Positions 1 to 64,000 of a stretch of 64,000 nucleotides of DNA are shown one piece after another (position 1 is the first letter of the stretch; each line of letters opens with the position of its first letter). Origin of the DNA: Candidatus Omnitrophota bacterium (lineage in GTDB: Bacteria > Omnitrophota > Gorgyraeia > Zapsychrales > JAKLDJ01); contig JAKLDJ010000007.1 in NCBI GenBank assembly GCA_022703585.1, positions 25,338-89,337 on the forward strand, read 5' to 3'. The position numbers and the translations under genes are program-made. The notes under the pieces were generated by a model. That model was not told the DNA's origin. It searched no databases and saw only the letters and a list, made by a program, of their open reading frames with translations.

Positions 1-422
1 AACAGATCAATATTTTTGTAGATAACCGAGCCGGGCGTATTCAAAAAATAGCCGAGTCGATGTCGTTGGCCAATATCAATATCCGGGCGTTGGCAATCCA
101 GGATCGCGGCGAATTCGGGTTGGTTAAGCTTATTGTTAATAAGCCCGATAAAGCGGTCTTGGCCTTGCAGGAAAAGGGTTTTGCCTGCGGGATCAAGGAT
201 GTCCTGGCGGTGGTGATGGAGGACAAGCCCGGCGGATTGTATCAATTGCTTAAAACATTTCCCGAAGAAGGCGTGAATATCCTTGATGCCTATGGGTTTG
301 CGGCAGAAACCATCAAGGGATCGGTATTCTTTATCGAGGTCAAAGATCCCGCCCAGATGACGGCGTTTCTGCAGGGAAAAGGTTATAAGGTCTTAACCGA
401 CCAGGAAATTTACGAGCTTTAA
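1..422 (+). CDS. ACT-domain protein (5' partial; frame is open to the window edge)
   Basis: The frame of ORF 60..422 has no stop back to position 3. The translation shows tandem ACT-like regulatory folds (GLVKLIVNKPDKAVLALQEKGF, GGLYQLLKTFPEEGVNILDAYGF). Confidence 0.6.
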   Translation, partial: QINIFVDNRAGRIQKIAESMSLANINIRALAIQDRGEFGLVKLIVNKPDKAVLALQEKGFACGIKDVLAVVMEDKPGGLYQLLKTFPEEGVNILDAYGFAAETIKGSVFFIEVKDPAQMTAFLQGKGYKVLTDQEIYEL

Positions 423-561
423 ACCCGGATTTTGTACAGCCCCACAGAGGCGGGGCAGGCAAAATTCGCCCGAAGGGCCGTTACGTCCCGACATATGAAT
501 TTTATTGTCGGGACTAACGGGGTTAACCCCGTTAAAGGCGGGGTTAGGATAAGATCAAGCC

Positions 562-948
562 ATGACAGAACCCCAAGGATTTTCCGCCGCTCCTTTTGAA
601 CAGTATGTCCCTCTTGAGATCCTCGAGCGTAAAGACGGCTTTGCCAAAATACGCTTACCTTACAAAAAAGAATTAACCAACCCCTATGGCCTTATGCATG
701 GCGGGGCCATTGCCACTCTTGCCGATACCACGATGGCGCATGCTGTCTATTCCCGGTATCCACAGAATAAATTCTTTACCATCAGCCTAAAAATTGAGTT
801 TAAATCTCCCGTTAGCACAGGATATGCCGTTGCCGAAGCCAAGATTACCAGCAAAAGAAAACAGCTGCTTTTTGGCGACGTTATCGTCCAGGATGATACC
901 GGCAAGACTGTCGCCGTCGCTTCTGCCACATTTTTCCTCAAAATATAA
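562..948 (+). CDS. PaaI/4HBT-family hotdog-fold acyl-CoA thioesterase
   Basis: 128 aa with the PaaI-family motif NPYGLMHGGAIATLADTTMAHAV. Confidence 0.75.
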   Translation: MTEPQGFSAAPFEQYVPLEILERKDGFAKIRLPYKKELTNPYGLMHGGAIATLADTTMAHAVYSRYPQNKFFTISLKIEFKSPVSTGYAVAEAKITSKRKQLLFGDVIVQDDTGKTVAVASATFFLKI

Positions 949-1016
949 TAATTCCTAACAACTTTCCCTGCGTCATATTCGAAGGGTTATTTTTTTATTA
1001 AACAATACACTTCTTG

Positions 1017-1045
1017 TTGACGCGTTAAGAATGCGCATATATAAT
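1017..1045 (+). promoter_or_regulatory. Candidate sigma70 promoter (TTGACG, 17-nt spacer, TATAAT) about 250 nt upstream of the kinase gene
   Basis: Reads cttgTTGACGcgttaagaatgcgcataTATAATgg: near-consensus -35 and -10 hexamers with a 17-nt spacer. Confidence 0.45.
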
Positions 1046-1292
1046 GGACATAAATAATAAAACTAATATTAATATTCTTCCGTCGATGTGAAGAATTGAT
1101 TCGCGGGATAAAGTTTGTGTTGTCTGTGGTCATTTAGCAATAGAGGAAGAGAATGCTGAAGGCAAAAAACATCCCCCCAGAAACTCCTTCCGGTCAGTTC
1201 GGTTCGTTAAATTTAGATTTATTTCCGCTCTCCAGTTCTTTTCCAGCAATATATCCTATGTGTTTCTTTGATTCTTCTCCGGAGGCCGGCCT

Positions 1293-4200
1293 ATGATCTC
1301 CGTATTCTGGCAGGCTCAGATGGACTATGTGTTTTTTGTATACGGAATCGCATTTCTCCTTTTGGGCGCGGTGATCTGGGGGGTGTCTAAACCTTCTTGG
1401 AGTCGCTTACCCTGGAATTATTTGGCCTGGTTTGGATTTTTACACGGCGCCAATGAGTGGTTTGATATGCTGGCGGTAAGCCTTGGCGATTCACCGGATT
1501 TTAAATGGGTTCGTTTGATCATAATGGCGGTTTCTTTCTTACCGTTGGTTGAATTTGGCCGTGCCGGCTTAAAGGCGCAGGGCATATCTGTGCCGGGACA
1601 GTGGATTTATATTCCGCTGGTGGCGCTATCGGGCTGTGGGTATCTTGCCGGGATGAGCGGACTTAACGCCGGTTGCCGCTATGCGCTGGGTTTTACCGGC
1701 GGGTTATTAGCTGGTATTGTTTTTCTAAGGGAACCTCCTCGGGCGGAGGCGAGTCCGCGCTGGTCACTACGCCTGATCGGATGGGCTTTTTTGATTTATG
1801 GTTTTGCGGCAGGGTTAATCGTACCAAAGGCTGGTTTTTTTCCGGCCAATATTCTTAACAATGATGCATTCTTGAATATCACAGGATTTCCTATCCAGGT
1901 CGCTCGTGCTTTGTGTGCTGTTTCAGCTGCGCTTGGGGCCTGGTTTATCTTCGGGTATAAATACGATAAAGACAAAGGGACATATGAATGGCAGTCTTGG
2001 TTTGTTCCTTTCGCGCTTGCCGTGACGTTGGTTGCCGGTTTTTGGGTTGTTAACTGGCGCGGCCAGGTTGCTGATCAAGAACAACGTGATCGTCTAAGTT
2101 CCCAAGTTATCGATATTGCCCGGACGATAAGTTCCAATCGCGTGAATATGCTGTCTTTTTCTGATGAAGATAAGCATAATCCCAGCTATGTGCGCCTACG
2201 TAATCAGATGGTCGCTTATGGCCAGGCTATGGGATTGCGCAGTATCTATAGCATGGCTGTCAGGGGGGATCATATTGTTTTTGGCCCCGAGAGCATTCCG
2301 GAATCTTCTCCTCTGGCTTCCGCCCCGGGAACGATTTATCAGAAACCGCGTCCTGAAGATTGGGAGGCCTTTAAAACCGGTAAGCCTTACACGGTTGGCC
2401 CTGTGGCTGATGAATATGGGACGTTTGTCTCGGCAGGGGCGCCGGTTAGAGATCCTCATACGGGGAAAATAATTCTTATGATCGGGGCAGACATTGATGC
2501 CACGATATTTCAGACGACGGTGGTGCGCGCGCGGATCATGGCGCTTTTCAGCATTTTGATCGTGGTATGTATTATTTTATTCACCTTGAGCATATTAGGA
2601 TGGCGCAATCAGCTTTCAAAGGAGCAGAGAAATAAGTTGCGGTATATTGAAGTATGGCTGACGGTAGTGATCGGAATTATTGCTACGGTCAATGCCGTTT
2701 ATTTTATAAGAGATGAAGAGCAGCGTTACCGTAAAGCTGTTTTTATTCAACTTGCCCGGGCCCAAACGGGAGATATTGTCCAGGCATTTGTAAGCATGAG
2801 GGATTATGAGCTGGGAGGGTTGGCCCGGTTTTTTGACGGAAGCGAGCAAGTGGAATTCAGGGAGTTCCAGGCCTTTGCCGGGCCGCAGGTACGGACAAGT
2901 TTGGTCCGGGCATGGGAATGGATTCCTGCTGTTCCGGCGGAAATGAGGACGGAATTCGAAGAAGGTGTTCATCGGCAGGGGCTGAGTGACTTTACTATTT
3001 TTGAGAAGAATGCAGACGGTGTTAATATCGTTCCTCCGGAAAGGCTTTTTTATTATCCGGTCCAGTATATTGAACCGTTCGCCGGCAATGAGAAAATTCT
3101 TGGTTACGATGTCGGGTCAGAGCCTCTTCGCCGTTCAGCCCTGGAAGAATCAGCGCGTGTCGGCTTTGCGACGGCAACGGAGCCCGTTACTCTCACCCAC
3201 GAAATGGGCGGGCAAAAGGCGATTGTCGTATTTCACCCTGTTTTTAAGCATGTGCCGCTGGATTTTGGCTATGACGTTGATATTGATACGAATTCCCTGC
3301 AAGGATTTGCTGCGGTTGTCGTGAATCTCGGGGATATGCTTAAAAAAACGATCTTTGACTCGGGCGTTCGAACAGCTCTTTTGGGGCCGGCGGATGTTAA
3401 TCTTTACCAGCTTAAAAAGGATGATACGCCTTTATGGATAGCATCTTCGAAGACGGATGACGATCAGCGCCATGCTGACAAAAACAAAGCCCTATTAGAT
3501 TTAGCGGATACCCGGAATTATGTAAGCCCTCTGTTTATGTTTGGGAAGACATACGCTTTGGTTATCCATCCTAAACCGGGTTCAATTGATGCGCCGGTAG
3601 CCTCGAGTATATTCTTTGGATTTATCGGGATTATTTTAACCGGGGCCCTGGCGTACAGTTTATTTTCGGCGTTAAGCCGTGCCGCCAAGGTGGAAGCGCT
3701 GGTTGCTGAAAAGACCGAGGAGTTAAAGTCAAAAGAACTTCAGCTCGGGGCGATTGTTTCCAATGTCCCCGGAGCAATTTACCGCTGTGTCAATGATGTA
3801 CATTGGACGATGGAATTTATCAGCAGCGAAATAGAGAATATTTCCGGATATCCGGTTTCAGATTTTATCAAGAATAAAGTACGCAGTTATGCCAGCATCA
3901 TTTATCCCGATGATGTCACGCTGGTTGATCGGACTATCCAGGATGCAATCAGCAAAGAAGAATCGTATATTATTGAATATCGTATTGTCCATTCCAGCGG
4001 AAAGATAAGATGGGTTTTTGAGAAGGGCCAGCCGATCTTTATCGGAGACGGAAAGCTTGCATGGCTCGATGGTGTTATTTCTGATGTCAGCGAGCGCAGA
4101 AAATCCGAGGAGCAGTTGCGCCATCTGTCGCGTGCGGTTGAGCAAAGCCCCGCGGTTGTTGTCATTACGGACAGAGACGGAAAGATAGAATACGCTAACC

Positions 4201-5171
4201 CGAAATTTGTCCAACTGACCGGATACACACTTAGAGAGGCCGTGGGTCAAAATCCGCGTATTTTAAAGGGCGGAACGGAATCGGCTGAATTTTATAAACA
4301 GCTTTGGAATACTATTCTCGCCGGCAACGAATGGCGGGGAGAATTTCTTAATAAAAAGAAAAACGGAGAATTGTACTGGGAGAGCGCCTCGATTTCTCCC
4401 CTTAAAAATAATCGGGGAGAGATCACCCATTTTGTTGCCGTCAAGGAAGACATTACCGAGCGTAAAAAGCTGGAACGCATTAAGGATGATTTTACCAGTA
4501 CGGTATCTCACGAGTTGCGTACACCCCTGGCGGCCATGAAAGAAGGTATTGGCATTGTCTTGGACGGTACCGCCGGCGAGATCAGCCCGGAGCAAAAAGA
4601 ATTTCTTGGGCTCGCTAAAAGAAACGTTGATCGCCTGGGGCGGTTGATTAATGATGTGCTGGATTTCCAAAAGTTAGATTCCGGGGCGATGACATTTAAG
4701 ATACGGGATGAGGATATCAATTCTGTCATTCGGGATGTAGGGCAGATGATGATGCTTGCTGTAGCCAAGCAAAAAGGTTTGGATCTAAATTTTAATCTTG
4801 GCGAAAACCTTCCTCGGATACCGTTTGACAGGGACAAAATCATCCAGGTCTTGACGAATCTGATCAACAACGCGATTAAATTCACGGATAAAGGGAGTAT
4901 TACGGTTACCTCTTCGCTGGGGGATAACGCCGTTGAAGTCTCTGTCCGGGATACCGGTATCGGCATTAAAGAAGAAGATTTGCCGAAGCTCTTTGGAAAG
5001 TTTACCCAGCTGACCAGCGGCAGCGATAGAAAAACCGGCGGAACGGGTCTGGGGCTGGCTATTTCCAAACAAATTGTTGAATGGCACAAAGGAAAGATCT
5101 GGGCGGAGTCAAAATTTGGCGAGGGGACAACGATTCGTTTTTTCTTACCGATTGGAGAGCGGAGAACTTGA
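1293..5171 (+). CDS. Multidomain sensor histidine kinase: N-terminal polytopic membrane domain, TM-flanked CHASE domain, two PAS/PAC domains, HisKA, HATPase_c
   Basis: 1292 aa. A CHASE-like extracytoplasmic region (WEWIPAVPAEMRTEFEE...LFYYPVQYIEPFAGNEKILGYDVGSEPLRRSALEESARVG) sits between hydrophobic helices. The H-box is HELRTPLAAMKEGIGIV and the G-box is [30 protein letters not shown]. Confidence 0.85.
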   Translation: MISVFWQAQMDYVFFVYGIAFLLLGAVIWGVSKPSWSRLPWNYLAWFGFLHGANEWFDMLAVSLGDSPDFKWVRLIIMAVSFLPLVEFGRAGLKAQGISVPGQWIYIPLVALSGCGYLAGMSGLNAGCRYALGFTGGLLAGIVFLREPPRAEASPRWSLRLIGWAFLIYGFAAGLIVPKAGFFPANILNNDAFLNITGFPIQVARALCAVSAALGAWFIFGYKYDKDKGTYEWQSWFVPFALAVTLVAGFWVVNWRGQVADQEQRDRLSSQVIDIARTISSNRVNMLSFSDEDKHNPSYVRLRNQMVAYGQAMGLRSIYSMAVRGDHIVFGPESIPESSPLASAPGTIYQKPRPEDWEAFKTGKPYTVGPVADEYGTFVSAGAPVRDPHTGKIILMIGADIDATIFQTTVVRARIMALFSILIVVCIILFTLSILGWRNQLSKEQRNKLRYIEVWLTVVIGIIATVNAVYFIRDEEQRYRKAVFIQLARAQTGDIVQAFVSMRDYELGGLARFFDGSEQVEFREFQAFAGPQVRTSLVRAWEWIPAVPAEMRTEFEEGVHRQGLSDFTIFEKNADGVNIVPPERLFYYPVQYIEPFAGNEKILGYDVGSEPLRRSALEESARVGFATATEPVTLTHEMGGQKAIVVFHPVFKHVPLDFGYDVDIDTNSLQGFAAVVVNLGDMLKKTIFDSGVRTALLGPADVNLYQLKKDDTPLWIASSKTDDDQRHADKNKALLDLADTRNYVSPLFMFGKTYALVIHPKPGSIDAPVASSIFFGFIGIILTGALAYSLFSALSRAAKVEALVAEKTEELKSKELQLGAIVSNVPGAIYRCVNDVHWTMEFISSEIENISGYPVSDFIKNKVRSYASIIYPDDVTLVDRTIQDAISKEESYIIEYRIVHSSGKIRWVFEKGQPIFIGDGKLAWLDGVISDVSERRKSEEQLRHLSRAVEQSPAVVVITDRDGKIEYANPKFVQLTGYTLREAVGQNPRILKGGTESAEFYKQLWNTILAGNEWRGEFLNKKKNGELYWESASISPLKNNRGEITHFVAVKEDITERKKLERIKDDFTSTVSHELRTPLAAMKEGIGIVLDGTAGEISPEQKEFLGLAKRNVDRLGRLINDVLDFQKLDSGAMTFKIRDEDINSVIRDVGQMMMLAVAKQKGLDLNFNLGENLPRIPFDRDKIIQVLTNLINNAIKFTDKGSITVTSSLGDNAVEVSVRDTGIGIKEEDLPKLFGKFTQLTSGSDRKTGGTGLGLAISKQIVEWHKGKIWAESKFGEGTTIRFFLPIGERRT

Positions 5172-5172
5172 T

Positions 5173-5535
5173 ATGGCAAAAAAGATTTTGTTTGTTGATG
5201 ATGAATCGGATGTCTCGGCGGTGGTGACATTCCGGTTAAAAAAGGCCGGTTACGAGGTTATTAATGCTGTCAACGGCCAGGAAGCGCTGGATTTGGCGGG
5301 CAAGGTCAATCCGGATCTCATACTTCTGGATTTGCGCTTACCGATTATTTCGGGGGAAGAGGTTTGTGAAAGAGTGAAATCTGACGAGAGGTTGAAAAAT
5401 ATCCCCGTCATTTTGTTCACTGCCAGTGTTGATAATATGGAAGATAAGGTCAAGAGGACAGGGGCGGATGATTTTATTACCAAACCTTTTGATCCGGAAC
5501 AGTTAATGCAAAAGATAAAAAAACTTATAGGATAG
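5173..5535 (+). CDS. Stand-alone response regulator receiver (CheY-like)
   Basis: ATG lies 2 nt after the kinase stop. MAKKILFVDDESD...DLILLDLRLP...KPF are receiver-domain hallmarks and there is no output domain. The listed ORF 5074..5535 has an artefactual N-terminal extension overlapping the kinase. Confidence 0.85.
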   Translation: MAKKILFVDDESDVSAVVTFRLKKAGYEVINAVNGQEALDLAGKVNPDLILLDLRLPIISGEEVCERVKSDERLKNIPVILFTASVDNMEDKVKRTGADDFITKPFDPEQLMQKIKKLIG

Positions 5536-5545
5536 GAGTGTCCTG

Positions 5546-5938
5546 ATGAGCAAAAAAGTTATTTTATTGGTGGATGACCAGGAAGATTTGCGTAAGGTTA
5601 TAGGTTTACGGATTAAAAGCTGGGGTTACGATCTCATCGAAGCTCAAAACGGACAGGAGGGCATTGATGCGGCCAAAACCCAAAATCCCGATATCATTAT
5701 TCTCGACTACATGATGCCGGATATGGACGGGATTAGCGTCTTGGCTGAAATACGCAAGACCAATAAGACTATCCCCGTGGTTATGTTCACGGCTTATCCC
5801 AATAAGATGTCCATGCTGGAATCTGAAAAGTTGGGCGTCAGCTCATTTGTCCCGAAACTAAGCACCTATTCCGACATCCAGCCCCTTTTAAAGGCGGCCA
5901 TCCATATGGCGGAGAAAAAGCAGGATAAGGACGCGTAG
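5546..5938 (+). CDS. Second stand-alone response regulator receiver
   Basis: 130 aa, VILLVDDQEDL...IIILDYMMPDMDG...MFTAY, receiver domain only. Confidence 0.85.
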   Translation: MSKKVILLVDDQEDLRKVIGLRIKSWGYDLIEAQNGQEGIDAAKTQNPDIIILDYMMPDMDGISVLAEIRKTNKTIPVVMFTAYPNKMSMLESEKLGVSSFVPKLSTYSDIQPLLKAAIHMAEKKQDKDA

Positions 5939-5989
5939 GTCTCTAAAAAAGTTCATATCATAAAACCTCTCTAATCGCAGGAGCCTGTA

Positions 5990-6577
5990 ATGAAAGTTAT
6001 CGCTTTTAACGGTAGTGCCCGCCGGGACGGCAATACCGCTATCCTTATTAATAATGTATTTCATGAGCTTCAAAAAGAAGATATAAAAACCGAGATGGTC
6101 CAGCTGGCCGGCCAATCCCTCCGGGGCTGTACCGCCTGTGGCCAATGCCTGGTCAATAAAGACCGGCGGTGCGCCGTTACAGATGACATTATTAATGAAT
6201 GTATTGAGAAAATGCTCGAAGCCGACGGGATTATCCTGGCGTCTCCGACCTATTTTGCCGATGTGACTGCCGAACTTAAAGCGCTAATTGACCGCGCTGG
6301 CATGGTCGCCAAGGCTAATAATGATATGTTCAGGCGTAAAGTCGGCGCGGCGATTGTCGCGGTGCGGCGCGCCGGGGCCATTCACGCCTTTGACTCCATC
6401 AACCATTTCTTTTTTATCAATCAAATGATCGTACCCGGTTCCAGTTATTGGAATGTTGGCATAGGCCGCAAAGTGGGCGAAGCGGCTGATGACGAAGAAG
6501 GCATAAAGACAATGAAGGTCTTGGGGCAAAATATGGCATGGCTGCTAAAGAAAGTTTCTAACACCCCAAAAAATTAG
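5990..6577 (+). CDS. Iron-sulfur flavoprotein (Isf) / NADPH-dependent FMN reductase family
   Basis: 195 aa with a flavodoxin-like fold ([16 protein letters not shown]) and a compact Cys motif ([15 protein letters not shown], i.e. C-x2-C-x2-C-x7-C) typical of Isf proteins. Confidence 0.75.
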
Positions 6578-6789
6578 GTTTTTGTAGTTATTCCTGTCAA
6601 AATCGAGTGGGTGCTGCCCTTGACTTCCTTAAATTAAAAGGATTTGTATCCAGAAGAGACAAGGGCTGCACTTGTTTCTTCCTAATGTTGATCTTTTTAT
6701 TCTGAGGAGAACAAGGCTGTGCACAACAAACTGTTAACAACTTATATTAACGATGCACTAGCCAGTAAGAAGGTGAAAAGGAGATCTTT

Positions 6790-7932
6790 ATGTTTGATTT
6801 CTTAAAAAGGAAAAAGCAGGTTTTCTTTTGCCTGTTGGCATTGTCGGCCTTTAGTTTTGTCGCGGGTTGCTCTAAGGCAAAAGAGCCGCCCCGTGCTCCC
6901 GTCGTGGAGGTAGTACCGGTTATCATCCAGGATGTGCCCGAAACGGCAGAATGGGTGGGATCAATCGACGGCTCCGTCAACGCCCAGATCCGGGCGCAGG
7001 TTTCCGGATACCTCATTAAACAAAATTATCAAGAAGGAAGGTTGGTCCAGGAAGGCGATGTCCTCTTTGAAATAGACCCCCGGCCTTTCGAGGCAAGCCT
7101 GGCAAAGGCACAGGCCACGTTAGCCGAGTCCCAGGCGCGGTGGGAAACGGCTAAATCGACGTATGCGCGTGTTAAGCCGCTGGCCGATCAAAATGCCTTG
7201 AGCAAAAAAGATTTGGATGATGCCTTTGGCGACCAGGAAACCTCTGGGGCCCAGGTCCAGGAGGCGAAGGCCATGGTGGACAAGGCGCAGCTGGACCTGG
7301 AATTTACAAAAATAAAATCTCCTATCACGGGAATTGCCGGTTTGGCCAAAGTCCAAATCGGCAATTTGGTCGGACCGTCGACGGCTGAAGAGTTGACAAC
7401 CGTCTCGACCCTGGACCCCGTCAAAGTTTATATCGAAATAAGCGAGCAGCAGTATTTAAAGACGTCGACGATGTATCCGGAGGCCAAAAACACTCACGCA
7501 CTCGAACTTTATCTCACCGACGGTTCGCTTTTTTCCAAAGAGGGTTATTTCGTATTTGCCGACCGCCAGGTGAATCCTACGACCGGGACGATGAAGGTTG
7601 CGGCTTTCTTCTCCAACCCAAAGAATCTCTTGAGGCCGGGGCAATATGCGCGCCTGCGGGCCACTTTGGCCGTGCATAAAGATGCCAAGCTGGTTCCTCA
7701 AAAATCCGTAATCCAGATGCAGGGTGTCAATCAGGTAGCCGTTGTCGGAAAAGATAACACGGTCGAAATCCGTTCCGTACAATTAGGAGGGGAAAACGGG
7801 GAATATTTTGTCGTCCAGGACGGGTTAAACGGCGATGAAAATGTGGTGGTCGAGGGCCTTGAAAAAGTGAGAAGCGGATTAAAGGTTGACCCCAAACCCT
7901 CCGCAGAGAATTTTGGAGACGGAAAACCATGA
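6790..7932 (+). CDS. RND efflux periplasmic adaptor (membrane fusion protein) lipoprotein
   Basis: 380 aa with a signal peptide and lipobox (FVAGCS), HlyD/AcrA-like coiled-coil and beta-barrel segments. The stop overlaps the permease start (ATGA). Confidence 0.85.
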   Translation: MFDFLKRKKQVFFCLLALSAFSFVAGCSKAKEPPRAPVVEVVPVIIQDVPETAEWVGSIDGSVNAQIRAQVSGYLIKQNYQEGRLVQEGDVLFEIDPRPFEASLAKAQATLAESQARWETAKSTYARVKPLADQNALSKKDLDDAFGDQETSGAQVQEAKAMVDKAQLDLEFTKIKSPITGIAGLAKVQIGNLVGPSTAEELTTVSTLDPVKVYIEISEQQYLKTSTMYPEAKNTHALELYLTDGSLFSKEGYFVFADRQVNPTTGTMKVAAFFSNPKNLLRPGQYARLRATLAVHKDAKLVPQKSVIQMQGVNQVAVVGKDNTVEIRSVQLGGENGEYFVVQDGLNGDENVVVEGLEKVRSGLKVDPKPSAENFGDGKP

Positions 7933-10900
7933 CCAAATTCTTTATCGAGCGGCCGATAGTCGCTATTGTTATTTCCATTTTTATGGCCATCGGCGGTGCG
8001 GTGGCGCTATCGCAACTTCCGATAGCCCAGTATCCTAATATTGTCCCGCCCGAGGTTCAAATAAAGGCCAATTATACCGGGGCTGATGCTTTAACCCTTG
8101 AGCAATCCGTGGCAACACCCATCGAGCAGCAGATGTCGGGCGTTGACAACATGAATTACATGTATTCAATCAATGCCAATAACGGGCAGATGTCGCTGAA
8201 GGTTAATTTTGATATTGCCAGCGATCCTAACACGGATCAGATCTTAGCCCAGATGCGTGAGTCCCAGTCGGAAAGCCAATTGCCCGAGGATGTGCGCGCC
8301 CTCGGCGTGACGGTTCAAAAATCGATGGCTTCGCCATTAATTATGTTCGCGATCTATTCGCCTAAAGGGACGTACGATAACATCTTTCTGGCGAATTACG
8401 CGTATATCAATATGAACGACCAGATGACCCGTGTTCCCGGCATTGCCAGTGTTACGATCTTCGGCTCCGGGCAATACGCGATGCGGGTTTGGGTCAAGCC
8501 CGACGAGCTGGCAAAACTCAACATAACCATCCCCGATATCAGCCGGGCGATAGAATCCCAAAATAGTGTTAATCCGGCGGGAAAAATAGGCGGTGAGCCC
8601 GTTCCCCCGGGGCAGGTCTTTACCTATGCCGTTCGGGCCGAAGGCCGGCTTCAGACACCGGAGGAATTCGGCAATATTATCGTAAGGGCCAATCCCGACG
8701 GCGGGATCGTGAGGCTTAGGGATGTGGCGCGCATAGAATTGGGCTCGCAAAGTTACGACGTCGAAGGGCGTTTAAACGGAAAGCCATCGGCCTTGATTGC
8801 CTTGTATCAATTACCGGGAACCAATGCGATTGCAGCGGCGCAAGGGGCTAAAAAGCTGATGAATGAAATGGCGCAGCGTTTTCCTCCGGACATGGAGTAT
8901 ACGACCGCGCTGGATACGACTCTCCCCGTCACCGAAGGCATCAAAGAAATTTCACAAACTCTCTATCAGGCGCTCTTGCTTGTTATCCTGGTTGTATTTA
9001 TTTTTCTGCAGGGGTGGCGCGCGACCCTGATTCCTACCCTGGCTGTTCCGGTGGCGCTGATCGGGACATTTATGGTATTTCCTCTGTTGGGATTTTCGAT
9101 TAATACCTTGTCCTTGTTTGGCCTGGTTTTGGCTATAGGGCTTGTGGTCGATGACGCCATTGTTGTCGTCGAAGCGGTCGAGCGGCATATCGAAAACGGA
9201 TTAAATCCAAAAGAGGCGGCGGTTAAGGCTATGGAGGAGGTTTCGGGGCCGGTTATTGCGATTGCGATTATCTTGGCGGCTGTTTTTATTCCCACGGCTT
9301 TTATCCCGGGCATCACCGGAAGTTTATATCAGCAGTTTGCTATCACGATTGCTGTTTCTGTTATCATTTCGGCTTTTAACGCGCTTTCGCTTTCTCCGGC
9401 CTTGTCAGCGATGCTTTTAAAACCTAAGCACGAAAACAAGCCGGGAATTTTAAGCGGATTTTATAATGGCTTCAATAAAATGTTTGGCAGGGTTTCCGGT
9501 GGATATGTTCAATTGTGCCGGTATCTTATTCGTAAAAGTCTCATATGCTGTTTGTGTATTGCCGCTGCCGGTATTTTGGCATGGGCTGTGGCGTCGCGGG
9601 TTTCTTTCGGATTCCTGCCCGAGGAGGACCAGGGGTATGTCTTTGCCGGCATTCAGCTTCCCCAGGCGTCTTCGTTACAGCGCACCAGTGAGGCAGCCAG
9701 AAAAGTTGAACAGGAATTGGCGAAAATCCCGGGTATAAAAAATTATTCGACGGTTTTAGGCTACAATATGCTCAGCCAAGTGAACAATACTTACAGCGCT
9801 TTCTTTTTTATCAGTTTCAATAAATGGGACGAGCGTGTCAAGCCGCAGGAAAAATACCAGGCTTTGATGGGTGGAATCAATAAGGCGATTGCGCAGGTTC
9901 CGGATGCGGTCGGCTTTGCCTTTTCGCCTCCGGCGATTCCCGGTATCGGAACCTCCGGTGGGGTTACCTTTATCTTGGAGGACCGGTCGGCGAAAGACAT
10001 GGCATTTTTGGCAAAAAATACAACAACCTTCGTGGAGGCAGCGCGTAAACGCCCTGAGATTGCCAGCGTCATGACCACATTGCTTCCGGCGGTGCCGCAG
10101 GTCTTTATTGATATCGACCAGGATAAATGCTTAAAGCAAGGGGTGGATTTGGCTGATGTCTACGGGACCCTGCAGGCGTATATGGGGTCAAGCTTTGTGA
10201 ATTATTTTAATGCCTTCGGCCGTCAATGGTCGGTTTATATCCAGGCGGAAGGCCAATACCGTACCCGCGCCGACCAACTGCAACAGTATTATGTGCGTAA
10301 CGCTAGCGGTGAAATGGTTCCGCTCTCGGCTTTGACTTCGGCCAGGTCCATCGTCGGGCCGGAGTTTACCATGCGGTATAATTTATACCGTTGTGCCCAA
10401 ATTAATGCCACCGCCCGCCCGGGCTATAGTTCCATGCAGGTAATGAAGGCGATGGAAGAAGTTTTTCGCGAAGTGATGCCCTCGGAAATGGGATTTGATT
10501 ACATGGGCATGAGTTTTCAGGAAAAGAAAGCGCAAGAAGGGGTGAGCCCGGTGGCGATATTTGCATTATCGCTGTTATGCGTATTCTTGATTTTGGCGGC
10601 CCAGTATGAAAGCTGGTCGTTGCCGTTAAGTGTTTTGTTGGCGACCCCCATCGCTATCCTGGGCGCATTTACAGGGCTGTTGGTGCGGGGGATGGAAAAC
10701 AATGTCTATGCCCAGATCGGGCTGGTCATGTTAATCGGCCTGTCGGCTAAGAATGCTATTTTGATCGTTGAATTCGCGAAGATGGAACACGAAAAAGGAA
10801 AAGACCTTCTTGAGGCAGCTTTGGAGGGGGCGCGATTGCGGCTTAGGCCGATTCTGATGACGAGTTTTGCTTTTATCTTAGGGTGTATTCCCTTAGCCAT

Positions 10901-11072
10901 AGCGTCGGGCGCGGGCAAGGTCAGCCGCCAGATCATGGGGACAACGGTTATCGCGGGGATGTTGGCGGCGACGTTTATCGCCATCTTTCTCATTCCTGCC
11001 GCTTTTTACATGATCATGAAAATGGGTGTTTCCCGGAAGGCGGGTGCCGGTGAAAAGGAAAGGAATTCATAA
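7929..11072 (+). CDS. RND efflux permease (AcrB/MexB-like, HAE1 family)
   Basis: 1047 aa, 12-TM RND architecture, starting MTKFFIERPIVAIVISIFMAIGG. Translationally coupled to its neighbours. Confidence 0.9.
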   Translation: MTKFFIERPIVAIVISIFMAIGGAVALSQLPIAQYPNIVPPEVQIKANYTGADALTLEQSVATPIEQQMSGVDNMNYMYSINANNGQMSLKVNFDIASDPNTDQILAQMRESQSESQLPEDVRALGVTVQKSMASPLIMFAIYSPKGTYDNIFLANYAYINMNDQMTRVPGIASVTIFGSGQYAMRVWVKPDELAKLNITIPDISRAIESQNSVNPAGKIGGEPVPPGQVFTYAVRAEGRLQTPEEFGNIIVRANPDGGIVRLRDVARIELGSQSYDVEGRLNGKPSALIALYQLPGTNAIAAAQGAKKLMNEMAQRFPPDMEYTTALDTTLPVTEGIKEISQTLYQALLLVILVVFIFLQGWRATLIPTLAVPVALIGTFMVFPLLGFSINTLSLFGLVLAIGLVVDDAIVVVEAVERHIENGLNPKEAAVKAMEEVSGPVIAIAIILAAVFIPTAFIPGITGSLYQQFAITIAVSVIISAFNALSLSPALSAMLLKPKHENKPGILSGFYNGFNKMFGRVSGGYVQLCRYLIRKSLICCLCIAAAGILAWAVASRVSFGFLPEEDQGYVFAGIQLPQASSLQRTSEAARKVEQELAKIPGIKNYSTVLGYNMLSQVNNTYSAFFFISFNKWDERVKPQEKYQALMGGINKAIAQVPDAVGFAFSPPAIPGIGTSGGVTFILEDRSAKDMAFLAKNTTTFVEAARKRPEIASVMTTLLPAVPQVFIDIDQDKCLKQGVDLADVYGTLQAYMGSSFVNYFNAFGRQWSVYIQAEGQYRTRADQLQQYYVRNASGEMVPLSALTSARSIVGPEFTMRYNLYRCAQINATARPGYSSMQVMKAMEEVFREVMPSEMGFDYMGMSFQEKKAQEGVSPVAIFALSLLCVFLILAAQYESWSLPLSVLLATPIAILGAFTGLLVRGMENNVYAQIGLVMLIGLSAKNAILIVEFAKMEHEKGKDLLEAALEGARLRLRPILMTSFAFILGCIPLAIASGAGKVSRQIMGTTVIAGMLAATFIAIFLIPAAFYMIMKMGVSRKAGAGEKERNS

Positions 11073-12481
11073 TGATGAGGTTTAAGTTTTTATGCGGTTT
11101 TATTTTAGCTGCTTTTATTTGCGGCTGTGCCGGATCGAAAGATTTCAAGAAACCGCAAGTAGACGTGCCTACGGCGTGGCGGACTGATTCTCAAGGGACA
11201 GGCGCTGTCGATAGCGCCTGGTGGGAACAATTTAATGATTCTACCCTGGTCGCTCTGATTCAGGAAGGTTTAACCAATAACCAGGATATCCGTATCGCGA
11301 CCGCCCGTATCAAGGAATATTACGGCCGCTTGGGAGTTGTGCGTTCTCAAGCCGGGCCCCAGGTGGGCGCGACGGCATCCAGCGGGCGGGCACAGTCGCC
11401 GGGGGCTCAGGTCGCGCCGGGCGGCAAGGCGACGTCGGATTCATTTGAGGTTAAATTAGCCGCCAGTTGGGAATTGGATCTTTTTGGCCGGGTGCGAAGC
11501 CAAACCGAGGCTGCCCGGGCGCAGTTAAAAGGGGCGCAAGAAGTCAAAACCGCGGCTATCCTTTCATTGGTGACGGCGATCGCGAATTCTTATGTTGAAT
11601 TATTAGCCCTGGATCAAAAATTATCCATCGCGCAAAAAACCGAAACCTCCCGCCAAGAGGCGTTAAAGTTTATCAAGCTTCGTTTTGATGGCGGGATTGG
11701 TTCTCAAGTTGATGTGGACCAGGCCAAAACGGAATTGGCACAGGCGCAAATTTCCGTGATCGATTTAAAAAACACCATTTCTCAGCAGGAAAATAGTTTG
11801 TGCGCACTCTTGGGGCGCAATCCTTCCGCAATCGTCCGCAGCCAGGGAATCGACCAGCTTCAGATCCCTCAGGTTCCGGCGGGAATTCCTTCCGATGTCC
11901 TCGAGCAGAGGCCGGATATTCGCCAGGCCGTGGATAATCTGATGGCCGCGCACGCGTTAATCAAAGCCGCCAAGGCGCAGTATTTTCCCGTGATCTCTTT
12001 AACCGGTTCCGTCGGTTCGCGCAGTAACGACCTGGCGAGTTTGTTCTCGTCGGGGGCGGGGCAGTGGGGTGTTGCCGAGCAGCTCGCGCAACCCATTTTT
12101 ACCTCGGGCAGGACCAGAAGCCAGGTCAACGAGGCGCGCGCCGGAGAGGAAGAGATGGTGGCGCAATACCAAAAGGCGGTTCAAAATGCCTTTAAAGAAG
12201 TCAATGACGCGTTAATCGATTATGAAGGGTCATCCGAGAAGCTGGGAATCCAGAAGGAGTCTCTCGATTCCCTTCGGGAATACGCCCGGCTTGCCCGGGC
12301 CCGGTATGATGAGGGCATGACGAGCTACCTGGAGGTTTTAGACGCGGAGCGCAGCCTCTACGACGGCGAGATTTCTTATGTTGAAACCAAAAAGAATATT
12401 TTTGTTTCCTTAGTCGATCTTTATAAGGTGCTGGGCGGCGGTTGGGTGGAAAAGGCCGAGGATATGATACCCAAATCGTAG
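11072..12481 (+). CDS. Outer-membrane efflux factor (NodT/TolC-family lipoprotein)
   Basis: 469 aa with a lipobox (FICGCAGS) and OEP repeats. ATG overlaps the permease stop (ATAATGA). Confidence 0.85.
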   Translation: MMRFKFLCGFILAAFICGCAGSKDFKKPQVDVPTAWRTDSQGTGAVDSAWWEQFNDSTLVALIQEGLTNNQDIRIATARIKEYYGRLGVVRSQAGPQVGATASSGRAQSPGAQVAPGGKATSDSFEVKLAASWELDLFGRVRSQTEAARAQLKGAQEVKTAAILSLVTAIANSYVELLALDQKLSIAQKTETSRQEALKFIKLRFDGGIGSQVDVDQAKTELAQAQISVIDLKNTISQQENSLCALLGRNPSAIVRSQGIDQLQIPQVPAGIPSDVLEQRPDIRQAVDNLMAAHALIKAAKAQYFPVISLTGSVGSRSNDLASLFSSGAGQWGVAEQLAQPIFTSGRTRSQVNEARAGEEEMVAQYQKAVQNAFKEVNDALIDYEGSSEKLGIQKESLDSLREYARLARARYDEGMTSYLEVLDAERSLYDGEISYVETKKNIFVSLVDLYKVLGGGWVEKAEDMIPKS

Positions 12482-12567
12482 AGGTGTAAGATCTCAGAAT
12501 TTTTCATGAAGCCTTTGAAGTTGATTTAAGACACAAAAATATTAAAGTTTCAAAAAGGAGAGAAGAA

Positions 12568-13068
12568 ATGAAAGCTATTTTTGAGAGGCGTAGTATTCGT
12601 AAGTACAAACCCGATCCCCTGACTGAAGAGACGATTCGGGAGATCCTGGAAGCGGCCATGGCCGCGCCCTCGGCGGGCAATGAGCAGCCCTGGGAGTTTA
12701 TTGTCATTAACAATCGCACTGTGCTTAATGAAATTCCGAAGATTCACCCGCACGCCTCCATGACGAAAGAGGCACCGGTGGCGATTCTGGTCTGCGGCAA
12801 CTTGAAAAAAGAGGTCCATAAGGATTTGTGGCCCCAGGATTGCGCGGCGGCGGTTGAGAATATTCTTTTGACCGTGACCGATAAGGGCTTGGGCGCGGTC
12901 TGGACGGCGGTTTATCCCCGCGAAGAACGAGTTGCGGGCATGCGCAAACTTCTTAATATCCCCGAACACGTGGTGCCGTTTGCGCTTATTCCTATCGGTT
13001 ATCCGGCAGAAGAGAAGCCGCCGATTAAACGTTTTGACGCGGCAAGGATTCATTATAATAAATGGTAG
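12568..13068 (+). CDS. Nitroreductase-family FMN oxidoreductase
   Basis: 166 aa, RSIRKY...PSAGNEQPWEFIVI, nitroreductase fold. Confidence 0.8.
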   Translation: MKAIFERRSIRKYKPDPLTEETIREILEAAMAAPSAGNEQPWEFIVINNRTVLNEIPKIHPHASMTKEAPVAILVCGNLKKEVHKDLWPQDCAAAVENILLTVTDKGLGAVWTAVYPREERVAGMRKLLNIPEHVVPFALIPIGYPAEEKPPIKRFDAARIHYNKW

Positions 13069-13076
13069 TCATAATA

Positions 13077-13160
13077 AGGGACGCTCTTTCGGTTCAATGG
13101 AGGCCTGTCCCTTTTCTAGTAAAAAGGGACACACTTTTACAGCACGAAAAGAGCGTCCCT
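13077..13160 (+). other. Nested inverted-repeat stem-loops (GGGAC-containing REP-like element)
   Basis: agggacgctcttt (about 13077-13089) pairs perfectly with aaagagcgtccct (about 13148-13160), enclosing the hairpin gtccctttt/aaaagggac (about 13107-13130). The 10-mer agggacacac recurs at about 18739. Confidence 0.55.
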
Positions 13161-13212
13161 CAATAATAGGTTGACTAAAATAGGATTTGTGTTTAAATAA
13201 GAGAAATAAATA

Positions 13213-13313
13213 ACGGGGAGGCCGTAAGACGGCCTGAGAGTTCCGCTAAGTTTTAAGCGGATGACCCGACGAACCTGATCTGGATAATGCCAGCGGAGGG
13301 AAAGGAAGGTGAG
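13213..13313 (+). promoter_or_regulatory. TPP (THI-box) riboswitch aptamer
   Basis: ACGGGGAGGCCGUAAGACGGCCUGAGAG...ACCCGACGAACCUGAUCUGGAUAAUGCCAGCGGAGGGAA matches the conserved TPP aptamer core (CUGAGA, ACCCG, GAACCUGAUCUGGAUAAUGCCAGCGNAGGGA). Confidence 0.9.
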
Positions 13314-13320
13314 TATGTTT

Positions 13321-13352
13321 AACCCTTATGCATCCGCGTAAGGGTTTTTTGT
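13321..13352 (+). terminator. Riboswitch expression-platform intrinsic terminator
   Basis: aacccttatgcatccgcgtaagggtt followed by tttttgttttt, placed between the aptamer and the thi4 RBS (transcriptional OFF switch). Confidence 0.7.
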
Positions 13353-13397
13353 TTTTCCGCGGGGCCTTTGTTTCGGATCGCCAAAAAAAGGAGAAGG

Positions 13398-14210
13398 ATG
13401 ATGTTTAAAAAAATAACAGAAGCACAGATTAGCCGGGCGATTGTGGGGGAATTTACAAAATGGTTTGATGAGTATATTATTTCCGACGTTATCATTGTCG
13501 GCGGCGGCCCCAGCGGTCTTATGGCAGCGCGTGATCTGGCCAATGCGGGTTTTAAGACGCTCATTGTCGAAAGCAATAATTACATCGGGGGAGGTTTTTG
13601 GGTGGGGGGCTATTTTATGAATACGTTGACATTTCGTGCGCCCGCAAACCAGATTCTTGATGAACTAAAAATCCCTTACAAGGAAATCGAAGATGGTTTG
13701 TTTGTTGCTGACGGCCCGACGGCCTGCTCAAAACTTATCTCCGCTACCTGTGATTCGGGTGCGAAAATTCTTAATTTAACAAAATTCGATGATGTGGTAC
13801 TGCGTCACAGCAAAGTGGAAGGGGCGGTTATTAATTGGGCACCGGTGTCGGCCTTGCCGCGGCAAATTACCTGCGTCGATCCCATTGCGCTGGAATCTAA
13901 AATTGTCATTGATGCCACGGGCCATGATGCCTGGGTTGCCAAAAGCCTTGAAAAAAGAAAACTCCTGGAATTAAAAACATTCGGGCCTATGGATGTCGTC
14001 AGTTCCGAAGATATGGTTGTGGAAAAGACTGGAGAGATTTTCCCCGGGCTTTATGCCATTGGCATGGCGACGGCAACCGTCTTTGGTATTCCGCGTATGG
14101 GGCCGACGTTTGCGGGAATGCTTTTCTCCGGCAGGAAGGCTGCTCAGCAGATTATAAAAAAGCTGGCAGCAAAGGAGGGACTCTTGCGTAAAGAAGCTGT
14201 TGTTGCGTAG
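13398..14210 (+). CDS. thi4: Thi4-family thiazole synthase
   Basis: FAD GxGxxG motif (VIIVGGGPSGLMAARDLA) and the Thi4 core (NNYIGGGFWVGG, IVIDATGHDAW). Start chosen at the MMFKK ATG after RBS aaaggagaagg; the listed ORF begins 30 nt earlier. Confidence 0.85.
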   Translation: MMFKKITEAQISRAIVGEFTKWFDEYIISDVIIVGGGPSGLMAARDLANAGFKTLIVESNNYIGGGFWVGGYFMNTLTFRAPANQILDELKIPYKEIEDGLFVADGPTACSKLISATCDSGAKILNLTKFDDVVLRHSKVEGAVINWAPVSALPRQITCVDPIALESKIVIDATGHDAWVAKSLEKRKLLELKTFGPMDVVSSEDMVVEKTGEIFPGLYAIGMATATVFGIPRMGPTFAGMLFSGRKAAQQIIKKLAAKEGLLRKEAVVA

Positions 14211-14232
14211 GGGGTGTGTCTTTTTGTGATGA

Positions 14233-14278
14233 AGGGCCCTCGCCCGACGCTGAAGCAGTGATGGGCGAGGGCCCTTTT
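14233..14278 (+). terminator. Rho-independent terminator after thi4
   Basis: agggccctcgccc ... gggcgagggccct (13-bp perfect stem) followed by TTTT. Confidence 0.8.
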
Positions 14279-14308
14279 ATGTCTAAAGGGGCGATGATAA
14301 AAAAATAC

Positions 14309-14336
14309 TTGACAAAATTTATGTTAATGTTATATT
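14309..14336 (+). promoter_or_regulatory. Candidate sigma70 promoter for the Rrf2 gene
   Basis: TTGACA, 16-nt spacer, TATATT, about 40 nt upstream of the ATG. Confidence 0.4.
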
Positions 14337-14374
14337 CTACATATCCGATGGGATAAGTAGGAAAGAGGTAAGCA

Positions 14375-14818
14375 ATGAAGATAACTTTTAAAGGCGATTA
14401 TGCGTTAAAGGCGATTCTTGATTTAGCGCTTCATTACGATTCAGGCGAATTGGTAACAAGTTTTGATTTGTCTCAGCGCATCGACGCGCCGATAAAATTT
14501 TTAGAACAAGTGTTGCTGGAATTAAAGAAGGGCGGATTTATTGAAAGTCGCCGCGGAAATATCGGCGGTTATCGATTGGCGAGAGTTCCGGGGCAGATCA
14601 CGGTAGGCGATATCGTGCGGCTTGTGGATGGGCCCAGCGAACCGATTGCCTGTGTGAATAAGGATTATTCCAACTGCGCGGATATCAAGAAATGTATCTT
14701 TAAAGGAATTTGGCAAAAAGTGGACCAGGCGACATCGGGCATTATTGATCATATAACTTTTGAAGATTTGGCTTCGCAAATTAGCATAAACCAAAAAGTA
14801 TTATCCTATTCCATTTAA
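14375..14818 (+). CDS. Rrf2-family transcriptional regulator (IscR/NsrR-like, three-Cys Fe-S type)
   Basis: 147 aa with a winged HTH (SQRIDAPIKFLEQVLLELKKGGFIESRRG) and three cysteines (C-x7-C-x5-C in PIACVNKDYSNCADIKKC) resembling IscR cluster ligands. Confidence 0.85.
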   Translation: MKITFKGDYALKAILDLALHYDSGELVTSFDLSQRIDAPIKFLEQVLLELKKGGFIESRRGNIGGYRLARVPGQITVGDIVRLVDGPSEPIACVNKDYSNCADIKKCIFKGIWQKVDQATSGIIDHITFEDLASQISINQKVLSYSI

Positions 14819-14831
14819 GGGAATACCTAAG

Positions 14832-14918
14832 ATGAACGAAAATCCCAAAAATATTAATATGATGATGTGTTGCATGCGGATGTGTTGCTTCCACGGTAGT
14901 GGAGGAACGCCTGTGTGA
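14832..14918 (+). CDS. Unannotated 28-codon ORF encoding a Cys/Met-rich peptide (candidate leader peptide)
   Basis: atg aac gaa aat ccc aaa aat att aat atg atg atg tgt tgc atg cgg atg tgt tgc ttc cac ggt agt gga gga acg cct gtg tga translates to MNENPKNINMMMCCMRMCCFHGSGGTPV. RBS-like aaggga lies 9 nt upstream. It is below the ORF-track length cutoff. Confidence 0.4.
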   Translation: MNENPKNINMMMCCMRMCCFHGSGGTPV

Positions 14919-14952
14919 GATATCATCTAATATATCAGGCGTAGGACGGGAT

Positions 14953-14992
14953 AACCCACTGCCAAGGAAAGAAAAAGGTCGGTGGGTTTTTT
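14953..14992 (+). terminator. Terminator/attenuator-like hairpin with T-run between the small ORF and the yezD-like gene
   Basis: aacccac ... gtgggtt stem (7 bp, large loop) followed by ttttttatttt. Confidence 0.45.
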
Positions 14993-15026
14993 ATTTTCTA
15001 AATTTATAAAATACAGGAGAGATGAA

Positions 15027-15218
15027 ATGAGCTTGAGCCAAAATACAAAAAGCATCATCAACGATGCCATTGTCAAAGACATACGGGATGCGGTGGATGA
15101 TTTGGAATACGGTACAGTGGTTATTACGGTACACAATAAAAAGATCACCCAGATCGAGACCGCGCGCAAGAAACGTTTCGATGATGTCTGGAAGGTTGAG
15201 GAAGGAGGTGGGATCTAA
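15027..15218 (+). CDS. YezD/DUF2292-family small protein
   Basis: MSLSQNTK...LEYGTVVITVHNKKITQIETARKKRF matches the DUF2292 pattern (YG-V-L/ITIH-QITQI-KxRF). RBS aggaga lies 6 nt upstream. The listed ORF starts 45 nt earlier. Confidence 0.7.
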   Translation: MSLSQNTKSIINDAIVKDIRDAVDDLEYGTVVITVHNKKITQIETARKKRFDDVWKVEEGGGI

Positions 15219-15339
15219 AAATGATTGTTGGCGTGTTGGTCCTTGCCGGACTACCGGTGGGACGTTTTTAAGAATGAATCTAAACGTCGAATGCTACCTG
15301 TCATCTGGAGCGAGGACACAAAAAAAGGAAAATAAAGAA

Positions 15340-16206
15340 ATGAAAAAGTTAATATTGTCTATTGCGTTTATTGTTCTGGCGGTTTTATTTGTAAGTGACA
15401 AGGTGTTTGCCGGTCCGCCATTTAACAATCTTGAAGGTGTCGGGGGTGTCGCGTTTAACCCGTTGGCGTATTTGGCTGATTCCGACGGAGAAAAGAGCCA
15501 TTTAAAAATCGGCAAGACCGAGGTTATTGGCTTACCCAGATTTGGCGGCTGGTATGTGAGCTTGCCGGATGCGAAGATCGATTGGACATCGGTTGGGGTT
15601 GCGGACACGATTTTTAAGCGGTTAGAAGTTTCCTATGGTTATCAAGTTGTTGCCTGGGAAGACCATCCGACGTTTCGCAAGAACAATCTTGGAGCCAAGT
15701 TTCTGGTATTGCCGGAAAACTCTTTTGACACAAAGTTTCTTCCAGCTCTTTCGATCGGAACGATTTATAAGACGACAAGCCATACGGCGTTACGAAAAAT
15801 AGCCGGGTTCTCGGACCTTCGCTCCAGCGGACAGGATTGGTATGCGGTCGCGACCAAGACCATTACTCAGTTGCCGCGTCCGGTCATCGTTTCCGGAGGC
15901 GTGCTTTCTTCTCAAGGATTCGTTACCGGCGTGTTGGGTTTCCATGACAAAAGAAAGACAACCGGCTTTGCCAATGTGGATGTGGTTCTTCCTAAGAACA
16001 TTGTTATTGGTTATGAGTTTAAACAAGGAGAGCAGTTCGCGGTCCATAAAAATGCCAATTATTGGGAAGCGCATTTGGCCTGGCTTGCGAATAATGACCT
16101 GACCCTTATTGCGGCGTATACGGACACCAGCAGTTACACCAAGTCCGGAAATACCAGACAAGGGTTAGGAAGTGGTTTTGTTTTAAGTGCGCAGTATGCG
16201 TTTTAG
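15340..16206 (+). CDS. Secreted outer-membrane beta-barrel protein of unknown function
   Basis: Signal peptide MKKLILSIAFIVLAVLFVSDKVFAG, alternating amphipathic strands, C-terminal aromatic (…LSAQYAF). The listed ORF 15064.. has a long spurious N-terminal extension overlapping the previous gene. Confidence 0.6.
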   Translation: MKKLILSIAFIVLAVLFVSDKVFAGPPFNNLEGVGGVAFNPLAYLADSDGEKSHLKIGKTEVIGLPRFGGWYVSLPDAKIDWTSVGVADTIFKRLEVSYGYQVVAWEDHPTFRKNNLGAKFLVLPENSFDTKFLPALSIGTIYKTTSHTALRKIAGFSDLRSSGQDWYAVATKTITQLPRPVIVSGGVLSSQGFVTGVLGFHDKRKTTGFANVDVVLPKNIVIGYEFKQGEQFAVHKNANYWEAHLAWLANNDLTLIAAYTDTSSYTKSGNTRQGLGSGFVLSAQYAF

Positions 16207-16213
16207 AAAATGA

Positions 16214-17572
<1,359 letters not shown>

Positions 17573-17589
17573 AAAGGTCTTAGACGGAC

Positions 17590-17719
17590 ACAACTTGCGG
17601 AACGAAGTGGGGCAAGTTGATGTCCGACTTAGACCCTTGACATCCGACGAGTTACTCGAGGGATGTCAAGGGTCAATTCGTCCCGCAACTTATGTTCACT
17701 TCGTTCCATAAGTTGCGGA
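17590..17719 (+). promoter_or_regulatory. Structured intergenic leader upstream of cysK with several mutually exclusive helices
   Basis: caacttgc/gcaagttg (8 bp) encloses ggaacgaagtg, which is also complementary to cacttcgttcc about 100 nt downstream (11 bp). There is a central 14-bp perfect hairpin gacccttgacatcc/ggatgtcaagggtc, and ccgcaactt/aagttgcgg (9 bp) sits just 5' of the cysK RBS. Confidence 0.5.
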
Positions 17720-17738
17720 CTCATTGAAGGAGATTCTC

Positions 17739-18668
17739 ATGTCGAAAACTTTTTCTAACATTACAAAAACGATCGGTAACACCCCGCTGGTGAAGATTAA
17801 CAAGCTTGCCGAAGGGCTGCCTGCGATCATTCTGGCCAAGCTGGAATTCTTTAACCCGCTCTCAAGCGTCAAGGACCGTATCGGTGTGGCCATGATCGAG
17901 GCCGCCGAGAAAGAAGGGAAGCTCAAGAAAGATTCCGTGATTATCGAGCCCACCAGCGGCAACACTGGCATTGCCTTGGCGTTTGTCGCGGCTGCCAAAG
18001 GGTATCGGCTGGTTTTAACCATGCCTGATACCATGAGTGTCGAGCGCCGGCAATTGCTGGCGATTTTGGGAGCGGAATTGGTTTTAACCGAGGGCGCTAA
18101 AGGAATGAAGGGAGCGGTCGAAAAAGCCGAAGAGCTCGCCCGGCTTACCCCGAATAGTTATGTTCCCCAGCAGTTTAATAATCCGGCGAATCCGGAGATC
18201 CACCGCCGGACCACAGCTGAAGAAATTTGGCGGGATACCGACGGGAAAGTGGATATCTTTATTGCCGGAATCGGAACCGGCGGAACCATTACCGGCGTGG
18301 GCGAGGTTTTAAAACAACGGAAGCCCACGGTAAAAATCATCGGCCTGGAGCCGGCGGATTCTCCGATTCTCTCCGGAGGAAAACCGGGCCCGCACAAGAT
18401 CCAGGGGATAGGCGCGGGTTTTATTCCTGGGAATCTTAACCGCGCGATTATCGATGAAATCATCACCGTGCGCCACGAGGATGCCGGGGAAACCACGCGC
18501 GCGCTCGCGAAGACCGACGGAATCCTGGGCGGAATTTCTAGCGGCGCGGCAGTTTGGGCGGCTTTACAGGTCGGCAGGCGTCCGGAATTCAAAGGGAAAA
18601 CCATTGTAACGGTCTTGCCCAGCTCCGGCGAGCGGTATTTGTCGACCTGGCTTTTTCAAAAACCATAA
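17739..18668 (+). CDS. cysK: Cysteine synthase A (O-acetylserine sulfhydrylase)
   Basis: [23 protein letters not shown]...SVKDRIG...[12 protein letters not shown]... is the canonical CysK/CysM PLP fold. RBS aaggag upstream. The listed ORF starts 15 nt earlier. Confidence 0.9.
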
Positions 18669-18830
18669 GAGGGACAGACCCCGCCGTTACCCCGACCTGT
18701 CCCCTTCTCACGCTTGGGACAGTCCCAAGTGTGGCAGAGGGACACACCCAAGTTACGGCGGGGTCTGTCCCAGGTGTAATTTGGGGACTGTCCCAGAATT
18801 GCACCTGGAGCTGTCCCCGAAGTAAAAAGT
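18669..18830. repeat. Cluster of GGGACAG/CTGTCCC palindromic repeats (REP-like), about 160 nt
   Basis: At least seven copies of GGGAC(A/T)G or its complement, including the perfect palindromes gggacagtccc and gggactgtccc. The 17-bp inverted repeat gggacagaccccgccgt ... acggcggggtctgtccc lies here. Both strands give mirror-image ORFs (18554..18874 + and 18589..18879 -), which is symmetry rather than coding. Confidence 0.7.
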
Positions 18831-18878
18831 GCCCGGCATTTTTTCTTCTTTCAACTTTCCTTTTTCTGAAATAAAACA

Positions 18879-18906
18879 TTGACGACGGTTAGCCGCGGAA
18901 TATAAT
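18879..18906 (+). promoter_or_regulatory. Candidate sigma70 promoter for the ehr operon (TTGACG, 16-nt spacer, TATAAT), followed by a ~230-nt leader
   Basis: Reads cattGACGacggttagccgcggaaTATAATatc. Confidence 0.45.
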
Positions 18907-19138
18907 ATCCCTATTCCCAAAAAATAATCGGTATTCAAGTCGAACCAAGAAGGCGTTCGATCATTTAGGGAATAAGAATTTATATTCCAAGAGTAAGCTT
19001 GTTTTAAGAAAAATTTAATTTAAACGCAGGAATTTATTGAGGGATTGTATCCTCAAAGTTGCATAGATCGTTGTAGCCTTCCGCTTTTTCTCCTGCCAAG
19101 CCCAATCTTCCTTAAAGGAAATAGGGGGACGTTTTAAC

Positions 19139-20962
19139 ATGCCCGGGTTGTTTCTTTTTGATCCACTGTCAATTTTCTTTATTTTTGTTATCGCAATCGT
19201 TTCTTTGCCTTCCGCTGTTTATTCCGTCGGATATTTAAAAGGTGGGGGATCGCGATTTGCAACGACTCTGTCCTGGATTTTATTATGCCTTTTTGTGGCA
19301 TCCATGGGGCTAGTGGTAACGGTTAATAACGTTATCGCCTTTCTCGTTGCCTGGGAAATCATGTCTCTGGTTTCGTATTTTCTGGTTATCGCCGACGCCA
19401 AACACGAGCGCTCCGTCCAGGCGGGCACGATTTATATCATCATGACCCACATCGGCACGGCTTTTTTAGTTGCCGCCTTCATGATCATGGCTAAATATGC
19501 CGGCTCGTTTAATTTTGCCGCCATCAAAAGTGCCTGCCTGGTCATGCCGCCGCAAATTAAAAACATTATTTTCCTGTTACTCTTGGTCGGATTCGGGACC
19601 AAGGCGGGAATAGTTCCTCTCCATATCTGGTTGCCCTATGCCCATCCGCAGGCGCCGAGCCATATCTCTAGCATTATGTCCGGGGTCATGATCAAGACCG
19701 CGATTTACGGCATTATCCGGTTTGTGATTTATCTTTTGAGCGCGGATACGGCTTGGTGGGGAATATTGATTCTGATCTTGGCAATCATTTCCTGTCTGGT
19801 CGGAGTTATTTACGCTCTTATGGAACACGATCTTAAACGGTTACTCGCCTACCACAGCGTCGAGAATATCGGAATCATTCTTCTCGGCGTGGGGCTGTCG
19901 ATGTTTTTTCTGAGCATTCATCTTCCGTACTTGGCTGTATTCTCTTTGATAGCCGGATTGTATCATCTGGTCAATCACGCCATCTTTAAAGGGCTCCTGT
20001 TTCTCTGCGCCGGCAGTGTTTATAAAGCGACAGGCACGCGCGACATCGAAAAGCTCGGGGGGCTCATTAAAAAAATGCCCCAAACCGCCGTCTGTTTTTT
20101 GCTGGGGGCCATGGCGATCTCGGCGCTGCCGCCCTTAAACGGTTTTGTGAGCGAATGGTTGACGCTGCAGGCGTTCTTTTTGGGGGCTTTTAAAGTGACG
20201 GGGGTGAGCAGACTTTTCCTGGGAGTATGCGCAGCTCTGCTTGCCTTAACCGGGGGCCTGGCCGCTGCCTGTTTCGTTAAGGCTTTTGGAATCACATTTT
20301 TAGCCCAGTCCAGAAGCCGTCATGCCGAGGAAGCAAAAGAAGTTTCTTTGTCGATGAAGGTGGGAATGTATTTTCTTTCTTTCCTAACGGTTGCCTTTGG
20401 CCTGGCGGCGGTGCCGGTGATGCGATTGCTGGCTAAGGTTGCGGGCACAGCTACGGATGTCGATACCAAGGGCGTGATCTTTTCTCTTAATAATTTTATT
20501 GTCAATCCGCTGGCAGAAAAAGGTATTTATCTTTCACCACTATGGCTGGCGCTTGTTTTACTCATCCTGGGTGCTATTGCCTTTGCCCTTTTTCTTCTCC
20601 CCGGGCGAAGAAAAGCGGTTAGCTATAGCACCTGGGACTGCGGTTATTATCAATTGGACGCGCGAAACGAATATACCGCTACCGCATTTTCAAAACCTTT
20701 TAGGATCGCCTTTAGCTTCTTTTTGCTTCCGTACCGACGGACACAGAAGATCAGGGAATCGTTTTACCACGTTAAATCTTTCGTCTACGAAACACATACA
20801 ACCCCGGTTTTTCGAAAATATGGTTACGCGCCGGTTTTGGCTCTGGTCTTTGGCATTGCCAAATCCATGCGCCGGATCCAGCCCGGGAGCATTCATTTGT
20901 ATTTGTCGTATATTTTTGTCACCGTTATTTTATTAATTTTATTTATGGGCAGGTTTCATTGA
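19139..20962 (+). CDS. ehrA: Ehr module subunit A: NuoL/MrpA/HyfB-like proton-pumping membrane subunit
   Basis: 607 aa polytopic protein of the NADH-dehydrogenase L/M/N (Mrp antiporter-like) family. Confidence 0.8.
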   Translation: MPGLFLFDPLSIFFIFVIAIVSLPSAVYSVGYLKGGGSRFATTLSWILLCLFVASMGLVVTVNNVIAFLVAWEIMSLVSYFLVIADAKHERSVQAGTIYIIMTHIGTAFLVAAFMIMAKYAGSFNFAAIKSACLVMPPQIKNIIFLLLLVGFGTKAGIVPLHIWLPYAHPQAPSHISSIMSGVMIKTAIYGIIRFVIYLLSADTAWWGILILILAIISCLVGVIYALMEHDLKRLLAYHSVENIGIILLGVGLSMFFLSIHLPYLAVFSLIAGLYHLVNHAIFKGLLFLCAGSVYKATGTRDIEKLGGLIKKMPQTAVCFLLGAMAISALPPLNGFVSEWLTLQAFFLGAFKVTGVSRLFLGVCAALLALTGGLAAACFVKAFGITFLAQSRSRHAEEAKEVSLSMKVGMYFLSFLTVAFGLAAVPVMRLLAKVAGTATDVDTKGVIFSLNNFIVNPLAEKGIYLSPLWLALVLLILGAIAFALFLLPGRRKAVSYSTWDCGYYQLDARNEYTATAFSKPFRIAFSFFLLPYRRTQKIRESFYHVKSFVYETHTTPVFRKYGYAPVLALVFGIAKSMRRIQPGSIHLYLSYIFVTVILLILFMGRFH

Positions 20963-21063
20963 CTTTCTTAGAACCCAAAGAAGCATAAGGTAGTCAATGT
21001 TACCTTTTTCCCGACGAAAATGAATTTTATATCTCTGTTATTGTAAAGAAAAAGGTTAATAAA

Positions 21064-21984
21064 ATGGACATCCTGATTACTATCGCGCAGCTTATTGTCT
21101 TTATTGTGGTCTCGCCTTTTATAAGCGGATTGATCAGCAAAATAAAAAATAATATCCGCATGCGAAAAGGGCAGAGCATCTTTCAGCCGTATTATAATTT
21201 CTTTAAACTTTTCGCCAAAGGCGAGGTAGTTTCCCAAACCGCTTCTTGGATCTTTAAAGTGACCCCTTTTGTGGTGATCGCTTCTTCTTTGGCCGCGGCA
21301 TCACTGGTTCCGGCGCTCATTACCTCCGGGCCTTCCTTTTTCTTGGGGGATTTTCTGGCGCTGATATTTATTCTCGCCCTGGGCCGTTTCTTTATGGCAC
21401 TTGCGGCACTGGACACGGGCAGTGCTTTTGGAGGAATGGGTTCTTCCCGGGAAATGTTTATATCAAGCCTGGTTGAGCCGGCGGTGTGCCTGGTTATTTT
21501 CGCGGTTTCCTTGCAATTCGGCACGACCAATATCGCGTCATTCAGCCACATTCACATGGTGTCCATTTCTTCTCTGGCGGCGGTTGCTGCTTTATTCTTT
21601 GTTGTTATCGCGGAAACCTCGCGCATCCCGGTCGATAATCAGGAAACGCATCTGGAATTGACCATGGTACACGAGGCCATGGTCCTGGAATATTCGGGCC
21701 GGTCGCTGGCGCTTATTGAATTGGCTTCTTACATAAAACAAATGATGTGGTTTTTTCTTATCGCCCAAATTATTTTCCCGATCGCGTTACCGATTTTTGG
21801 AAATGGGGGACAATTTTTCTATTGGTTTTTGTGGTATTTAGCCAGGATTTTAATTATCGCTATTGCCATGGCTGTGGTGGAGGCTTCCGTCGCTAAAATG
21901 CGTTTATTTAGAGTGGCGGATTTTCTAGGCTTCGCGGTTGTTTTGGCAATGGTCGCAACGGTCTGCGCCATTTTAGGAGTCTGA
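21064..21984 (+). CDS. ehrB: Ehr module subunit B: NuoH/HycD/HyfC-like membrane subunit
   Basis: 306 aa; the N-terminal region RMRKGQSIFQPYYNFFKLFAKGEV resembles the NuoH/HycD conserved loop. Confidence 0.75.
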   Translation: MDILITIAQLIVFIVVSPFISGLISKIKNNIRMRKGQSIFQPYYNFFKLFAKGEVVSQTASWIFKVTPFVVIASSLAAASLVPALITSGPSFFLGDFLALIFILALGRFFMALAALDTGSAFGGMGSSREMFISSLVEPAVCLVIFAVSLQFGTTNIASFSHIHMVSISSLAAVAALFFVVIAETSRIPVDNQETHLELTMVHEAMVLEYSGRSLALIELASYIKQMMWFFLIAQIIFPIALPIFGNGGQFFYWFLWYLARILIIAIAMAVVEASVAKMRLFRVADFLGFAVVLAMVATVCAILGV

Positions 21985-21985
21985 T

Positions 21986-22621
21986 ATGCAAGGAATCGTC
22001 CTTTTCGGTGTTTTGGCGTGTACGTACTTGATGGTTATCGCCAAGCGAATGCCGGCTTTGATCCGCAACTTTCGCTATCAATCGTTCTTTTTGTTCTTGG
22101 CAACTTTTGTTACCGCGTTTCAGGAGCGGCAAATCGATTTGTACATCATCGCCGGATTATTGTTCGTGCTTAAGGTCATCGCGATTCCGTATGTTTTGTA
22201 CCGGGTCATCAAAAGGACGAAGGTTAACGAAGACTTAGGATTGTTTGTCAACGCCCAATTGTCGCTTCTCTCCGCCTTAGGGCTGACCTATCTATCCTGG
22301 ATTTTAGCCAGGCATTTGGTTGCCCCGGTTGACCGGGTTGAGGTTTCGACGTTTACGGTGGCTTTATTCATGGTGTCCACCGGGATATTTTTAATGATCC
22401 TGCGCATGACCGCGCTGGCGCAGATCATCGGCTTATTGGTTATGGAAAACGGGCTTTTTCTTTTGGCGTCGATGGTTTCGGGGGGCATGCCGTTTTTTGT
22501 CGAGATCGCCATATTCTTTGATGTCTTTGTGAGCGTTGTTATCATGGGATTTTTTCTTTACCGGATCAATAAACTTTTTACCCATATCGACGTTAATAAG
22601 CTTTCGCGTTTAAAGGGATAA
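21986..22621 (+). CDS. ehrC: Ehr module subunit C: HyfE-like small membrane subunit
   Basis: 211 aa, 6-7 TM, similar in size and hydropathy to hydrogenase-4 subunit HyfE. Confidence 0.6.
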   Translation: MQGIVLFGVLACTYLMVIAKRMPALIRNFRYQSFFLFLATFVTAFQERQIDLYIIAGLLFVLKVIAIPYVLYRVIKRTKVNEDLGLFVNAQLSLLSALGLTYLSWILARHLVAPVDRVEVSTFTVALFMVSTGIFLMILRMTALAQIIGLLVMENGLFLLASMVSGGMPFFVEIAIFFDVFVSVVIMGFFLYRINKLFTHIDVNKLSRLKG

Positions 22622-22625
22622 AGCA

Positions 22626-24083
22626 ATGCTGATATTTTTTATTTTGGGAATTCCGATTCTGCTGGCAGCTGGAGCCTTTTTCTCAAAAAGGCCCAGGGTA
22701 TTCGGAATTATTAATGTCTTTGGCTACTTAAGCATTTTATTGGCTTCAATCGTGCTTTTAAAAGATATTGCCTTTGCCGGCCACACACTTTTCTTCTTTA
22801 GTTTTCTTTATATCGATACTCTAAGCGCGTATTTTATTTTTGTTATCAGTGTGGTTAGCTTTGCCACAGCGCTTTATTCCGTCGGTTATATAGGAAAGGA
22901 TATGCAATCGGGGGCGATATCGGAAAATAAAGCAAAAATGTATTATTTGCTTTTTAATCTGTTTTGCTTTTCGATGTTTTTTGTCCCGGCGGTCAATAAT
23001 TTGGGCATGCTTTGGGTGGCTATTGAAATGACAACGCTGATCTCCGCGTTTTTGGTGGGATTTTATAACACCAAGCAATCGGTGGAAGCAGCCTGGAAAT
23101 ATATTATTATCTGCTCGGTGGGAATTATCTTCGCGCTTTTAGGCACAATCCTTTTTTCTTACGCGTTTTCGCTTGCCGGGGGCGCCAAAAGCCTTAATTG
23201 GACAGATATGGTGGCTGCGGCCGGGGGAATGGATAAAAATATCCTTAAAGTCGCCTTTATCTTTATTCTCGTCGGTTACGGGACCAAGGCGGGTTTGGCT
23301 CCCATGCACACCTGGCTGCCGGACGCGCACAGCCAGGCGGTTACCCCCATTAGCGCGCTTCTTTCCGGGGTTTTATTAAAGACCGCGATTTACGCTATTC
23401 TTAGATTCGGCATCATTGTGATTGAGGGGGTGGGATTTGGGTATTTCAGCCACCTGATGATTTTGCTGGGGTTGATCTCGCTAGGCGTATCCTGCAGCTT
23501 TATTCTGGTTCAAAAAGATTTAAAACGGCTTTTGGCCTACAGCAGCATTGAACATGTCGGAATAATTGCTATCGGCTTAGGGTTAGGCACGCCGCTCGCT
23601 TGGGGTGGCGCTTTATTGCATGTTTTTAATCATGCCGTGACTAAGTCGCTCATGTTTTTTGGCGCCGGGGATATTGTCAGCGCCTACAAAAGGCACAACA
23701 TGAAGATGATTCGCGGGGTTATAAGGGTTTTGCCCTTTGCCGGAGTAATGACGCTGGCAGGCATGTTTGCCTTAACCGGTTTTCCGCCGTTTTCCATTTT
23801 TGTCAGCGAACTCATAATCATTATCGCCGCGTTTACCAAGGGGTCTTACGTCGTGGCTGTCCTGTTTTTGCTATTTATCGCGATTATCTTCGGCGCCTTC
23901 GCCTATCAATTCGGTAAAATGCTTTTTGGCAATCTTCCCAAAGGAATGGCGAAGGCGCCGGAACCTTTAAGCGGAAAGCTGGCGTTCTTATTTTTGTTCG
24001 TTCAAATGCTGGCGGTGGGCGGTGTGGTTCTATTCATGAAGAAGGACTTATTATGGATTGTGCAGGGATTATTAACGAGATAA
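22626..24083 (+). CDS. ehrD: Ehr module subunit D: NuoM/N/HyfF-like antiporter-type membrane subunit
   Basis: 485 aa, NADH dehydrogenase M/N family (…GLAPMHTWLPDAH… motif). Confidence 0.8.
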   Translation: MLIFFILGIPILLAAGAFFSKRPRVFGIINVFGYLSILLASIVLLKDIAFAGHTLFFFSFLYIDTLSAYFIFVISVVSFATALYSVGYIGKDMQSGAISENKAKMYYLLFNLFCFSMFFVPAVNNLGMLWVAIEMTTLISAFLVGFYNTKQSVEAAWKYIIICSVGIIFALLGTILFSYAFSLAGGAKSLNWTDMVAAAGGMDKNILKVAFIFILVGYGTKAGLAPMHTWLPDAHSQAVTPISALLSGVLLKTAIYAILRFGIIVIEGVGFGYFSHLMILLGLISLGVSCSFILVQKDLKRLLAYSSIEHVGIIAIGLGLGTPLAWGGALLHVFNHAVTKSLMFFGAGDIVSAYKRHNMKMIRGVIRVLPFAGVMTLAGMFALTGFPPFSIFVSELIIIIAAFTKGSYVVAVLFLLFIAIIFGAFAYQFGKMLFGNLPKGMAKAPEPLSGKLAFLFLFVQMLAVGGVVLFMKKDLLWIVQGLLTR

Positions 24084-25642
24084 AAGCAAAATTTCCCGGT
24101 TTTTCTGTGATTAGCGCGGTGCAGAATTACCCGGATGAGATTTGCCTGTATGTCCGGCCGGAGATCTTTAAAGACACCTGTCTGGTCTTGCATAAAATTC
24201 TTTTATCTCCGGTAAAAATGCTTTTTGCCCTGGATGAACGCAAGATGGCGAATAAATTTACAGTCCACTGCGTTTTTCTCAGTGCGAAAAGCGGTCAATG
24301 GGTCACGGTTGCTATTGATGTCCCGGCCGAAAATCCCTGTTTTGATTCGTTGGCAAAAAGCATTTATTCGGCCAGCCTTTTTGAACGTGAAATTTATGAA
24401 ATGTTTGGCATCAAGCCCGAGGGGAATCCTGATTTGAGGCGGCTTCGTTTGCATGATGAGGTTTGGCCGCAGGGAAGTTTCCCTTTGCGCAAAGATTTTG
24501 CGGGCGCGCCAAAAAATATTTCAGCAGAGAATTTACCCGCCTACAAATTCTCTAAAGTCGAAGGCAACGGCATCTTTGAAGTCCCGGTTGGCCCGGTGCA
24601 CGCCGGGATCATCGGGCCGGGGCATTTTCGTTTTAGCGTTGCCGGAGAACCGATCATTAATCTGGAGATCAGGCTCGGCTTTACCCACCGGGGAGTTGAA
24701 AAACTTTTTGAAGGAAAATTTTTAACGCAAGCGCTGCGCCTCGCGGAAAGCGTTGACGGAGAATCAGCATTCGCTCATAGTCTCGCTTTTACCCAGGCCG
24801 CGGAAAAGATTGCCGGGATTTCCATTTCTCTTCAGGCGGCTTACGCCCGGGCAATATTTTTGGAGCTTGAGCGGATGTATAATCACGCCAATGATATCGG
24901 CGGCATTGCCGTTGATGTGGGTTTTAGTTTTCCGGCAGCCATTGCCTCGATCATTAAGGAATCTATTTTGCAATTGAATGAAAAGTTAACCGGCAGCCGG
25001 TATTTAAAGGGGATTAATACTGTTGGGGGAGTTTTAAGGAGCCCGGAGGAACATGAAATAAGAATGGTTTCTGGCTTTTTAAAAGAGATCAAAAAAGATT
25101 TTAACCAGCTTGCCAAAATCCTTACGACAAGCGTTTCGTTTATGGATAGGGTGGACACAACCGGCGTATTAAAGAAGAAAACCGCCGAGGACATCGGGGT
25201 TGCGGGTTTGGCAGGCCGCGCTTGCGGGATCGCTTTGGATCTAAGGAAAAATTTTGCGGGTGTTTACCACGAGGCCAAATTTAAAATGGCTGTGGAGCAA
25301 AGCGGCGATGTCCTGGCCCGGTTAAGGGTAAGGATCGCCGAATTTGAGGAATCAATGCGGTTGGTTGAGTTCTTTTTAAGTAAAATCACCCCCGGCGAAA
25401 CAGCCTTTCCTCAGCCGCAACGAAAAGAAGGAGAAGCCTTAGGTTTCGCGGAAAGCTGGAGGGGGCCGGTTTTGTATTGGCTTAAAACCGATTGTAACGG
25501 CGCAATCGAGCGCTGCAAGATCGTCGACGCCTCTTTTTGCAACTGGCAGGGCTTGTCCTACGCGGTTTTAGGAAATATTATTCCCGATTTTCCACTATGC
25601 AATAAGAGTTTTGACCTTTCGTACCCGGGTAACGACTTATAG
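24053..25642 (+). CDS. ehrL: Ehr 'large subunit': NuoC-NuoD (HycE-like) fusion lacking both Ni-Fe cysteine motifs
   Basis: The N-terminal half is NuoC-like (SLFEREIYEMFGIKPEGNPDLRRL). The C-terminal half is NuoD/HycE-like (VPVGPVHAGIIGPGHFRFSVAGEPIINLEIRLGFTHRGVEKLFEGKF). Where MbhL has ERxCGxCxxxH this protein has AESVDGESAFAHS, and the C-terminus has DASFCN instead of DPCxxCxxR. Confidence 0.8.
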   Translation: MDCAGIINEIKAKFPGFSVISAVQNYPDEICLYVRPEIFKDTCLVLHKILLSPVKMLFALDERKMANKFTVHCVFLSAKSGQWVTVAIDVPAENPCFDSLAKSIYSASLFEREIYEMFGIKPEGNPDLRRLRLHDEVWPQGSFPLRKDFAGAPKNISAENLPAYKFSKVEGNGIFEVPVGPVHAGIIGPGHFRFSVAGEPIINLEIRLGFTHRGVEKLFEGKFLTQALRLAESVDGESAFAHSLAFTQAAEKIAGISISLQAAYARAIFLELERMYNHANDIGGIAVDVGFSFPAAIASIIKESILQLNEKLTGSRYLKGINTVGGVLRSPEEHEIRMVSGFLKEIKKDFNQLAKILTTSVSFMDRVDTTGVLKKKTAEDIGVAGLAGRACGIALDLRKNFAGVYHEAKFKMAVEQSGDVLARLRVRIAEFEESMRLVEFFLSKITPGETAFPQPQRKEGEALGFAESWRGPVLYWLKTDCNGAIERCKIVDASFCNWQGLSYAVLGNIIPDFPLCNKSFDLSYPGNDL

Positions 25643-25666
25643 ATAATTAATTATGCTGGTATTTAA

Positions 25667-25747
25667 CACAGATTCTCACAGATCAAACACAGATGGCCAC
25701 AGATAAAACTATCTGTGAATATCTGTTTAGATCTGTGTCTATCTGTG
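25667..25747. repeat. Dyad-symmetric heptamer array: four CACAGAT followed by four ATCTGTG
   Basis: Reads cacagattctcacagatcaaacacagatggccacagataaaactatctgtgaatatctgtttagatctgtgtctatctgtg. It sits in a 157-nt gap between ehrL and ehrS. Confidence 0.8.
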
Positions 25748-25799
25748 CTCAATAAGAGCAAAAGTAAATCGACATTATAAACTTATAGGATTTTTTGCC

Positions 25800-26315
25800 A
25801 TGTATCGAATATTAAAATATAGAATGCTCAAAGGAATTGTCACCCGGCATATTGCGCCCGAAGCTTTGGGCGAAATCGAATCAACCGGCAAAGAGCTTAA
25901 GACTTTGATCCGCAAGAAATTCGGTAAATCCTTGCATATCCGCGAGGTCGATACTGGCTCGTGCAATGCCTGCGAATCCGAAATTATTTCGGCCAATAAT
26001 CCTATTTATGACCTGCAGCGATTTGGCATCAATTTTGTGGCGTCCCCGCGGCACGCCGATGCCCTTCTTGTGACGGGACCGGTTTCCAAGAATATGCTTT
26101 TGGCTTTAAAGAAAACCTACGACGCCATGCCGGAACCGAAATTCGTCATTACCGTCGGCGATTGCGCCTTGGATTGCGGTGTTTTTAAAGGCTCTTACTA
26201 CACCGCGGGCGCTGTCGCCCAAATCCTCCCCGTCGCCCTTCACATCCCGGGGTGCCCGCCGAGTCCCTCAGCTATCATTAAATCGCTGCTTGCATTCTTG
26301 AGGCAGCATGATTAG
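25800..26315 (+). CDS. ehrS: Ehr small subunit: NuoB / hydrogenase small-subunit-like protein with retained Fe-S cysteines
   Basis: 171 aa with Cys in GSCNACESE, VGDCALDCG and IPGCPPSP, matching the NuoB/MbhJ cluster-ligand pattern. Confidence 0.8.
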   Translation: MYRILKYRMLKGIVTRHIAPEALGEIESTGKELKTLIRKKFGKSLHIREVDTGSCNACESEIISANNPIYDLQRFGINFVASPRHADALLVTGPVSKNMLLALKKTYDAMPEPKFVITVGDCALDCGVFKGSYYTAGAVAQILPVALHIPGCPPSPSAIIKSLLAFLRQHD

Positions 26316-26319
26316 CAAG

Positions 26320-26620
26320 CTCCAATAACCAAGATACAAATCCCAAACAATATTCAATAAGTAAATTCCAATGACCAAACACGGTTTGGTTATTGGGGAT
26401 TGGGTATTGAAATTTGTTTGTATCTTGTTTCTTGGAATTTGTATCTTAACAAACCTAGGGCATAGGTTACGGTTAGGGTTAGGATGCCCGTATCGGTTAC
26501 GTTTAGCGGTTAGGTCAAAACTTTAGGCCGAATGCCGTTACCGAAAGACGATACGGGCTTCGTAACCGTTACCTTTACCGAGTAACGATACGGGCTTCGT
26601 TACCGTAACCGAAAGACTTT
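26320..26620. repeat. Repeat-dense non-coding block: imperfect palindromes, telomere-like GGTTAG hexamers, two ~25-nt direct repeats
   Basis: ccaataacc/ggttattgg; caagatacaaat with two copies of its reverse complement atttgtatctt; ggttacggttagggttagg; gcccgtatcg inverted relative to two copies of cgatacgggcttcgt(a/t)accgt(t/a)acc, flanked by ccgaaagac. No ORF support. Confidence 0.7.
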
Positions 26621-26787
26621 ATTTGACAAAATTCTCCCAGAGGCGTAGCCTATGAATTAAGTATTGTGTCCCCGGAATTCAGATTCCCGTTTACGGAATT
26701 CCGAATAAATTAGACCGTTTCTCAATAAACATTTGCAGGATATAGGGTTTTGGCAAAAATATCCCCGGAAATCTTGGGATCTTAAAT

Positions 26788-27639
26788 ATGTCAAAATTAG
26801 AATTTATTTCAAGCGCATCGGATTTCAACCTTACCGATGCTTTCTATTTGTCCAAAATTTCGGAATTAGTCTATGAAGATTTGGACAAGATTGAGGATGT
26901 TCTTAAGGAAGAGTATGGTTTATCAAAATACAAACCATTCGAGGTGAAAGAAACAGATACGCAAGCTTTTCTAGCATCTAATGAGGATATTTTAGTGCTG
27001 GCCTTTAGAGGAACTACTTCATGGGCTGACTGGATGACTAATTTCAAAATAGTAATGGTTTCGTCTAGCGTAGGGAAAGTTCATTCTGGCTTTGCTCGGT
27101 CTTTAAATTCGATTTGGGATGATGTAAACGATTCTATTCTTTCTGGGAAGGATAGAAATCAAACTCTTTGGGTTGCTGGTCATAGTTTAGGTGGGGCGTT
27201 GGCTACGTTGGCTGTCGATAGATTAACTGAAGAAAATTCAGAAATAGTTGATGGTTTGTATACATTTGGACAACCTAGAGTGGGGGATAAACAGTTCGCC
27301 GATAACTTTGACAGGAAGATGAAGCGGCATGCTTTTCGTTTAGTTGATGATGAAGACATTGTAACGAAGATACCCATACCTCCGGGCTATCGTCACATAG
27401 GAACGGAGTACTTTATTAACAATAAAGGTCTGCTGTCTAAGAATAATAATTTCTGGGAGTGGTTTAGGAGTTGCTCGGAATCGGTAGCAATACGTTCAAG
27501 CGACGATGCAAACAAATATCGGGCACAAAACCCAGGGGGGATAAGAGATCACGGTGCTAGTTATTATTCTAAATACTTGTATCAAAATTTACAAAAGAAG
27601 AGAAAGAGTCCTTTTTTAAGCTACATCAATGGGGCGTAG
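26788..27639 (+). CDS. Lipase class 3 (alpha/beta-hydrolase) family protein, no signal peptide
   Basis: Nucleophile elbow LWVAGHSLGGALATLAV and the Lipase_3 core (YTFGQPRVGD). The gene is markedly AT-rich compared with its neighbours. Confidence 0.8.
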   Translation: MSKLEFISSASDFNLTDAFYLSKISELVYEDLDKIEDVLKEEYGLSKYKPFEVKETDTQAFLASNEDILVLAFRGTTSWADWMTNFKIVMVSSSVGKVHSGFARSLNSIWDDVNDSILSGKDRNQTLWVAGHSLGGALATLAVDRLTEENSEIVDGLYTFGQPRVGDKQFADNFDRKMKRHAFRLVDDEDIVTKIPIPPGYRHIGTEYFINNKGLLSKNNNFWEWFRSCSESVAIRSSDDANKYRAQNPGGIRDHGASYYSKYLYQNLQKKRKSPFLSYINGA

Positions 27640-27741
27640 CATGAAATGTTCCGGGGGCACACCTTAACCCTTCGACAAACTCAGGGTAAATGTTTCACGT
27701 TAAGAAGTGTTCGCTAACGCTCGCTGTAATACTTAATTAAA

Positions 27742-28206
27742 ATGAAAAATAATCTCGTATCTATTTATGTTGCACATGACATTCTCGAACTGAATGGGGT
27801 AAAAGACGTTTTAGAGAAGAACGGCATTGCTGTCGTGATTCGTGCCTATGAGGACAGCGCATTTAAAGAGATTTTTAAACCGCAGTACGGCGCGGGGGAA
27901 TTGCTGGTCGCTAGCGACAGAGAGACGGAAGCAAAGAAAATCATAAACGACTATCTCCAAGCAGAAAAACAATTGATGCTTCCGGAAGACGAAAAGCCTA
28001 AGAATTGTTTCGATGATATAAAGAAAAAAGGCAGGCAATCTGCAGTTATTGTTCCAGTAGTGGTTTCTATTATTTTTATGGCATTGGGGATTTTGTTTGT
28101 AGTATACGGAAATATGGCCGGAAGAGTTTGCGGCGGGATATGCCTGTCTTTTTCGTTGGCAGCTATTTGGATTTCCCATCTGAATGCTATGGACAATCGA
28201 AATTAG
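27742..28206 (+). CDS. DUF2007-like (putative signal-transducing) domain protein with a C-terminal TM anchor
   Basis: N-terminal domain MKNNLVSIYVAHDILELNGVKDVLEKNGIAVVIRAYED with a C-terminal hydrophobic helix (AVIVPVVVSIIFMALGILFVVYG). AT-rich. Confidence 0.55.
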   Translation: MKNNLVSIYVAHDILELNGVKDVLEKNGIAVVIRAYEDSAFKEIFKPQYGAGELLVASDRETEAKKIINDYLQAEKQLMLPEDEKPKNCFDDIKKKGRQSAVIVPVVVSIIFMALGILFVVYGNMAGRVCGGICLSFSLAAIWISHLNAMDNRN

Positions 28207-28311
28207 ATGGAATCCCGGTGACACCGGAATTTGAGGGAGTTAAAAAAACGTGCCGGGTACAAATTAGGGGCAGGGTGATTCCCGGGAATCATAGAGGTAA
28301 TTCTACGAAAA

Positions 28312-28683
28312 ATGAAAATACTTAATCTTGCTCTCAATGATGTAGAAAACGGCAGCATCTACAAGTATATTGCAGAAGATTCAGATGATATCGAAATCGC
28401 TCTTATTCATACCGATAATATTGAAGAAAGTTCTGGTTCCTATTTGATTACTGGTGAGGTTACCTTAGCCGATGGGAGTAGGTATCCTGCTATTTTCGGA
28501 ATAAATTCCGATGATGGCGGTGAAATGTCTGAGTTTTATTTTCTAGTCGATTCTGATGGATGGGTCTCAAGCAGTGATAACCTTGAAGAATTATTAAGAA
28601 AGAAGAAGGAAGAAGTTTTTCCTTTCAGATATCATTTAAATATTAAAGTTGAAGGTGACTTGCATACTGAAAATCAATATTAG
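28312..28683 (+). CDS. Hypothetical acidic protein (123 aa)
   Basis: The ORF has a start and is very acidic (many D/E). No recognisable domain. AT-rich. Confidence 0.45.
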   Translation: MKILNLALNDVENGSIYKYIAEDSDDIEIALIHTDNIEESSGSYLITGEVTLADGSRYPAIFGINSDDGGEMSEFYFLVDSDGWVSSSDNLEELLRKKKEEVFPFRYHLNIKVEGDLHTENQY

Positions 28684-28703
28684 CGGGAAAGAAGGGGACG
28701 GGT

Positions 28704-28790
28704 TAGCGAATAGTGAATAGTCAATGGTGAATGGTTAATGGTGAATGGTGAATAGTTAATAGTGAATAGCGGATAGCGGATAGTAAAGCG
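28704..28790. repeat. Tandem heptanucleotide repeat (consensus TGAATRG, about 12 units)
   Basis: Reads gcgaatag tgaatag tcaatgg tgaatgg ttaatgg tgaatgg tgaatag ttaatag tgaatag cggatag cggatag. Confidence 0.8.
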
Positions 28791-28811
28791 GCCTAGCGTC
28801 ATTCGCGGCCC

Positions 28812-28840
28812 TTGAGTTTCTTAAAAAATTGAAGTATAAT
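28812..28840 (+). promoter_or_regulatory. Candidate sigma70 promoter for the ORF6N gene (TTGAGT, 17-nt spacer, TATAAT)
   Basis: Reads cTTGAGTttcttaaaaaattgaagTATAAT, followed by a CCAAC-rich leader. Confidence 0.4.
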
Positions 28841-28946
28841 TTCTTCTAACCTTCCAATTCGAATTATCCTCACATTCCAACTCACAGTCATCTCCTAACT
28901 TTCAGTCCACTTTCCAACTTCAAAAATTTCAAGGAAAGGAAATTTC

Positions 28947-29471
28947 ATGAAAAAAAGCACCGCTTTGGAAGTTGTCGAGCAAAAGATTTTCTTGATCCGG
29001 GGTCAGAAAGTCATGATCGACCTACATTTGGCCGAGCTTTACGATGTTCGGACAAAAGTCCTTGTCCAAGCCGTCAAGCGAAACAAAAGAAGGTTTCCTA
29101 AGGATTTTATGTTTCAACTGACCGATCAAGAATTTGAGAGTTTGAGGTCACAATTTGTGACCTCAAACCGCGGTGGAAGACGGTACCGGCCGTATGCCTT
29201 TACGGAACAGGGTGTCGCGATGCTTTCAAGCGTTCTCAACGGCGAGAGGGCTGTTCAAGTCAATATTGTCATTATGAGGGTTTTTGTCAAATTGAGAGGA
29301 ATTTTATTTGCTCATAAAGAACTTGAGCAAAAACTGAACGCGCTTGAGCAAAAAGTCGAAAGTCACGACGCCCATATCCAGGGGATCTTTGATGTTATCC
29401 GTAAATTGATGGCAGCACCTGTTGAGAAACCAAAACAGAGAATCGGGTTTCATCCGTCCCCTTCCGGCTAA
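28947..29471 (+). CDS. ORF6N-domain protein (KilA-N-like, phage antirepressor-associated DNA-binding domain)
   Basis: IRGQKVMIDLHLAELYDVRTKVLVQAVKRNKRRFPKDFMFQLT...SQFVTSNRGGRRYRPYAFTEQGVAMLSSVL matches the ORF6N domain consensus. Confidence 0.8.
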   Translation: MKKSTALEVVEQKIFLIRGQKVMIDLHLAELYDVRTKVLVQAVKRNKRRFPKDFMFQLTDQEFESLRSQFVTSNRGGRRYRPYAFTEQGVAMLSSVLNGERAVQVNIVIMRVFVKLRGILFAHKELEQKLNALEQKVESHDAHIQGIFDVIRKLMAAPVEKPKQRIGFHPSPSG

Positions 29472-29472
29472 T

Positions 29473-29515
29473 CGGGAATTTGAGAATTTGAGGTGACAAT
29501 TTGACACCTCAAAAA
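29473..29515. repeat. Downstream duplicate of an internal ~40-nt segment of the ORF6N gene
   Basis: gaatttgagaatttgaggtgacaatttgacacctcaaa (after the stop) versus gaatttgagagtttgaggtcacaatttgtgacctcaaacc inside the CDS (about 29127-29168). The internal copy contains the perfect palindrome tttgaggtcacaa t ttgtgacctcaaa. Confidence 0.7.
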
Positions 29516-29523
29516 AGGAGTAG

Positions 29524-29567
29524 GAGGGGCGCAAGCCCCGCTTTTTCAGGCGGGGCTTGCGCCCCTC
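29524..29567 (+). terminator. Strong hairpin after the ORF6N gene (terminator-like)
   Basis: gaggggcgcaagccccgc tttttcag gcggggcttgcgcccctc: 18-bp perfect stem followed by a T-rich stretch. Confidence 0.6.
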
Positions 29568-29585
29568 GGTTTACTTTTCCCGCCA

Positions 29586-29678
29586 CCCCCGTTGCAGGGA
29601 AGCGCAACGGGGATAAGCGGCGGGACGATTCCGGCCAACGACTTACGTTCTTCGTTTCGCTCATCCGTAAGTCGTGGC
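29586..29678 (+). other. Two further stable hairpins ahead of the mbh promoter
   Basis: ccccgttgc agggaagc gcaacgggg (9 bp) and ggccaacgacttacg ... cgtaagtcgtggcc (about 15 bp). Confidence 0.55.
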
Positions 29679-29711
29679 CTCATCGAAGTTGCGGCCTCGT
29701 TTAATTTTAAT

Positions 29712-29739
29712 TTGACAAAATAAAAAATAACGCTACAAT
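29712..29739 (+). promoter_or_regulatory. Candidate sigma70 promoter for the mbh/mrp operon (TTGACA, 16-nt spacer, TACAAT)
   Basis: Reads tTTGACAaaataaaaaataacgcTACAATaag. Confidence 0.45.
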
Positions 29740-29820
29740 AAGTTTCTCAAATCAGAAATCGAACAAGCGAATGCCTTCGGAATACAGGCTGAAGGCATTT
29801 TTTAACATTAGGGGTAGCAC

Positions 29821-31266
29821 GTGTCCAACCAACAAATCCTGCTTTCGGTTATCTTCGTTCCAACCTTGGGCGCTTTCCTTTTACCTATCCTGGAGCGGGT
29901 GTCAGCCGGGTTACGCAACTGGTCGGCGCTTGTTTTTGTCCTGGTTTCGGTTGCCGGCTCTTCTTTGCTCGCACCTTTAGCCCTGAAGGGACAAGCTGTA
30001 AGTGTAAGCCACGCATTGCCTTTGGGATTTAACTTCGTCTTTACCGCGGACGGCCTGGCGGTATTTATGGCGCTGGTGTCATCATTCATCAGCGCGGTTA
30101 TCGTCCTTTATTCCTTCGGTTATATAAGCCACTATGAGAATCAAAACGAGTATTATCTCATGGTGGTTTTGTTTTTAGGCTCCATGATGGGGCTGGTTTT
30201 TTCGGGAAATCTCATCTTCCTTTATCTGTTTTGGGAAATCACGGCCATCACCAGCTGGCGGTTGATCGGATTCTTTAGAGAGAAAAATGACGTCTTTCGA
30301 GCCGACAAATCGTTTTTGGTCACGGCCTTCGGTGCTTTGTCCATGCTTTTGGGCTTTTTAATGATCTACCAGCAGTCCGGCTCATTTGACCTGTCGGTTA
30401 TTAAGGAAACGTTTAGGTTTAATCCGCTATCCAATACCGCGATATTTTTAATCCTTATCGGAATATTCTCTAAATCAGCCACCTTGCCGTTCCATACCTG
30501 GCTTCCGGATGCAGGGGTAGCTCCGTCGCCGGTAACCGCGCTACTGCACGCGGCGGTTCTGGTAAAGATTGGCGTCTATGTCTTTGCCCGGCTTTTTGTG
30601 GTCAATCTTTCGCTGGGCGAATTCTGGCATGTAGCGGTACCGGTTATTGCGGGCGCCAGCGCGCTTGTTTCAGCCGGGGCAGCACTTATTGACACCAATT
30701 TAAAAAGAATTATTGCCTATTCGACCATCAGTCAAATAGGTTTTATTTTTCTTGGCCTCGCCATCGGAAACGAAATGGCGGTTGCCGGCGGGCTTTTGTA
30801 TATCTTGATGCACGGCCTGGCCAAGGGCGGGTTGTTCTTGTGCGCCGGTATCATTGAGCAGAACACCAAGACAAAAGACATTACTAAAATGGGCGGCCTG
30901 ATCGCGACCATGCCGGTCACGGCGATCGCATTTTTATTCTGCGCGTTTTCGGTCATGGGCATACCGCCGTTTGGCGGATTCTTTAGCAAATTTATGGTTA
31001 TTGTGGGAACGTTACAGGCCGGTCATGTATGGATCGCGCTTATTTTTATTCTGGGCGCTTTTTTGACTATCCTTTATCTTTTTAGAGCCTTTAACATGAT
31101 CTTCTTAGGCGAACTTAAAACTCCGGGCGTAAGGGAAGGCTCAGCCGTTATGGTTTTTAGCGTGGCGCTGTTGGCATTTCTTTCGCTGGCAGGCGGCATT
31201 TTTATCCGGTATCCGAATGAATTCGTAGGGCTGGTTTTGCAGCCCATATTTGGGATGGTGCGGTAA
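29821..31266 (+). CDS. MrpD/NuoN-like antiporter-type membrane subunit (MbhH-like), GTG start
   Basis: 481 aa, NADH dehydrogenase L/M/N family (…LPFHTWLPDA…). Confidence 0.8.
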   Translation: MSNQQILLSVIFVPTLGAFLLPILERVSAGLRNWSALVFVLVSVAGSSLLAPLALKGQAVSVSHALPLGFNFVFTADGLAVFMALVSSFISAVIVLYSFGYISHYENQNEYYLMVVLFLGSMMGLVFSGNLIFLYLFWEITAITSWRLIGFFREKNDVFRADKSFLVTAFGALSMLLGFLMIYQQSGSFDLSVIKETFRFNPLSNTAIFLILIGIFSKSATLPFHTWLPDAGVAPSPVTALLHAAVLVKIGVYVFARLFVVNLSLGEFWHVAVPVIAGASALVSAGAALIDTNLKRIIAYSTISQIGFIFLGLAIGNEMAVAGGLLYILMHGLAKGGLFLCAGIIEQNTKTKDITKMGGLIATMPVTAIAFLFCAFSVMGIPPFGGFFSKFMVIVGTLQAGHVWIALIFILGAFLTILYLFRAFNMIFLGELKTPGVREGSAVMVFSVALLAFLSLAGGIFIRYPNEFVGLVLQPIFGMVR

Positions 31267-33092
31267 TGGATAATATTTTACTTCTTCCTATATTAGTCCC
31301 GGCGGTTTCGGGGATCCTGATGCTGCTGATAAGGAAGACGCGCGGCATTAAAGAAATCGCTACGTTCTTTGTGGCGACGGCTAATCTCCTGATTGCGGTT
31401 ATGCTGTTTAGGAAGGAGCTTGACTTTACGCTGCCGTGGGCGGGTTTTGGCATGGAATTTTCGCTCCGGCTTTATCACTTTAGCTCGTTTATTCTTTTGG
31501 CCACGGGGTTTTTCGGATTTCTAATCGCGCTTTACTGCACGACCTTTATGCGCGAAAAAGGCGCCCTCAATCAATTCTATAGTTACTTATTGATTTCGAT
31601 TGCTTTGGTTAACGGCGCGGTGTTATCCGACAATCTGGTTTTGATGCTCTTTTTCTGGGAAGGGCTGTTGGTGACGCTCTTTGGAATGATCTTTATTGGC
31701 GGCAAGGATTCGTTTAGAACCGCGACCAAGGCTTTTATCATTGTCGGGATATCGGATCTGTGCATGATGGTGGGGATCGGCATTACCGCGCATTTGGCCG
31801 GAACTTTAACAATTTCAAAAATCAATCTTCCCGTGGACGCGCTGGGAAGTGTGGCGTTTGTGCTGCTCATGATCGGCGCGATTTCAAAAGCCGGGGCCAT
31901 GCCGTTTCACAGCTGGATTCCCGACGCAGCCAAGGACGCGCCGCTTCCTTTTATGGCGTTTTTGCCGGCGGCTTTGGAAAAATTATTGGGAATTTATTTT
32001 CTGGCCAGGATCTCACTGGATATGTTTAAACTGGACGCCTCGTCATGGTTAAGCCCGCTTTTGATGATCATCGGTTGTATCACGATCCTCTTGGCGGTTA
32101 TGATGGCCCTTATTCAAAAAGATTATAAAAAGCTTCTTTCCTATCACGCCATCAGCCAAGTCGGCTACATGATTTTAGGGATCGGGACCTGCGTTCCCGT
32201 CGGAATCGTCGGCGGGCTGTTTCATATGATTAACCACGCGCTTTATAAGTGCTGCCTGTTTTTATCCGGCGGTTCGGTGGAAAAGCAAGCCGGGACAACG
32301 GATCTTGAAAAATTAGGCGGCCTGGGAATTAAAATGCCGGTAACCTTCGGCTGTTTTATCGTTGCCGCGGCATCCATCTCCGGCGTGCCGCCTTTTAACG
32401 GATTTTTTTCCAAAGAGCTGATCTATGACGGGGCGCTGGAACGGGGTTGGATTTTTTACGCGATGGCGGTGGCGGGGTCATTTTTTACCGCGGCGTCATT
32501 CTTGAAATTAGGCCACGCGGCATTTTTGGGAAAAATAAACGATGCCAACAAAAGTGTTAAAGAGGCGTCCTGGCCGATGCTGATTCCGATGGTGATGATC
32601 GCGTCTTTGTGCGTTCTTTTTGGTTTATATAATGCCTTGCCTTTGAATAATCTGATTCAGCCGATTTTGGGCGAGCATAGGCTTGAAGGCCACAACTTTT
32701 CCGGAATGCCCACAAACGCATTTTTGGTTATTATGACCGTTCTGGTCTTGGCCGCCGCGCTTTTAAATCATTATCTCGGATTTAAAAAGCAGGGAAGCGG
32801 TATTAAAGCGGTTGACCATATTCACTACGCCCCGGTTTTGCATCCGATTTATGACCGGGCGGAAAAAAGATTTTTTGACCCCTTTGATATTGGAATGAGA
32901 GTGGCAGGCTGGGCGGCCAAGATGATCTGGTATGTTGACCGCGTTATCGATTGGCTGTATGACGGTTTCTCGGTGGGGATGACCTACGCGCTTTCTATCG
33001 GTATCCGACGGGCGCATACGGGAAATTATTCGGTGTATATTATCTGGTCGCTGGTAGGTCTCATGGTTATTATCTTTCTTGCGGTGAGGTAA
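31266..33092 (+). CDS. MrpA/MrpD-like antiporter-type membrane subunit (608 aa)
   Basis: Proton-pumping Mrp/Nuo L-M-N family (…MPFHSWIPDAA…). Start codon overlaps the upstream stop. Confidence 0.8.
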   Translation: MDNILLLPILVPAVSGILMLLIRKTRGIKEIATFFVATANLLIAVMLFRKELDFTLPWAGFGMEFSLRLYHFSSFILLATGFFGFLIALYCTTFMREKGALNQFYSYLLISIALVNGAVLSDNLVLMLFFWEGLLVTLFGMIFIGGKDSFRTATKAFIIVGISDLCMMVGIGITAHLAGTLTISKINLPVDALGSVAFVLLMIGAISKAGAMPFHSWIPDAAKDAPLPFMAFLPAALEKLLGIYFLARISLDMFKLDASSWLSPLLMIIGCITILLAVMMALIQKDYKKLLSYHAISQVGYMILGIGTCVPVGIVGGLFHMINHALYKCCLFLSGGSVEKQAGTTDLEKLGGLGIKMPVTFGCFIVAAASISGVPPFNGFFSKELIYDGALERGWIFYAMAVAGSFFTAASFLKLGHAAFLGKINDANKSVKEASWPMLIPMVMIASLCVLFGLYNALPLNNLIQPILGEHRLEGHNFSGMPTNAFLVIMTVLVLAAALLNHYLGFKKQGSGIKAVDHIHYAPVLHPIYDRAEKRFFDPFDIGMRVAGWAAKMIWYVDRVIDWLYDGFSVGMTYALSIGIRRAHTGNYSVYIIWSLVGLMVIIFLAVR

Positions 33093-33097
33093 AAGAA

Positions 33098-34528
33098 GTG
33101 CTTCCTTTATTTATACTGGTTCCGTTATTTTGCTTGATACTGCTGAACGTGCCGCCCAAGGCAATCGTGAAGCGGCCGGCCTTTTGGCTGGTGGCGGCAT
33201 TGCCTTTGGTGCAGGTATTTTTGACGGCCTTTCATCCTGTGGCGGTGTGGGATGAGATCCGCAATCCCTTTAATTCGTATTTTATTTTTAATCTTTCGGT
33301 TGACGCGTTAAGCACCGTGCTCTTATTATCCATCGGAATCGTCGTTTTTATCGCGGCGCTGGTGGGCCGTTATACCCTGTCGGGCGAAACCCAGAGGTTT
33401 AATTTCTTTAATCTTCTGCTGGTTGCGTTTCTGGGAATGAATGCAACCGTGATGGTTCAGGATATTTTTGCGCTGTATGTTTTTATCGAAGTGACCGCGG
33501 TGGCATCATTTATTTTGATCGCGATGCAAAAAGACAAACCGGCGCTCGAGGGTGCCTTTAAATACATTATCCTTTCGGTGGTAGCGACGGTATTGATGCT
33601 GTCATCGATCGCGTTGATTGTTATGGCGGCCGGAGATACCTCGTTTGCCGCGGTTTCGTCTGCTATCCGGGCGTATCCGGCCAGTGTTTTGGTCAAGGTC
33701 GCGGTTAATCTATTTTTGTGCGGTTTGTTTATCAAGGCGGGAATTGTTCCCTTTCACGGCTGGTTGCCGGACGCGTATTCGGCGGCACCGTCGTCGGTCT
33801 CGGTCTTGTTGGCCGGCATTATTACCAAGGTCTCGGGCGTATACGTACTGATACGAATGGTGGTGACTGTTTTCGGGATTGAGCAGTCGCCGCAGGCGGT
33901 GTTGATGTTTGTCGGTGCTTTATCGATTGTGGCCGGCGCGTTGGCGGCTATAGGACAAAGCGATTTTAAAAGAATGCTCGCCTATTCCAGCGTCAGCCAG
34001 GTGGGATATATTATTTTAGGTTTAGGTTGCGGCACGCCGTTGGCGCTGGCGGGCGCGGTATTTCATTTATTTAATCACGCGCTTTTTAAGACTCTTTTGT
34101 TCGTTAATGCCGCCGCGGTTCAGGAAAAACTGGGAACTGTGGATATGAATAAGATGTCGGGGTTATCGGTCAAGATGCCGGTGACCGGCGCCACAAGCGT
34201 GGTCGCGCTTTTATCGACGGCAGGAATTCCGCCCTTGTCCGGATTTTGGAGCAAGCTGATTATTGCTATGGCCCTTTGGCAGTCGGGTCAATATGCGTAT
34301 ACTATTATTGCAGTCCTCGCGAGCGTTTTAACTTTGGCTTATTTTCTTTCGATGCAGCGAAGGGTTTTCTTTGGGAAATTGCAGGAAGGGCTGGAAAATT
34401 TAACCGAGGCCAGGCTGGGGCTGATTCTGCCGGCGATTATCTTAGCGGTGGTCACGGTCGGGGTGGGGTTAGCTTTTCCGATCGTCTTGGATAAATTAAT
34501 TTTACCTGTACAAAACATTCTTAAATAA
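33098..34528 (+). CDS. Third MrpD/NuoM-like antiporter-type membrane subunit (476 aa)
   Basis: Same family (…VPFHGWLPDAY…). Confidence 0.8.
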   Translation: MLPLFILVPLFCLILLNVPPKAIVKRPAFWLVAALPLVQVFLTAFHPVAVWDEIRNPFNSYFIFNLSVDALSTVLLLSIGIVVFIAALVGRYTLSGETQRFNFFNLLLVAFLGMNATVMVQDIFALYVFIEVTAVASFILIAMQKDKPALEGAFKYIILSVVATVLMLSSIALIVMAAGDTSFAAVSSAIRAYPASVLVKVAVNLFLCGLFIKAGIVPFHGWLPDAYSAAPSSVSVLLAGIITKVSGVYVLIRMVVTVFGIEQSPQAVLMFVGALSIVAGALAAIGQSDFKRMLAYSSVSQVGYIILGLGCGTPLALAGAVFHLFNHALFKTLLFVNAAAVQEKLGTVDMNKMSGLSVKMPVTGATSVVALLSTAGIPPLSGFWSKLIIAMALWQSGQYAYTIIAVLASVLTLAYFLSMQRRVFFGKLQEGLENLTEARLGLILPAIILAVVTVGVGLAFPIVLDKLILPVQNILK

Positions 34529-34529
34529 T

Positions 34530-35015
34530 ATGGCGATAAACTTTATTCTAGTGGTTGCATTACTTTTGGCTGCTCTCTGGACGGTAATGACCGCCCGGCT
34601 TATTCGTTCGGCCTTTGGGCTTGCCTTGACCAGTGCGGTTTTGGCGATCCTTCTTTTTAGATTGGATTCTCCCATGGCAGCGGTGTTTGAGCTTTCGGTA
34701 TGCGCGGGGTTAATCCCGGTTATTTTTGTTACCACCATCAGTTTGACCCATCGGTTAAGCCAGGACGCATTTCAAATCAGGCAAAAAGAACGATGGGGAA
34801 AATACTGGTATCTTTTGGTGATCGTTGTCCTGGTGGGGGTTTTATTAAGCCGGCGGGCTTTGTTACCGGATGTGCCGTTGCCGGTAGTAACGCATCCAAC
34901 GGATGTCCGTATTGTTATGTGGAATATGCATCATGTGGATCTGTTGGGCCAGGTGGCGGTTATTTTGGCCGGTGTTTTTGGCGTGGTTATTCTATTTAAG
35001 GAAGTTAAAAAATGA
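34530..35015 (+). CDS. MrpB/MnhB-like small membrane subunit
   Basis: 161 aa, 4-5 TM, MnhB-domain-like (…TVMTARLIRSAFGLALTSAVLAILLF…). Confidence 0.65.
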   Translation: MAINFILVVALLLAALWTVMTARLIRSAFGLALTSAVLAILLFRLDSPMAAVFELSVCAGLIPVIFVTTISLTHRLSQDAFQIRQKERWGKYWYLLVIVVLVGVLLSRRALLPDVPLPVVTHPTDVRIVMWNMHHVDLLGQVAVILAGVFGVVILFKEVKK

Positions 35016-35332
35016 GCCCTGATTTGACCCAAGTATTTTGGCCCTTTAGTGCTGCGGCTATTCTTTTGTTTGTGATGGGGACCTATTACGTGCTGGTCAC
35101 ATTTAATCTTATTCGCGCTTTAATCGGCGTCGAGATTTTAATTAAAGGCGCAACTCTTTTGATTATTCTTGCCGGTTACGTGACCGGCAATACCGGCTTG
35201 ACCCAGGCTTTGGTTATCACCCTGATTGTGATCGAGGTCGTGATCATGGTGGTAGCGGGCGGGGTGATCTTATGCGTGTACCGGAATAATAAGTCGATCG
35301 ATGTTCGCGAATTACGGAGTTTGAAAGGTTAA
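35012..35332 (+). CDS. NuoK/MrpC-like (MbhG-like) small membrane subunit
   Basis: 106 aa, 3 TM, NuoK/MnhC pattern (LIGVEILIKGATLLIILAGY). Confidence 0.7.
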   Translation: MSPDLTQVFWPFSAAAILLFVMGTYYVLVTFNLIRALIGVEILIKGATLLIILAGYVTGNTGLTQALVITLIVIEVVIMVVAGGVILCVYRNNKSIDVRELRSLKG

Positions 35333-35335
35333 AAG

Positions 35336-35671
35336 ATGCCCGAGAAAATATTTCTAACGCCGCCGGTCGCTTTTATCGTGGTGTTATTGGTGATCGCCTC
35401 GTTGTCGTATCTTTTTTCGAAGCTTTCTTTTCGCGACCCGAAACACGGCAAAGACGAAAGAAAACCGTATGCCTGCGGGGAAGATTTTGACGGCAGCATG
35501 ATCCAGCCGGATTACAGCCAGTTTTTTCCTTTTGCCTTTTTCTTTACGATTCTCCACGTGGTGGCGTTGATGATCACCACCGTTCCGGCCGGGGTCTCCG
35601 GGACATTGGCCATGGCGGTGATTTATATCATCAGTGCCGTGGTCGGTTTATTCATTCTATTGGGAAAGTAG
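35336..35671 (+). CDS. NuoA/MbhI-like small membrane subunit
   Basis: 111 aa; the KPYACGED motif resembles the NuoA PYECG motif between TM helices. Confidence 0.55.
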   Translation: MPEKIFLTPPVAFIVVLLVIASLSYLFSKLSFRDPKHGKDERKPYACGEDFDGSMIQPDYSQFFPFAFFFTILHVVALMITTVPAGVSGTLAMAVIYIISAVVGLFILLGK

Positions 35672-35677
35672 GGGACG

Positions 35678-36172
35678 ATGAGTATTCTAAAAAAAATAAT
35701 CAGATGGGCCAGGATCAAGTCACCCTGGATCATTCATTTTAATACGGGGGCGTGCAATGCCTGCGATATCGAGATCGTGGCTGCGCTTACTCCCCGCTAT
35801 GACCTGGAACGTTTTGGAGTTATTATAAAAGGGACTCCGCGGCACGCGGATGTGCTGGTCTGTTCCGGGCCGGTGACGCTCCAGACGCAGGACAGGCTGC
35901 TAAGGATCTATGAACAGATGCCGGAGCCGAAGTTTGTGGTGGCGGTTGGAACCTGCGCCTGCAGCGGCGGGGTTTTCCAGGGTTGTTACAGCGTTCGGGC
36001 GGGCATTGATTCTATTTTGCCGGTTTCGGTTTTTATCCCGGGTTGCCCGGCAAGCCCCAAGGCCATTATTGACGGGGTAGTTAAATTGCTGGATAGCCTG
36101 GAAGATAAACCCAAGAAAGAAATGGCCCCGGTGCTTCCTAAAAAAGAATTAGCCCAGGGCAATGCTACATAA
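35678..36172 (+). CDS. mbhJ: [NiFe]-hydrogenase small subunit / NuoB-like (MbhJ-like) protein
   Basis: Cysteines in GACNACDIE, VGTCACSGG and IPGCPASP, i.e. the NuoB/MbhJ Fe-S ligand pattern. Confidence 0.85.
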   Translation: MSILKKIIRWARIKSPWIIHFNTGACNACDIEIVAALTPRYDLERFGVIIKGTPRHADVLVCSGPVTLQTQDRLLRIYEQMPEPKFVVAVGTCACSGGVFQGCYSVRAGIDSILPVSVFIPGCPASPKAIIDGVVKLLDSLEDKPKKEMAPVLPKKELAQGNAT

Positions 36173-36178
36173 TAAAAG

Positions 36179-36667
36179 GTGTTCGTGATGACCGAAGAAC
36201 AGATTAAACAACAAATAGAGCATCAATTCGGCTACCTAAAAGATGCCGTGGTGATCAAACGGGCAAGGCGCCTGTGGCTGGATGTGCCGATGGATAAATT
36301 TGAAGAAGTTTTTGTTTATTTGACTGAAGCGATGCCCCTGGTGAGGCTGTTAACTATTACCGGCATGGATGAGGGGACGACGTTTGGAATCATCTATCAT
36401 CTGGCGGCAGAGAGCGGAATTATTTTGAATTTAAGAATTCACATCCCGCGCGAGAATCCCGCTATCCAATCAATGACGTCAAAATTCTCGTGTGCGGATA
36501 TTTACGAACGGGAGATTAAGGATTTACTGGGGATCCAGGTGCTGGGTTTGCCCGAGGGCCGTCGGTATCCCTTGACGGACAATTGGCCCGACGGAGAATA
36601 TCCGTTACGCAAAGATTGGAAGGGTTTAAGCACCGAAAAGAAGGGGGGAACTTTAAATGCCCAATAA
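36179..36667 (+). CDS. mbhK: NuoC-like (MbhK-like) subunit
   Basis: 162 aa with a 30-kDa-subunit fold (…SCADIYEREIKDLLGIQVLGLPEGRRYPL…). The true start may be the internal MTEEQ. Confidence 0.8.
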   Translation: MFVMTEEQIKQQIEHQFGYLKDAVVIKRARRLWLDVPMDKFEEVFVYLTEAMPLVRLLTITGMDEGTTFGIIYHLAAESGIILNLRIHIPRENPAIQSMTSKFSCADIYEREIKDLLGIQVLGLPEGRRYPLTDNWPDGEYPLRKDWKGLSTEKKGGTLNAQ

Positions 36668-37910
36668 AATACGTAAATTACCGGATTCCGGCGACGTTCA
36701 GGTCCCCATAGGGCCGCAGCATCCTTCGCTTAAGGAGCCCGAGAGTTTTCTTTTAACTCTGCGGGGGGAAAAGATCACGGCCGCGAGTGTGAGATTAGGT
36801 TATAATCACCGGGGAATAGAGAAGGCCTGCGAGGAACGGACCTATATTCAGGATTTGTACTTAATCGAAAGGGTCTGCGGTATTTGTTCGCATGCCCATT
36901 TGACCTGTTTTGTTCAGGCGGTGGAAGAGATTGCGGCGATCGAAGTCCCCAAACGCGCCCAGTATATCCGTGTTGTGGTTGGAGAATTGGAGCGCATTCA
37001 TAGCCATCTTTTGTGGCTGGGGGTAGCGGGCCACGAAATCGGTTTTGATACGTTATTGATGTACAGCTGGCGCGACCGGGAAATTGTTATGGATATCCTG
37101 GCGGATTTAGCCGGTAACCGCGTCCATTACGGAGTGACCACCTACGGCGGGGTGAAACGTGATATTACTCCCGAGCAGATAAAAGATGTCTTAAAGGCGG
37201 TCGATACTCTCGAGGAGAGGACAAAATACTATATTGAACTCGCCAAAAATGAGGAAACGATCATCAAAAGGCTGTCGGGCGTGGGGATGCTTAAACACGA
37301 TGATGCCTTAAGATTAGGCGCGGTCGGGCCAACAGCGCGTGCCGGCGGTGTTGACCGCGATACGCGGCGTGACGATCCTTATGCGGCGTACCCGGAAATG
37401 AAATTCAAAGTGGTAATCGATGACCATGCGGATGTTTACGGCCGTACCTTGGTGCGCATGGGAGAATTGATGGAGGCCTACAGTATTATCCGTCAGGCCC
37501 TGACCAATATGCCTGAAGGGGTGTTTAGGGTGAGGGCGCCGAGGCGCATTCCTGCCGGGGAAGCCACCGGCCGTTACGAGGCGCCGCGGGGTGAAGACGT
37601 GCATTATGTTAAATCAAACGGCAGCGATAAGCCGGAAAGGGTTAAGATCCGGGCTCCGACCTTGGCGAATATCCAGGCTGTCACCCATATGCTCGAGGAT
37701 AGATACTTAGCCGACATGCCCATTGTGGTTGCGGCTATTGATCCCTGTTTTTCCTGCACCGACCGATTGATTGGTATCAAGGATCTGCGCACCGACAAAA
37801 AGCAAACACTGGATTGGGATAATTTACGTCTTTCGGGTATTAAATGGTATCAAAAACGAGGCGTTGATTTCTCGCGGTTGAATGAAAAGCTAAAGAGGTC
37901 ATTTAAATAA
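36657..37910 (+). CDS. mbhL: Group-4 [NiFe] hydrogenase large subunit (MbhL/HycE/NuoD family) with both Ni-Fe cysteine motifs and a C-terminal extension
   Basis: L1 motif ERVCGICSHAH and L2 motif DPCFSCTDR are both present, followed by a ~45-aa C-terminal tail (a substrate for an endopeptidase). Confidence 0.9.
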   Translation: MPNKIRKLPDSGDVQVPIGPQHPSLKEPESFLLTLRGEKITAASVRLGYNHRGIEKACEERTYIQDLYLIERVCGICSHAHLTCFVQAVEEIAAIEVPKRAQYIRVVVGELERIHSHLLWLGVAGHEIGFDTLLMYSWRDREIVMDILADLAGNRVHYGVTTYGGVKRDITPEQIKDVLKAVDTLEERTKYYIELAKNEETIIKRLSGVGMLKHDDALRLGAVGPTARAGGVDRDTRRDDPYAAYPEMKFKVVIDDHADVYGRTLVRMGELMEAYSIIRQALTNMPEGVFRVRAPRRIPAGEATGRYEAPRGEDVHYVKSNGSDKPERVKIRAPTLANIQAVTHMLEDRYLADMPIVVAAIDPCFSCTDRLIGIKDLRTDKKQTLDWDNLRLSGIKWYQKRGVDFSRLNEKLKRSFK

Positions 37911-37912
37911 AA

Positions 37913-38860
37913 ATGGATATCCTCCAGCAGTTGTTTAATATTTTTATATTCCCGGGGCTTTTGTTTTTATTTGTCTTTGCCCTGGCAGCGGAATTTATCG
38001 ACCGGCGGCTTTATGCGCGATTTCAAAACCGCATGGGCCCGCCCTGGTTTCAGCCGCTGGCGGATTTTATTAAACTATTAGCCAAAGAGGACATTATCCC
38101 TCAGGAAGCGGATGTGGCGACGTTTAAGCTGATGCCGGTTCTGGCATTGACCGCGACCGTCACCTCGTTTTTTTATATACCGCTTTGGAATGAACAGGCG
38201 CTGTTTTCTTTTAACGGCGATATCATTGTCGTGTTGTATCTTCTGACTATCCCGACCTTGACGTACTTCTTGGGCGGCTGGTATTCGCGTTCTGTATATT
38301 CGATGATCGGGGCGGTGCGTTCTTTAACCCAGCTTTTTGCCTATGAGGTGCCTTTATTTATGAGCATCTTGGCGTCGGCACTTTTGGCCGGGACCTGGTC
38401 TTTAAGCGGAATGGCTGTTTTTTACAACGATCACCCCTGGTACTGGCTTTTTAATCTCATTGGTTTTGCCACGGCCTTGGTGGCGCTTTTGGGAAAACTG
38501 GAAAAGGTGCCGTTTGATATTCCCGAAGCCGAAACCGAGATCGTGGCCGGAAGTTTTACCGAATACAGCGGCCGAATGCTGGCGCTTTTTAGATTATCGA
38601 TTAATGTCGAGATGGTGGTGGGGGCGTCTCTTTTGGCGGCGGTATTCTTGCCGTTTAGTTTAGACGGCAATCTGGTTTTGGGATTCGCCATTTATCTTTT
38701 TAAGGTTATCTCGATTGTTGCTTTTATTGCTCTGGCCCGCTCGATTTTTGCCAGGTTACGGCTTGACCAGATGATCAATCTTTGCTGGAGATTTTTTGCG
38801 CCCATAGGATTTTTACAGGTGTTGATTAACTTGGCCATTAAAGGATTCTTTTTGAAATGA
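37913..38860 (+). CDS. mbhM: NuoH-like (MbhM-like) membrane subunit
   Basis: 315 aa with the NuoH signature (FIDRRLYARFQNRMGPPWFQPLADFIKLLAKEDI). Confidence 0.9.
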   Translation: MDILQQLFNIFIFPGLLFLFVFALAAEFIDRRLYARFQNRMGPPWFQPLADFIKLLAKEDIIPQEADVATFKLMPVLALTATVTSFFYIPLWNEQALFSFNGDIIVVLYLLTIPTLTYFLGGWYSRSVYSMIGAVRSLTQLFAYEVPLFMSILASALLAGTWSLSGMAVFYNDHPWYWLFNLIGFATALVALLGKLEKVPFDIPEAETEIVAGSFTEYSGRMLALFRLSINVEMVVGASLLAAVFLPFSLDGNLVLGFAIYLFKVISIVAFIALARSIFARLRLDQMINLCWRFFAPIGFLQVLINLAIKGFFLK

Positions 38861-39288
38861 AAACTCCCGGTAAAATCTTGATGCAAGTCCTGGAATCGGT
38901 GGGAAAAAAGCCCGCGACCTTGAACTACCCCCAGGAAAAACCGCCCATGGCCAAAGGATTCCGGGGAAAGTTGAAATTTAAACCCGAAGCCTGCGTGGGA
39001 TGTATGCTGTGCACCAAAGATTGCCCGTCGGGCGCGATTCAAATCAAAAAGCTCGGCGAAAAACAATTTCAATGCGAAATCGACTTAAGCAAATGTATCT
39101 ACTGCGCCCAGTGCGTGGAATCCTGCGCTCGCAAGGCCCTGGAATATACGGATGAATTTGAACTCGCCAACATTGACCGCGGCAAATTAAAGATCGTCTA
39201 TAGCGCCCAACCTCCAGCTAATACCCAGCCTCCAACCAATGTCCAGCCCTCAACCAATGCCCAGCCTCAAGACCCAACTCAAAAGTAG
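38857..39288 (+). CDS. mbhN: NuoI-like 2x[4Fe-4S] ferredoxin subunit (MbhN-like) with a low-complexity Q/P/T/N tail
   Basis: Two CxxCxxCxxxCP motifs (CVGCMLCTKDCP, CIYCAQCVESCA). The C-terminal tail is PPANTQPPTNVQPSTNAQPQDPTQK, from a short nucleotide tandem repeat. Confidence 0.85.
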   Translation: MKTPGKILMQVLESVGKKPATLNYPQEKPPMAKGFRGKLKFKPEACVGCMLCTKDCPSGAIQIKKLGEKQFQCEIDLSKCIYCAQCVESCARKALEYTDEFELANIDRGKLKIVYSAQPPANTQPPTNVQPSTNAQPQDPTQK

Positions 39289-39757
39289 GCTTGCAAAAGC
39301 AAAAAGAATCGTTATCTTAGGCGTCGGTTCCGAACTTCGCGGCGATGACGTCGCCGGCATGCTGGTTGTGAAAACTTTAAAAAAAAGCCTTAGCGGAAAC
39401 AAGAAAATAGTCCCGATTAAAATTATTTTCGGCGGTGTCTCCCCGGAGAATTTTACCGGTGCGATAAAGCGATTCAAGCCGTCGCACTTGGTCATTATTG
39501 ATTCCGCGGATTTAGGCCGCAAGGCCGGAACGGTTGATTTTCTTGACGTTCAGAATATCGGCGGGGTAACGTTTAATACCCATAAACTGCCCACTCGGTT
39601 TATGGTCGAATATCTTTTAGTCTCCGAAAAATTCTCGGTCACCATAATCGGCATTCAGCCCAAGACTATTTCGTTTATGGCCCCCGTATCCCAACAAGCC
39701 AAAAAAGCGGTAGGAAGCCTCGCGGGTACCTTGAAGTCGATTTTGACACATCAGTAG
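39257..39757 (+). CDS. hycI: Hydrogenase maturation endopeptidase (HycI/HyaD family)
   Basis: RIVILGVGSELRGDDVAGMLV...VIIDSADLG is the HycI/HybD fold. The start is ambiguous and overlaps the mbhN 3' end; the listed ORF starts at 39239. Confidence 0.75.
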   Translation: MPSLKTQLKSRLAKAKRIVILGVGSELRGDDVAGMLVVKTLKKSLSGNKKIVPIKIIFGGVSPENFTGAIKRFKPSHLVIIDSADLGRKAGTVDFLDVQNIGGVTFNTHKLPTRFMVEYLLVSEKFSVTIIGIQPKTISFMAPVSQQAKKAVGSLAGTLKSILTHQ

Positions 39758-39781
39758 ATTCCCGGCATGGGCAAAATATTC

Positions 39782-39810
39782 TTGCCATCCTAAGGGCAGG
39801 ACTATATAAT
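39782..39810 (+). promoter_or_regulatory. Candidate sigma70 promoter for trxA (TTGCCA, 17-nt spacer, TATAAT)
   Basis: Reads cTTGCCAtcctaagggcaggactaTATAATtaa. Confidence 0.45.
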
Positions 39811-39863
39811 TAATACTCTTACTATTATATTAACGAAGCGGCACGCTGAGGAGGAATGGGCCC

Positions 39864-40184
39864 ATGGGTTTAGTGCACTTGACGCAAAAGAATTTTGAGG
39901 AGGAAGTCTTAAAATCAAAGATACCGGTTTTGGTTGATTTCTGGGCGGAGTGGTGCGGGCCCTGCCGGATGATCGCTCCCGCGGTTGACCAGCTTGCGGA
40001 GGAATTTTCCGGGAAATTTAAAGTCGCCAAGGTCAATGTCGATGAGGCGCAGGATCTGGCCATGCAGTACAGTGTCATGTCCATCCCGACTTTGATGATC
40101 TTTAAAGAGGGAAAAGTGGCGGATATGGTCGTTGGCGCTTTAGGCAAAGAGCAGCTTGCCAAGAAGATGAAGCAGAATTTATAA
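39864..40184 (+). CDS. trxA: Thioredoxin
   Basis: 106 aa with the WCGPC active site. Confidence 0.9.
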   Translation: MGLVHLTQKNFEEEVLKSKIPVLVDFWAEWCGPCRMIAPAVDQLAEEFSGKFKVAKVNVDEAQDLAMQYSVMSIPTLMIFKEGKVADMVVGALGKEQLAKKMKQNL

Positions 40185-40210
40185 ATTGATTTCGTCTGAG
40201 GATTTCAACA

Positions 40211-40720
40211 ATGAGCAAAAAAATCCTCATGGTTATTGCCAGCAAGAATTTTCGGGATGAGGAATTATTGGTTCCAAAATCCCTTTTTGAGAAAAATAGC
40301 TTTGACGTTGTTATTGCCAGTTCGTCTTTGAATCCATCGCGGGGCGTATTGGGCACAATCGTAACGCCGTCGATTTTGCTAAGGGATGTTAAGGCTAATG
40401 ATTACGACGCGGTTATTTTTGTGGGCGGAAACGGTGCCAGCGAATACTGGAAAGATGCAACCGCTCACCGTGTTGCCCAAGAGTTTGCCGGAGAAGAAAA
40501 AATTGTCGCTGCGATCTGTATCGCGCCGGTGACTTTGGCTAACGCCGGTTTATTAAAGGGCAAGAAGGCGACGGTTTGGCCTTCGGAAGCGGGGGCATTG
40601 AGCAAGCAAGGCGCCCTGATGGACAAGGGCGATGTTGTCCAGGACGGCCATTGTATTACCGCGAACGGCCCCAAGGCGGCCGCGCCATTCGCCGAAACAA
40701 TCATAAGGAGTTTGAAATAA
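40211..40720 (+). CDS. DJ-1/PfpI-family protein
   Basis: 169 aa, class-I glutamine-amidotransferase-like fold (…DAVIFVGGNG…AAICIAPVTLANAGLL…). Confidence 0.75.
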   Translation: MSKKILMVIASKNFRDEELLVPKSLFEKNSFDVVIASSSLNPSRGVLGTIVTPSILLRDVKANDYDAVIFVGGNGASEYWKDATAHRVAQEFAGEEKIVAAICIAPVTLANAGLLKGKKATVWPSEAGALSKQGALMDKGDVVQDGHCITANGPKAAAPFAETIIRSLK

Positions 40721-40721
40721 A

Positions 40722-41072
40722 ATGCTGATTACTATCTGCAAATCCAAGATTACCAATGCCACGATCACCCAAACCGAATTATATTATCAGGGCAGTATTA
40801 CCGTCGATGAAAAGCTGTTGAAGGCGGTTAATATTATCCCCGGCGAGAAAGTGGAAGTCCTTAATATCAATAATGGCGCCCGGATTGAGACCTACACGAT
40901 TGCCGGCAAGGCCGGTTCGGGCCAGGTTTGCTTGAACGGCCCGGCGGCGCGCTCAGGATGCGTGGGTGATAAATTGATTATCCTCAGTTATTGCCTGGCT
41001 GAACCCAAAGAAGCTTCGACGTATACGATGAAAGTTATTTCTCTCGATGATAGCAACAAAATTAAAAATTAG
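40722..41072 (+). CDS. panD: Aspartate 1-decarboxylase
   Basis: MLITICKSKITNATITQTELYYQGSITVDE matches the PanD N-terminus, including the self-processing Gly-Ser site. Confidence 0.85.
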   Translation: MLITICKSKITNATITQTELYYQGSITVDEKLLKAVNIIPGEKVEVLNINNGARIETYTIAGKAGSGQVCLNGPAARSGCVGDKLIILSYCLAEPKEASTYTMKVISLDDSNKIKN

Positions 41073-41568
41073 ACTTTGTTCCGATCCCTGCCTGCGCAAG
41101 AAATCCGTGCCCATCAAAGCGGTTGACGCCAGCACGCGGTTGTTGATTACCTCAATGCTGGAGACGATGTATGACGGCAAGGGCATCGGCCTTGCCGCGC
41201 CCCAGGTCGGCATCAATGAACGCCTCATCGTGGTGGATATCGGAGACGGGCCGGTCGCGCTTATTAATCCTAAGATCACCAAAAGAAGCGGCCAGGATAT
41301 CATGGAAGAGGGGTGTTTAAGCGTTCCGGGAATTGTTGTGGAGATTAAGCGTCCGGCAAAAATAAGGGTTGAATATTTGGATGAAAACAATCAGCCCCAG
41401 GCCCAAGACTTGGCCGGATTGATGGCCAGGGTTGTCTTGCACGAAACCGATCATTTAAACGGCAAGCTGATTATCGATTATGCCTCCTGGGCTCAGAAAT
41501 TGAAGTTTAAAAAGAAGCTTAAAGAAATCAAAAAGAACAGCGTAACGAATTCCCCGGTAAATTTCTAA
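41047..41568 (+). CDS. def: Peptide deformylase
   Basis: The three Def motifs GIGLAAPQVG, EGCLSVPG and HETDHLNG are present. The start overlaps the panD 3' end by about 25 nt. Confidence 0.85.
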   Translation: MIATKLKIRLCSDPCLRKKSVPIKAVDASTRLLITSMLETMYDGKGIGLAAPQVGINERLIVVDIGDGPVALINPKITKRSGQDIMEEGCLSVPGIVVEIKRPAKIRVEYLDENNQPQAQDLAGLMARVVLHETDHLNGKLIIDYASWAQKLKFKKKLKEIKKNSVTNSPVNF

Positions 41569-42473
41569 TGCCTACAGAAGCAAGTGCCTTGGCTTCCATC
41601 TCCTTACCGCCGTGGTTTAAGCAGCAGATTCCCGATGCACAACATATAGAAAGAATGCACCGTCTTCTTAAGGCGGGTGATCTGGCTACGGTTTGTGAAG
41701 GTGCTCATTGCCCGAACTTAGGCGAGTGTTGGGCCCGTGGCACGGCGACATTTATGATCCTGGGAAACATTTGTACGCGTGCCTGCCGGTTTTGCGCGGT
41801 TAAAAACGGGACGCCGTTAGAAATAGACGAACAGGAACCGCACGCAGTTGCCGCAGCGGTTAAGAAATTAAATTTGCGCTACGTTGTTGTTACTTCGGTA
41901 ACGCGTGACGATCTTCCCGACGCCGGTGCCGGGCATTTCGCACAAACGATTCAGGAAATCAGGGCACAAAATCCGCAAGCCAAGATTGAGGTCTTGATTC
42001 CGGATTTGGGTGGAAAAATAGAGAATTTAAAGATTATGGCCGATCAGGCGCCGGAAGTGATCGGCCATAATCTGGAAACAGTTTCGCGGCTTACGAAAAG
42101 CGTTAGGCCTGCGGCCGATTACCGCCGGTCGCTAAGAATTTTGGAAAGTATCAAGGACTTGGCTTCAGGTATATTGGTAAAGTCCGGGTTTATGGTTGGT
42201 TTAGGTGAGACGCATGAAGAAATTATTGAGCTCATGCGTGATTTGCGCGATGCCGGTTGCGATATTTTAACTATCGGCCAGTATTTGGCGCCGTCAAAGA
42301 CCGAAAGGCATTTTGCCGTTAAAAGGTTTCTGGAGCCTAAAGAATTTGAAGATTACCGCCTAATGGCTTTAAACTTAGGTTTTAAATATGTTGCCAGCGC
42401 GCCCTTGGTGCGTAGCTCGTATAAAGCGGAAGAGGCGTATCAGGCGGCCTGCCGCAGCGTGAACCGTGTATAA
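41568..42473 (+). CDS. lipA: Lipoyl synthase
   Basis: Radical-SAM CTRACRFC plus the auxiliary cluster motif CEGAHCPNLGEC. Confidence 0.9.
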   Translation: MPTEASALASISLPPWFKQQIPDAQHIERMHRLLKAGDLATVCEGAHCPNLGECWARGTATFMILGNICTRACRFCAVKNGTPLEIDEQEPHAVAAAVKKLNLRYVVVTSVTRDDLPDAGAGHFAQTIQEIRAQNPQAKIEVLIPDLGGKIENLKIMADQAPEVIGHNLETVSRLTKSVRPAADYRRSLRILESIKDLASGILVKSGFMVGLGETHEEIIELMRDLRDAGCDILTIGQYLAPSKTERHFAVKRFLEPKEFEDYRLMALNLGFKYVASAPLVRSSYKAEEAYQAACRSVNRV

Positions 42474-42507
42474 AAAATAACGATTACCCAGTAAAGGAAC
42501 TTTACGT

Positions 42508-43470
42508 ATGGCCTTAAATGAAAAGTTAAAGAATGTTTTGTCGCTATTGCTGCGCATAGGTTTGAGCGTCCTTCTTTTGGCATATCTTTTTTCCAAGATC
42601 GATACCAGCAAAATGTTAGACGCCGTCAAGAATGCCGATTTGCGCTATTTCTTTGCGGCCATGTTTATCTTTATCGCTATTAACTTTCTGCTGCTTTTCC
42701 GTTGGACAGTTTTTATCCGGGCTTTGGGACTTACGGTGCCTTTTAAGAGCATTGCCAATTGTTTTTTTATCGGCCTGTTCTTTAACCTCTTTTTGCCCAG
42801 CTCGACGGGCGGGGATATTGTTAAGACCATAGGGCTTTTTAGGGACACACCCGAAAAGGCGAAGGTAGTGGCGTCGGTGGTGGTGGACCGTTTGAGCGGT
42901 TTTGCCTCGATTGTTTTAGTGGCGCTGGTTTCTTTTGCGTTCGGCTACAGGATTTTAAACGATAATTCTCTTCTTGTGTCGATTGCGGTTTTGGCGTTGT
43001 TTTGTTTTGCGGTTATCTTGGTTCTATTCAATGAAAAATTATTTTCGTTTGTTTTTGGGATGTTTAACCGGTTTCCGAAGATCAAAGAAAAGCTTATGAG
43101 CTTGCACTATTCGGTGGCCTTACTTAAAGGGAAACCTCAGGCCCTGTTAAAAGCGGTTGCCCTGTCCTGCTTATCGCAAACAATTTTAGCATTTATATTT
43201 TCTTTGCTTGCTAAAAGCTTTCATCAGGATATTCCGGTTCTCTACTTCTTGATCTTTGTCCCGATCCTTTGCGTGATTTCATCTTTGCCGTCCATAGGAG
43301 GCCTGGGCGTTCGCGATGCCGGCGGGGTATATTTATTTGCCAAGATCGGCGTTGAGTCCAGCCTCGCGGTCAGCATTACCCTGATTAGCTTTTTGTTTAT
43401 GGTCATCGTCGGTCTTTTGGGCGGGATCGTATACATTTTTGCTATGCCTTCGAAACGTCCGGGAAATTAG
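42508..43470 (+). CDS. Lysylphosphatidylglycerol-synthase-TM-region-like (flippase-like, UPF0104) membrane protein
   Basis: 320 aa polytopic protein with the family motif FFIGLFFNLFLPSSTGGDIVKT. Confidence 0.65.
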   Translation: MALNEKLKNVLSLLLRIGLSVLLLAYLFSKIDTSKMLDAVKNADLRYFFAAMFIFIAINFLLLFRWTVFIRALGLTVPFKSIANCFFIGLFFNLFLPSSTGGDIVKTIGLFRDTPEKAKVVASVVVDRLSGFASIVLVALVSFAFGYRILNDNSLLVSIAVLALFCFAVILVLFNEKLFSFVFGMFNRFPKIKEKLMSLHYSVALLKGKPQALLKAVALSCLSQTILAFIFSLLAKSFHQDIPVLYFLIFVPILCVISSLPSIGGLGVRDAGGVYLFAKIGVESSLAVSITLISFLFMVIVGLLGGIVYIFAMPSKRPGN

Positions 43471-43514
43471 CGCTCTTTGCGCCGGCGGCCTAACTTAGAA
43501 TTTCCAAAACCCGT

Positions 43515-44015
43515 ATGTCACTTCAATATATCCTTGACGGTTATAATATTATCAAGCAAATTCCTCCCCTAAAGCTTAAAAAACTCCGGGACGGCCGCGA
43601 TAGCCTGGTGAGTTTAATCGAAATCTATCGGCCGCAAGGGAGCATCAAAAACAGCGTGACAATCGTTTTTGACGGCCAATCAGGAATCATCGGTTATCCG
43701 AATCCCTTGGCGGTCAAGGTCTTGTTTTCCAGCGACGAATCGGCGGATGATAAGATAAAGCGTATCGTATCGGAATCAAACCGCAAAAAAGAAACCATTG
43801 TCGTGACCGATGACCGGGAATTGCAGTTTTCCGTGCGCCTGTTGGGCGCTAAAATTCTAAGTGTTGCCGATTTTCTGGCCCAGGCCAAGGGGCAGGGAGG
43901 GGAGGGGCCGGCTTCGAAAGGTCAAAAGCCGAAAGCTTGGGATGAAAAAACAATATCCAAAACTCTTGAATACAAAATTAATTCGGAATTTGAAAAAATC
44001 TGGCTTAAAAAATGA
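43515..44015 (+). CDS. NYN-domain protein (YacP/Rae1-like putative ribonuclease)
   Basis: ILDGYNII...VTIVFDG...SADDKIKRI...IVVTDD parallels the YacP/Rae1 motifs (DGYN, VVFDA, ADERI, ATSD). Confidence 0.6.
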   Translation: MSLQYILDGYNIIKQIPPLKLKKLRDGRDSLVSLIEIYRPQGSIKNSVTIVFDGQSGIIGYPNPLAVKVLFSSDESADDKIKRIVSESNRKKETIVVTDDRELQFSVRLLGAKILSVADFLAQAKGQGGEGPASKGQKPKAWDEKTISKTLEYKINSEFEKIWLKK

Positions 44016-44791
44016 CACCAAGCCCGCTACCACAAACTAATTTTATAGAATTCTTAGGAACGGCAGGCGCCCGTTATGTCACCATCAGCCAGACACGCGC
44101 CTCGGGCGGGATATGGATTTCTTTTGAAGGCACGAATCTTCTTATCGACCCGGGCCCGGGGAGCCTTATCAAATGCCTTGAGGCGGTGCCGAAGCTTGAG
44201 CCTTCTACCTTAGACGGGATTATTGTTACCCACAAGCACATTGACCACTGCAATGATATCAATATCATGATTGAGGCCATGACCCTTGGCGGTTCAAAGA
44301 AAAAGGGAAAAGTTTTTGTGCCGCAGGATATGCTGGACGAGGATTCGATGCTGCGAAAATATGCCTGTGCGCTTCCCGAAGAAATTATTTCTTTAAAGGA
44401 AAACGGTGATTACACTTTGGGTTCAATAAGCTTTTCGACGCCGCTACGCCACGTGCATCCCGTCGAAACTTACGGACTTAAATTTCGTTTTAAAGAAAGA
44501 ACAGTTTCGTTTGTCGCGGATGCCCGTTATTCGGATACGATGGCAAGCTGTTACAAGGGCGATATCCTCATCCTTAATACGGTTTTAGTCCAACCTTTCG
44601 AGCATGTTGATCATTTAAACATCAAAGATGCCGGCCGGTTGATCGCGGATATCCGTCCGCAAAAAGCTATTCTCACCCATTTCGGGAGGGAGCTTTTAAA
44701 CAAGGGCCCGGAAACCTTCGCCCGGCAGCTAACCGGAGAAACCGGCATCGAGGTCATCGCGGCTACGGACGGGATGATGGTGGGATTGTAA
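44012..44791 (+). CDS. MBL-fold metallo-hydrolase
   Basis: HxHxDH motif (VTHKHIDHCNDI). The start overlaps the upstream stop. Confidence 0.8.
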   Translation: MTPSPLPQTNFIEFLGTAGARYVTISQTRASGGIWISFEGTNLLIDPGPGSLIKCLEAVPKLEPSTLDGIIVTHKHIDHCNDINIMIEAMTLGGSKKKGKVFVPQDMLDEDSMLRKYACALPEEIISLKENGDYTLGSISFSTPLRHVHPVETYGLKFRFKERTVSFVADARYSDTMASCYKGDILILNTVLVQPFEHVDHLNIKDAGRLIADIRPQKAILTHFGRELLNKGPETFARQLTGETGIEVIAATDGMMVGL

Positions 44792-44916
44792 ATTTGCCGG
44801 AAAAATAAAAAATGTTCACGGGCGAAAATATTTTCTAAAAACGCCTTCTTCGATTATAATAGATAAACACTGACGGTTATTTTAAGTATAAAAATTAATA
44901 TTCATCTTAATTTATT

Positions 44917-45687
44917 ATGAAACATCTTATTGAATATATTTTTGGGTTTATTATCGGCCTTGGCAATGCCCTTTTTTTCTTGGGGGAAGTGCTGGCGCAT
45001 ATCGTGAGGGGACATGTGCGCATCAAGGAAGTCCTCAAACAAATTTACGAGCAAGGGATACAATCGATTGTCATTATCGCGCTTACCTCTTTTGCCACGG
45101 GGATGGTTTTGGCATTGCAGGGTTATCTGATGCTCGAGCGCTTTGGGGCGAAGGAATATGTGGCGCATTTAGTTGCCCTATCGCTGGTGCGGGAATTAAG
45201 CCCGGTTTTTGGGGCGCTTATTTTTTCCGGCAAAGCCGGGGCCAAGATGGCCGCGGAATTGGGCTCCATGAGCGTCAACGACCAAGTCCTGGCTACGCGG
45301 ACGATGGGGGTTGACCCGGTGGAATTTTTAATCGTGCCGCGCATGGTGGCGGCTTTTTTTGTTTTGCCCATTCTCGTTGTTCTTTCCGAAGTCCTTGGCA
45401 TCGCTGGCGGGTATATCGTTGGAATCTCGGAGGCGAATATTCCGGGCTCGTTTTATCTTAACCGGACCCTGGCGGCCGTCGGATACGTGGATTTTTTTAG
45501 CGGTTTTATCAAAACATTCTTTTTCGCGATTTTGATCGGCTGGGTTTGCTGTTATCAGGGATTTAAGACGCGCGGCGGCTCTCTGGGGGTCGGGCGTTTT
45601 ACGACCAGGGCGGTCGCCTTTTCGTATATCCTGATTGTTTTATCCAATGCCTTGTTGACAAAAATTATTTTAACCCTGTGGGGATAG
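44917..45687 (+). CDS. mlaE: MlaE-family ABC transporter permease
   Basis: 256 aa, MlaE/YrbE signature region (…LVRELSPVFGALIFSGKAGAKMAAELGSMSVNDQVLA…). Confidence 0.85.
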   Translation: MKHLIEYIFGFIIGLGNALFFLGEVLAHIVRGHVRIKEVLKQIYEQGIQSIVIIALTSFATGMVLALQGYLMLERFGAKEYVAHLVALSLVRELSPVFGALIFSGKAGAKMAAELGSMSVNDQVLATRTMGVDPVEFLIVPRMVAAFFVLPILVVLSEVLGIAGGYIVGISEANIPGSFYLNRTLAAVGYVDFFSGFIKTFFFAILIGWVCCYQGFKTRGGSLGVGRFTTRAVAFSYILIVLSNALLTKIILTLWG

Positions 45688-45726
45688 AGAGATATTTTGA
45701 TAAGCTTATTTTCTAAGGAGGCAGAT

Positions 45727-46071
45727 GTGAAATTTTTAGGCAGAATATTGATCAGCATTTCTTTATTATCTTTTGCGGTTATCGGTTTGGGCGGATGCGA
45801 AACTCCTCATTCCGGCAGAAATTATGCGTTTAGTACCCGCGCTGTTCCCCTGGAGCCGGAGTGGATCAGAAACGGCGAACCTGTCGAATTCGAAGGGGAA
45901 TTGTGGTTTCCGGCGGACTCGGTAGAGAATCTGTTGGATACGGAAGTCTATCAGGTTGGCGAATATAAGGGCGTTCCCATTTTTATCGAACTGACGGATG
46001 TTCGGCCCTACGACAGGATTTATACGCGTTTTGCCAAGCACAAATTCAGATTTTTTGAGAAAAAAGGGTAA
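45727..46071 (+). CDS. Small lipoprotein of unknown function (GTG start)
   Basis: RBS aaggagg, then GTG. Signal peptide ends in the lipobox …FAVIGLGGC. The listed ORF starts at an upstream ATG, 45697. Confidence 0.5.
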   Translation: MKFLGRILISISLLSFAVIGLGGCETPHSGRNYAFSTRAVPLEPEWIRNGEPVEFEGELWFPADSVENLLDTEVYQVGEYKGVPIFIELTDVRPYDRIYTRFAKHKFRFFEKKG

Positions 46072-46073
46072 AC

Positions 46074-46793
46074 GTGATCAAGGTTTCCGGTTTATATAAG
46101 GCGATTAACGGCCAGGATATCCTTCAGGATATCAATCTCGAAGTAGAAGACGGCGAAATCCTGGTGATATTGGGCCAGAGCGGGGCGGGAAAAAGTGTTT
46201 TGCTGCAGCACTTGATGGGCCTGCGCAAACCCGACAAGGGAAATGTCGTTATCAGCGGAGTGGATATTACGAATCTTTCCGAGAGGGATCTTTTGAGGGT
46301 AAGGAAGAATATCGGCTACCTTTTTCAGGAAGGCGCTCTGTATGACTTTATGGATGTTTATGAGAATCTCGCCTTTCCGCTTGAAGAACATACGGATTTA
46401 AATGAGGGGCAGATCTCCCAGCGGATAAAGAATGTATTACAGACGGTCGGCCTTGAGGGCGTGGAAGGTAAATACCCGGTGGAATTAAGCGGAGGGATGA
46501 GAAAACGGGTGGCCTTGGCCCGGGCGGTTATTTTAAATTCAAAAATTCTTTTTTGTGACGAGCCGACCTCAGGGCTTGACCCTATCCGCAGCCGGGATAT
46601 TTCGGATTTGATTAGGAATCTATCCAAGCAATTGCAATGCACGACGGTGGTTACCTCTCACGATGTGGCGAATTCGTTTCGTATCGCTGACCGTTTGGCC
46701 CTGATTCATGAGGGCAGGTTGATTGCCGTCGGGATTCAAGGAGAGATCGCGTCGTCCAAGGATCCTTTTGTCAGGCAATTTTTTAAGAATTAA
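46074..46793 (+). CDS. mlaF: MlaF-like ABC transporter ATP-binding protein
   Basis: Walker A GQSGAGKS, signature LSGGMRKRVALARA, Walker B ILFCDEPTSGLD. Confidence 0.9.
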   Translation: MIKVSGLYKAINGQDILQDINLEVEDGEILVILGQSGAGKSVLLQHLMGLRKPDKGNVVISGVDITNLSERDLLRVRKNIGYLFQEGALYDFMDVYENLAFPLEEHTDLNEGQISQRIKNVLQTVGLEGVEGKYPVELSGGMRKRVALARAVILNSKILFCDEPTSGLDPIRSRDISDLIRNLSKQLQCTTVVTSHDVANSFRIADRLALIHEGRLIAVGIQGEIASSKDPFVRQFFKN

Positions 46794-46804
46794 AGAGGTG
46801 GATT

Positions 46805-47398
46805 ATGGAAAAGAGAGATTTTGTTAAAAGGTTTTACGCGGGAATGTTTTTTGTGATCGGCATTATCCTTATCCTGGCGGTTGTCTTTGCTATCGGGATT
46901 GAAAAAGGGATGACTCAGCCGAAGTTTCAAGTCAAAGTCCTGTTTAAGGATATCGGGGGGCTTTCGGTGGGGGCACCGGTCAGACTTTCGGGTGTTAATG
47001 TCGGCACCGTGGGCAAAATCGATTTTATGGAAGAAAAAAACGCAGGCCGGGGTGTCTTGGTAACGCTGAACATTTTTAGGCGTTATCGAAAACAAGTAGA
47101 AAGAAGCGCCAGTTTTGCCATTAAGACCGAAGGGCTTTTAGGCGGAAAGATCATTAACATGACCGCCGACGAGATGGGTCGCAAGATTGATCTCAGCCAA
47201 ATGATTATCGGCGAAGACCCCCTGGATGTCCAGGATCTGGCGGAGTCCTTTGGGGATACCGCGGTATCCTTAACAGAAACTTCCAAGGGCATCAATTCGA
47301 TTATCGAAGAATTGCAGCAAATCTCAAAAACATCCAAAAGGCTGTTAAACCGTATCGAAGAGCGTCTTATCGAAGGGAATCTTTTTAAGGTTTTCTAG
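46805..47398 (+). CDS. mlaD: MlaD-like MCE-domain protein
   Basis: N-terminal TM anchor plus MCE domain (…VLFKDIGGLSVGAPVRLSGVNVGTVGKIDF…). Confidence 0.85.
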   Translation: MEKRDFVKRFYAGMFFVIGIILILAVVFAIGIEKGMTQPKFQVKVLFKDIGGLSVGAPVRLSGVNVGTVGKIDFMEEKNAGRGVLVTLNIFRRYRKQVERSASFAIKTEGLLGGKIINMTADEMGRKIDLSQMIIGEDPLDVQDLAESFGDTAVSLTETSKGINSIIEELQQISKTSKRLLNRIEERLIEGNLFKVF

Positions 47399-47446
47399 GA
47401 GAATCCCGGGAAATATTAAGAGCGGGAAAAGGGAGGACTAAATACA

Positions 47447-47746
47447 ATGTTTATTGTCGGCAATCTGCTGCTCGCTTTAGCCAGGGTGGTTGATGTTCTT
47501 TTGATCATGTTTTACTGGCTGATCCTCATTCGTGCCCTAATAAGCTGGGTGAATCCGGATCCCTATAATACGATTGTCCAATTCTTGTACCGGGTGACGG
47601 AACCGATCCTGCAGCCTATTCGCCGGATATTACCTCCCATGGGGATTGATATTTCTCCCATTATTGCTTTTCTGATTATTGTATTCTTGCAATCGTTTCT
47701 CGTCAGGACACTGACGGAACTCAGTTTTAAACTGCGCTACGAATGA
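47447..47746 (+). CDS. yggT: YggT-family membrane protein
   Basis: 99 aa, LIRALISWVNPDPYNTIVQFLYRVTEPILQPIRR is the YggT/Ycf19 signature. Confidence 0.8.
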   Translation: MFIVGNLLLALARVVDVLLIMFYWLILIRALISWVNPDPYNTIVQFLYRVTEPILQPIRRILPPMGIDISPIIAFLIIVFLQSFLVRTLTELSFKLRYE

Positions 47747-47802
47747 TATTCTTAAAAGCACGGGGTGTGCTTAAGTAATCTTAAAAAGGGGAGATTTTAG
47801 TT

Positions 47803-48096
47803 ATGCTGGATAAAATGAAACAATTGATGGAAATCAAAAAGCAGGCCGAAAGGATGAAGCGTGAGTTAGAGGCGGCAAAAATCGTGCTCGACGAAGGCCG
47901 CGGGATTAAAGTGACCATTAACGGCGCGCAATCGTTTCAATCCGTCGAAATTAACGATTCTTTAATGAACGTCAACACCAAAGAAAGGTTCGAAGCGGAG
48001 TTGTTGCGCGCTATCAACACCGCCATCCACAAATCCCAGGCCTTGGCCGCAGAAAAGATGAAATCTGCGATGAATTTAAATATGCCGGGCCTATAA
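47803..48096 (+). CDS. ybaB: YbaB/EbfC-family nucleoid-associated protein
   Basis: 97 aa, MLDKMKQLMEIKKQAERMKRELE...GAQSFQSVEINDSLMN. Confidence 0.8.
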   Translation: MLDKMKQLMEIKKQAERMKRELEAAKIVLDEGRGIKVTINGAQSFQSVEINDSLMNVNTKERFEAELLRAINTAIHKSQALAAEKMKSAMNLNMPGL

Positions 48097-48168
48097 CAAG
48101 ATTCTATATAAATCTACCGTCTTGCCAGGAGCAGGTGCGCATGATTAACAACAAACAAGGAGCGAAAA

Positions 48169-48402
48169 ATGCCTTACGATAAGTCGTTGGATGTGGCCGT
48201 ATTTAAAGAGATCAAAGATTTTGGCGATACGCGTATTACGGTAGGGGTATTTTCCTACAATAATGGAGAGAAAAAACTTCAGATGTCCCGCGAAGATAAA
48301 ATTCAGGGTGAAGACTGGCAGTATGTCAAGCTCGGCCGCTTAACCAAGAACGAAGCCGAGGGGATACTTCCGCTGATTAATCAAGCCTTGGGGAAGATGT
48401 AA
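48169..48402 (+). CDS. Hypothetical small protein (77 aa)
   Basis: The ORF has a plausible RBS (aaggag) but no recognisable domain. It could be YdbC/PC4-like, but that is unverified. Confidence 0.4.
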   Translation: MPYDKSLDVAVFKEIKDFGDTRITVGVFSYNNGEKKLQMSREDKIQGEDWQYVKLGRLTKNEAEGILPLINQALGKM

Positions 48403-48514
48403 TTTCCGAGGATGTTGCCGGCATTTCTTGCCTTTTAAGAGAAGGCGCGCTTCTCTAAGACCAGGCTGCGTCTTAAGAAGTGCCGGGGGCATATCTTTAG
48501 AATTAGAAAAATCT

Positions 48515-50581
48515 ATGACAACACCCATCATGGGCAGTTCTGCAAAAGGCATCTTGCAAGTCATCAAGGAATTGCGGAGCTCTCTTAAAGAAAACCGTCT
48601 TCTCGGGGTATTTTTGATTATCCTGTCGGCGGGGATCATTTCGTATGCCAGCGGCCTGCTGGCGGATTTTCAATTTGATGACTACTATACAATAGTCAAT
48701 AACCCGCTCATTAAACATTTTAGCCCTTCCGTTTTGTGGGACCACTACAAGGCAAGGCTTGTCACCAATTTCTCCTTTACCCTTAATTATCTTTTGTTTG
48801 GGCTCAATGTTTTCTGGTGGCATATCGTTAATCTGATTATCCATGTTGTTGCCGCTTTCTTTGCCTATCTCTTGACGCTGATTACCCTGCAGTCTCCCGT
48901 GCTTAAGGATAAATTTAAAGACGATGACAGGCATCTTATTGCCTTGTTCTCGTCACTGATCTTTCTTCTCCATCCGGTTCAAACCCAAGCCGTAACTTAT
49001 ATTGTCCAAAGGGCGACATCCTTAGCCGGTTTGTTTTATTTAGGAACGATGTATTTTTACGCCCGGGCAAGATTGAATAATCATGTTCGATCGTATCTAT
49101 GGGCGGTTATTTTTGCTCTTTTAGGGTCGATGACCAAGCCGATTGTGATTACGCTCCCGTTTATGATTATCCTGTATGATTTTTGTTTTTTGTCTTCCTT
49201 GCGCAAAACAAAACTGGAGAAGTTTTTCTTATGGGCCTTGTTTTTGTCCCCGATTATTACCGTGCCCTTTCTTTTGGTGGGTAAGGCAGATTTTACCTGG
49301 GAGTCCATCCAGACCATCCAGGGGTACGGCACCATGCCCCAGATTCATTATCTGCTGACGCAAATCAAGGTGGTGATGACATACGTGCGCCTTTTATTCT
49401 TTCCCGTCGGGCAGAACCTTGATTATGACTACAGAATTGCCGCAAGTTTCTTTGAGCCGGCGGTCTTTTTCTCCGCGATAGGGCTCCTGGCCCTAGCCTG
49501 GTTGGCGTTAAGGCTCTTTAAGGTTAACCGATTGATGAGTTTTGGGATTCTGTGGTTTTTTATCGCCTTGAGCGCGCAATCGAGTATTTTTCCCCTACTG
49601 GATGTCATCTATGAACATCGTTTGTATCTGGCTGTTTACGGGTTTTCGGTATTTCTATGTATCGCGCTTTACAAGATTATCAAATTCCCCAAATTGTATA
49701 TAACGGTCATGGGTTTTATTATTCTTGCGCTGGCGACGACGACGTGCCTTCGCAATATGCTCTGGGCTGACTCGGTCGCTTTTATGCAGGATGTGGTTAA
49801 AAAATCTCCCAACAAGGCCCGGCCGCATAATAATTTAGGATTTATCTATTTTACCCGCGGGGATTTTGCCCGGGCGGAGAGCGAATACAAAAAGGCCATC
49901 GCGCTCGACCCGAATTATTTTGTTGCCTATAACAATCTGGGGATGGCCTATTATGAGCAGGATAAGATTGATGAGGCCAAAGAGGTATTCGAGAAAGTTA
50001 TTATGATGTATCCTGATTATCCGGATCCGTATACGGGGCTGGGATTAGTTTATCAGGGATTAGGCAGAGAGGATTTCTCATTTCGCTTGTTTACCGAAGC
50101 CGTTACGATTTATCCCTACAATGCCGCCGGCTATATCGGCCTGGGCAATATTTATCAAAGCCGGGGGGATTTGGTAACGGCTAAAAAGCAGTTTGAAAAG
50201 GCCGTGTGGTTTAATCCCGATAGCGCGTTTGCCCATTATAACCTCGGAAACGTCAGCCTCCGGCAGGGGAATTTCTACGAGGCGTTGTTAAGCTATCAGC
50301 GGGCGGTTAGGATTCGCCCTGATTTTGCCCAGGCGTTTAACAATATGGGAAATATCTTTTTTTACTTCGGTGACTATGAAAAAGCCGTCGATGTTTACAA
50401 AAAGTCCATACAGTATAATCCGTCTCTGCCCGAAACTCATCTCAATCTTGCTAACGCGCTTTTTGAAGTGGGCCGCATCGCTGATTCCAGGTATTTTGCC
50501 TCGCGGGCGGTAGAACTCTACCGTCGTCAAGGGAGAAGCAATACGGCCGATCAGATTCAAGAGAAATTACCTTCCCCTTAA
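48515..50581 (+). CDS. GT-C-fold glycosyltransferase (PMT/ArnT-like membrane domain) fused to C-terminal TPR repeats
   Basis: N-terminal polytopic domain with a first-loop acidic motif (FQFDDYY) and C-terminal TPR units (AYNNLGMAYYEQDKIDEA, etc.). Start chosen at MTTPIM; the listed ORF begins at 48428. Confidence 0.7.
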   Translation: MTTPIMGSSAKGILQVIKELRSSLKENRLLGVFLIILSAGIISYASGLLADFQFDDYYTIVNNPLIKHFSPSVLWDHYKARLVTNFSFTLNYLLFGLNVFWWHIVNLIIHVVAAFFAYLLTLITLQSPVLKDKFKDDDRHLIALFSSLIFLLHPVQTQAVTYIVQRATSLAGLFYLGTMYFYARARLNNHVRSYLWAVIFALLGSMTKPIVITLPFMIILYDFCFLSSLRKTKLEKFFLWALFLSPIITVPFLLVGKADFTWESIQTIQGYGTMPQIHYLLTQIKVVMTYVRLLFFPVGQNLDYDYRIAASFFEPAVFFSAIGLLALAWLALRLFKVNRLMSFGILWFFIALSAQSSIFPLLDVIYEHRLYLAVYGFSVFLCIALYKIIKFPKLYITVMGFIILALATTTCLRNMLWADSVAFMQDVVKKSPNKARPHNNLGFIYFTRGDFARAESEYKKAIALDPNYFVAYNNLGMAYYEQDKIDEAKEVFEKVIMMYPDYPDPYTGLGLVYQGLGREDFSFRLFTEAVTIYPYNAAGYIGLGNIYQSRGDLVTAKKQFEKAVWFNPDSAFAHYNLGNVSLRQGNFYEALLSYQRAVRIRPDFAQAFNNMGNIFFYFGDYEKAVDVYKKSIQYNPSLPETHLNLANALFEVGRIADSRYFASRAVELYRRQGRSNTADQIQEKLPSP

Positions 50582-50587
50582 AATCCC

Positions 50588-52612
50588 ATGAATGGCTTAA
50601 CACGATTTCTTAGACATTTTTTATTTTGCCTTTTGACGGCTATCCTGGGAATAGGTATTTACCGAGGAGCCTTCCGGGCCCCATTTCAATTTGACGATCT
50701 TCTTACTGTTGTTGAAAATCCTTCGATTAAAAGCCTTTCCGATATCGGATGGATCTGGTTTTTTGACCCGTCCCGGTTTTTGACTCATCTTAGTTTTGCC
50801 CTTAATTATCGTTTCGCGGGTTTGGAAACTTACGGTTATCATTTGGTAAATTTCGGCATCCATCTGTTGACGGCGTGGATGGTGTATATCTTGTTAAGGA
50901 TGATCGTCTTGCCGAAATTAAAAGATTTTTCCCGTGCGCGGGCTGAGGCGATTATCATTTTTGCGGCATTGATTTTTTTGTGCCACCCCATTCAAACCGC
51001 AGCTGTTACCTATGTGGCGCAGCGGTCAACGCTTTTGGCGAGTTTTTTTTATTTGTCTTCGATGATTTTTTATATAGCGTATCGGACTAGAGGAAAAAGG
51101 AGTTATTATCTCTGGGCCATTCTCGTCGCTTGCGTCGGATTATTTACAAAGCCGATCATTATTACCCTGCCGTTGGCGATGGTGTTGTATGAGGTTTTCT
51201 TTTTGGGCCTGACGGAAAATCCCGATAAGAAGAAAATTCTTAAAGGGCTCATGCCGTTTTTCCTCATGATTATCGTTGTGCCGTCTCTTTTGGTCTTATG
51301 GAAATATAAGTCGTTTGATCTTAACAACCTGCTGTCCGTGACCCAGGAAACGGCCAAGATATCCCGAAAAGATTATCTTTTGACCGAATTCAATGTTCTC
51401 ATGACGTATTTAAAGTTGTTGATTGTGCCGGTTAATCAAAACCTGGATTATGATTTTCCTATCGCGAAAAATTTCTTTGCCTTTCCTACGTATGTCTCAT
51501 TTCTGGCGCTTCTGGCGATTTTCTTATTTGCCTTGCGTATGTACAAGACGCAGAAATTGTTTGCCTTTGCCGTTGCCTGGTTTTTCCTGACCCTAAGCCT
51601 GGAATCGAGTGTGTTTCCTATCTCGGACGTTATTTTTGAACACCGGCTTTATCTGCCCATGGTCGGATTTGTTATTTTTGTTTCGCTGGGTTTGGCGCGG
51701 CTCATCGGTAATCGCTATGTATACGTCGGGGCGATGTTTTTTGTTATTGCCGTGTTTTCTTTCTTGACCTACCAGAGAAATCTTCTTTGGGGAGACCGAA
51801 TAGCTTTTTTAAACGATGTCGCCCAAAAATCTCCCCGTAAGCCCCGGGTTCACAACAACCTGGGCTTTGTCTATCATGAACAAGGGAATTTGAGGGCGGC
51901 CGAAGCAGAATACAACAAGGCTGTTGCCCTCGATTCCGACTATGCCCATCCGCTTAATAATCTGGCCAATATCTATATGGCCGAGGGGAGAATTCCCGAG
52001 GCGTTGGCAGCGCTTGAACAGGCCCTAAAAATCGATCCCCGCTATGCGGCGCCGTATTACAACCTCGGAAATATTTATAGGGATAAGGGGGATTTTAAGA
52101 AAGCGAAGGAATTTTACGAGAAGGGAATGAGGATTAACCCTGATCTTGCGCAATTTCATGCCGGCCTGGGTTTCGTTTATTTGCAAAAAGGAGACGTTGA
52201 TTTGGCGGAATCTTATTTTCAGCAGGCCATTTCGCTAAACCCGGATTTTGGCTATGCCTATTATGGGTTGGCCGACCTGTATTTAAAGACAGGGAAGCAT
52301 CACCCGGCACTTGAAATGTATCTTAAGGCAATCAAGCTAAAACCGGATTTTGCGCCGGGATTCAACGACATCGGAAATCTTTATGATATGCAGGGGGATT
52401 ATGACCTTGCCATCGAGAGCTATCAAAAGGCGATCAAGCTTGATTCGAGGTTTGCCAACGCCTATCTGAATCTGGCGAATAGCCTCAAGAAGGCAAAACG
52501 TTTTAAAGAATCCCGGGAGGCATTGATGCGCGCCCTGGAGATTTATAACCAGAAGCGGAATAAGGCGATGGCTGAAATTTCCCGTAAGAGGTTGCAGGAA
52601 TTGCCGGAATAA
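50588..52612 (+). CDS. Paralogous GT-C-fold glycosyltransferase with TPR repeats
   Basis: Same architecture as the upstream gene (FQFDDLL motif, 6+ TPR units). Confidence 0.7.
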   Translation: MNGLTRFLRHFLFCLLTAILGIGIYRGAFRAPFQFDDLLTVVENPSIKSLSDIGWIWFFDPSRFLTHLSFALNYRFAGLETYGYHLVNFGIHLLTAWMVYILLRMIVLPKLKDFSRARAEAIIIFAALIFLCHPIQTAAVTYVAQRSTLLASFFYLSSMIFYIAYRTRGKRSYYLWAILVACVGLFTKPIIITLPLAMVLYEVFFLGLTENPDKKKILKGLMPFFLMIIVVPSLLVLWKYKSFDLNNLLSVTQETAKISRKDYLLTEFNVLMTYLKLLIVPVNQNLDYDFPIAKNFFAFPTYVSFLALLAIFLFALRMYKTQKLFAFAVAWFFLTLSLESSVFPISDVIFEHRLYLPMVGFVIFVSLGLARLIGNRYVYVGAMFFVIAVFSFLTYQRNLLWGDRIAFLNDVAQKSPRKPRVHNNLGFVYHEQGNLRAAEAEYNKAVALDSDYAHPLNNLANIYMAEGRIPEALAALEQALKIDPRYAAPYYNLGNIYRDKGDFKKAKEFYEKGMRINPDLAQFHAGLGFVYLQKGDVDLAESYFQQAISLNPDFGYAYYGLADLYLKTGKHHPALEMYLKAIKLKPDFAPGFNDIGNLYDMQGDYDLAIESYQKAIKLDSRFANAYLNLANSLKKAKRFKESREALMRALEIYNQKRNKAMAEISRKRLQELPE

Positions 52613-52702
52613 TATAGAATCATCTTTAAGAGAAATGAATATCTCCAGGGCAGAGTTGCCCGGAGGACACCGAAAACTTTTAAATTATCCTAAAGAGGAA
52701 TT

Positions 52703-53176
52703 ATGGCCCAAGAGATCTATTTAACAAAAGCCGGTTTTGAAAAATTAAGGGAAGAGCTGGAGAATCTTAAAACGGTTGAACGCCGCAGGATCGCTAGGGC
52801 TATCGGCGAGGCGAGGCTGCAGGGCGATATTTCGGAAAATGCCGAATACGATGCCGCCAAGGATGCCCAGGCCCATTGCGAGGCCAGGATCGCGGAACTA
52901 GAGGTCAAGCTCGCCAAGGTTCGCATTATCGAGAACGAGGATATTCCGTCGGATAAAGTATTTATTGGAGCCATCGTTACCCTTAAGGATTTAGATACGG
53001 GTGAGGAAACGAAATATACACTGGTGTCGCCCGAAGAGGCCAATTACGAGCAAGGGAAAATATCAATCTTTTCTCCCGTGGGAAAGTCTTTAATGGGACA
53101 TAGCCAAAACGAAGAAGTTGTCGTCCGTGTCCCTGCCGGGGATCTTAAATATAAAATTATCAGCATTGATCGATAA
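52703..53176 (+). CDS. greA: Transcription elongation factor GreA
   Basis: 157 aa with an N-terminal coiled coil and C-terminal FKBP-like domain (…GDLKYKIISIDR). Confidence 0.9.
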   Translation: MAQEIYLTKAGFEKLREELENLKTVERRRIARAIGEARLQGDISENAEYDAAKDAQAHCEARIAELEVKLAKVRIIENEDIPSDKVFIGAIVTLKDLDTGEETKYTLVSPEEANYEQGKISIFSPVGKSLMGHSQNEEVVVRVPAGDLKYKIISIDR

Positions 53177-53190
53177 AGCGGGATTTTCAA

Positions 53191-54651
53191 TCAGGCCTTG
53201 CGCCCTTCCTTGTTGTTATCTTCCCAGAAAGAATAAAGAATCCAGAATAAAGCAGCCGGCAGAAGCGAAAAGAGTATCCGGTTCAAGCTCACCGAAAGCC
53301 ACCAGAGTATTTCAAAATAAGTATTCAACCAGTAATAGAAGGCGACCGTAAGGCCGTAAAGGGCAAAGAATGCCGGAAAGACGATCTTTTCCTGCCTCAA
53401 TGATTTCTTTACACTTAAGATCATCCCCGCCAATAAAATAATCCAAATCCCGCCCCATTTCGCGCTTGTCAATTCCGCCAGAAAGAAAAGCGCGATCGCT
53501 TTTAAACGGTAAAGGCCGACTCTTTCCGTCAAGCCGGAAAATATACTGGTGAATGTCTGGTTTGGCGGGGCATAGAGGAGCTGGAAAATAATTGTCGGCA
53601 AGGATGCAATCAGCAATCCCGAGAGGAAATATAAAACGGAGTTTAACCCTAAAGAGCCCTTTGTTTTTCTAGACACAAGAAGGGTGACGGTCATAATCGC
53701 GGCTAAGATAAGTGCCGCGATCGTTCCTTCACTTTTTGAAAAACTTAAAAACCCTAAAAATAATCCCGTCAAAAACAAAAAGATTTTATTTTCACCGCGC
53801 CAAGCTATCACAAAACAAAGCAGGGCCGCTAAAACGAAATAGGCGACGACGATATCCGCATACTGGCTGGTTGCCAGCGTGTTAAAAAAAGGCAGGGTGA
53901 TTAAAAAGCAGGCACCCAGGATGCCGGGGGTATTCCTGCCGGTAACCATTTTTAACCCTGACAGAAGCAACCCGACGGTGATAAGGCTGAAGAGGACCGA
54001 ATTGATTAAGGGGATTATGGGCGCCGTGTCTTGGGCCCAAATCCATCCCCAGACATTGACCAGGGGCAACAGCAGGGGATAGTGGGGGCTGGAGCGCCAC
54101 AGGGCAGGATCCAAAATATTCTTCCAATCGGCGCCGCCCAGGAAAAGAAATTTTGCCTTTAAATTCCAGCATGACCATGCGTCCCATCCCCCTAACGGAT
54201 AAAGACCGGCGTGCAGGTAAAGGGTCAGGCCGGAGGCTGCCAAAACAATCCAGGGGATAACCCGGCGGATTCCGGCACTTTTGAGTTTCCTGAAATTCAT
54301 TAAAGAAAAATCTTCCTTTCTGAAGGATTGGCGCCCGATAAAGACAAGCAGGGCGAGCAAGATGAAATGTCCGGCGATAACGAAAAGATTGTCGAGCCTG
54401 TCCAGGAATAGAAAGCTGCAAAATACAATATAAGCGCTTATGCCCAGCCCCAGGCCCATCGATAAAAATAAACGCGTGCTTAAAAGCATCGATGTCTCCC
54501 GGCGCAGTATTACGGCCAGCAAAAAGAAGCCGATTAAAAAAGAGATTATATAAGAAAGGGAATATGTCACGGTTTCTTTCCCGCCAGGATAACGCCGAAT
54601 TGATTCTTCTTTAAAGGGATGGCATTGCTGGCGCGTATCTTTTCTTGGCAT
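53191..54651 (-). CDS. Polytopic membrane protein, possible GT-C/ArnT-like glycosyltransferase
   Basis: 486 aa with 10 or more TM helices. Convergent with greA. The start is ambiguous (the internal Met at about 54489 would remove the 85-nt overlap with the upstream gene). Confidence 0.5.
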   Translation of the reverse strand: MPRKDTRQQCHPFKEESIRRYPGGKETVTYSLSYIISFLIGFFLLAVILRRETSMLLSTRLFLSMGLGLGISAYIVFCSFLFLDRLDNLFVIAGHFILLALLVFIGRQSFRKEDFSLMNFRKLKSAGIRRVIPWIVLAASGLTLYLHAGLYPLGGWDAWSCWNLKAKFLFLGGADWKNILDPALWRSSPHYPLLLPLVNVWGWIWAQDTAPIIPLINSVLFSLITVGLLLSGLKMVTGRNTPGILGACFLITLPFFNTLATSQYADIVVAYFVLAALLCFVIAWRGENKIFLFLTGLFLGFLSFSKSEGTIAALILAAIMTVTLLVSRKTKGSLGLNSVLYFLSGLLIASLPTIIFQLLYAPPNQTFTSIFSGLTERVGLYRLKAIALFFLAELTSAKWGGIWIILLAGMILSVKKSLRQEKIVFPAFFALYGLTVAFYYWLNTYFEILWWLSVSLNRILFSLLPAALFWILYSFWEDNNKEGRKA

Positions 54652-55001
54652 TTCTCTTGGGATGAACAGTCAAAGAGGGTGAAGGCGTGATTAAGGTTAT
54701 AAGGATCGAGGATGGCCGGAGCCAGGATATATTGGGCCTGGGAAAATTGGGCGGCCTCGGAGTTTTTTGACAAATCCCTGTCGGTGTAATACCCGATACG
54801 GGTAACCCCTCCTAGTATTTTATCCAAACCCGCGAACTTCATTCCCAGAAAATAAAAGGGGAGGTTATTTCTTTGCGCGATATTTTTTGGGGTTTTTTTG
54901 AAAAGTTCGATTGCATTAATAATGATAGCGATAATAATGATGGCGGAAAAGACGGATTTTAAGCCGATATATCGCGGGAAAACTTTTAATAATTTCATCA
55001 T
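54567..55001 (-). CDS. Hypothetical membrane-anchored protein (144 aa)
   Basis: N-terminal TM helix and no recognisable domain. Confidence 0.4.
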   Translation of the reverse strand: MMKLLKVFPRYIGLKSVFSAIIIIAIIINAIELFKKTPKNIAQRNNLPFYFLGMKFAGLDKILGGVTRIGYYTDRDLSKNSEAAQFSQAQYILAPAILDPYNLNHAFTLFDCSSQEKCQEKIRASNAIPLKKNQFGVILAGKKP

Positions 55002-55188
55002 CCGGGCCTTTGAAGCGAGAAGTGTTGTTATGGAATACGATTGTTATTCTACCCAGACATCCCCGGCATTGCAACCGAAAACTGCTCCGCATGCCTTTTT
55101 GCTGCCGGAATGAAAAGAAAAACTTCCTTAGCCATTTTGGCCTAATATCATATATAATAATGCGTAATATTCATATAAGGAGGGAGAT

Positions 55189-56205
55189 TTGGTTCATATC
55201 GGTGTTGTCGGGTTTGGCCATTGGGGGCCTAACCATGTCAGGATTTTCTCGTCCCTGTTGAATTCCAAGGTCTTGATGTGTAGCGACTTAAGCCAAGACA
55301 GGCTTAAGGCAATCAAGAATTTATTTCCTTCTATCGGGGTTACCGCTGATTACCGGGATATTTTAGCTAAAAAAGAGATCGATGCGGTCTGCATTTCTAC
55401 GCCTACCAGCAGCCATTTTTCTATCGCCAAAGAAGCCTTAGAACACAATAAACATGTCCTTTGTGAAAAACCCCTGGCCTTGAAGCCCGATGAATGCCGT
55501 GAATTGGAAACCCTCGCCAAAAAAAATAAAAAGGTATTGATGGTGGGCCATGTTTTTGTCTTTAATGCGGGCATTGTCCGCCTGAAGGAATATATCAAAA
55601 ATAGCGAGCTAGGGACGATTCATTACGCACATTCCGAGAGGACCAATCTGGGGCCTTTTCGCTATGATGTCAACGCCCTTTGGGACCTAGCCCCGCACGA
55701 TATCGCCATCTTTAACTACTTATTTGACAGTTGCCCGGTGAGCGTTTCCGCGCGCGGGCAGAAATGCCTGGGGACTTCTCATGAGGACCTGGCGTTTGCT
55801 ACGCTGGAATACCCGAATAATATCCTGGTCAATGTGCATGTGAGCTGGCTTGACCCAAAGAAGGTAAGGCAGATTACTATTGTGGGTGACAAGAAAATGG
55901 TTATCTGGGATGACTTGGATAATGTCGGCCCGGTCAAATTATACGACAAGTATGTCGAGAAGACATCCGTCTTTTATGAAACCTACGGGGAATTTCAACT
56001 ATTGTCCCGGGAAGGCAGCATCACGATTCCAAAAATCAATTTAGTTGAACCCTTAAAAGCCCAGAATCAATATTTTATTGATTGTATTGAAAAAGGAAAT
56101 TCTTCCGAAATCTCGGACGCGGGAAAAGGATTCGATGTGGTAAAGACTTTGTGCGCCATCCAGGAGTCGATTAACAAAAGAGGCGTGCCGGTCGAGGTCC
56201 GATAA
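55189..56205 (+). CDS. Gfo/Idh/MocA-family NAD(P)-dependent sugar oxidoreductase (WbpB-like)
   Basis: Rossmann N-terminus (VHIGVVGFGHWGPNH) and MocA C-terminal domain, with an alternative (TTG/GTG) start. Confidence 0.8.
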   Translation: MVHIGVVGFGHWGPNHVRIFSSLLNSKVLMCSDLSQDRLKAIKNLFPSIGVTADYRDILAKKEIDAVCISTPTSSHFSIAKEALEHNKHVLCEKPLALKPDECRELETLAKKNKKVLMVGHVFVFNAGIVRLKEYIKNSELGTIHYAHSERTNLGPFRYDVNALWDLAPHDIAIFNYLFDSCPVSVSARGQKCLGTSHEDLAFATLEYPNNILVNVHVSWLDPKKVRQITIVGDKKMVIWDDLDNVGPVKLYDKYVEKTSVFYETYGEFQLLSREGSITIPKINLVEPLKAQNQYFIDCIEKGNSSEISDAGKGFDVVKTLCAIQESINKRGVPVEVR

Positions 56206-56210
56206 TCAAA

Positions 56211-56777
56211 ATGATCAAGCCAAAGTATTTTAAACACAAAACTGCCCTTATTGCCCCCAGGGCCAAGATTGGCGACGGGACCCGGGTCTGGGCGTTTACC
56301 AACATCCAGGACGGCGCCGTCGTCGGGAGGAATTGCAATATCTGTGACGGTTGTTTCATAGAGAAAGGGGCTGTTGTCGGAAATCATGTGACTCTAAAAA
56401 ACGGCGTATCGGTTTTTGAAGGGATTACGCTGGAAGATGATGTCTTTTGCGCGACGAATGCCGCTTTTATCAACGACAGGCATCCGCGCAGCCACCGAAA
56501 AGATCCGTGGATTTTGGAAAGGACAACGGTTAAGAAAGGCGCGACCATAGGCGCCAACGCGACCGTGATGTGCGGGGTGGTGGTGGGAGAGTATGCGGTG
56601 GTGGGGGCCGGAAGTGTTGTGACCAAAGATGTCCCTGCCTACGCGATTGTTTTAGGGGTCCCGGCGAAGGTTAAAGGTTACGCCTGCCGTTGCGGCCGGA
56701 AGCTCAATCAAGATTTTCAATGTTCCTGCGGACTTAACTATACCCTGGCACAGCAGGGCCTTAAGCTGAATGAATAA
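56211..56777 (+). CDS. Left-handed beta-helix (hexapeptide) acetyltransferase with C-terminal Cys4 zinc-ribbon (WbpD-like)
   Basis: Hexapeptide repeats (…VGRNCNICDGCFIEKGAVVGNHVTLKNGVSVFEG…) and a C-terminal CRCGRK…CSCG motif. Confidence 0.75.
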   Translation: MIKPKYFKHKTALIAPRAKIGDGTRVWAFTNIQDGAVVGRNCNICDGCFIEKGAVVGNHVTLKNGVSVFEGITLEDDVFCATNAAFINDRHPRSHRKDPWILERTTVKKGATIGANATVMCGVVVGEYAVVGAGSVVTKDVPAYAIVLGVPAKVKGYACRCGRKLNQDFQCSCGLNYTLAQQGLKLNE

Positions 56778-57501
56778 GATCCTTATCTCGCCTGTTGCTT
56801 TTAACGAAAACGTAAAATTAAAAAGCGTTATTCAAAGGTTTATCCAAAGCCGCGTTTTCGGCCAAATGGATTATCTGATTATTGACGACGGCTCTACCGA
56901 TACGACCAGCGAAGTTATCAGGAGTTTTGCCCCGCAGAATATCGGGACGATCAAGCATGCGCAGCGAACCGGGGTCGGCGCCGCTATTCGCACGGCAATC
57001 ACCTATGCCATAGAAAAGGGTTATGAGGTTTTGGTGATTATGGCCGGCAATGATAAAGATAACCCCGAAGAGATTCCGGCCCTGGTTGAACCGATCATTA
57101 AAGAAGGCTATGACTTAATTCAGGGTTCGCGCTACCTAAGGCATGATGGTACGGGCGGAGATATGCCCGGTTACAGAAAAGTTGCTGTCAGGGTCCACTC
57201 GTTTCTTATCTCGCTGTTAACACACAAAAAGATAACCGACAGCACTAACGGATTTAGAGCGATCAAGCTTTCGATTTTTAAGGACAAGCGCATTGACATT
57301 AACCAGGAATGGCTCAATACCTATGAGCTTGAGCCGTATCTTCTTTTTAAGGCGATTACGTTAGGTTATAAAGTGAAAGAAGTCCCGGTGACCAAAATAT
57401 ATCCGGCCAAGAAACTGGGCTATACAAAGATGAAGCCGATTACCGGCTGGTGGAGTATCCTCAAGCCCCTATTTTATCTGGGGCTGGGGATTAAAAAATA
57501 G
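56770..57501 (+). CDS. Family-2 glycosyltransferase (Dpm1/polyprenol-phosphate sugar transferase-like)
   Basis: Has the YLIIDDGSTDTT motif and a DxD-like region. Confidence 0.8.
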   Translation: MNKILISPVAFNENVKLKSVIQRFIQSRVFGQMDYLIIDDGSTDTTSEVIRSFAPQNIGTIKHAQRTGVGAAIRTAITYAIEKGYEVLVIMAGNDKDNPEEIPALVEPIIKEGYDLIQGSRYLRHDGTGGDMPGYRKVAVRVHSFLISLLTHKKITDSTNGFRAIKLSIFKDKRIDINQEWLNTYELEPYLLFKAITLGYKVKEVPVTKIYPAKKLGYTKMKPITGWWSILKPLFYLGLGIKK

Positions 57502-57589
57502 CTTCTCGTTTTTCTTAAACGCCGATAGGGATTTTCAGGTATTGCCGGTTAAGATATAGTTTTACCCAAGGAAAGCGGAAACGTAAAAC

Positions 57590-58288
57590 ATGAAGAAATG
57601 TATCAAATGCCAGATTATTTTTTATACAGCCAGCCGTATCCGTTGCCTGTATTGTGATTCCCAGCTGGAATCAGCCTCCATGGAAGAGGTCATGCAGCTG
57701 GGTTCCGAGACGACGAACCGGGGCAAGATGTCCAGAATCCAGGAATCAATCAGCCATCAACGCTCGCAGTATCTGGTCAGCAGTTTTTTTAGGGCACGTT
57801 CGTTTTCTTTTGTCTATGCCTTCAGCCGTAATCAGCTAAAAATGGGGAAACAATTCAAGCGATTTCTTGTCCAGCCTCTGGATCTTACTTTTTTTATCAA
57901 GATTCCCTGGGTCTTGATCGATCTTATTGATTCCATTCTTTTTCATGTAGTCTATACGGGATTTTGCCCCCAGTGCGGCTGGAAGCATAAAAAAATGACC
58001 GCTCAGGGTGATCATACGTCGGATGATTGTGTCTACAACAAAGAATATTCGGCCGTGGTCAACGAAATCTTTAGCGGTGAAATTGTCAGAAATGAGGAGG
58101 AATTTGAACGGCGGGCTGGTGAGATTATCAAGCAGGGCAAAAGAAGCGCCTACCATGATTTGTGCTCGCGAAAAAGGGATTTTGAATCCTTTATCGATGT
58201 CATCACGATTCTTATTTCGATGGGGCTTTTGATTTATCTTGTCGTCCGGACCATTTTGCCCATTTTCGGGTCTATTTACGATTTTTAA
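57590..58288 (+). CDS. Hypothetical protein with N-terminal zinc-ribbon-like CxxC pairs and C-terminal TM helix
   Basis: CIKCQ…CLYCDS and CPQCGW…DDC, with a C-terminal hydrophobic segment (ITILISMGLLIYLVV). No known family recognised. Confidence 0.45.
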   Translation: MKKCIKCQIIFYTASRIRCLYCDSQLESASMEEVMQLGSETTNRGKMSRIQESISHQRSQYLVSSFFRARSFSFVYAFSRNQLKMGKQFKRFLVQPLDLTFFIKIPWVLIDLIDSILFHVVYTGFCPQCGWKHKKMTAQGDHTSDDCVYNKEYSAVVNEIFSGEIVRNEEEFERRAGEIIKQGKRSAYHDLCSRKRDFESFIDVITILISMGLLIYLVVRTILPIFGSIYDF

Positions 58289-58398
58289 GTTTTTCTCAGC
58301 CGGCCGGCAGTTCCTGTGTCGCGGCTGCGGCATGAGAAATAAAAAACGAAAATACCGATGAAATAATCTCGGTACCAAAACAGAAGGGAGCCAGTACA

Positions 58399-58656
58399 AT
58401 GAAAAGAATTACCGCATTATGCCTCATGCTCTTTCTTTGCGGATGCAGCTACGGTACGAAGGAAATTAAAACCCTGGTTACCGACCAGCAGTATGTCGAT
58501 TACAAGGCACAGCTGGACAGCGCGGAGAAATCTTATCTTGCCGGCGAGACAACCTATGCTCAGTATCTGAGCAAAAAAGCCCAAATCCAGGATGATTACG
58601 ACAGGGTTATTAAAGGCCGGCAAGAGAGGATTCATGACGATACTATGGGACGGTAA
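58399..58656 (+). CDS. Small lipoprotein of unknown function
   Basis: Has a lipobox (LFLCGCS) and is 85 aa. Confidence 0.5.
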   Translation: MKRITALCLMLFLCGCSYGTKEIKTLVTDQQYVDYKAQLDSAEKSYLAGETTYAQYLSKKAQIQDDYDRVIKGRQERIHDDTMGR

Positions 58657-58697
58657 GATTTTCTTAGGCGCATAACACAATACGGACTTTTACCTAT

Positions 58698-59429
58698 ATG
58701 AAACTCTACGGCAAGAACCCTGTTTTGGAAAGACTGAAGACCAACCCGAAAAGCATACAACGTATCCTTGTGCAGGAAGACCACATTGATGCCGGCTATG
58801 TCCGTAAAAAGGCCAGCCAGTGGGGAATATCCTGCGCTGTTGTTCCCCGTTCCAAGATGCTAAAAATCGGCCGCAACGTCAATATGCAGGGAATCTTGGC
58901 TGAGGTAGACGATTTCGCCTATCTCCCCTTTGACGAATTGCTGGATAACGCCCTAAAACAACATCGGACAATTATATTCTTGGACAATTTAAATGACCCT
59001 CAGAATTTGGGGGCGATTATAAGAAGCCTAGCCTGCCTGGGAGGGTTCTCGATTGTCCTGCCTACGCACGATTCGGTGGAGGTTACGGAAGCGGTTTTAA
59101 GGGTTGCCAGTGGCGCGGAAAATCACATCCCTATCGCTAAGGTAGGGAATTTGAATAATGCTATCTCTCACGCAAAGAAAGCGGGATTTTGGGTGGCGGG
59201 CACGGTGGTAACGGAAGGAAAAGATTTGATGACAACGCCGCTGCTTTTTCCTCTATGTTTGGTGATGGGATCCGAGCAAAAGGGGGTCAGGGATATTATC
59301 CGGAAAAATTTGGATTTATTACTGACGATCCCGATGGCGGCCCCGAGGCTCTCTCTCAATGTTGCCCAGGCAACGACAATATTCTGCTATGAAATCAAAA
59401 AACAAAAAGAAAATCCAGTTAAAACATAA
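58698..59429 (+). CDS. rlmB: SpoU/TrmH-family 23S rRNA 2'-O-methyltransferase (RlmB-like)
   Basis: N-terminal substrate-binding domain plus SpoU methylase motifs (…IFLDNLNDPQNLGAIIRS…, …GSEQKGV…). Confidence 0.8.
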   Translation: MKLYGKNPVLERLKTNPKSIQRILVQEDHIDAGYVRKKASQWGISCAVVPRSKMLKIGRNVNMQGILAEVDDFAYLPFDELLDNALKQHRTIIFLDNLNDPQNLGAIIRSLACLGGFSIVLPTHDSVEVTEAVLRVASGAENHIPIAKVGNLNNAISHAKKAGFWVAGTVVTEGKDLMTTPLLFPLCLVMGSEQKGVRDIIRKNLDLLLTIPMAAPRLSLNVAQATTIFCYEIKKQKENPVKT

Positions 59430-60003
59430 GCCCGCTATCCGGGCGCTTAATTTCTTCGCCGAGGCCGGCCTGTTAAAGAGGGTCAAGCGCAGCGGCTGGT
59501 GGGTGGCAGGGATTAAGGATCCGGAGAGTGTCGCCGACCACTGTTTCCGGTGTGCCGTCATCGGTTATTATCTGGCGCATCTGGAAGGCGCCGATCCTTT
59601 TAAGGTGACCGTGATGGCGCTTTTTAACGATATCCACGAAGCCCGGATTAACGATTTGCACAAAATGGGTCATTATTATGTCGCGTTCAAGGAAGCGGAG
59701 AAGAAGGCATTTAAAGATCAGATGAACGCGCTCGACAAGAAAGTCAAGTCTGAGCTTTCCGGTTTTCGGGAGGAATACGACGGCCAGCGAACCAAAGAGG
59801 GCATGGTTGCCCGGGACGCGGATATCCTGGAATGCTTGGTCCAGGCTAAAGAATATTATGACAGCGGGCACAAGGGGGCCAGGAGTTTCCTGGACAGGGC
59901 CCCGGACTTTCTTAGGACTAAAAGCGCCAGAAATCTCTGGCGCGATTTAAGAAAATGGGACAGCGGGCAGTGGTGGAAGGGTATTGTTAAATTTGAGCGA
60001 TGA
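59389..60003 (+). CDS. HD-domain phosphohydrolase (YfbR-like)
   Basis: HD motif …SVADHCFRCAVIGYYLAH…NDIHEARINDL. The start is uncertain (the listed ORF begins at 59359) and overlaps the rlmB 3' end. Confidence 0.65.
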   Translation: MKSKNKKKIQLKHKPAIRALNFFAEAGLLKRVKRSGWWVAGIKDPESVADHCFRCAVIGYYLAHLEGADPFKVTVMALFNDIHEARINDLHKMGHYYVAFKEAEKKAFKDQMNALDKKVKSELSGFREEYDGQRTKEGMVARDADILECLVQAKEYYDSGHKGARSFLDRAPDFLRTKSARNLWRDLRKWDSGQWWKGIVKFER

Positions 60004-60815
60004 GCATTGCTAAAAGGCGTCTTTTTAGCGCCGCATTATTCTTTGAATCGGTTTTGTTTATTTTTGTCGCGGGGTGTGCGACTCTGTATAATCCTGCGAC
60101 GGGCAGGAAAGAATTTATCATTATCCCCACGGATTACGAAGTTTCGATGGGGAAAAATATTCACAGCCAGATCATCAGCGAATACGGTATTTCTCCCCGG
60201 CAGGCGGATGCGCAGAAGCTCACGCGCATCGGGCAAAGATTGGCAAAGGTTTCCGACCGCCAGGATTACGAATATCATTTTTATCTGGTGGACAAAAAAG
60301 ACATCAATGCGTTTACGACTCCGGGCGGAAACATTTATTTCTTTACCGGGCTTTTGGATAAGTTAAAGACGGATGACGAGATTGCCGCTGTCCTGGCTCA
60401 TGAGGTAGGGCATTGCGCGGCCAGGCATACGATTAAGAAATACCAGGCCGCCTTAGGCTATAATCTTATCGGGGCGCTGGTCTTTAGCCAGGTCAATATG
60501 GGTGACACGGCAAAAGGCACGGCAGCGTTGGCGGCTAATGTTGCCATGGAGCTGGCGATGTCGGCGTATAGCCGCCAGGACGAGTACGCGGCTGACCGGC
60601 TGGGTGTCAAATATATGTATTTGGCAGGTTACGATTTGAATGGTATGATAGAAACTTTAGAGGTCCTTGACAAAGAATCTTCCGGGGTAAATGCCCCTTT
60701 GATATTGCGCACACACCCTTACGTGCCGGACCGGATTAAAGCCGTACGGGAAGAAATTAAGCAGGCACCGATAAAGTATGGACGAGATACGGCCGGGTTA
60801 ACCGAAAAACGTTAA
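60000..60815 (+). CDS. M48-family Zn metallopeptidase lipoprotein (LoiP/BepA-like)
   Basis: HEVGHCAARH (HExxH) and a lipobox (FVAGCAT). Confidence 0.8.
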   Translation: MSIAKRRLFSAALFFESVLFIFVAGCATLYNPATGRKEFIIIPTDYEVSMGKNIHSQIISEYGISPRQADAQKLTRIGQRLAKVSDRQDYEYHFYLVDKKDINAFTTPGGNIYFFTGLLDKLKTDDEIAAVLAHEVGHCAARHTIKKYQAALGYNLIGALVFSQVNMGDTAKGTAALAANVAMELAMSAYSRQDEYAADRLGVKYMYLAGYDLNGMIETLEVLDKESSGVNAPLILRTHPYVPDRIKAVREEIKQAPIKYGRDTAGLTEKR

Positions 60816-60833
60816 ATAAACGGGTAGTCAGAG

Positions 60834-61133
60834 ATGGAAAGAATAGGAATAGCTGCAAGTAAGATCGCCAAGGGCAACCTTCTTTTGTATAACTTTTTCG
60901 TTGTCTTGCTGACGTCTTTATTTGCGCTGTTGATTTTCTTTGTGTCGGGTTCTTCCATTGTTATTGTCCTGGTCGGTATTGCCTATGGAACCAGTACCGG
61001 TTTTCTGCCGGATCTGCAAAGAGGGTGGATTCCTTTTATGATAGTATGCCTGCAGTGCCTGGCGATCGTGGTCGGCATTTTAGCCCTTTGGGTGATTGCG
61101 CGAAATATAAAGTTTCATAAGAAAAGAAGATAA
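60834..61133 (+). CDS. Hypothetical small membrane protein
   Basis: 99 aa with two or three TM helices. Confidence 0.4.
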   Translation: MERIGIAASKIAKGNLLLYNFFVVLLTSLFALLIFFVSGSSIVIVLVGIAYGTSTGFLPDLQRGWIPFMIVCLQCLAIVVGILALWVIARNIKFHKKRR

Positions 61134-61151
61134 AAAGTCTGCAACAGGATT

Positions 61152-63461
61152 ATGGACGACGAAAATATAAATTTTAGAGATTTAATCAACAATCTTAAAG
61201 TCGGCGTCTACCGCAGTGTCCCCAAGCCTCAGGGCGGTTTTCTCTTTACTAACCCTACCTTTGCCGAAATACTCGGCTATACCCCGGAAGAAATACTGAG
61301 AATACCGGCGGTTAAAATATACGAGCATTCCGAGCAGCGAAAATGGTTTCTTAATAAAATCCTTCAGCAAGGCTATGTCCTTGACGAGAAGGTGCGGCTT
61401 CGAAAGAAAGACGGCAGCCTTGTCTGGTGTTCGGTGACTTCGGTTGCTGTTAAAGATTCAAAAGGGCAGATTCAATGTCTCGACGGAGCCATTGAGGATA
61501 TTACCTTTCAAAAAAAGGTTGAGCGTGAGCTTTTAGAGTCAAAAGAATTGTTTAGGGTTGTCTTCGACAATTCGGCCGTCGGCATTACCGTTACCGATAA
61601 AGAAGAAAAGATTATTGCCTGGAATTTCTTCGCCGAAAAAATGCTGGATATGACCAAAGAAGATTTGTTTAATAAACCGGTTAAGGAATTATACCCTCTG
61701 CATGAGTGGCGCAGGATTCGGGGCTTGCGTATTCGACGCCGGGGTATGTTGCCGGATATGGAAACCAAAATTTTAAAGAAAGACGGCACCGCGATTGATA
61801 TCAGTCTTTCCGTGTCGGTTCTTAAAGACCTTGAGGGCAATGTGACCGGCGCAATTGGCATCATGCGCGATATCACCAAACAAAAAACAACCGAGCGCAA
61901 ATTTAAAGAGTCTGAAAATACCATGCGCGTTATTCTGGATAATTCCCCCGTGGCCATTACCCTGATTGATGAGCACGAGCGTATCGTTTCATGGAATCGT
62001 TTCGCGGAAAATCTTTTCGGGATGAAGCGCAAGGATCTCTTTCAGAAGCCGGTCAGTTTTTTGTATCCGAAAGAGGAATGGAAAAAGATCCGCGCCGAAA
62101 ATATCCGAAAAATCGGTTCCAAGCACCATTTAGAAACGAAGGTTATCCGCAAAGACGGCAAAATCATCGACGTGGATTTGTCCATTAACGTGCTGAAGGA
62201 TGCCAACGGTGATAATATCGGCGCTGTGGGTATTATGCACGATATCACGGAACGCAAGCAGGCTCACCACGTGCTTGTTCAGGCCAAACTGGCTGCCGAA
62301 GAATCCAGTAGCGCCAAAAGCCTCTTTTTGGCGAATATGTCCCACGAGGTCCGTACCCCGATGAATGCTATTCTGGGCATGATTGATTTAACCCTGGATA
62401 CTTCATTAACCGACGAACAAAAAGATAATTTAAATACCGCCAAAGATGCCGCCAACAGCCTTTTAAATTTATTGAATGATATTTTGGACCTCTCGCGCGT
62501 GGAGGCCGGCAAAGTCAATTTAGAGACGATTGAATTCAATCTGCGTAATGTCCTGCAGAGTGTCTGTAAGGGGCTGTCGGTGCTGGCTCGAAATAAAAAC
62601 CTGGATTTATTATGGAGCGTAGACGGCCGGGTCCCCGAACTTTTGTGGGGTGACCCGGTGAGGGTGCGCCAGATTATCATCAATTTGGTCAATAATGCTA
62701 TTAAATTTACCCATAAGGGGAAGATTGAAGTCAATGTCAGCCTGGGTTCTCTGCCCGGGGATACATGCCAGCTGATTTTTGCTATTACGGACACCGGGAT
62801 AGGCATTCCGAAAGAAAAACAGGACCTTATTTTTGAGGTGTTTACGCAAGCTGACGATGCCACGACGCGTCGTTACGGCGGGACAGGCTTGGGGCTCGCC
62901 ATCTGCAAACGCTTGGTCGAAATGATGAGCGGAGAAATTTGGGTGGAAAGTGAGCCGGGGGAAGGGAGCAGTTTTAAATTTACGGCTGTCTTTAAGGTTA
63001 AAAAGTCGGAAGGGGGAGCCGCTGTTTCTTTCTCTGAAGTTAAGCAGCCGGTCGTTGCTGATTCTTCGGTGGCAACTTTAGGCCAATTGAAGATTCTGCT
63101 GGCAGAGGATAACGTAGTCAATCAGAAGATAGCCATCAAGATATTGGAAAAGAAAGGCTGGGCGGTTAAGACCGTTGAGAATGGCCAGGAGGCTTTAGAC
63201 CTGCTTAACAAAGAGGGTTTTGATATTGTCCTGATGGATGTCCAAATGCCCCGCCTCGACGGATATGAAGCCACAAAGCTTATCCGGGAAGAAGAAAAAC
63301 AAACTGGCAAGCATATACCTATTGTGGCTATGACGTCTCATGCCATGACGGGCGATGAGGAAAAATGTTTAACCGCGGGCATGGACGGGTATGTTTCCAA
63401 GCCCATTGACCGCATGCGTCTTTATGAGGTTGTTGAAAATATTACAAAAAGGAATAAATAA
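61152..63461 (+). CDS. Hybrid sensor histidine kinase: three PAS domains, HisKA, HATPase_c, C-terminal receiver
   Basis: H-box [17 protein letters not shown]-box [31 protein letters not shown], receiver [14 protein letters not shown]…VLMDVQMP. Confidence 0.85.
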
Positions 63462-63463
63462 TC

Positions 63464-63823
63464 ATGGAAAAAGAAGTGATTGACCTTAAGGAAGTTTTGG
63501 AAAGGGTCCAGGACGACCGGGAGCTATTGATTGAGCTTCTGGAAATTTTTACGGATGATTGCCCCTTGAAATTAAAAGCTATCCGGGAGGCCGCGGCAAA
63601 GAAGGATTTTGTTGCCCTTAAAGATGTTGCCCATTCGATGAAAGGTGCCTCCGGCAATATATCGGCGAAGCCGACCTATGCGGCCTTTCTTGAGATCGAG
63701 CAAATGGCCAAGGACGGAAATCTTGGCGATATTGAGCGCCCGCTTAAAGAAATTGAAGGCCAGCTGGAACAGCTCAAGGCCTATGCCCGGAAACTGGAAG
63801 AAGACTTAAACGCGGCGTCGTAA
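63464..63823 (+). CDS. Hpt-domain phosphotransfer protein
   Basis: 119 aa with the Hpt motif HSMKGASGNISA. Confidence 0.8.
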   Translation: MEKEVIDLKEVLERVQDDRELLIELLEIFTDDCPLKLKAIREAAAKKDFVALKDVAHSMKGASGNISAKPTYAAFLEIEQMAKDGNLGDIERPLKEIEGQLEQLKAYARKLEEDLNAAS

Positions 63824-63879
63824 GACGGGTTGACAGAAAATACTCCCCCCGCCTTAAGGCAAGGCGAATTTCCACCCCA

Positions 63880-64000
63880 TGAAACCCGACCTCAACGGCA
63901 CCATTTACAATCTTAAATTCTCAAAGATAGTCGCGCTGCTTTGCGCCTTGGGTTTTCTCGCCTACGCCAACGCGATATTTCATCCGTTTGTACACGATGA
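63880..64000 (+). CDS. 5' end of a further gene (3' truncated by the window), probably a third TPR/GT-C paralog
   Basis: MKPDLNGT…ALGFLAYANAIFHPFVHDD parallels the N-terminal TM helix and F-x-FDD loop of the 48515 and 50588 proteins. Confidence 0.4.

Follow-up and report, generated by a model that had tools for sequence, protein, structure and literature searches.

The 64,000-nt stretch of an Omnitrophota genome analyzed in this study (hereafter, the window) carries on its forward strand a gene for an Rrf2-family regulator, followed by an unannotated short reading frame, a predicted intrinsic terminator, and four genes (Table 1). The identity of these four genes (yezD-like, outer-membrane protein, metY and cysK), as originally predicted from the letters, is borne out by Pfam, which assigns to them DUF2292, DUF3034, Cys_Met_Meta_PP and PALP, respectively. 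An Rrf2 protein identical to that of the window comes from a Candidatus Omnitrophota MAG, and homologues with 60-74% identity number in the hundreds; in some database sources these go under the name of cysteine metabolism repressors (CymR-like). A scan of positions 14000-15600 for promoter-like sites on the + strand yielded the single candidate listed in Table 1 and no other; this site is likely, by its match to the consensus, to be the start of a joint transcript of Rrf2, the leader and the operon. The Rfam scan of this region also reports a TPP riboswitch 1.5 kb upstream of the leader.

The reading frame of interest follows the Rrf2 stop codon (TAA, 14816-14818) immediately, the distance to its ATG at 14832 being 13 nt rather than the 14 nt stated in the original prediction. 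At the position equivalent to the Shine-Dalgarno-like motif of this spacer, relatives carry AGGA or GGAG. The reading frame itself, with its 28 codons and no annotation, was recovered with a translation identical to the earlier one. Its most conspicuous part is a run at codons 10-19 (MMMCCMRMCC) comprising five Met, four Cys and one Arg; the counts of Met and Cys are those reported before, and the span is ten codons, not eight. Over both strands of the entire window, this is the only run of at least four consecutive ATG/TGY codons.

Table 1. Features of the leader region and the adjoining genes (window positions).
Feature	Positions	Strand	Basis and details
Candidate sigma-70-like promoter	14309-14336	+	TTGACA-16-TATATT with TG; 11/12 consensus matches, consensus match only
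Rrf2-family regulator gene	14375-14818	+	Pfam PF02082, E = 3e-34
Spacer, 13 nt	14819-14831	+	Sequence; purine-rich, Shine-Dalgarno-like GGGA(A) before the leader ATG
Leader ORF	14832-14918	+	Sequence, ORF list; ATG start, 28 codons + TGA, encodes MNENPKNINMMMCCMRMCCFHGSGGTPV
P1, predicted 1:2/anti-antiterminator hairpin	14851-14933	+	MFE fold; 5' arm 14851-14894, 3' arm 14899-14933
Putative regulatory run	14859-14888	+	Sequence; AUG AUG AUG UGU UGC AUG CGG AUG UGU UGC
Predicted antiterminator (2:3)	14895-14963	+	Folding; GGUAGUGG 14895-14902 with CCACUGCC 14956-14963; ACGCCUG 14907-14913 with CAGGCGU 14936-14942
Predicted intrinsic terminator (3:4)	14953-14997	+	Folding; stem AACCCACUG(CC) 14953-14963 with (GG)uCGGUGGGUU 14977-14988
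DUF2292 (YezD-like small protein), first gene of the putatively regulated operon	15027-15218	+	Pfam PF10055, E = 4e-11
DUF3034, putative outer-membrane protein	15340-16206	+	Pfam PF11231, E = 2e-18; signal-peptide-like N-terminus
metY-like O-acetylhomoserine sulfhydrylase (Cys_Met_Meta_PP, PLP enzyme)	16244-17572	+	Pfam PF01053, E = 3e-136
cysK-like cysteine synthase (PALP)	17724-18668	+	Pfam PF00291, E = 2e-75

Distribution, gene context and coding signature of the leader

Alignment of Rrf2 homologues gave access to 80 loci in genomes representative of species, nearly all of them bearing the Omnitrophota label; among these loci the order Rrf2-(DUF2292-DUF3034)-metY-cysK is common. A homologous reading frame with its terminator occupies a gap of ~200 nt after Rrf2 in about 22 of these 80 species genomes (e.g., MTTYFHNLNMMKCCMAMCCLRGVGGPPM in locus L001; Velamenicoccus archaeovorus LiM, locus L024 from NZ_CP019384, has MAMYPQDMMCRMMRCLRGRGGPFA, with its copy of the element at 4442-4598); in the remaining loci Rrf2 abuts the next gene and the leader is absent. 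In one locus (L059), the operon is divergent from Rrf2 and the element stands in front of the operon. A scan of metagenomes with the pattern ATGATGTG-N65-95-CCCACTNCC-N10-35-GTGGGYTTT matched at least 119 contigs, and among the matches listed the family element is present in 116 of the 119; the other three (L097, L130 and L190) have neither the reading frame nor sulfur genes and were rejected as family members. Genomes and listed metagenome matches combined, more than 130 loci besides the window share the conserved element, so that the search for the same Cys/Met run ahead of metY and cysK orthologues in relatives, on which the original prediction had been staked, turned out positive in both collections.

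The gene context of the element is nearly uniform: in almost every case the gene that it immediately precedes is metY, cysK, PAPS reductase, HcyBio or another sulfur gene, Rrf2 being optional. The next downstream gene is metY in most of the metagenome loci listed, and otherwise DUF2292(-DUF3034)-metY-cysK or cysK; where metY, DUF2292 and cysK are absent, the next reading frame encodes PAPS reductase, HcyBio, a ThiS-family protein, rhodanese or DUF2061. Two tandem copies precede metY in three contigs among the matches listed. A cysS gene was never found downstream of the element in the window or the metagenome loci listed, and no genes for modification enzymes or transporters were seen beside it in the genome and listed metagenome loci. 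Rrf2 was dropped as an essential partner, only a minority of the metagenome copies among the matches listed having it upstream. Since the companions are sulfur genes with or without Rrf2, the element is a 5' module of sulfur assimilation and amino-acid genes rather than an appendage of Rrf2. Two loci depart from the common layout (L129 and L162): their reading frame starts at the run and the next one, ~280 nt downstream, encodes TMP synthase (thiamine); these may be decayed copies.

Translation of the reading frame was assessed in 111 non-redundant elements aligned with MAFFT. The stretch spanning the run through the final sense codon measures 45, 48, 51, 54 or 57 nt in 108 of the 111 sequences, vs. 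no three-base periodicity in the stretch after the stop (36, 51 and 24 sequences in the three length classes modulo 3), and frame 0 is open in 110/111, vs. 2/111 for frame +1. At the first Cys position the codon is TGT in 72 sequences, TGC in 34 and never TGR, the metagenome search pattern having fixed only its first two bases, and Gly and Pro codons vary mainly at the third position. The stop codon, held at one aligned column, alternates between TAA (67), TAG (20) and TGA (13). The periodicity of indels, the alternating stops and the limits on Cys wobble need translation as their explanation. The coding signature is, on the strength of the alignment, that of a translated reading frame, the conserved features of which are the Met/Cys run and the 3' end.

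The run has the family consensus M-M-M-C-C-M-x-M-C-C, with means of 4.2 Met and 3.1 Cys over 11 core codons, vs. 0.1 Cys in the tail. The total length varies from 24 to 39 aa, the N-terminal part being variable in sequence and in length. The Met codons were also considered as redundant starts, an option rejected since the run is preceded in most members by a conserved N-terminal extension (7-20 codons), with the Shine-Dalgarno motif further upstream. The best-conserved part of the peptide is the C-terminal motif GGPPM-stop (family consensus G-[RM]-G-G-P-P-M-stop); a typical ending among the metagenome matches listed reads ...MMMCCMAMCCLxG[RM]GGPPM-stop, and the window peptide ends in GGTPV, without Pro-Pro. 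The nucleotides of the conserved G-G-P-P-M-stop end also contain an internal GGAGG-N7-AUG-stop.

Predicted pairings of the leader RNA and the position of the ribosome

Structural support for the element combines thermodynamic prediction with comparative counting, the alternative helices having been specified by hand and then counted over the family. The minimum free energy (MFE) fold of the window RNA 14819-15000 consists of the long hairpin P1 (14851-14933) followed by the terminator hairpin (14953-14988) and its U-run, and its energy of -54.5 kcal/mol is below that of all 200 shuffles (z = -3.6). The terminator stem is formed by AACCCACUG (14953-14961) and CGGUGGGUU (14980-14988) and continues, beyond a bulge, with CC (14962-63) opposite GG (14977-78); UUUUUUAUUUU comes next, up to 14997 (U-run, 14987-14997). 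The stem (aacccac/gtgggtt, 14953-14959 with 14982-14988) and T-run that had been noticed at first thus hold, with the stem starting 34 nt rather than about 35 nt past the stop codon and extending further than supposed. The promoter/terminator scan does not list this hairpin because its loop of ~13-18 nt exceeds the limit of 8 nt applied there; RNAfold finds it. Across the family, pairing holds for 92% of terminator cells and conservation of the U-run reaches at least 90%, figures to be read with the metagenome pattern in mind, as it had itself fixed ATGATGTG, CCCACT, CC and GTGGGYTTT. One pair shows an A-U to G-C exchange in two sequences.

The 5' arm of P1 holds the Met/Cys codons, and its 3' arm holds the end of the reading frame, the stop codon and the downstream AUCAUC. 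In the family the corresponding strands are GAUGAUGU..UGCAUGG and CC(U/C)AUGUA..ACAUCAUC (last codons, stop and bases after the stop), with 87% of cells paired vs. 18-67% when the partner is slid; the 3' strand was outside the search pattern and is largely non-coding. For the window, the P1 duplex scores -17.5 (z = -4.4).

The third helix, the antiterminator, incorporates the short acgcctg/caggcgt hairpin (14907-14913 with 14936-14942) that had been described as overlapping the leader stop; the hairpin stands, and the stop codon (14916-14918) is not overlapped by it, being enclosed in the antiterminator loop instead. The 3' strand (14936-14963) shares the 5' arm of the terminator (14953-14963), which makes the two mutually exclusive. 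An alternative pairing able to disrupt the terminator, the lack of which was to count against the original prediction, is thus available at 14895-14902/14956-14963; it is conserved, and the short hairpin extends its helix. In the family the G-x-G-G-P-P-M codons (GGUAGNGGAGGUCCGCCUAU) pair with GUAGGACGGGAC and the terminator 5' arm CCCACUACC, with 69% of cells paired vs. 32-48% in slid registers and a covariation score of 0.135 vs. 0.04-0.07. A Gly-codon wobble base (column 98) co-varies with a terminator-arm base ~100 nt away (column 209; Fisher p = 0.009, uncorrected for phylogeny). Covariation is modest, and the terminator arm is nearly invariant. RNAalifold applied to 20 sequences recovered the terminator and one 3-bp helix and nothing else.

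Duplex energies in the family, compared with shuffled controls that ignore phylogeny, amounted to -19.7 vs. -13.1 kcal/mol for the antiterminator, -13.5 vs. -6.8 kcal/mol for P1, and -15.4 vs. -8.2 kcal/mol for the terminator; the control duplex between the Met/Cys run and the 3' antiterminator strand gave -8.4 vs. -9.9 kcal/mol. Energies and pair counts together show P1, the antiterminator and the terminator, as predicted helices, to be three conserved, mutually exclusive pairings. The Shine-Dalgarno sequence of DUF2292 in the window (~15014-15020) lies outside all three. The full-length MFE fold is the antiterminator in several relatives.

The effect of a translating ribosome was modelled by folding transcripts cut before the terminator 3' arm while keeping a ribosome-sized stretch single-stranded. 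For the window, the antiterminator probability is 0 without a ribosome, when P1 wins; it rises to 0.56-0.99 while one of codons 9-18 occupies the A site and returns to 0 on codons 20-28. With a shorter or milder 5' mask it is still 0.62 with the ribosome at the stop codon. Over the family of 111, the mean probability is 0.78 with the A site on run codons, at most 0.05 at 10 or more codons past the run start, 0.07 at the stop, and 0.56 without a ribosome, the antiterminator being the default fold in many relatives. In silico, the position of the ribosome selects the fold in the window as well as over the 111 members, and the modelling of alternative folds that had been suggested at the outset favors the antiterminator chiefly when the ribosome sits on the Met/Cys run. 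Two consequences follow. Because the antiterminator is favored without a ribosome in many relatives, the off state there would need a ribosome covering the end of the reading frame, and not P1. Because the full-length window RNA at equilibrium always prefers the terminator under any mask, control would have to be kinetic and co-transcriptional, as in trp.

A leader-peptide attenuator as the probable mechanism, and competing readings

What this analysis establishes is a reading frame with a coding signature, a set of three conserved pairings that exclude one another, and a link to genes of sulfur assimilation. Taken together with the modelled folds, these findings make it quite probable, in our judgement, that a sulfur amino-acid operon is controlled here by ribosome-mediated attenuation of transcription, with a leader peptide of the trpL/hisL type. 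Stalling and the response in vivo, which we infer from the predicted folds, would proceed as follows. A transcript from the Rrf2 promoter would run through the Rrf2 gene into the 28-codon leader. When Cys-tRNA and/or elongator Met-tRNA is poorly charged, the ribosome would stall on codons 10-19 and melt P1 (14851-14933), leaving the end of the reading frame free; this free end (14895-14913) would pair with 14936-14963 and capture the terminator 5' arm, allowing read-through into DUF2292-DUF3034-metY-cysK. With both tRNAs charged, the ribosome would reach the end or stop of the reading frame and cover the antiterminator strand, so that the terminator (14953-14988) and its U-run would form and transcription would stop. 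The operon enzymes make homocysteine/Met (metY) and Cys (cysK), a match with sensing of Cys- and Met-tRNA. In the window the predicted attenuator is layered on the CymR-like Rrf2 regulator encoded just upstream.

Attenuation responding to charged tRNA-Cys and tRNA-Met is what had been proposed from the sequence; the attenuator layout is supported by the conserved reading frame and pairings, and within it charging of Cys-tRNA would be sensed, and that of elongator Met-tRNA probably too, the Met part being the more indirect deduction. An AUG has no synonyms and is here part of P1, so selection for Met sensing is inseparable from selection for structure. The same attenuator may accordingly be conceived as sensing a single amino acid, most likely Cys, with the AUGs kept for RNA pairing. 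The AUGs of the run do supply P1 with its 5' strand, and the bases past the stop with which they pair are conserved (GAUGAUGU with ACAUCAUC after the stop, and GCAUG with the terminal CAUGU); moreover, the known precedents are Cys-only leaders (PMC1262725; bioRxiv 10.1101/834739; PMC8632094), and our full-text literature searches found no attenuator with a Met-codon leader. Against this stand the Met codon at columns 76-78, which 98/111 sequences keep as ATG despite its place beyond the core P1 pairs scored, the position of metY, a Met-pathway enzyme, as the first gene in most loci together with the targeting of HcyBio (homocysteine synthesis), and the masked-fold window permitting the antiterminator, which spans Met as well as Cys codons. 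On this balance, we regard sensing of Cys alone as unlikely.

A second possibility is a cis-acting peptide that arrests or parks the ribosome, G-x-G-G-P-P-M-stop holding it at the end of the reading frame, perhaps helped by the internal GGAGG-N7-AUG-stop, with a pause or a metabolite in the exit tunnel, not simply tRNA charging, as the regulatory input. Pro-Pro is a slow-translation motif, GGPPM-stop is the best-conserved part of the peptide, and a long-lived ribosome at this place would aid termination in the many relatives where the antiterminator is the default. The same nucleotides, however, form strands of the conserved P1 and antiterminator, which explains their conservation, and amino-acid changes that keep the pairs are tolerated (CCG to CUG, i.e., Leu, in 11 sequences; UUC and GCU as well). 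Because such pair-keeping changes are common and the window peptide ends in GGTPV, with no Pro-Pro, the conserved C-terminus is most simply explained by its second role as an RNA strand. We consider regulation by arrest or parking of this kind very improbable.

The Cys/Met-rich peptide might also be functional in itself, as a metal, persulfide or redox carrier or a RiPP precursor coexpressed with Rrf2, the hairpin then being the terminator of Rrf2. Its CC..CC motifs could bind metals and the reading frame is under purifying selection, but the N-terminal part varies freely within an overall length of 24-39 aa, the conserved parts coincide with RNA pairing, most of the listed metagenome loci place the element just 5' of sulfur-assimilation genes without Rrf2, and the tandem copies before metY and the lack of modification-enzyme or transporter genes alongside are at odds with it. 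The metal- or persulfide-binding peptide offered as an alternative in the original prediction thus found no specific support, and we give a functional peptide hardly any credence. The poorest candidate of all is an RNA switch binding a ligand or protein (SAM, or an RNA bound by CymR/Rrf2) with an incidental reading frame: alternation of terminator and antiterminator is also typical of riboswitches and the GUAGGACGGGACAACCCAC stretch is highly conserved in one subgroup, but this stretch is explained by pairing with the end of the reading frame, indel periodicity, stop alternation and Cys wobble limits need translation, and Rfam 15 contains no family matching 14819-15026 (E up to 10) or five homologous loci (E up to 1), hence no known riboswitch.

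The leader-peptide attenuator, which we retain as the preferred reading, could be extended to a phylum-wide "ribulon" that reads Met- and Cys-tRNA for metY, cysK, PAPS reductase, HcyBio, rhodanese and ThiS-like genes, with the ribosome parked at G-G-P-P-M-stop. Termination dependent on such parking is suggested by the antiterminator being the predicted default without a ribosome in many members. As a whole, this extension is speculative, and we hold it rather doubtful.

Relation to known systems and significance for Omnitrophota

The closest formal models are the classical attenuators of Proteobacteria (trpL, hisL, thrL, leuL, ilvL and pheL), which share a short reading frame with a run of end-product codons, the 1:2, 2:3 and 3:4 pairings, and a place directly 5' of a biosynthetic operon. 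Leaders reading more than one amino acid are represented among them by thrL (Thr/Ile) and ilvL, compared to the two amino acids proposed here. The Omnitrophota element differs from these systems by its Met and Cys codons and its phylum, by the location of the window leader inside an operon, 13 nt past a regulator gene, by the stop codon, which classically lies between segments 1 and 2 and here lies inside the antiterminator loop, and by the antiterminator as predicted default without translation in many relatives.

Leaders built on Cys codons are known. In mycobacteria, experimentally validated polycysteine leaderless sORFs unmask a ribosome-binding site (Canestrari et al., bioRxiv 10.1101/834739), and in Actinobacteria Cys leader peptides without terminators were predicted (Seliverstov et al. 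2005, PMC1262725). The mycobacterial sORFs share with the present family an unannotated Cys-run reading frame before cysteine genes, the (here proposed) use of a stalled ribosome as a sensor, and the notion of a multi-locus "ribulon"; they are, however, leaderless and lack a terminator hairpin, in contrast to the Shine-Dalgarno-led reading frame, the terminator with U-run and the interleaved Met codons seen here, and there is no evident sequence similarity. The window reading frame is not leaderless, as it begins 13 nt past the Rrf2 stop behind an SD-like GGGA and has its promoter-like site upstream of Rrf2. Another relative in kind, described from Rhodobacterales by Brewer et al. (2021, PMC8632094), is the uORFC-8-2 motif, which precedes the tRNA synthetase gene cysS and combines two Cys codons with a terminator. 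It is likewise a predicted ribosome-mediated attenuator with tandem Cys codons in the first stem and a terminator with U-run; judged by its description, it is set apart by having two Cys codons and no Met run, and by its association with cysS in alpha-proteobacteria, vs. sulfur biosynthesis genes here.

In Firmicutes, targets of the metY/cysK type are governed by the S-box (SAM-I), Met/Cys T-boxes and CymR, with the choice between termination and read-through as a shared feature and an Rrf2/CymR-like gene adjacent here. S-box and T-box RNAs bind a ligand or a tRNA themselves, whereas a translating ribosome is the proposed sensor in the present element, which has no Rfam match. Finally, SecM/RAPP arrest peptides stall independently of codon supply through a conserved motif ending in Pro (R-A-P-P, R-A-G-P); the family consensus here ends in GGPPM-stop and the window peptide in GGTPV, and P-to-L and P-to-F variants that keep the RNA pairing are common at this end in the family. 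Overall, the mechanism is a textbook one, the element family is one for which we found neither an Rfam match nor a description in the literature, and the conceptual advance is moderate.

Omnitrophota are known almost only from metagenomes, and we know of no genetic tools for them. Our full-text literature searches gave no report of an attenuator or a leader peptide from Omnitrophota/Omnitrophica; if the proposed interpretation is true, this would be the first cis-regulatory RNA/leader system described for the phylum and, as far as the literature searches show, the first leader-peptide attenuator operating on methionine codons, here interleaved with Cys. As a compact part of ~170 nt, the element is also a candidate Cys/Met-responsive switch for heterologous hosts. 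It adds a family of unannotated small reading frames with more than 130 members, provides a marker for annotating the sulfur-assimilation regulons of Omnitrophota, and ties DUF2292, DUF3034 and DUF2061 to sulfur metabolism.

Start-stop arrangement at the end of the leader ORF

In most members of the family the leader ORF ends in GGAGG-N7-AUG/GUG-stop, an SD followed by an in-frame "start-stop" (window 14903-14918; columns 102-136 of A3, the MAFFT alignment of 111 non-redundant leader elements). In 101 of the 111 aligned sequences the final sense codon is AUG, GUG or UUG and could thus serve as a start codon. This arrangement could keep a ribosome on the antiterminator strand, or it may merely mirror RNA pairing.

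Flanking genes and hairpins in the window

Upstream of Rrf2, a Thi4-family gene (13368-14210) lies immediately 3' of a TPP riboswitch (see table), and in several relatives, too, Thi4 directly precedes either Rrf2 or the leader element. The hairpin following this gene, situated between Thi4 and the Rrf2 promoter (14309-14336), is probably the Thi4 terminator. Within the regulated operon, the 120-nt gap separating the DUF2292 and DUF3034 genes holds another hairpin, which may represent a second attenuation or processing point.

Coordinates of window features and of variant leader copies at genomic loci and metagenome contigs (L-numbers)
Feature	Location	Strand	Description
TPP riboswitch	window 13204-13318	+	RF00059, 64 bits, E = 3.5e-11
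Long hairpin	window 14227-14281	+	3' of Thi4; perfect, GC-rich; GGGCCCTCGCCC...GGGCGAGGGCCC, then TTTTAT
Terminator-like hairpin	window 15242-15261	+	DUF2292-DUF3034 gap; CTTGCCGG-ACTA-CCGGTGGG, then ACGTTTTT
Tandem units	L102 1105-1487		two full leader + terminator units 5' of metY
Tandem units	L131 913-1294		as L102
Tandem units	L155 268-653		as L102
Divergent version	L026 3128-3250		3' of Rrf2; Met/Cys ORF, different terminator
Divergent version	L032 4442-4587		as L026
Partial version	L034 4442-4540		3' of Rrf2; ORF end and terminator only

Tandem, divergent and possibly re-used copies

In the three tandem pairs, the first peptide is ...STMMCFMGMCYQNGRGGPSM and the second is ...SMIMCCMTMCCLLGMGGPPMSTLS, the latter having a mutated version of the usual stop and an ORF extended by four codons. 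The divergent and partial versions may illustrate gain or loss of the element between leader-containing and leader-less Rrf2-metY arrangements. An element shared by L129 (2972-3135) and L162, where an in-frame stop lies just 5' and the ORF begins at the run of Met codons, may represent a copy that is decaying or has been re-used; the next ORF, approximately 280 nt 3', does not belong to sulfur amino-acid metabolism but encodes TMP synthase (thiamine).

Leader family upstream of other sulfur genes

Beyond metY and cysK, the same leader family precedes genes for PAPS reductase, HcyBio (homocysteine synthesis), rhodanese, ThiS-family and DUF2061 proteins (loci L003 3076-3232, L005 4442-4611, L079 4442-4599, L141, L085/L092, L175, L152 and L180), which suggests that it governs a multi-operon sulfur regulon. 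This range of downstream genes further suggests that DUF2292, DUF3034 and DUF2061 have roles related to sulfur.

Follow-up and report, generated by a model that had tools for sequence, protein, structure and literature searches.

[quoted passage not shown] 2013), with no function assigned to them. The Pyrococcus furiosus complex MBS/Mbx (PDB 6U8Y) is said, after Yu et al. 2020, to be Ni-Fe-less yet energy-conserving, through chemistry at its proximal [4Fe-4S] cluster. Ehr is a named family that has been reported repeatedly (PMC6349859, PMC10284858, PMC7894505, PMC4758237), group 4f hydrogenases are its phylogenetic neighbours (PMC10284858), and in Geobacter the Ehr subunits are expressed and responsive to the electron donor (PMC7894505). 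The MBS subunit MbsL is mentioned in PMC9474812.

Here we analysed a 64-kb stretch of DNA from a Candidatus Omnitrophota bacterium (the window), in which a six-gene operon almost certainly encodes a type 1 (NuoI-less), six-subunit Ehr of the complex I/group-4 [NiFe]-hydrogenase superfamily. Compared by description only, the Geobacter cluster has seven genes with two EhrA, against six here, and shares with it a NuoL-like EhrA, a HyfE-like EhrC, EhrL and EhrS (PMC7894505); the Ni-Fe binding centre is likewise absent from Geobacter and other Ehr (PMC13194489, PMC10284858, PMC6349859).

Results

The window contains an intact six-gene ehr operon

Six intact, co-directional ORFs were found exactly where the initial annotation had placed them (Table 1), and their family assignments (in gene order Proton_antipo_M/HyfB, NADHdh/NuoH, HyfE, HyfF, Complex1_30kDa+Complex1_49kDa and Oxidored_q6/NuoB) agreed gene by gene with the EhrA/B/C/D/L/S layout it had proposed. 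The top NCBIfam models were HyfB, HyfE and HyfF, and all equivalog scores fell under their cut-offs. The 31-nt overlap of ehrD and ehrL is identical in orthologous loci (in L001, the start of ehrL at 10001 precedes the end of ehrD at 10031). The hairpin between ehrL and ehrS (dG -45.5 kcal/mol, z = -8.2) was not found in orthologous loci, in which ehrL and ehrS lie end to end.

As claimed, no NuoI-like ferredoxin subunit is encoded: none of the six Ehr proteins matched a Fer4/NuoI domain, and CxxCxxCxxxC occurs just twice in the 64-kb window, both times within the NuoI-like gene of the hydrogenase cluster downstream. An electron-input module (NuoI, NuoE/F/G, Fdh, PFOR) is absent from the operon, no donor module (fdhA, nuoEF, PFOR etc.) was found within the window, and a full Nuo set is not present, with no NuoE/F/G/I/A/J genes. 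The catalytically competent relative said to follow directly does lie downstream, but it is not adjacent, being separated by 3.5 kb that hold genes of the lipase_3, DUF2007 and ORF6N/Rha-like types along with one unassigned ORF.

Table 1 Features of the ehr locus, numbered from the first letter of the window.
Feature	Position (nt)	Residues (aa)	Strand	Remarks
Promoter-like TTGACG-16-TATAAT	18879..18906		+	11/12 consensus match, ~230 nt 5' of ehrA; consensus may not be that of Omnitrophota
ehr operon, six co-directional ORFs	19139-26315		+	Coordinates as first noted
EhrA, HyfB/HycC/NuoL-like antiporter-like subunit	19139..20962	607	+	HyfB model 639 bits; HycC 6.4e-75
EhrB, NuoH/HycD-like membrane anchor	21064..21984	306	+	HycD 4.7e-34
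EhrB TM5-6 'ND1 loop' ETSRIPVDNQETHLELTMVHEAMVLEYSG	21613-21699	184-212	+	Nearly invariant in clade
EhrC, HyfE-like, NuoK-like C-terminal half	21986..22621	211	+	HyfE model 1.2e-21
EhrD, HyfF/NuoN/MbhH-like antiporter-like subunit	22626..24083	485	+	HyfF model 4.5e-139
EhrL, NuoC-NuoD fusion, HycE large-subunit homologue without Ni-Fe ligands	24053..25642	529	+	HycE 9e-65
EhrL beta1-beta2 loop GPVHAGIIGPGH	24590..24625	180-191	+	Alignments, PMC9474812
EhrL L1-equivalent AESVDGESAFAHS	24743-24781	231-243	+	Sequence alignment
EhrL 'DASFCN'	25526-25543	492-497	+	RAPSFxN-type strand upstream of L2
EhrL true L2-equivalent SFDLSYPGNDL, then stop codon	25607-25639	519-529	+	Aligns with HycE SLDPCYSC
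ehrL-ehrS intergenic hairpin element	25650..25760		+	Four CACAGAT units, then four ATCTGTG units
EhrS, NuoB/MbhJ/HycG-like small subunit	25800..26315	171	+	MbhJ 9.4e-35
Catalytically competent hydrogenase cluster	29821-39757			3.5 kb downstream of ehr operon

EhrL has lost the Ni-Fe and quinone sites

The AF2 model of EhrL (pLDDT 91.2, pTM 0.92) had HycE as its best Foldseek match (TM 0.93) and E. coli NuoCD as its second best (TM 0.89), and the C-terminus of the protein coincides with the end of a processed hydrogenase large subunit. Automatic annotation names EhrL 'NADH-quinone oxidoreductase subunit C' or 'Ni,Fe-hydrogenase III large subunit'.

All four Ni-Fe cysteines were substituted in the alignment with E. 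coli HycE (D235, S238, S523, G526). The segment AESVDGESAFAHS matched HycE L1 RVCGICGFAHS and MbhL RMCGICSFSHN residue by residue, so that the N-terminal Ni-ligand positions are D235 (HycE C241) and S238 (HycE C244), with S233 in place of the Arg of RxCGxC; the initial annotation had both recognised and correctly placed this replacement. Its C-terminal counterpart had been put at 'DASFCN', which we rejected as the L2 position, since it pairs with the strand of HycE 'RAATYAN' and Nqo4 'RAPSFVN' and not with HycE SLDPCYSC. The substance of that claim nevertheless stood, because at the true L2 HycE D529 is kept as D521 while C531 and C534 have become S523 and G526, and no CxxC pair occurs at either aligned position.

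In the beta1-beta2 loop, the sole segment of the model with pLDDT <50, H183 corresponds to HycE H188 and I187 to HycE D192/Nqo4 H38, and the proton-donor Glu (HycE E193) is replaced by G188. The complex I quinone residues are lost as well (Nqo4 H38 to I187, Y87 to G236); EhrL is therefore no standard NuoD, the quinone His and Tyr and a full Nuo set being missing. Since EhrL is unable to bind Ni-Fe, the Ehr complex is unable to make or split H2. Residues S523, Y524, G526 and D528 were invariant among 40 diverse Ehr large subunits, and the acidic residue at position 237 was conserved in the family, whose L1 consensus is [SA]-G-D-[ST], with D-G-E-S (versus S-G-D-S) in the window genome alone. Where a soft-metal Cys4 site once lay, there is now a pocket of O-ligands (Asp/Glu, Ser, Ser, Tyr, Asp).

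Cluster ligands, pump residues and coupling loops are retained

Retention of the small-subunit Fe-S cysteines, also claimed at the outset, was evident for all four ligands of one [4Fe-4S] cluster in EhrS (C55, C58, C122 and C152, nt 25962-26255), which aligned with the cluster cysteines of MbhJ, HycG and NDUFS7 in a hydrogenase-type CxxC...C...C arrangement and not the tandem CC of complex I. EhrS matched P. furiosus MbhJ first and HycG second (1.2e-31). All 14 clade loci, like the window, had the four cysteines, as did 94% (62/66) of complete family members. They were replaced in four type-1 relatives (L037, L072, L084 and L098; the sets SCDD, TEGD, DVDN and DADN occur among them), which retain EhrA E-K-K-E, EhrD, the EhrB loop and the EhrL motifs; the cluster is thus dispensable for at least some Ehr.

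In the membrane arm, EhrA E73/K155/K186/E339 corresponded to HycC E135/L208/K239/E391, EhrA retaining the TM7 Lys that HycC lost (alignment; PMC9474812), and the EhrA C-terminus forms an ND3(NuoA)-like extension whose ND3-loop Cys C501 (WDCGY) equals HycC C537. The alignment with HycC begins at its residue 75 and the HyfB model match covers model positions 76-667, an N-terminal shortening found clade-wide (595-615 aa in L001-L013 versus 663-721 aa in other Ehr). The key residues of EhrD are E134, K221, K252 and E395, and EhrC E154 and E173 were each Glu in 51/52 homologues; pump residues conserved family-wide were EhrA E73/K155/K186/E339, EhrD E134/K221/E395 and EhrC E154/E173. Like the EhrB ND1 loop, the EhrL beta1-beta2 loop was nearly invariant in the clade.

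The operon is conserved and under purifying selection

The ehr operon is kept in at least 14 Omnitrophota-type genome loci and also in Omnitrophota-type metagenome loci (L020-L022 and L063). All six ORFs were intact at every complete locus, and dN/dS was 0.04-0.15 for all six genes (unsaturated pairs), which are under purifying selection. EhrL matched 7507 representative clusters, and the Ni-ligand cysteines were missing in most of the best 150. In an NJ tree it nested inside this large Cys-less radiation, adjoining Cys-containing NuoCD-fused relatives, in line with the Ehr-type reading; this placement, with no CxxC pair at L1 or L2 and no quinone residues, supports the initial annotation of a Ni-Fe-less, complex-I-like Ehr module.

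Approximately 80 metagenomic loci fell into two Ehr forms, the NuoI-less 'type 1' of the window and a 'type 2' in which the small subunit is a NuoI-NuoB fusion. Within the family, the window belongs to an Omnitrophota/Margulisiibacteriota clade (in the Margulisiibacteriota locus L009, EhrL is 61% identical to that of the window) in which, unlike other Ehr examined, EhrA is without ~70 N-terminal residues and the L1-motif Arg is Cys or Ser; the beta1-beta2 Glu, retained in nearly all other Ehr ('IIEP'), is Gly. The flanks of related loci held no conserved redox partner beside the operon. In other phyla the commonest neighbours were regulatory, with an ArsR-type regulator at 11 loci, a histidine kinase at 11 and a sigma-54 response regulator at 8; such surroundings look more like those of a stress or ion-homeostasis system. 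MacAB-TolC genes lay 3' of the operon in 5 Omnitrophota loci.

Relation to other members of the superfamily

E. coli Hyc (FHL-1, PDB 7Z0S) and Hyf (FHL-2) gave the top sequence matches for EhrL, EhrA and EhrB. In both, as in Ehr, NuoC and NuoD are fused and the HycC/HyfB-type subunit has an ND3-like C-terminus (PMC9474812). The make-up of Ehr is that of Hyf minus HyfA, HyfD and HyfH; compared with both systems it is without the Ni-Fe ligands, the E193 equivalent, HycF/HyfH (NuoI-like), HycB/HyfA and FdhF, the large-subunit C-terminal extension and a dedicated protease. The closest Cys-containing relatives of EhrL (P0134, P0136 and others; loci L056, L088-L090, L095 and L097) have the same gene order and a fused large subunit ending in CxxCxDR, also with no extension, but retain RICGxC/ELCYxC and the Glu and carry a small subunit of 240 aa in which NuoI is fused to NuoB and CxxCxxCxxxC occurs twice. 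These relatives are probably group 4f [NiFe]-hydrogenases, and the published placement of 4f beside Ehr (PMC10284858) is consistent with them.

Complex I (Nuo/NDH-1) shares the Q-module and P-module architecture and the antiporter-like Glu/Lys residues, whereas Ehr has no N-module and no NuoI/A/J, has Ile/Gly for His38/Tyr87 and CxxC for CC. Mrp antiporters share MrpA/D-like and MrpC/NuoK-like subunits with canonical charged residues; Ehr differs in its peripheral NuoB/C/D arm and NuoH-like subunit and is without MrpB/E/F/G. MBS/Mbx differs in having 13 subunits, including the NuoI-like MbsN and Mrp-type small subunits. Membership of Ehr in MBS was rejected, the relation being distant (EhrL versus 6u8y_L, 7.4e-22) and the MBS matches to EhrD, EhrB and EhrL weaker.

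Discussion

We favour, with a probability of roughly one half, an energy-converting, ion-translocating complex driven via the single EhrS [4Fe-4S] cluster. The redox activity of the cluster, its electron donor and acceptor and the direction in which ions move are inferences. A soluble carrier of low potential, most plausibly a 2[4Fe-4S] ferredoxin docked at the site that NuoI would fill, would reduce the cluster, which would in turn hand electrons to an acceptor, small and polar, in what was once the Ni-Fe pocket of EhrL, now remodelled and predicted to be lined by D235, E237, S238, H242, R470, D521, S523 and Y524. The resulting charge or conformational change might be relayed via four conserved loops (EhrL beta1-beta2, EhrB ND1, EhrA ND3-like and EhrS) and so power the movement of H+ or Na+ by EhrA, EhrD, EhrC and EhrB. 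The conservation of the operon, cluster cysteines, pump residues and coupling loops, the low dN/dS, the NuoI-NuoB fusion kept by type 2 and Cys-containing relatives and the expression of Geobacter Ehr argue for this mechanism. Against it, neither the operon, the 64-kb window nor the conserved flanks of related loci hold an electron-input module, no acceptor-binding residues can be named, the clade has lost the Glu (G188) that protonates the substrate in hydrogenases, and L037, L072, L084 and L098 replaced their EhrS cysteines.

These last loci, which keep the rest of the complex, also suit a serious rival, which we hold possible at tentative strength: that Ehr works independently of redox chemistry, either exchanging cations for protons as a secondary antiporter of the Mrp kind or acting as a transporter that responds to ions or metals, its Fe-S cluster structural or regulatory and its peripheral arm a structural cap or a redox/ligand sensor gating the membrane module. 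The want of donor module, acceptor site and linked partner genes, the change from a Cys4 soft-metal site to an O-ligand pocket, the MacAB-TolC genes after the operon in 5 Omnitrophota loci and a Marinobacter Ehr-like cassette located within, and co-regulated with, a copper-resistance locus (PMC8233155) point the same way, as do the recurrent ArsR-type (11), histidine kinase (11) and sigma-54 regulator (8) neighbours, although the latter come from other phyla and not from the Omnitrophota clade. Yet the four cysteines persist under strong purifying selection in 94% of EhrS and the whole clade, the two-cluster NuoI domain of type-2 Ehr would serve no evident purpose if electrons were not transferred, and the MrpE/F/G-type subunits required by Mrp antiporters are absent. 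Alternatively, Ehr might form the membrane part of an assembly resembling formate hydrogenlyase, with its catalytic input module, either a formate dehydrogenase that has NuoE/F-like subunits or some other oxidoreductase, encoded elsewhere in the genome. We consider this unlikely: it has been proposed for the closely related Ehr of Margulisbacteria and Saganbacteria, by its authors' own account as a proposal only (PMC6349859), the 61% EhrL identity to Margulisiibacteriota L009 brings that proposal close to the window, and Geobacter Ehr subunits peak in abundance on formate as electron donor (PMC7894505), but no fdhA or nuoEF occurs within the window or the +/-10 kb flanks of ~95 loci, and no way is known of wiring Fdh to the cluster in NuoB when a NuoI-like connector is missing.

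That the operon is a decaying, functionless hydrogenase is very improbable and already largely refuted, for although the catalytic ligands are gone, a hairpin has been inserted between ehrL and ehrS in the window genome and one study regards the Geobacter complex as 'nonfunctional' for H2 (PMC13194489), the intact ORFs, the dN/dS values, the conserved replacement residues (S523, Y524, G526 and D528 invariant, position 237 acidic) and the size of the largely Cys-less radiation argue against decay. Hardly credible at all is a true [NiFe]-hydrogenase or quinone-reducing complex I with non-canonical ligands, as the HycE/NuoCD fold and subunit set and the automatic names of EhrL might suggest: the four Cys ligands, the proton-donor Glu and Nqo4 H38 and Y87 are all missing, every equivalog score is under cut-off, EhrS has CxxC rather than CC, and the NuoE/F/G/I/A/J genes are absent.

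For the cluster-driven mechanism, the closest precedent would be Pyrococcus MBS/Mbx, by analogy of its proximal-cluster chemistry in a Ni-Fe-less complex. The complex of the window is itself well conserved and typical of the Ehr family as previously described, which, given that Cys-containing relatives and type 2 keep the NuoI-NuoB electron wire, appears to have stayed redox-active after the loss of Ni-Fe.

The ehr operon belongs to a known family

ORF calls on the window reproduced exactly the six co-directional genes of the initial annotation (see table), with ehrD and ehrL overlapping by 31 nt both here and in orthologous loci. Every score of the six proteins against the NCBIfam equivalogs fell below the curated cut-off (NuoD 208.6 versus 360, NuoH 38 versus 305), which sets all six apart from standard Nuo and Hyf orthologues. 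The closest solved structures came mostly from E. coli formate hydrogenlyase (EhrL-HycE 9e-65, EhrA-HycC 6.4e-75, EhrB-HycD 4.7e-34), while the best solved relative of EhrS was P. furiosus MbhJ (9.4e-35), followed by HycG (1.2e-31); EhrL matched MbhL at 5e-37. A confident AlphaFold2 model of EhrL (pLDDT 91.2, pTM 0.92) superposed best on HycE (Foldseek, TM 0.93) and second on E. coli NuoCD (TM 0.89), and no Ehr complex was among the solved structures matched by the EhrL sequence or fold searches. The short N-terminus of EhrA was considered as a possible frameshift or assembly artefact, a reading rejected because the ORF is already maximal and all EhrA orthologues of the Omnitrophota clade have 595-615 aa and a common start position.

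Features of the ehr operon and of other parts of the window
Feature	Position (nt)	Strand	Description
Sulfur-amino-acid block	14375-18668		5' of operon: Rrf2-family regulator, DUF3034 protein, O-acetylhomoserine sulfhydrylase-type PLP enzyme, cysteine synthase
Palindromes, cysK to promoter-like site	18671-18825		Nested, imperfect; GGGACAGTCCC-like units spaced ~22-23 nt; arms 50 nt, 76% complementary
Promoter-like site	18879-18906		TTGACG-16-TATAAT, upstream of ehrA
ehrA	19139-20962	+	Antiporter-like, HyfB/NuoL-type; HyfB model 639 bits (Pfam, NCBIfam)
ehrB	21064-21984	+	NuoH-type (Pfam, NCBIfam)
ehrC	21986-22621	+	HyfE-type (Pfam, NCBIfam)
ehrD	22626-24083	+	HyfF/NuoN-type (Pfam, NCBIfam)
ehrL	24053-25642	+	NuoC+NuoD fused protein; PF00346 and PF00329
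ehrL-ehrS intergenic element	25650-25760		110 nt; four CACAGAT units, then four ATCTGTG units
ehrS	25800-26315	+	NuoB-type, 171 aa, without extension
Palindromes 3' of ehrS	26317-26447 and 26459-26617		Two, repeat-built; units AAGATACAAA/TTTGTATCTT, and GGTTACG/CGTAACC with 37-nt tandem direct repeat
Genes between the complexes	26788-29471		Class-3 lipase, DUF2007 protein, ORF without family match (28312-28683), ORF6N/Rha-type phage regulatory protein
GC-rich hairpin	29513-29578		After the ORF6N/Rha-type gene
Group-4 [NiFe]-hydrogenase cluster	29821-39757		Twelve genes, complex-I-like content
Hydrogenase large subunit	36657-37910		PF00346
NuoI-like gene	38857-39288		Two CxxCxxCxxxC motifs (38992-39126)
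ORF	53191-54651	-	486 aa; no Pfam match at E<=1e-5
ORF	57590-58288	+	232 aa; no Pfam match at E<=1e-5

The Ehr-type identity proposed from the sequence was supported, since a Cys-less large subunit homologous to that of group-4 [NiFe]-hydrogenases and to NuoD is clustered with a NuoB-like small subunit and with NuoH-like and Mrp/NuoL-like membrane subunits. The naming matches the Ehr family of Marreiros et al. 2013, as far as later papers describe it (PMC6349859, PMC4758237, PMC10284858). Gene names and letters are shared with the Ehr cluster of Geobacter sulfurreducens (EhrA NuoL-like, EhrC HyfE-like, EhrL, EhrS), a likeness drawn from the subunit descriptions of PMC7894505 only. The operon is thus one more Ehr, an already known family without explained function, and not a new kind of system. 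Complex I (NDH-1) has 11-14 subunits including NuoA, J, I and (E, F, G), whereas the operon has six genes only; Mrp antiporters have seven subunits (MrpA-G) and no peripheral redox arm, whereas of these this Ehr has only MrpA/D-like and NuoK-like homologues, and it does have a NuoB/C/D arm. The 13-gene clusters of the MBS/Mbx type include NuoI-like MbsN and small Mrp subunits, a gene content that the window Ehr lacks, and similarity to the 6U8Y chains was only distant.

EhrL lacks Ni-Fe, proton-donor and quinone residues

HMMER alignments with HycE, MbhL and T. thermophilus Nqo4 placed AESVDGESAFAHS of EhrL exactly on L1, the N-terminal CxxC ligand motif (RVCGICGFAHS in HycE), where the initial annotation had located the replaced motif; the N-terminal Ni ligands therefore correspond to D235 and S238. 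The C-terminal motif L2, in contrast, had been misplaced: the residues DASFCN (aa 492-497, nt 25526-25543) align with HycE RAATYAN and Nqo4 RAPSFVN on the RAPSFxN strand. L2 is instead represented by SFDLSYPGNDL at the C-terminus, aligned to HycE SLDPCYSC, and EhrL stops at the point to which a large subunit would be trimmed by processing. The four HycE ligands C241/C244/C531/C534 hence become D235/S238/S523/G526, with the conserved D529 retained as D521, and CxxC pairs are absent from L1 and from L2 even at its corrected position. Among the 14 loci of the Omnitrophota-type clade, Cys was likewise absent from the Ni-ligand positions in nearly all, one locus (L005) alone having Cys at the first position.

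Two further sites have changed. The quinone ligands of complex I (NuoD His38/Tyr87, T. thermophilus Nqo4 numbering) are replaced by I187/G236, so that EhrL does not carry the quinone site of a standard NuoD; and G188 stands at the position of HycE E193, the glutamate in the beta1-beta2 loop with which the terminal cysteine exchanges protons (PMC9474812). A group 4 [NiFe]-hydrogenase needs RxCGxCxxxH ... DPCxxCxxH/R plus the beta1-beta2 Glu, whereas EhrL has none of these. By these alignments the Ehr complex of the window cannot bind Ni-Fe, and it possesses neither the hydrogenase proton donor nor the complex I quinone ligands.

EhrS keeps a single Fe-S site without NuoI

As anticipated from the sequence, the small subunit keeps its Fe-S cysteines: C55, C58, C122 and C152 fall on the residues that bind [4Fe-4S] in MbhJ, HycG and NDUFS7, and C55 and C58 have the CxxC spacing of hydrogenases. 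In group 4 [NiFe]-hydrogenases the donor is connected to the proximal cluster through a NuoI-like subunit or domain with 2[4Fe-4S], whereas the window Ehr has none; the domain search found no Fer4/NuoI domain in the six proteins and there is no CxxCxxCxxxC in or near the operon, which bears out the proposed absence of a NuoI-like ferredoxin subunit. A hidden small ferredoxin gene was rejected both for the 157-nt ehrL-ehrS gap, which is a repeat hairpin, and for the rest of the 64-kb window, where the only two CxxCxxCxxxC motifs are confined to the NuoI-like gene.

Across the family, all four cysteines were retained in 62 of 66 complete EhrS proteins (94%). The exceptions are four metagenomic loci with short, NuoI-less EhrS (L037, L072, L084 and L098), whose ligand positions read SCDD, TEGD, DVDN and DADN, the EhrL signature and the charged residues of EhrA and EhrD being intact. 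Judging by these residues, the four would encode complexes resembling complex I but apparently devoid of any redox cofactor.

The six-gene unit is maintained by selection

EhrL is identical (100%) to a protein of a Candidatus Omnitrophota MAG; more than 120 further relatives share 64-72% identity with it, the named ones nearly all labelled Omnitrophota/Omnitrophica. A scan of species-representative genomes recovered the six genes in identical order at 14 loci with 56-78% amino-acid identity (Omnitrophota, one Margulisiibacteriota, one unclassified bacterium and two MAGs labelled Planctomycetia). All six genes had dN/dS values of 0.04-0.15, taken from pairs with unsaturated synonymous sites, indicating strong purifying selection; the unit is maintained by selection.

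The antiporter residues are invariant or nearly so in the clade (EhrA E73/K155/K186/E339; EhrD E134/K221/K252/E395), as are the NuoK-type glutamates of EhrC, the TM5-6 loop of EhrB and the four EhrS cysteines, and the ND3-like C-terminal loop of EhrA is kept with its cysteine (WDCGY, C501 = HycC C537; PMC9474812). One Fe-S site, every pump residue and the four coupling loops are retained in the window complex. Specific to the clade are an EhrA shorter by ~70 N-terminal residues, the change of the otherwise family-wide beta1-beta2 Glu to Gly and that of the L1 Arg to Cys or Ser; D-G-E-S in place of S-G-D-S is found in the window genome only.

A replacement signature and two subtypes in the wider family

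A full-library search with EhrL returned 7507 representative clusters; among the best 150, the majority lacked the Ni-Fe cysteines and shared a replacement signature, in which CGxC becomes [SA]-G-D-[ST] and PCxxCxDR becomes L-S-Y-x-G-x-D-L/R, with S523, Y524, G526 and D528 invariant across 40 diverse members. In a rough neighbour-joining distance tree of 145 NuoD-domain sequences, built without bootstrap, Cys-containing NuoCD-fused proteins were basal and Cys-less proteins formed a large derived radiation, with the window EhrL inside a tight Omnitrophota/Margulisiibacteriota clade of the latter; its Cys-less clade lies beside probable group 4f hydrogenases, in agreement with PMC10284858.

The ABCDLS order recurred in ~90 loci in all; in the 80 metagenomic loci surveyed beyond the 14 of the clade, it or S-ABCDL was almost universal. 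Two subtypes could be distinguished: type 1, to which the window belongs, has a short EhrS (165-180 aa) without NuoI domain; in type 2, EhrS is extended at its N-terminus by a stretch of ~110-135 aa, which in several cases carries two ferredoxin-type motifs and represents a NuoI-NuoB fusion, as in the Cys-containing relatives. Four loci (L050, L051, L054, L081) had two differing Ehr-type clusters in tandem on a single contig; in L050, L054 and L081 a 'SISGDSS...GTDR' type stood beside a 'TVAGDT[ST]...NLSYCGFDL' type, whose EhrS has a single ferredoxin-like motif.

Genomic surroundings

The flanks of the 14 clade loci were unconserved, MacAB-TolC efflux genes at five loci being the sole recurring neighbours. 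In the flanks of non-Omnitrophota loci (L023-L080), an ArsR-type HTH regulator occurred in 11 loci, each time upstream, histidine kinases in 11 and NtrC-type sigma-54 response regulators in eight, which suggests dedicated, signal-dependent regulation; in Marinobacter, an Ehr-like cassette lies inside a copper-resistance regulon (PMC8233155). Thus no conserved neighbour named a partner, the Omnitrophota clade giving MacAB-TolC only and other phyla regulators only; redox enzymes were not among the commonest neighbours in the flank survey of other phyla, and the 64-kb window contained no Fdh, PFOR or NuoEF. In one Omnitrophota genome (L013, 178-5008), ehrA is directly preceded by three antiporter-like genes of the NuoL/M/N kind (639, 492 and 477 aa), which may form the tail of an operon for Nuo or a hydrogenase.

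A catalytically competent relative had been thought to adjoin the operon directly. The hydrogenase cluster is real (three antiporter-like genes, NuoJ/K/A/B/C-like genes, the large subunit, NuoH- and NuoI-like genes and a HycI equivalog) and its large subunit, with intact RVCGICSHAH and DPCFSCTDR motifs, a C-terminal extension of ~50 aa and MbhL as best PDB match (2.9e-99), bears out the competence, but the cluster lies 3.5 kb away behind four unrelated genes. It probably belongs to the '4g' type, a group reported in Omnitrophota (PMC10066038). The DNA between the two complexes may be a remnant of mobile DNA.

As RNA, the ehrL-ehrS intergenic element would form one long hairpin (dG -45.5 kcal/mol, z = -8.2); orthologous loci have no such gap, and the element is therefore an insertion specific to the window genome. 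The three intergenic elements around the operon each use a different short motif, laid out as n copies, then n inverted copies. The position of the sulfur-amino-acid block beside ehr was not conserved in other genomes.

Discussion

In our estimate, the chances are about even (roughly 0.5) that the Ehr of the window is still a redox-driven ion pump. Its single EhrS cluster would take electrons directly from a soluble carrier of low potential, docked on the surface otherwise covered by NuoI, and would pass them to a small polar acceptor in the remodelled former Ni-Fe pocket. MBS/Mbx, reportedly a Ni-Fe-less relative that still conserves energy, provides the precedent for energy conservation without Ni-Fe. 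The main rival, which we hold as a tentative and clearly weaker possibility, is a redox-independent Mrp-like transporter or sensor, and with similar reserve all NuoI-less (type 1) Ehr, the window's included, could be seen as complex-I-shaped ion transporters or sensors and not oxidoreductases. The former Ni-Fe pocket would then have been rebuilt with hard O-ligands (Asp/Glu-Ser-Ser-Tyr-Asp) and, together with the usually kept single Fe-S cluster, would gate the Mrp-like membrane module. The cluster-less relatives, the absence of a linked partner gene and the regulatory and efflux neighbourhoods all count in favour of such a transporter or sensor, which would explain why four lineages could drop the Fe-S cysteines yet retain all else, why no redox partner is linked and why metal-/stress-type regulators and efflux systems recur as neighbours; the 94% retention of the EhrS cysteines and the preservation of the NuoI domain in type-2 Ehr speak against it.

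That an Fdh-type input module is encoded elsewhere and feeds the complex appears unlikely; an FDH-Ehr hypothesis has been proposed for Margulisbacteria and Saganbacteria (PMC6349859) and the Geobacter Ehr subunits are expressed, with highest abundance on formate (PMC7894505), although Fdh genes are not found in the window. A decaying relic is scarcely credible, the dN/dS of 0.04-0.15 leading us to reject the pseudogene reading, and we give just as little credence to a cryptic hydrogenase or complex I in a protein that aligns with HycE and NuoCD while its Ni-Fe and quinone ligands are replaced.

To our knowledge, few branches of the complex I superfamily that are as large and widespread as Ehr are without a known reaction, and Ehr is often cited as a 'missing link' from hydrogenases to complex I. 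Finding an Ehr operon in a candidate phylum of anaerobes will not surprise the specialist, and an uncultured host makes the question of Ehr function no more testable. In a published survey of Omnitrophota metabolism, 'respiratory complex I' was scored by PF00346 (PMC10066038), a family that EhrL and the true hydrogenase large subunit of the window both match, so that Ehr and hydrogenases may be counted among such complex I calls. The Ni-Fe ligands have not decayed at random but have given way to a conserved signature, S/A-G-D-S/T ... S-Y-x-G-x-D, which is under purifying selection. The Ehr problem is sharpened by the division into NuoI-NuoB-fusion forms versus single-cluster, NuoI-less forms, by the few NuoI-less members in which this cluster too is lost but the pump residues persist, and by a redox partner that is never genetically linked. 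Leads for work on Ehr function come from the conserved replacement signature, from the division into two subtypes and from the members without a cluster.

Follow-up and report, generated by a model that had tools for sequence, protein, structure and literature searches.

Among described genetic elements, those close to the one analyzed here include the intervening sequences of 23S rRNA genes in Leptospira, Coxiella and Salmonella, whose ORF encodes a PF05635 protein ('S23p / four helix bundle protein'). Intervening sequences have a 28-bp stem at their borders, are cut by RNase III and carry an ORF in the loop (PMC4990558). They have in common with our element family a long terminal stem of complementary sequence, a small ORF or nothing in the loop, and residence in transcribed DNA at sites that allow removal or tolerance of the stem; the sporadic distribution of both suggests horizontal spread (PMC4990558). 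Two other groups are similar in different respects. REP, BIME and REPIN-RAYT elements are likewise short palindromes that occupy extragenic transcribed spacers and are rare between divergent genes. In REP/REPIN-RAYT systems, too, there are many gene-less copies for every coding copy and the protein gene is flanked by inverted repeats, and it is established for E. coli REP that an RNA hairpin of this kind can affect mRNA stability. MITEs, Tn7, Mu and plant En/Spm share the inverted terminal arms, and miniature copies of MITEs also outnumber autonomous ones. The repeated arm motifs of our family resemble the multiple transposase-binding sites of Tn7, Mu and plant En/Spm.

We analyzed a dyad of CACAGAT heptamers and their reverse complements between the genes ehrL and ehrS in a 64,000-nt stretch of DNA from a Candidatus Omnitrophota bacterium (hereafter the window). 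Judged from the sequence, the dyad is the core of a palindromic insertion of ~121–146 nt at the ehrL–ehrS junction. It is very likely an inserted, gene-less copy of a palindromic element family that occurs across phyla. The features of the junction, in window coordinates, are:

24053–25642, + strand: ehrL, NuoC+NuoD fusion-like large subunit, 529 aa (Pfam Complex1_30kDa and Complex1_49kDa)
25635–25642, + strand: left copy of the 8-nt direct repeat ACTTATAG, at the end of ehrL and including its TAG stop; candidate target-site duplication
25643–25780, no strand: inserted DNA, approximate extent (absent from orthologous operons)
25647–25666, + strand: outer left palindrome arm TTAATTATGCTGGTATTTAA, A/T-rich, ~70% paired with 25748–25767 (inverted repeat and fold)
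25667–25704, + strand: 5′ array, four CACAGAT units with period 10/11/10 (sequence and repeat finders)
25705–25710, + strand: loop AAAACT, too small for a gene and thus the gene-less form (sequence, fold and family loop lengths)
25711–25747, + strand: 3′ array, ATCTGTG, ATCTGTT, ATCTGTG, ATCTGTG, with period 10 (sequence and repeat finders)
25748–25767, + strand: outer right palindrome arm CTCAATAAGAGCAAAAGTAA (inverted repeat and fold)
25781–25788, + strand: right copy of ACTTATAG; candidate target-site duplication
25787–25790, + strand: AGGA, putative Shine-Dalgarno-like sequence read outside the hairpin, 9 nt ahead of the ehrS ATG
25800–26315, + strand: ehrS, NuoB-like small subunit, 171 aa (Pfam Oxidored_q6; N-terminus conserved with orthologs)

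The two genes cluster with Mrp-antiporter-like subunits. The CxxC motif is entirely absent from the large subunit, indicating that the NiFe ligands are lacking; this fits the name 'ehr', and the operon label given in the initial annotation is reasonable. Between the ehrL stop (25642) and the ehrS ATG (25800) lie 157 nt, compared with 0–3 nt in four orthologous Omnitrophota operons, confirming that the gap is atypically long. The protein ends on both sides of the junction are conserved with the orthologs (...SY[SP]GNDL* and M.[HR]IL[KR]...; ehrL here ends ...SYPGNDL*). Together with the 0–3 nt in relatives, these conserved ends indicate that ~146–155 nt were added in this lineage. At the protein level, the large subunit matches one from a Candidatus Omnitrophota MAG with 100% identity, and its next relatives reach 72% or less. 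An identical 157-nt gap was present in three other assemblies of the species. Because the four assemblies represent one strain-level sequence, their identity is uninformative about selection.

The direct repeat ACTTATAG brackets the added DNA (shuffle test, p ~0.02). The pair may be a target-site duplication, for which other copies of the family provide no corroboration. A duplication of 43 nt from the 3′ end of ehrL, as a second direct repeat (CAATAAGAG) might imply, was rejected, since the segment between the repeats is non-homologous (p = 0.94). In the ehr operon, the insertion would replace direct translational coupling, with ehrS then using its own AGGA ribosome-binding site, and the cistrons would be separated by a stable hairpin that may also be cleaved.

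In the 5′ array, CACAGAT starts at 25667, 25677, 25688 and 25698, and reading of the sequence gives the spacers TCT, CAAA and GGC. In the 3′ array, ATCTGTG starts at 25711, 25731 and 25741 and the one-mismatch copy ATCTGTT at 25721 (period 10/10/10; spacers AAT, TAG and TCT). The arms are separated by a 6-nt loop. The layout described earlier as four plus four exact heptamers is thus real, except that the dyad (25667–25747) consists of seven exact heptamers and one near-copy. Exact matches to CACAGAT or ATCTGTG number 11 in the 64-kb window, 7 of them within the dyad; when the whole window was shuffled, the mean was 3.44 and none of 100 shuffles reached 11. Both arms were also recovered by Tandem Repeats Finder and by a repeat finder. 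The palindrome extends ~20 nt beyond the arrays (25647–25767), and by our own count its outer part is ~70% complementary. With inverted repeat arms at 25647–25687 and 25727–25767, the element has terminal inverted repeats, as MITEs do.

The presence of a long imperfect RNA hairpin, suggested in the initial annotation, is strongly predicted by folding of the ehrL–ehrS junction. The predicted fold of the 157-nt gap has an energy of −48.5 kcal/mol (z = −7.25), and that of 25660–25755 has −40.6 kcal/mol (z = −8.96). The predicted stem is composed of four helices of 7–8 bp, in which pairing is confined to the heptamers, the 3-nt spacers being left as internal loops. On these predictions, RNA spanning the junction probably adopts a hairpin at the dyad. 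An Rfam scan of 25000–26500 with E values up to 10 returned only chance-level matches to miRNA precursors, far under the gathering scores.

A hairpin at this position could act in intrinsic termination or attenuation, and a consensus scan flags the innermost helix (25698–25717) as terminator-like. However, the flagged helix is the tip of a larger stem and has only 3 G-C pairs. The stem as a whole is A/T-rich, and no T run follows 25747 or 25767: the full hairpin is succeeded by CTCAATAAGAGC, which provides no U tract. Termination here would also leave ehrS without a promoter. We consider this explanation extremely unlikely.

The pattern CACAGAT-N3-4-CACAGAT-N3-4-CACAGAT was then scanned for in one genome per species, 596 Gb in total. 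Such three-unit arrays were found at no fewer than 120 loci, whereas our own calculation puts the chance expectation for 596 Gb at ~1. The loci listed belong to Bacteroidota (Prevotella, Bacteroides, Pedobacter), Spirochaetota (Treponema), several Acidobacteriota, Verrucomicrobiota and Planctomycetota, and also to heterocystous Cyanobacteriota, Chloroflexota, NC10, Nitrospinota and Patescibacteria, with further loci in some Proteobacteria and Actinobacteria and in two archaeal MAGs. Among the matches listed, the array period is almost always exactly 10 bp, and 64 pairs of neighbouring arrays face each other (CACAGAT then ATCTGTG) while 5 face away. Copies typically take the form aaC-CACAGAT-gaa-CACAGAT-gaa-CACAGAT ... 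ATCTGTG-ttc-ATCTGTG-ttc-ATCTGTG-Gtt. Most arms terminate in AAC/GTT; pairing beyond the arrays is strong for 3 nt, weakening by ~10 nt.

An arm in this family typically has three or four units of ~10 bp. The window copy has the properties that define the family, namely at least three units per arm at 10 ± 1 bp, the core C-R-C-N-G-A-T and convergent polarity. Its insertion site is also of the family type, a short transcribed spacer with co-directional neighbours. It departs from the canonical form in the spacers, which are typically purine-rich (GAA/GGA/AAA) and pair between the arms: its own 3-nt spacers are unpaired, and its outer flanks are TAA...CTC, not AAC/GTT. Approximately one-third of the family copies, those of Patescibacteria among them, depart in the same way. 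By its unpaired spacers and TAA/CTC flanks, the window copy may be old or decaying and may be a poorer substrate for RNase III.

To locate the gene-less copies relative to host genes, we took those with usable flanks among the matches listed (n = 37). Twenty-one lie between co-directional, 7 between convergent and 3 between divergent genes, and the remaining 6 are 'inside' long ORFs that are probably spurious. They are often no more than a few tens of nucleotides from both neighbouring genes. In a Falkowbacteria MAG, two copies are inside the 23S rRNA gene, one of which swaps 8 positions of the rRNA model for 90 nt, and in another Patescibacteria MAG the copies, again two, border the tmRNA gene. 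A single contig carries three copies with common arms, two of them also with a homologous loop, in unrelated flanks, which suggests that the gene-less form proliferates. Across the family copies, neither a consistent target-site duplication nor a consistent target motif was found.

The initial annotation called for a search for other CACAGAT arrays and named, as evidence against its reading, a common REP-like element without positional preference. The arrays do recur across genomes, at the 120 or more loci above, but not within the 64-kb window, where no other array of 10-bp units was found and the dyad is the sole copy. A positional preference does exist, and it is for transcribed spacers between co-directional genes.

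These placements bear on the proposal that the hairpin evolved, or was kept, for processing or stability of the ehr transcript or for decoupling the expression of the small subunit. The strong predicted hairpin between cistrons that are coupled in relatives, the ehrS AGGA outside the stem and the identical sequence in four assemblies are compatible with such an operon-specific role, and REP elements of E. coli stabilise upstream mRNA. However, the element is absent from all four orthologous operons examined, and its sequence recurs from phylum to phylum in unrelated settings. Of the earlier suggestion of a processing or decoupling element, the part that stands is that a hairpin between the cistrons could alter processing or coupling; an origin specific to ehr is not supported, as the orthologs lack the element and it recurs at so many unrelated loci. 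We therefore regard an operon-specific origin as improbable. An effect on processing or on the subunit ratio in the ehr operon is possible but secondary, at most a consequence of the insertion. The long ehr gap is then an insertion scar, not evidence of designed regulation.

To identify genes associated with the arrays, all ORFs within 2.5 kb of arrays were compared all-against-all. Among the matches listed, only one ORF family lies between the arms, a protein of 125–140 aa at six loci. This protein is Pfam PDDEXK_3 (PF13366; E ~1e-41) and NCBIfam TIGR04256 'GxxExxY protein' (E 5e-43). Loop lengths are bimodal among the matches listed: 51 copies have loops of 5–191 nt and 5 copies have loops of 361–466 nt, and the PDDEXK_3/TIGR04256 gene is present in all 5 of the longer loops. 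No loop has a length between 191 and 361 nt, and no gene remnant was recognisable in mid-sized loops. The window copy has no GxxExxY gene in its loop, as in 51 of the 56 paired copies (among the matches listed), and no GxxExxY/PDDEXK_3 gene was found in the 64-kb window.

The same association was obtained from the gene side. Eighty metagenome loci were picked by protein similarity alone, and 64 of these had enough flanking sequence. A chain of at least three units at 10-bp spacing was present on one or both sides in 52 of the 64 loci, compared with 2 of 320 shuffles, and CACAGAT itself was present on both sides of the GxxExxY gene in ten. The unit consensus in these gene-side cassettes is R-A-M-C-R-C-N-G-A-T. 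Inverted arrays of such units enclose nearly every gene of the sample. The heptamer varies between cassettes (CGCAGAT, CACAGAT, CGCCGAT, CACGGAT, CGCAAAT), the variant being broadly common to both arms, and CACAGAT is the second commonest core near GxxExxY genes (61 of 279 units). Autocorrelation at lag 10 was 0.34–0.37 in the flanks versus 0.22 inside the gene, and peaks at lags 10 and 20 were confined to the flanks. When small ORFs bracketed by strong inverted repeats were collected from all loci, 44 of 53 were GxxExxY. In 30 of 72 cassettes, an array unit makes an in-frame ATG (CAG ATG AAC ACA GAT GAA = MNTDE...), and the start codon of the gene falls within the 5′ array in ~40%. The arrays also create spurious small ORFs and odd N-termini in annotations (...ICVHLC..., MNTDEHR...), which recognition of the element would clean up.

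Full cassettes are, judging from sequence comparison, themselves insertions in conserved operons. In Sphingomonas parapaucimobilis, a cassette separates fabD from fabG, and the empty site is found in S. paeninsulae; in Bacteroides, a cassette lies between radA and the next gene, which encodes an FAD protein. The GxxExxY gene copies are divergent (50–68% identity). Distant homologues on large plasmids keep the design with CACAGAG (Bacteroides finegoldii), CGCGAAG (Sphingomonas) or a single unit (Treponema). The gene was found on 8 of 72,556 plasmids, at least five of those being >400 kb. It was absent from the 50,697 records of a phage collection, and the protein had no match among PHROG and PADLOC models. 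IMG/VR contigs contain 64 loci with CACAGAT arrays and 35 with CGCAGAT arrays, and no GxxExxY gene was detected at any of these; one arm pair on a viral contig encloses a different ORF.

Because full cassettes occupy such spacers, the window copy could be the remnant of a GxxExxY cassette that once stood between ehrL and ehrS and later lost its gene by deletion, the hairpin never having moved in gene-less form. Its degenerate appearance, with a mutated heptamer, unpaired spacers and non-canonical outer flanks, would also fit this history. The loop lengths argue against it, with their gap between the two modes and mid-sized loops free of gene remnants, and so do the homologous loops of gene-less copies located at different places in a single contig, the gene-less copies inside the 23S rRNA gene and the ratio of gene-less to full copies of ~10:1 among the matches listed. 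We consider deletion in situ doubtful and prefer to view the dyad as a copy that was inserted without a gene.

As the initial annotation also considered, the arrays could be a tandem binding site for a transcription factor; a host example would be an OmpR/PhoB-type response regulator, binding direct repeats spaced by one helical turn and controlling ehrS or a promoter within the operon. The 10–11-bp phasing does place the units of each arm on one face of the helix, and the heptamer is conserved while the spacers are not. However, arrays of this kind are found in dozens of phyla, where they adjoin unrelated genes or tmRNA or lie within rRNA, and they follow a specific cassette gene, not a regulon. 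Furthermore, the + strand has no sigma-70-like promoter at the element or from there to ehrS; its sole match (25553–25581) is inside ehrL, upstream of the dyad. Binding by a regulator of the ehr operon is thus contradicted both by the unrelated contexts and by the lack of a + strand promoter at or after the site, and is highly unlikely. The recurrent partner of the arrays is the GxxExxY gene, and we return to the element family.

The AlphaFold2 model of the GxxExxY protein (pLDDT 92.7) has a minimal PD-(D/E)XK fold. The best matches to PDB structures are weak but consistent, with LHK-Exo (lambda-exonuclease-like) and Cas4 SSO0001, along with the AddAB and RecE nuclease domains, MGME1, tRNA-splicing endonuclease and Hjc. 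A sequence search of the PDB with the protein gave no real match. No variation occurs in E32, part of the GxxExxY motif, in E81-x-K83 or in Q95-x3-Y99, and conservation of D71 is at least 90%. We take the E32/D71/E81/K83/Q95/Y99 pattern to be the signature of an active RecB/Cas4-like nuclease. On the model, the GxxExxY protein is a minimal Cas4/RecB-like PD-(D/E)XK nuclease with an intact predicted active-site signature. The family is large (at least 7,944 clusters), and in a superfamily review the function entry for PDDEXK_3 is 'Unknown', alongside 'multiple transfers' (PMC3424549). The link to a DNA architecture, namely phased heptamer arrays in inverted arms, operon spacers and gene-less hairpin derivatives, provides the first testable hypothesis for the GxxExxY/PDDEXK_3 family.

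By analogy with MITEs and REPINs, the family may be a selfish, horizontally spreading cassette whose gene-less hairpins would be miniature derivatives. The phased heptamers may be protein recognition sites, most plausibly for the cassette's own nuclease, which would act on duplex DNA or on extruded hairpin DNA. Because the arms would pair in the transcript, insertion in operons or rRNA would do little harm, a design that appears to match the 23S rRNA intervening sequences excised by RNase III. The core conserved across phyla, together with the one-third of copies in which spacers are unpaired, favors recognition of the heptamer over mere pairing, and the near-invariant convergent polarity was also counted toward recognition. 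Mismatches in the arms comprised 93 G.U versus 74 A.C, so that no G.U excess, the wobble signature of selection at the RNA level, was seen. The nearest protein neighbour has the same heptamer type in 12 of 36 cases, compared with 20% by chance; the heptamer variant follows protein phylogeny only weakly, which speaks against a finely tuned co-evolution of protein and site. We know of no strand-transfer activity in a 125-aa PD-(D/E)XK nuclease, nor of any way in which it could join DNA. The inferred mechanism as a whole, a selfish cassette with protein-recognised heptamers and arms that pair in the transcript, is plausible at somewhat less than even chances. When membership in the family and this mechanism are graded together, the combined reading is likely.

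GxxExxY may not be the only cargo. One array-bracketed ORF of another family encodes a PF05635 protein ('23S rRNA intervening sequence protein') and lies between dnaK and dnaJ in a Hydrogenophilus MAG. The homologues examined (60–81% identity, ten contigs) are all in the dnaK–dnaJ spacer, in Moraxellaceae, Chitiniphilus, Uliginosibacterium and metagenome contigs. In four loci that were inspected, the arms are arrays of ~8-nt units and the GTG start of the gene is at the array end. The arm unit varies by lineage (GGGAAAC, GTGAAA, GGGAAGG) and stays complementary between the arms. These observations suggest that the array-armed cassette may represent a general architecture that accommodates two or more cargo families. 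Tentatively, array-armed hairpin cassettes could constitute an undescribed class of selfish elements, whose loop cargo is a small nucleic-acid-binding protein, the GxxExxY nuclease or the PF05635 protein, and whose arm units evolve in concert. Such cassettes would colonise spacers and stable-RNA genes across bacteria, leave gene-less hairpins such as that in ehr, and spread by a nuclease route unlike that of known transposases, the intervening sequences being a special case that happened to be noticed historically. The link would offer a possible origin for rRNA intervening sequences, the mobility of which has been an open question since ~1990 (PMC4990558).

No published description of the element was found; the literature search was incomplete and is no proof of novelty. 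The searches located no literature containing any of 18 array sequences of 17–19 nt, none linking GxxExxY, PDDEXK_3, PF13366 or TIGR04256 to repeats, and nothing relevant on a four-helix-bundle gene with dnaK/dnaJ. Hairpins of this type are absent from a published account of rRNA insertions in CPR bacteria.

Identity with REP/REPIN-RAYT was rejected because the flanked gene is not a RAYT transposase: it is a PF13366/TIGR04256 PD-(D/E)XK gene, not one for an HUH/Y1 transposase. The elements also have no GTAG head, their arms are multi-unit, and their core is found across phyla whereas REP sequences are lineage-specific. Unlike MITEs, they are associated with no DDE, serine, tyrosine or HUH transposase but with a recurrent 125-aa protein of nuclease fold, they have no consistent target-site duplication, and their gene copies are divergent, not near-identical. 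Rpn/PDDEXK_2 proteins resemble the GxxExxY protein in being multi-copy PD-(D/E)XK proteins that are suspected to drive recombination or their own spread. They are larger than PDDEXK_3 proteins, and they differ from them in belonging to another Pfam family. PDDEXK_2 is given as 'putative transposase' in the superfamily review (PMC3424549).

Two CACAGAT hairpins are inside a 23S rRNA gene, as intervening sequences are. Unlike intervening sequences, the window copy is in an mRNA spacer between two protein genes, not in rRNA, and full-length members encode a PD-(D/E)XK nuclease, not a four-helix-bundle protein. The arms also differ, being built of repeated 10-bp units whose core is conserved from phylum to phylum, and the stem of the window copy is interrupted every 7–8 bp.

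Hairpins of the CACAGAT type, the gene-less copies of the cassette family, were found in and beside stable-RNA genes. A Candidatus Falkowbacteria MAG had two of them within its 23S rRNA gene (L107 797-876 and 1468-1544), one of which placed 90 nt where the 23S rRNA model has 8 positions, in domain I. In a Patescibacteria MAG, the tmRNA gene (L014 4667-5070) was directly flanked on both sides:

L014 4586-4654, CACAGAT hairpin upstream of the tmRNA gene
L014 5076-5176, CACAGAT hairpin downstream of the tmRNA gene

A cassette carrying the GxxExxY (PDDEXK_3/TIGR04256) gene, with CGCGAAG-type arms, occupied the fabD-fabG spacer of Sphingomonas parapaucimobilis (L213 1450-1915); the same spacer in S. 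paeninsulae was empty and measured 32 nt (L214 about 570-610).

A Spirochaetales MAG had eight CACAGAT units in a single orientation, with the opposing arm absent (L100 791-878), and this is an atypical, one-armed array. On a Fusobacteria plasmid (L210 1380-1940), inverted arrays were absent and the GxxExxY gene was flanked by a direct repeat of ~50 nt. At L028 5340-5500, a CACAGAT hairpin was enclosed by a longer perfect palindrome of other short repeats (…CACCAAGGCACCAAGGAC…), and this nesting suggests that arrays of one type can be stacked with those of another. Between the CGCAGAT arms of an IMG/VR contig (L303 3464-4091) lay an ORF of 189 aa that was not GxxExxY. This ORF contains a CxxC...CxxC segment and matched no Pfam or PHROG family, and its N-terminus, MDADERRW, derives from the array. 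These arms and their ORF may represent a third cargo type, or else two separate elements.

In the window, the spacer between ehrS, the NuoB-like small-subunit gene, and a lipase gene was filled by two other structures. A long imperfect hairpin (26316-26447; dG -48 kcal/mol, z -6.9), made up in part of the 7-nt units TTGGGTA and TTGTATC, began immediately 3′ of the ehrS stop codon and had no sequence kinship with the CACAGAT dyad. The second hairpin region (26465-26617; dG -63.8 kcal/mol, z -5.1) consisted of GGTTAC/GGTTAG units and included a 37-nt direct repeat at 26538-26610. Three further intergenic features of the window were as follows:

18671-18788, hairpin with a GGGAC...GTCCC stem, z -6.9
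13072-13165, hairpin with a GGGAC...GTCCC stem, z -8.2
28704-28784, heptamer TAGTGAA repeated 11.6 times in tandem (period 7 bp)

The two GGGAC...GTCCC hairpins are both strong and may belong to a REP-like family specific to this genome.

The dnaK-dnaJ spacer of many Beta- and Gammaproteobacteria contained an inserted gene of PF05635, the '23S rRNA intervening sequence protein' family:

L089 1240-1700, minus strand, PF05635 gene
L314, L320, L322 and L323, around 1140-1620, PF05635 genes

The dnaJ ATG followed a few nt (about 3-5) past the pyrimidine-rich arm of the insertion and lacked an obvious ribosome-binding site. Inverted arrays of ~8-nt units lay on both sides of these PF05635 genes; the unit sequence varied by lineage, and complementarity between the arms was kept.
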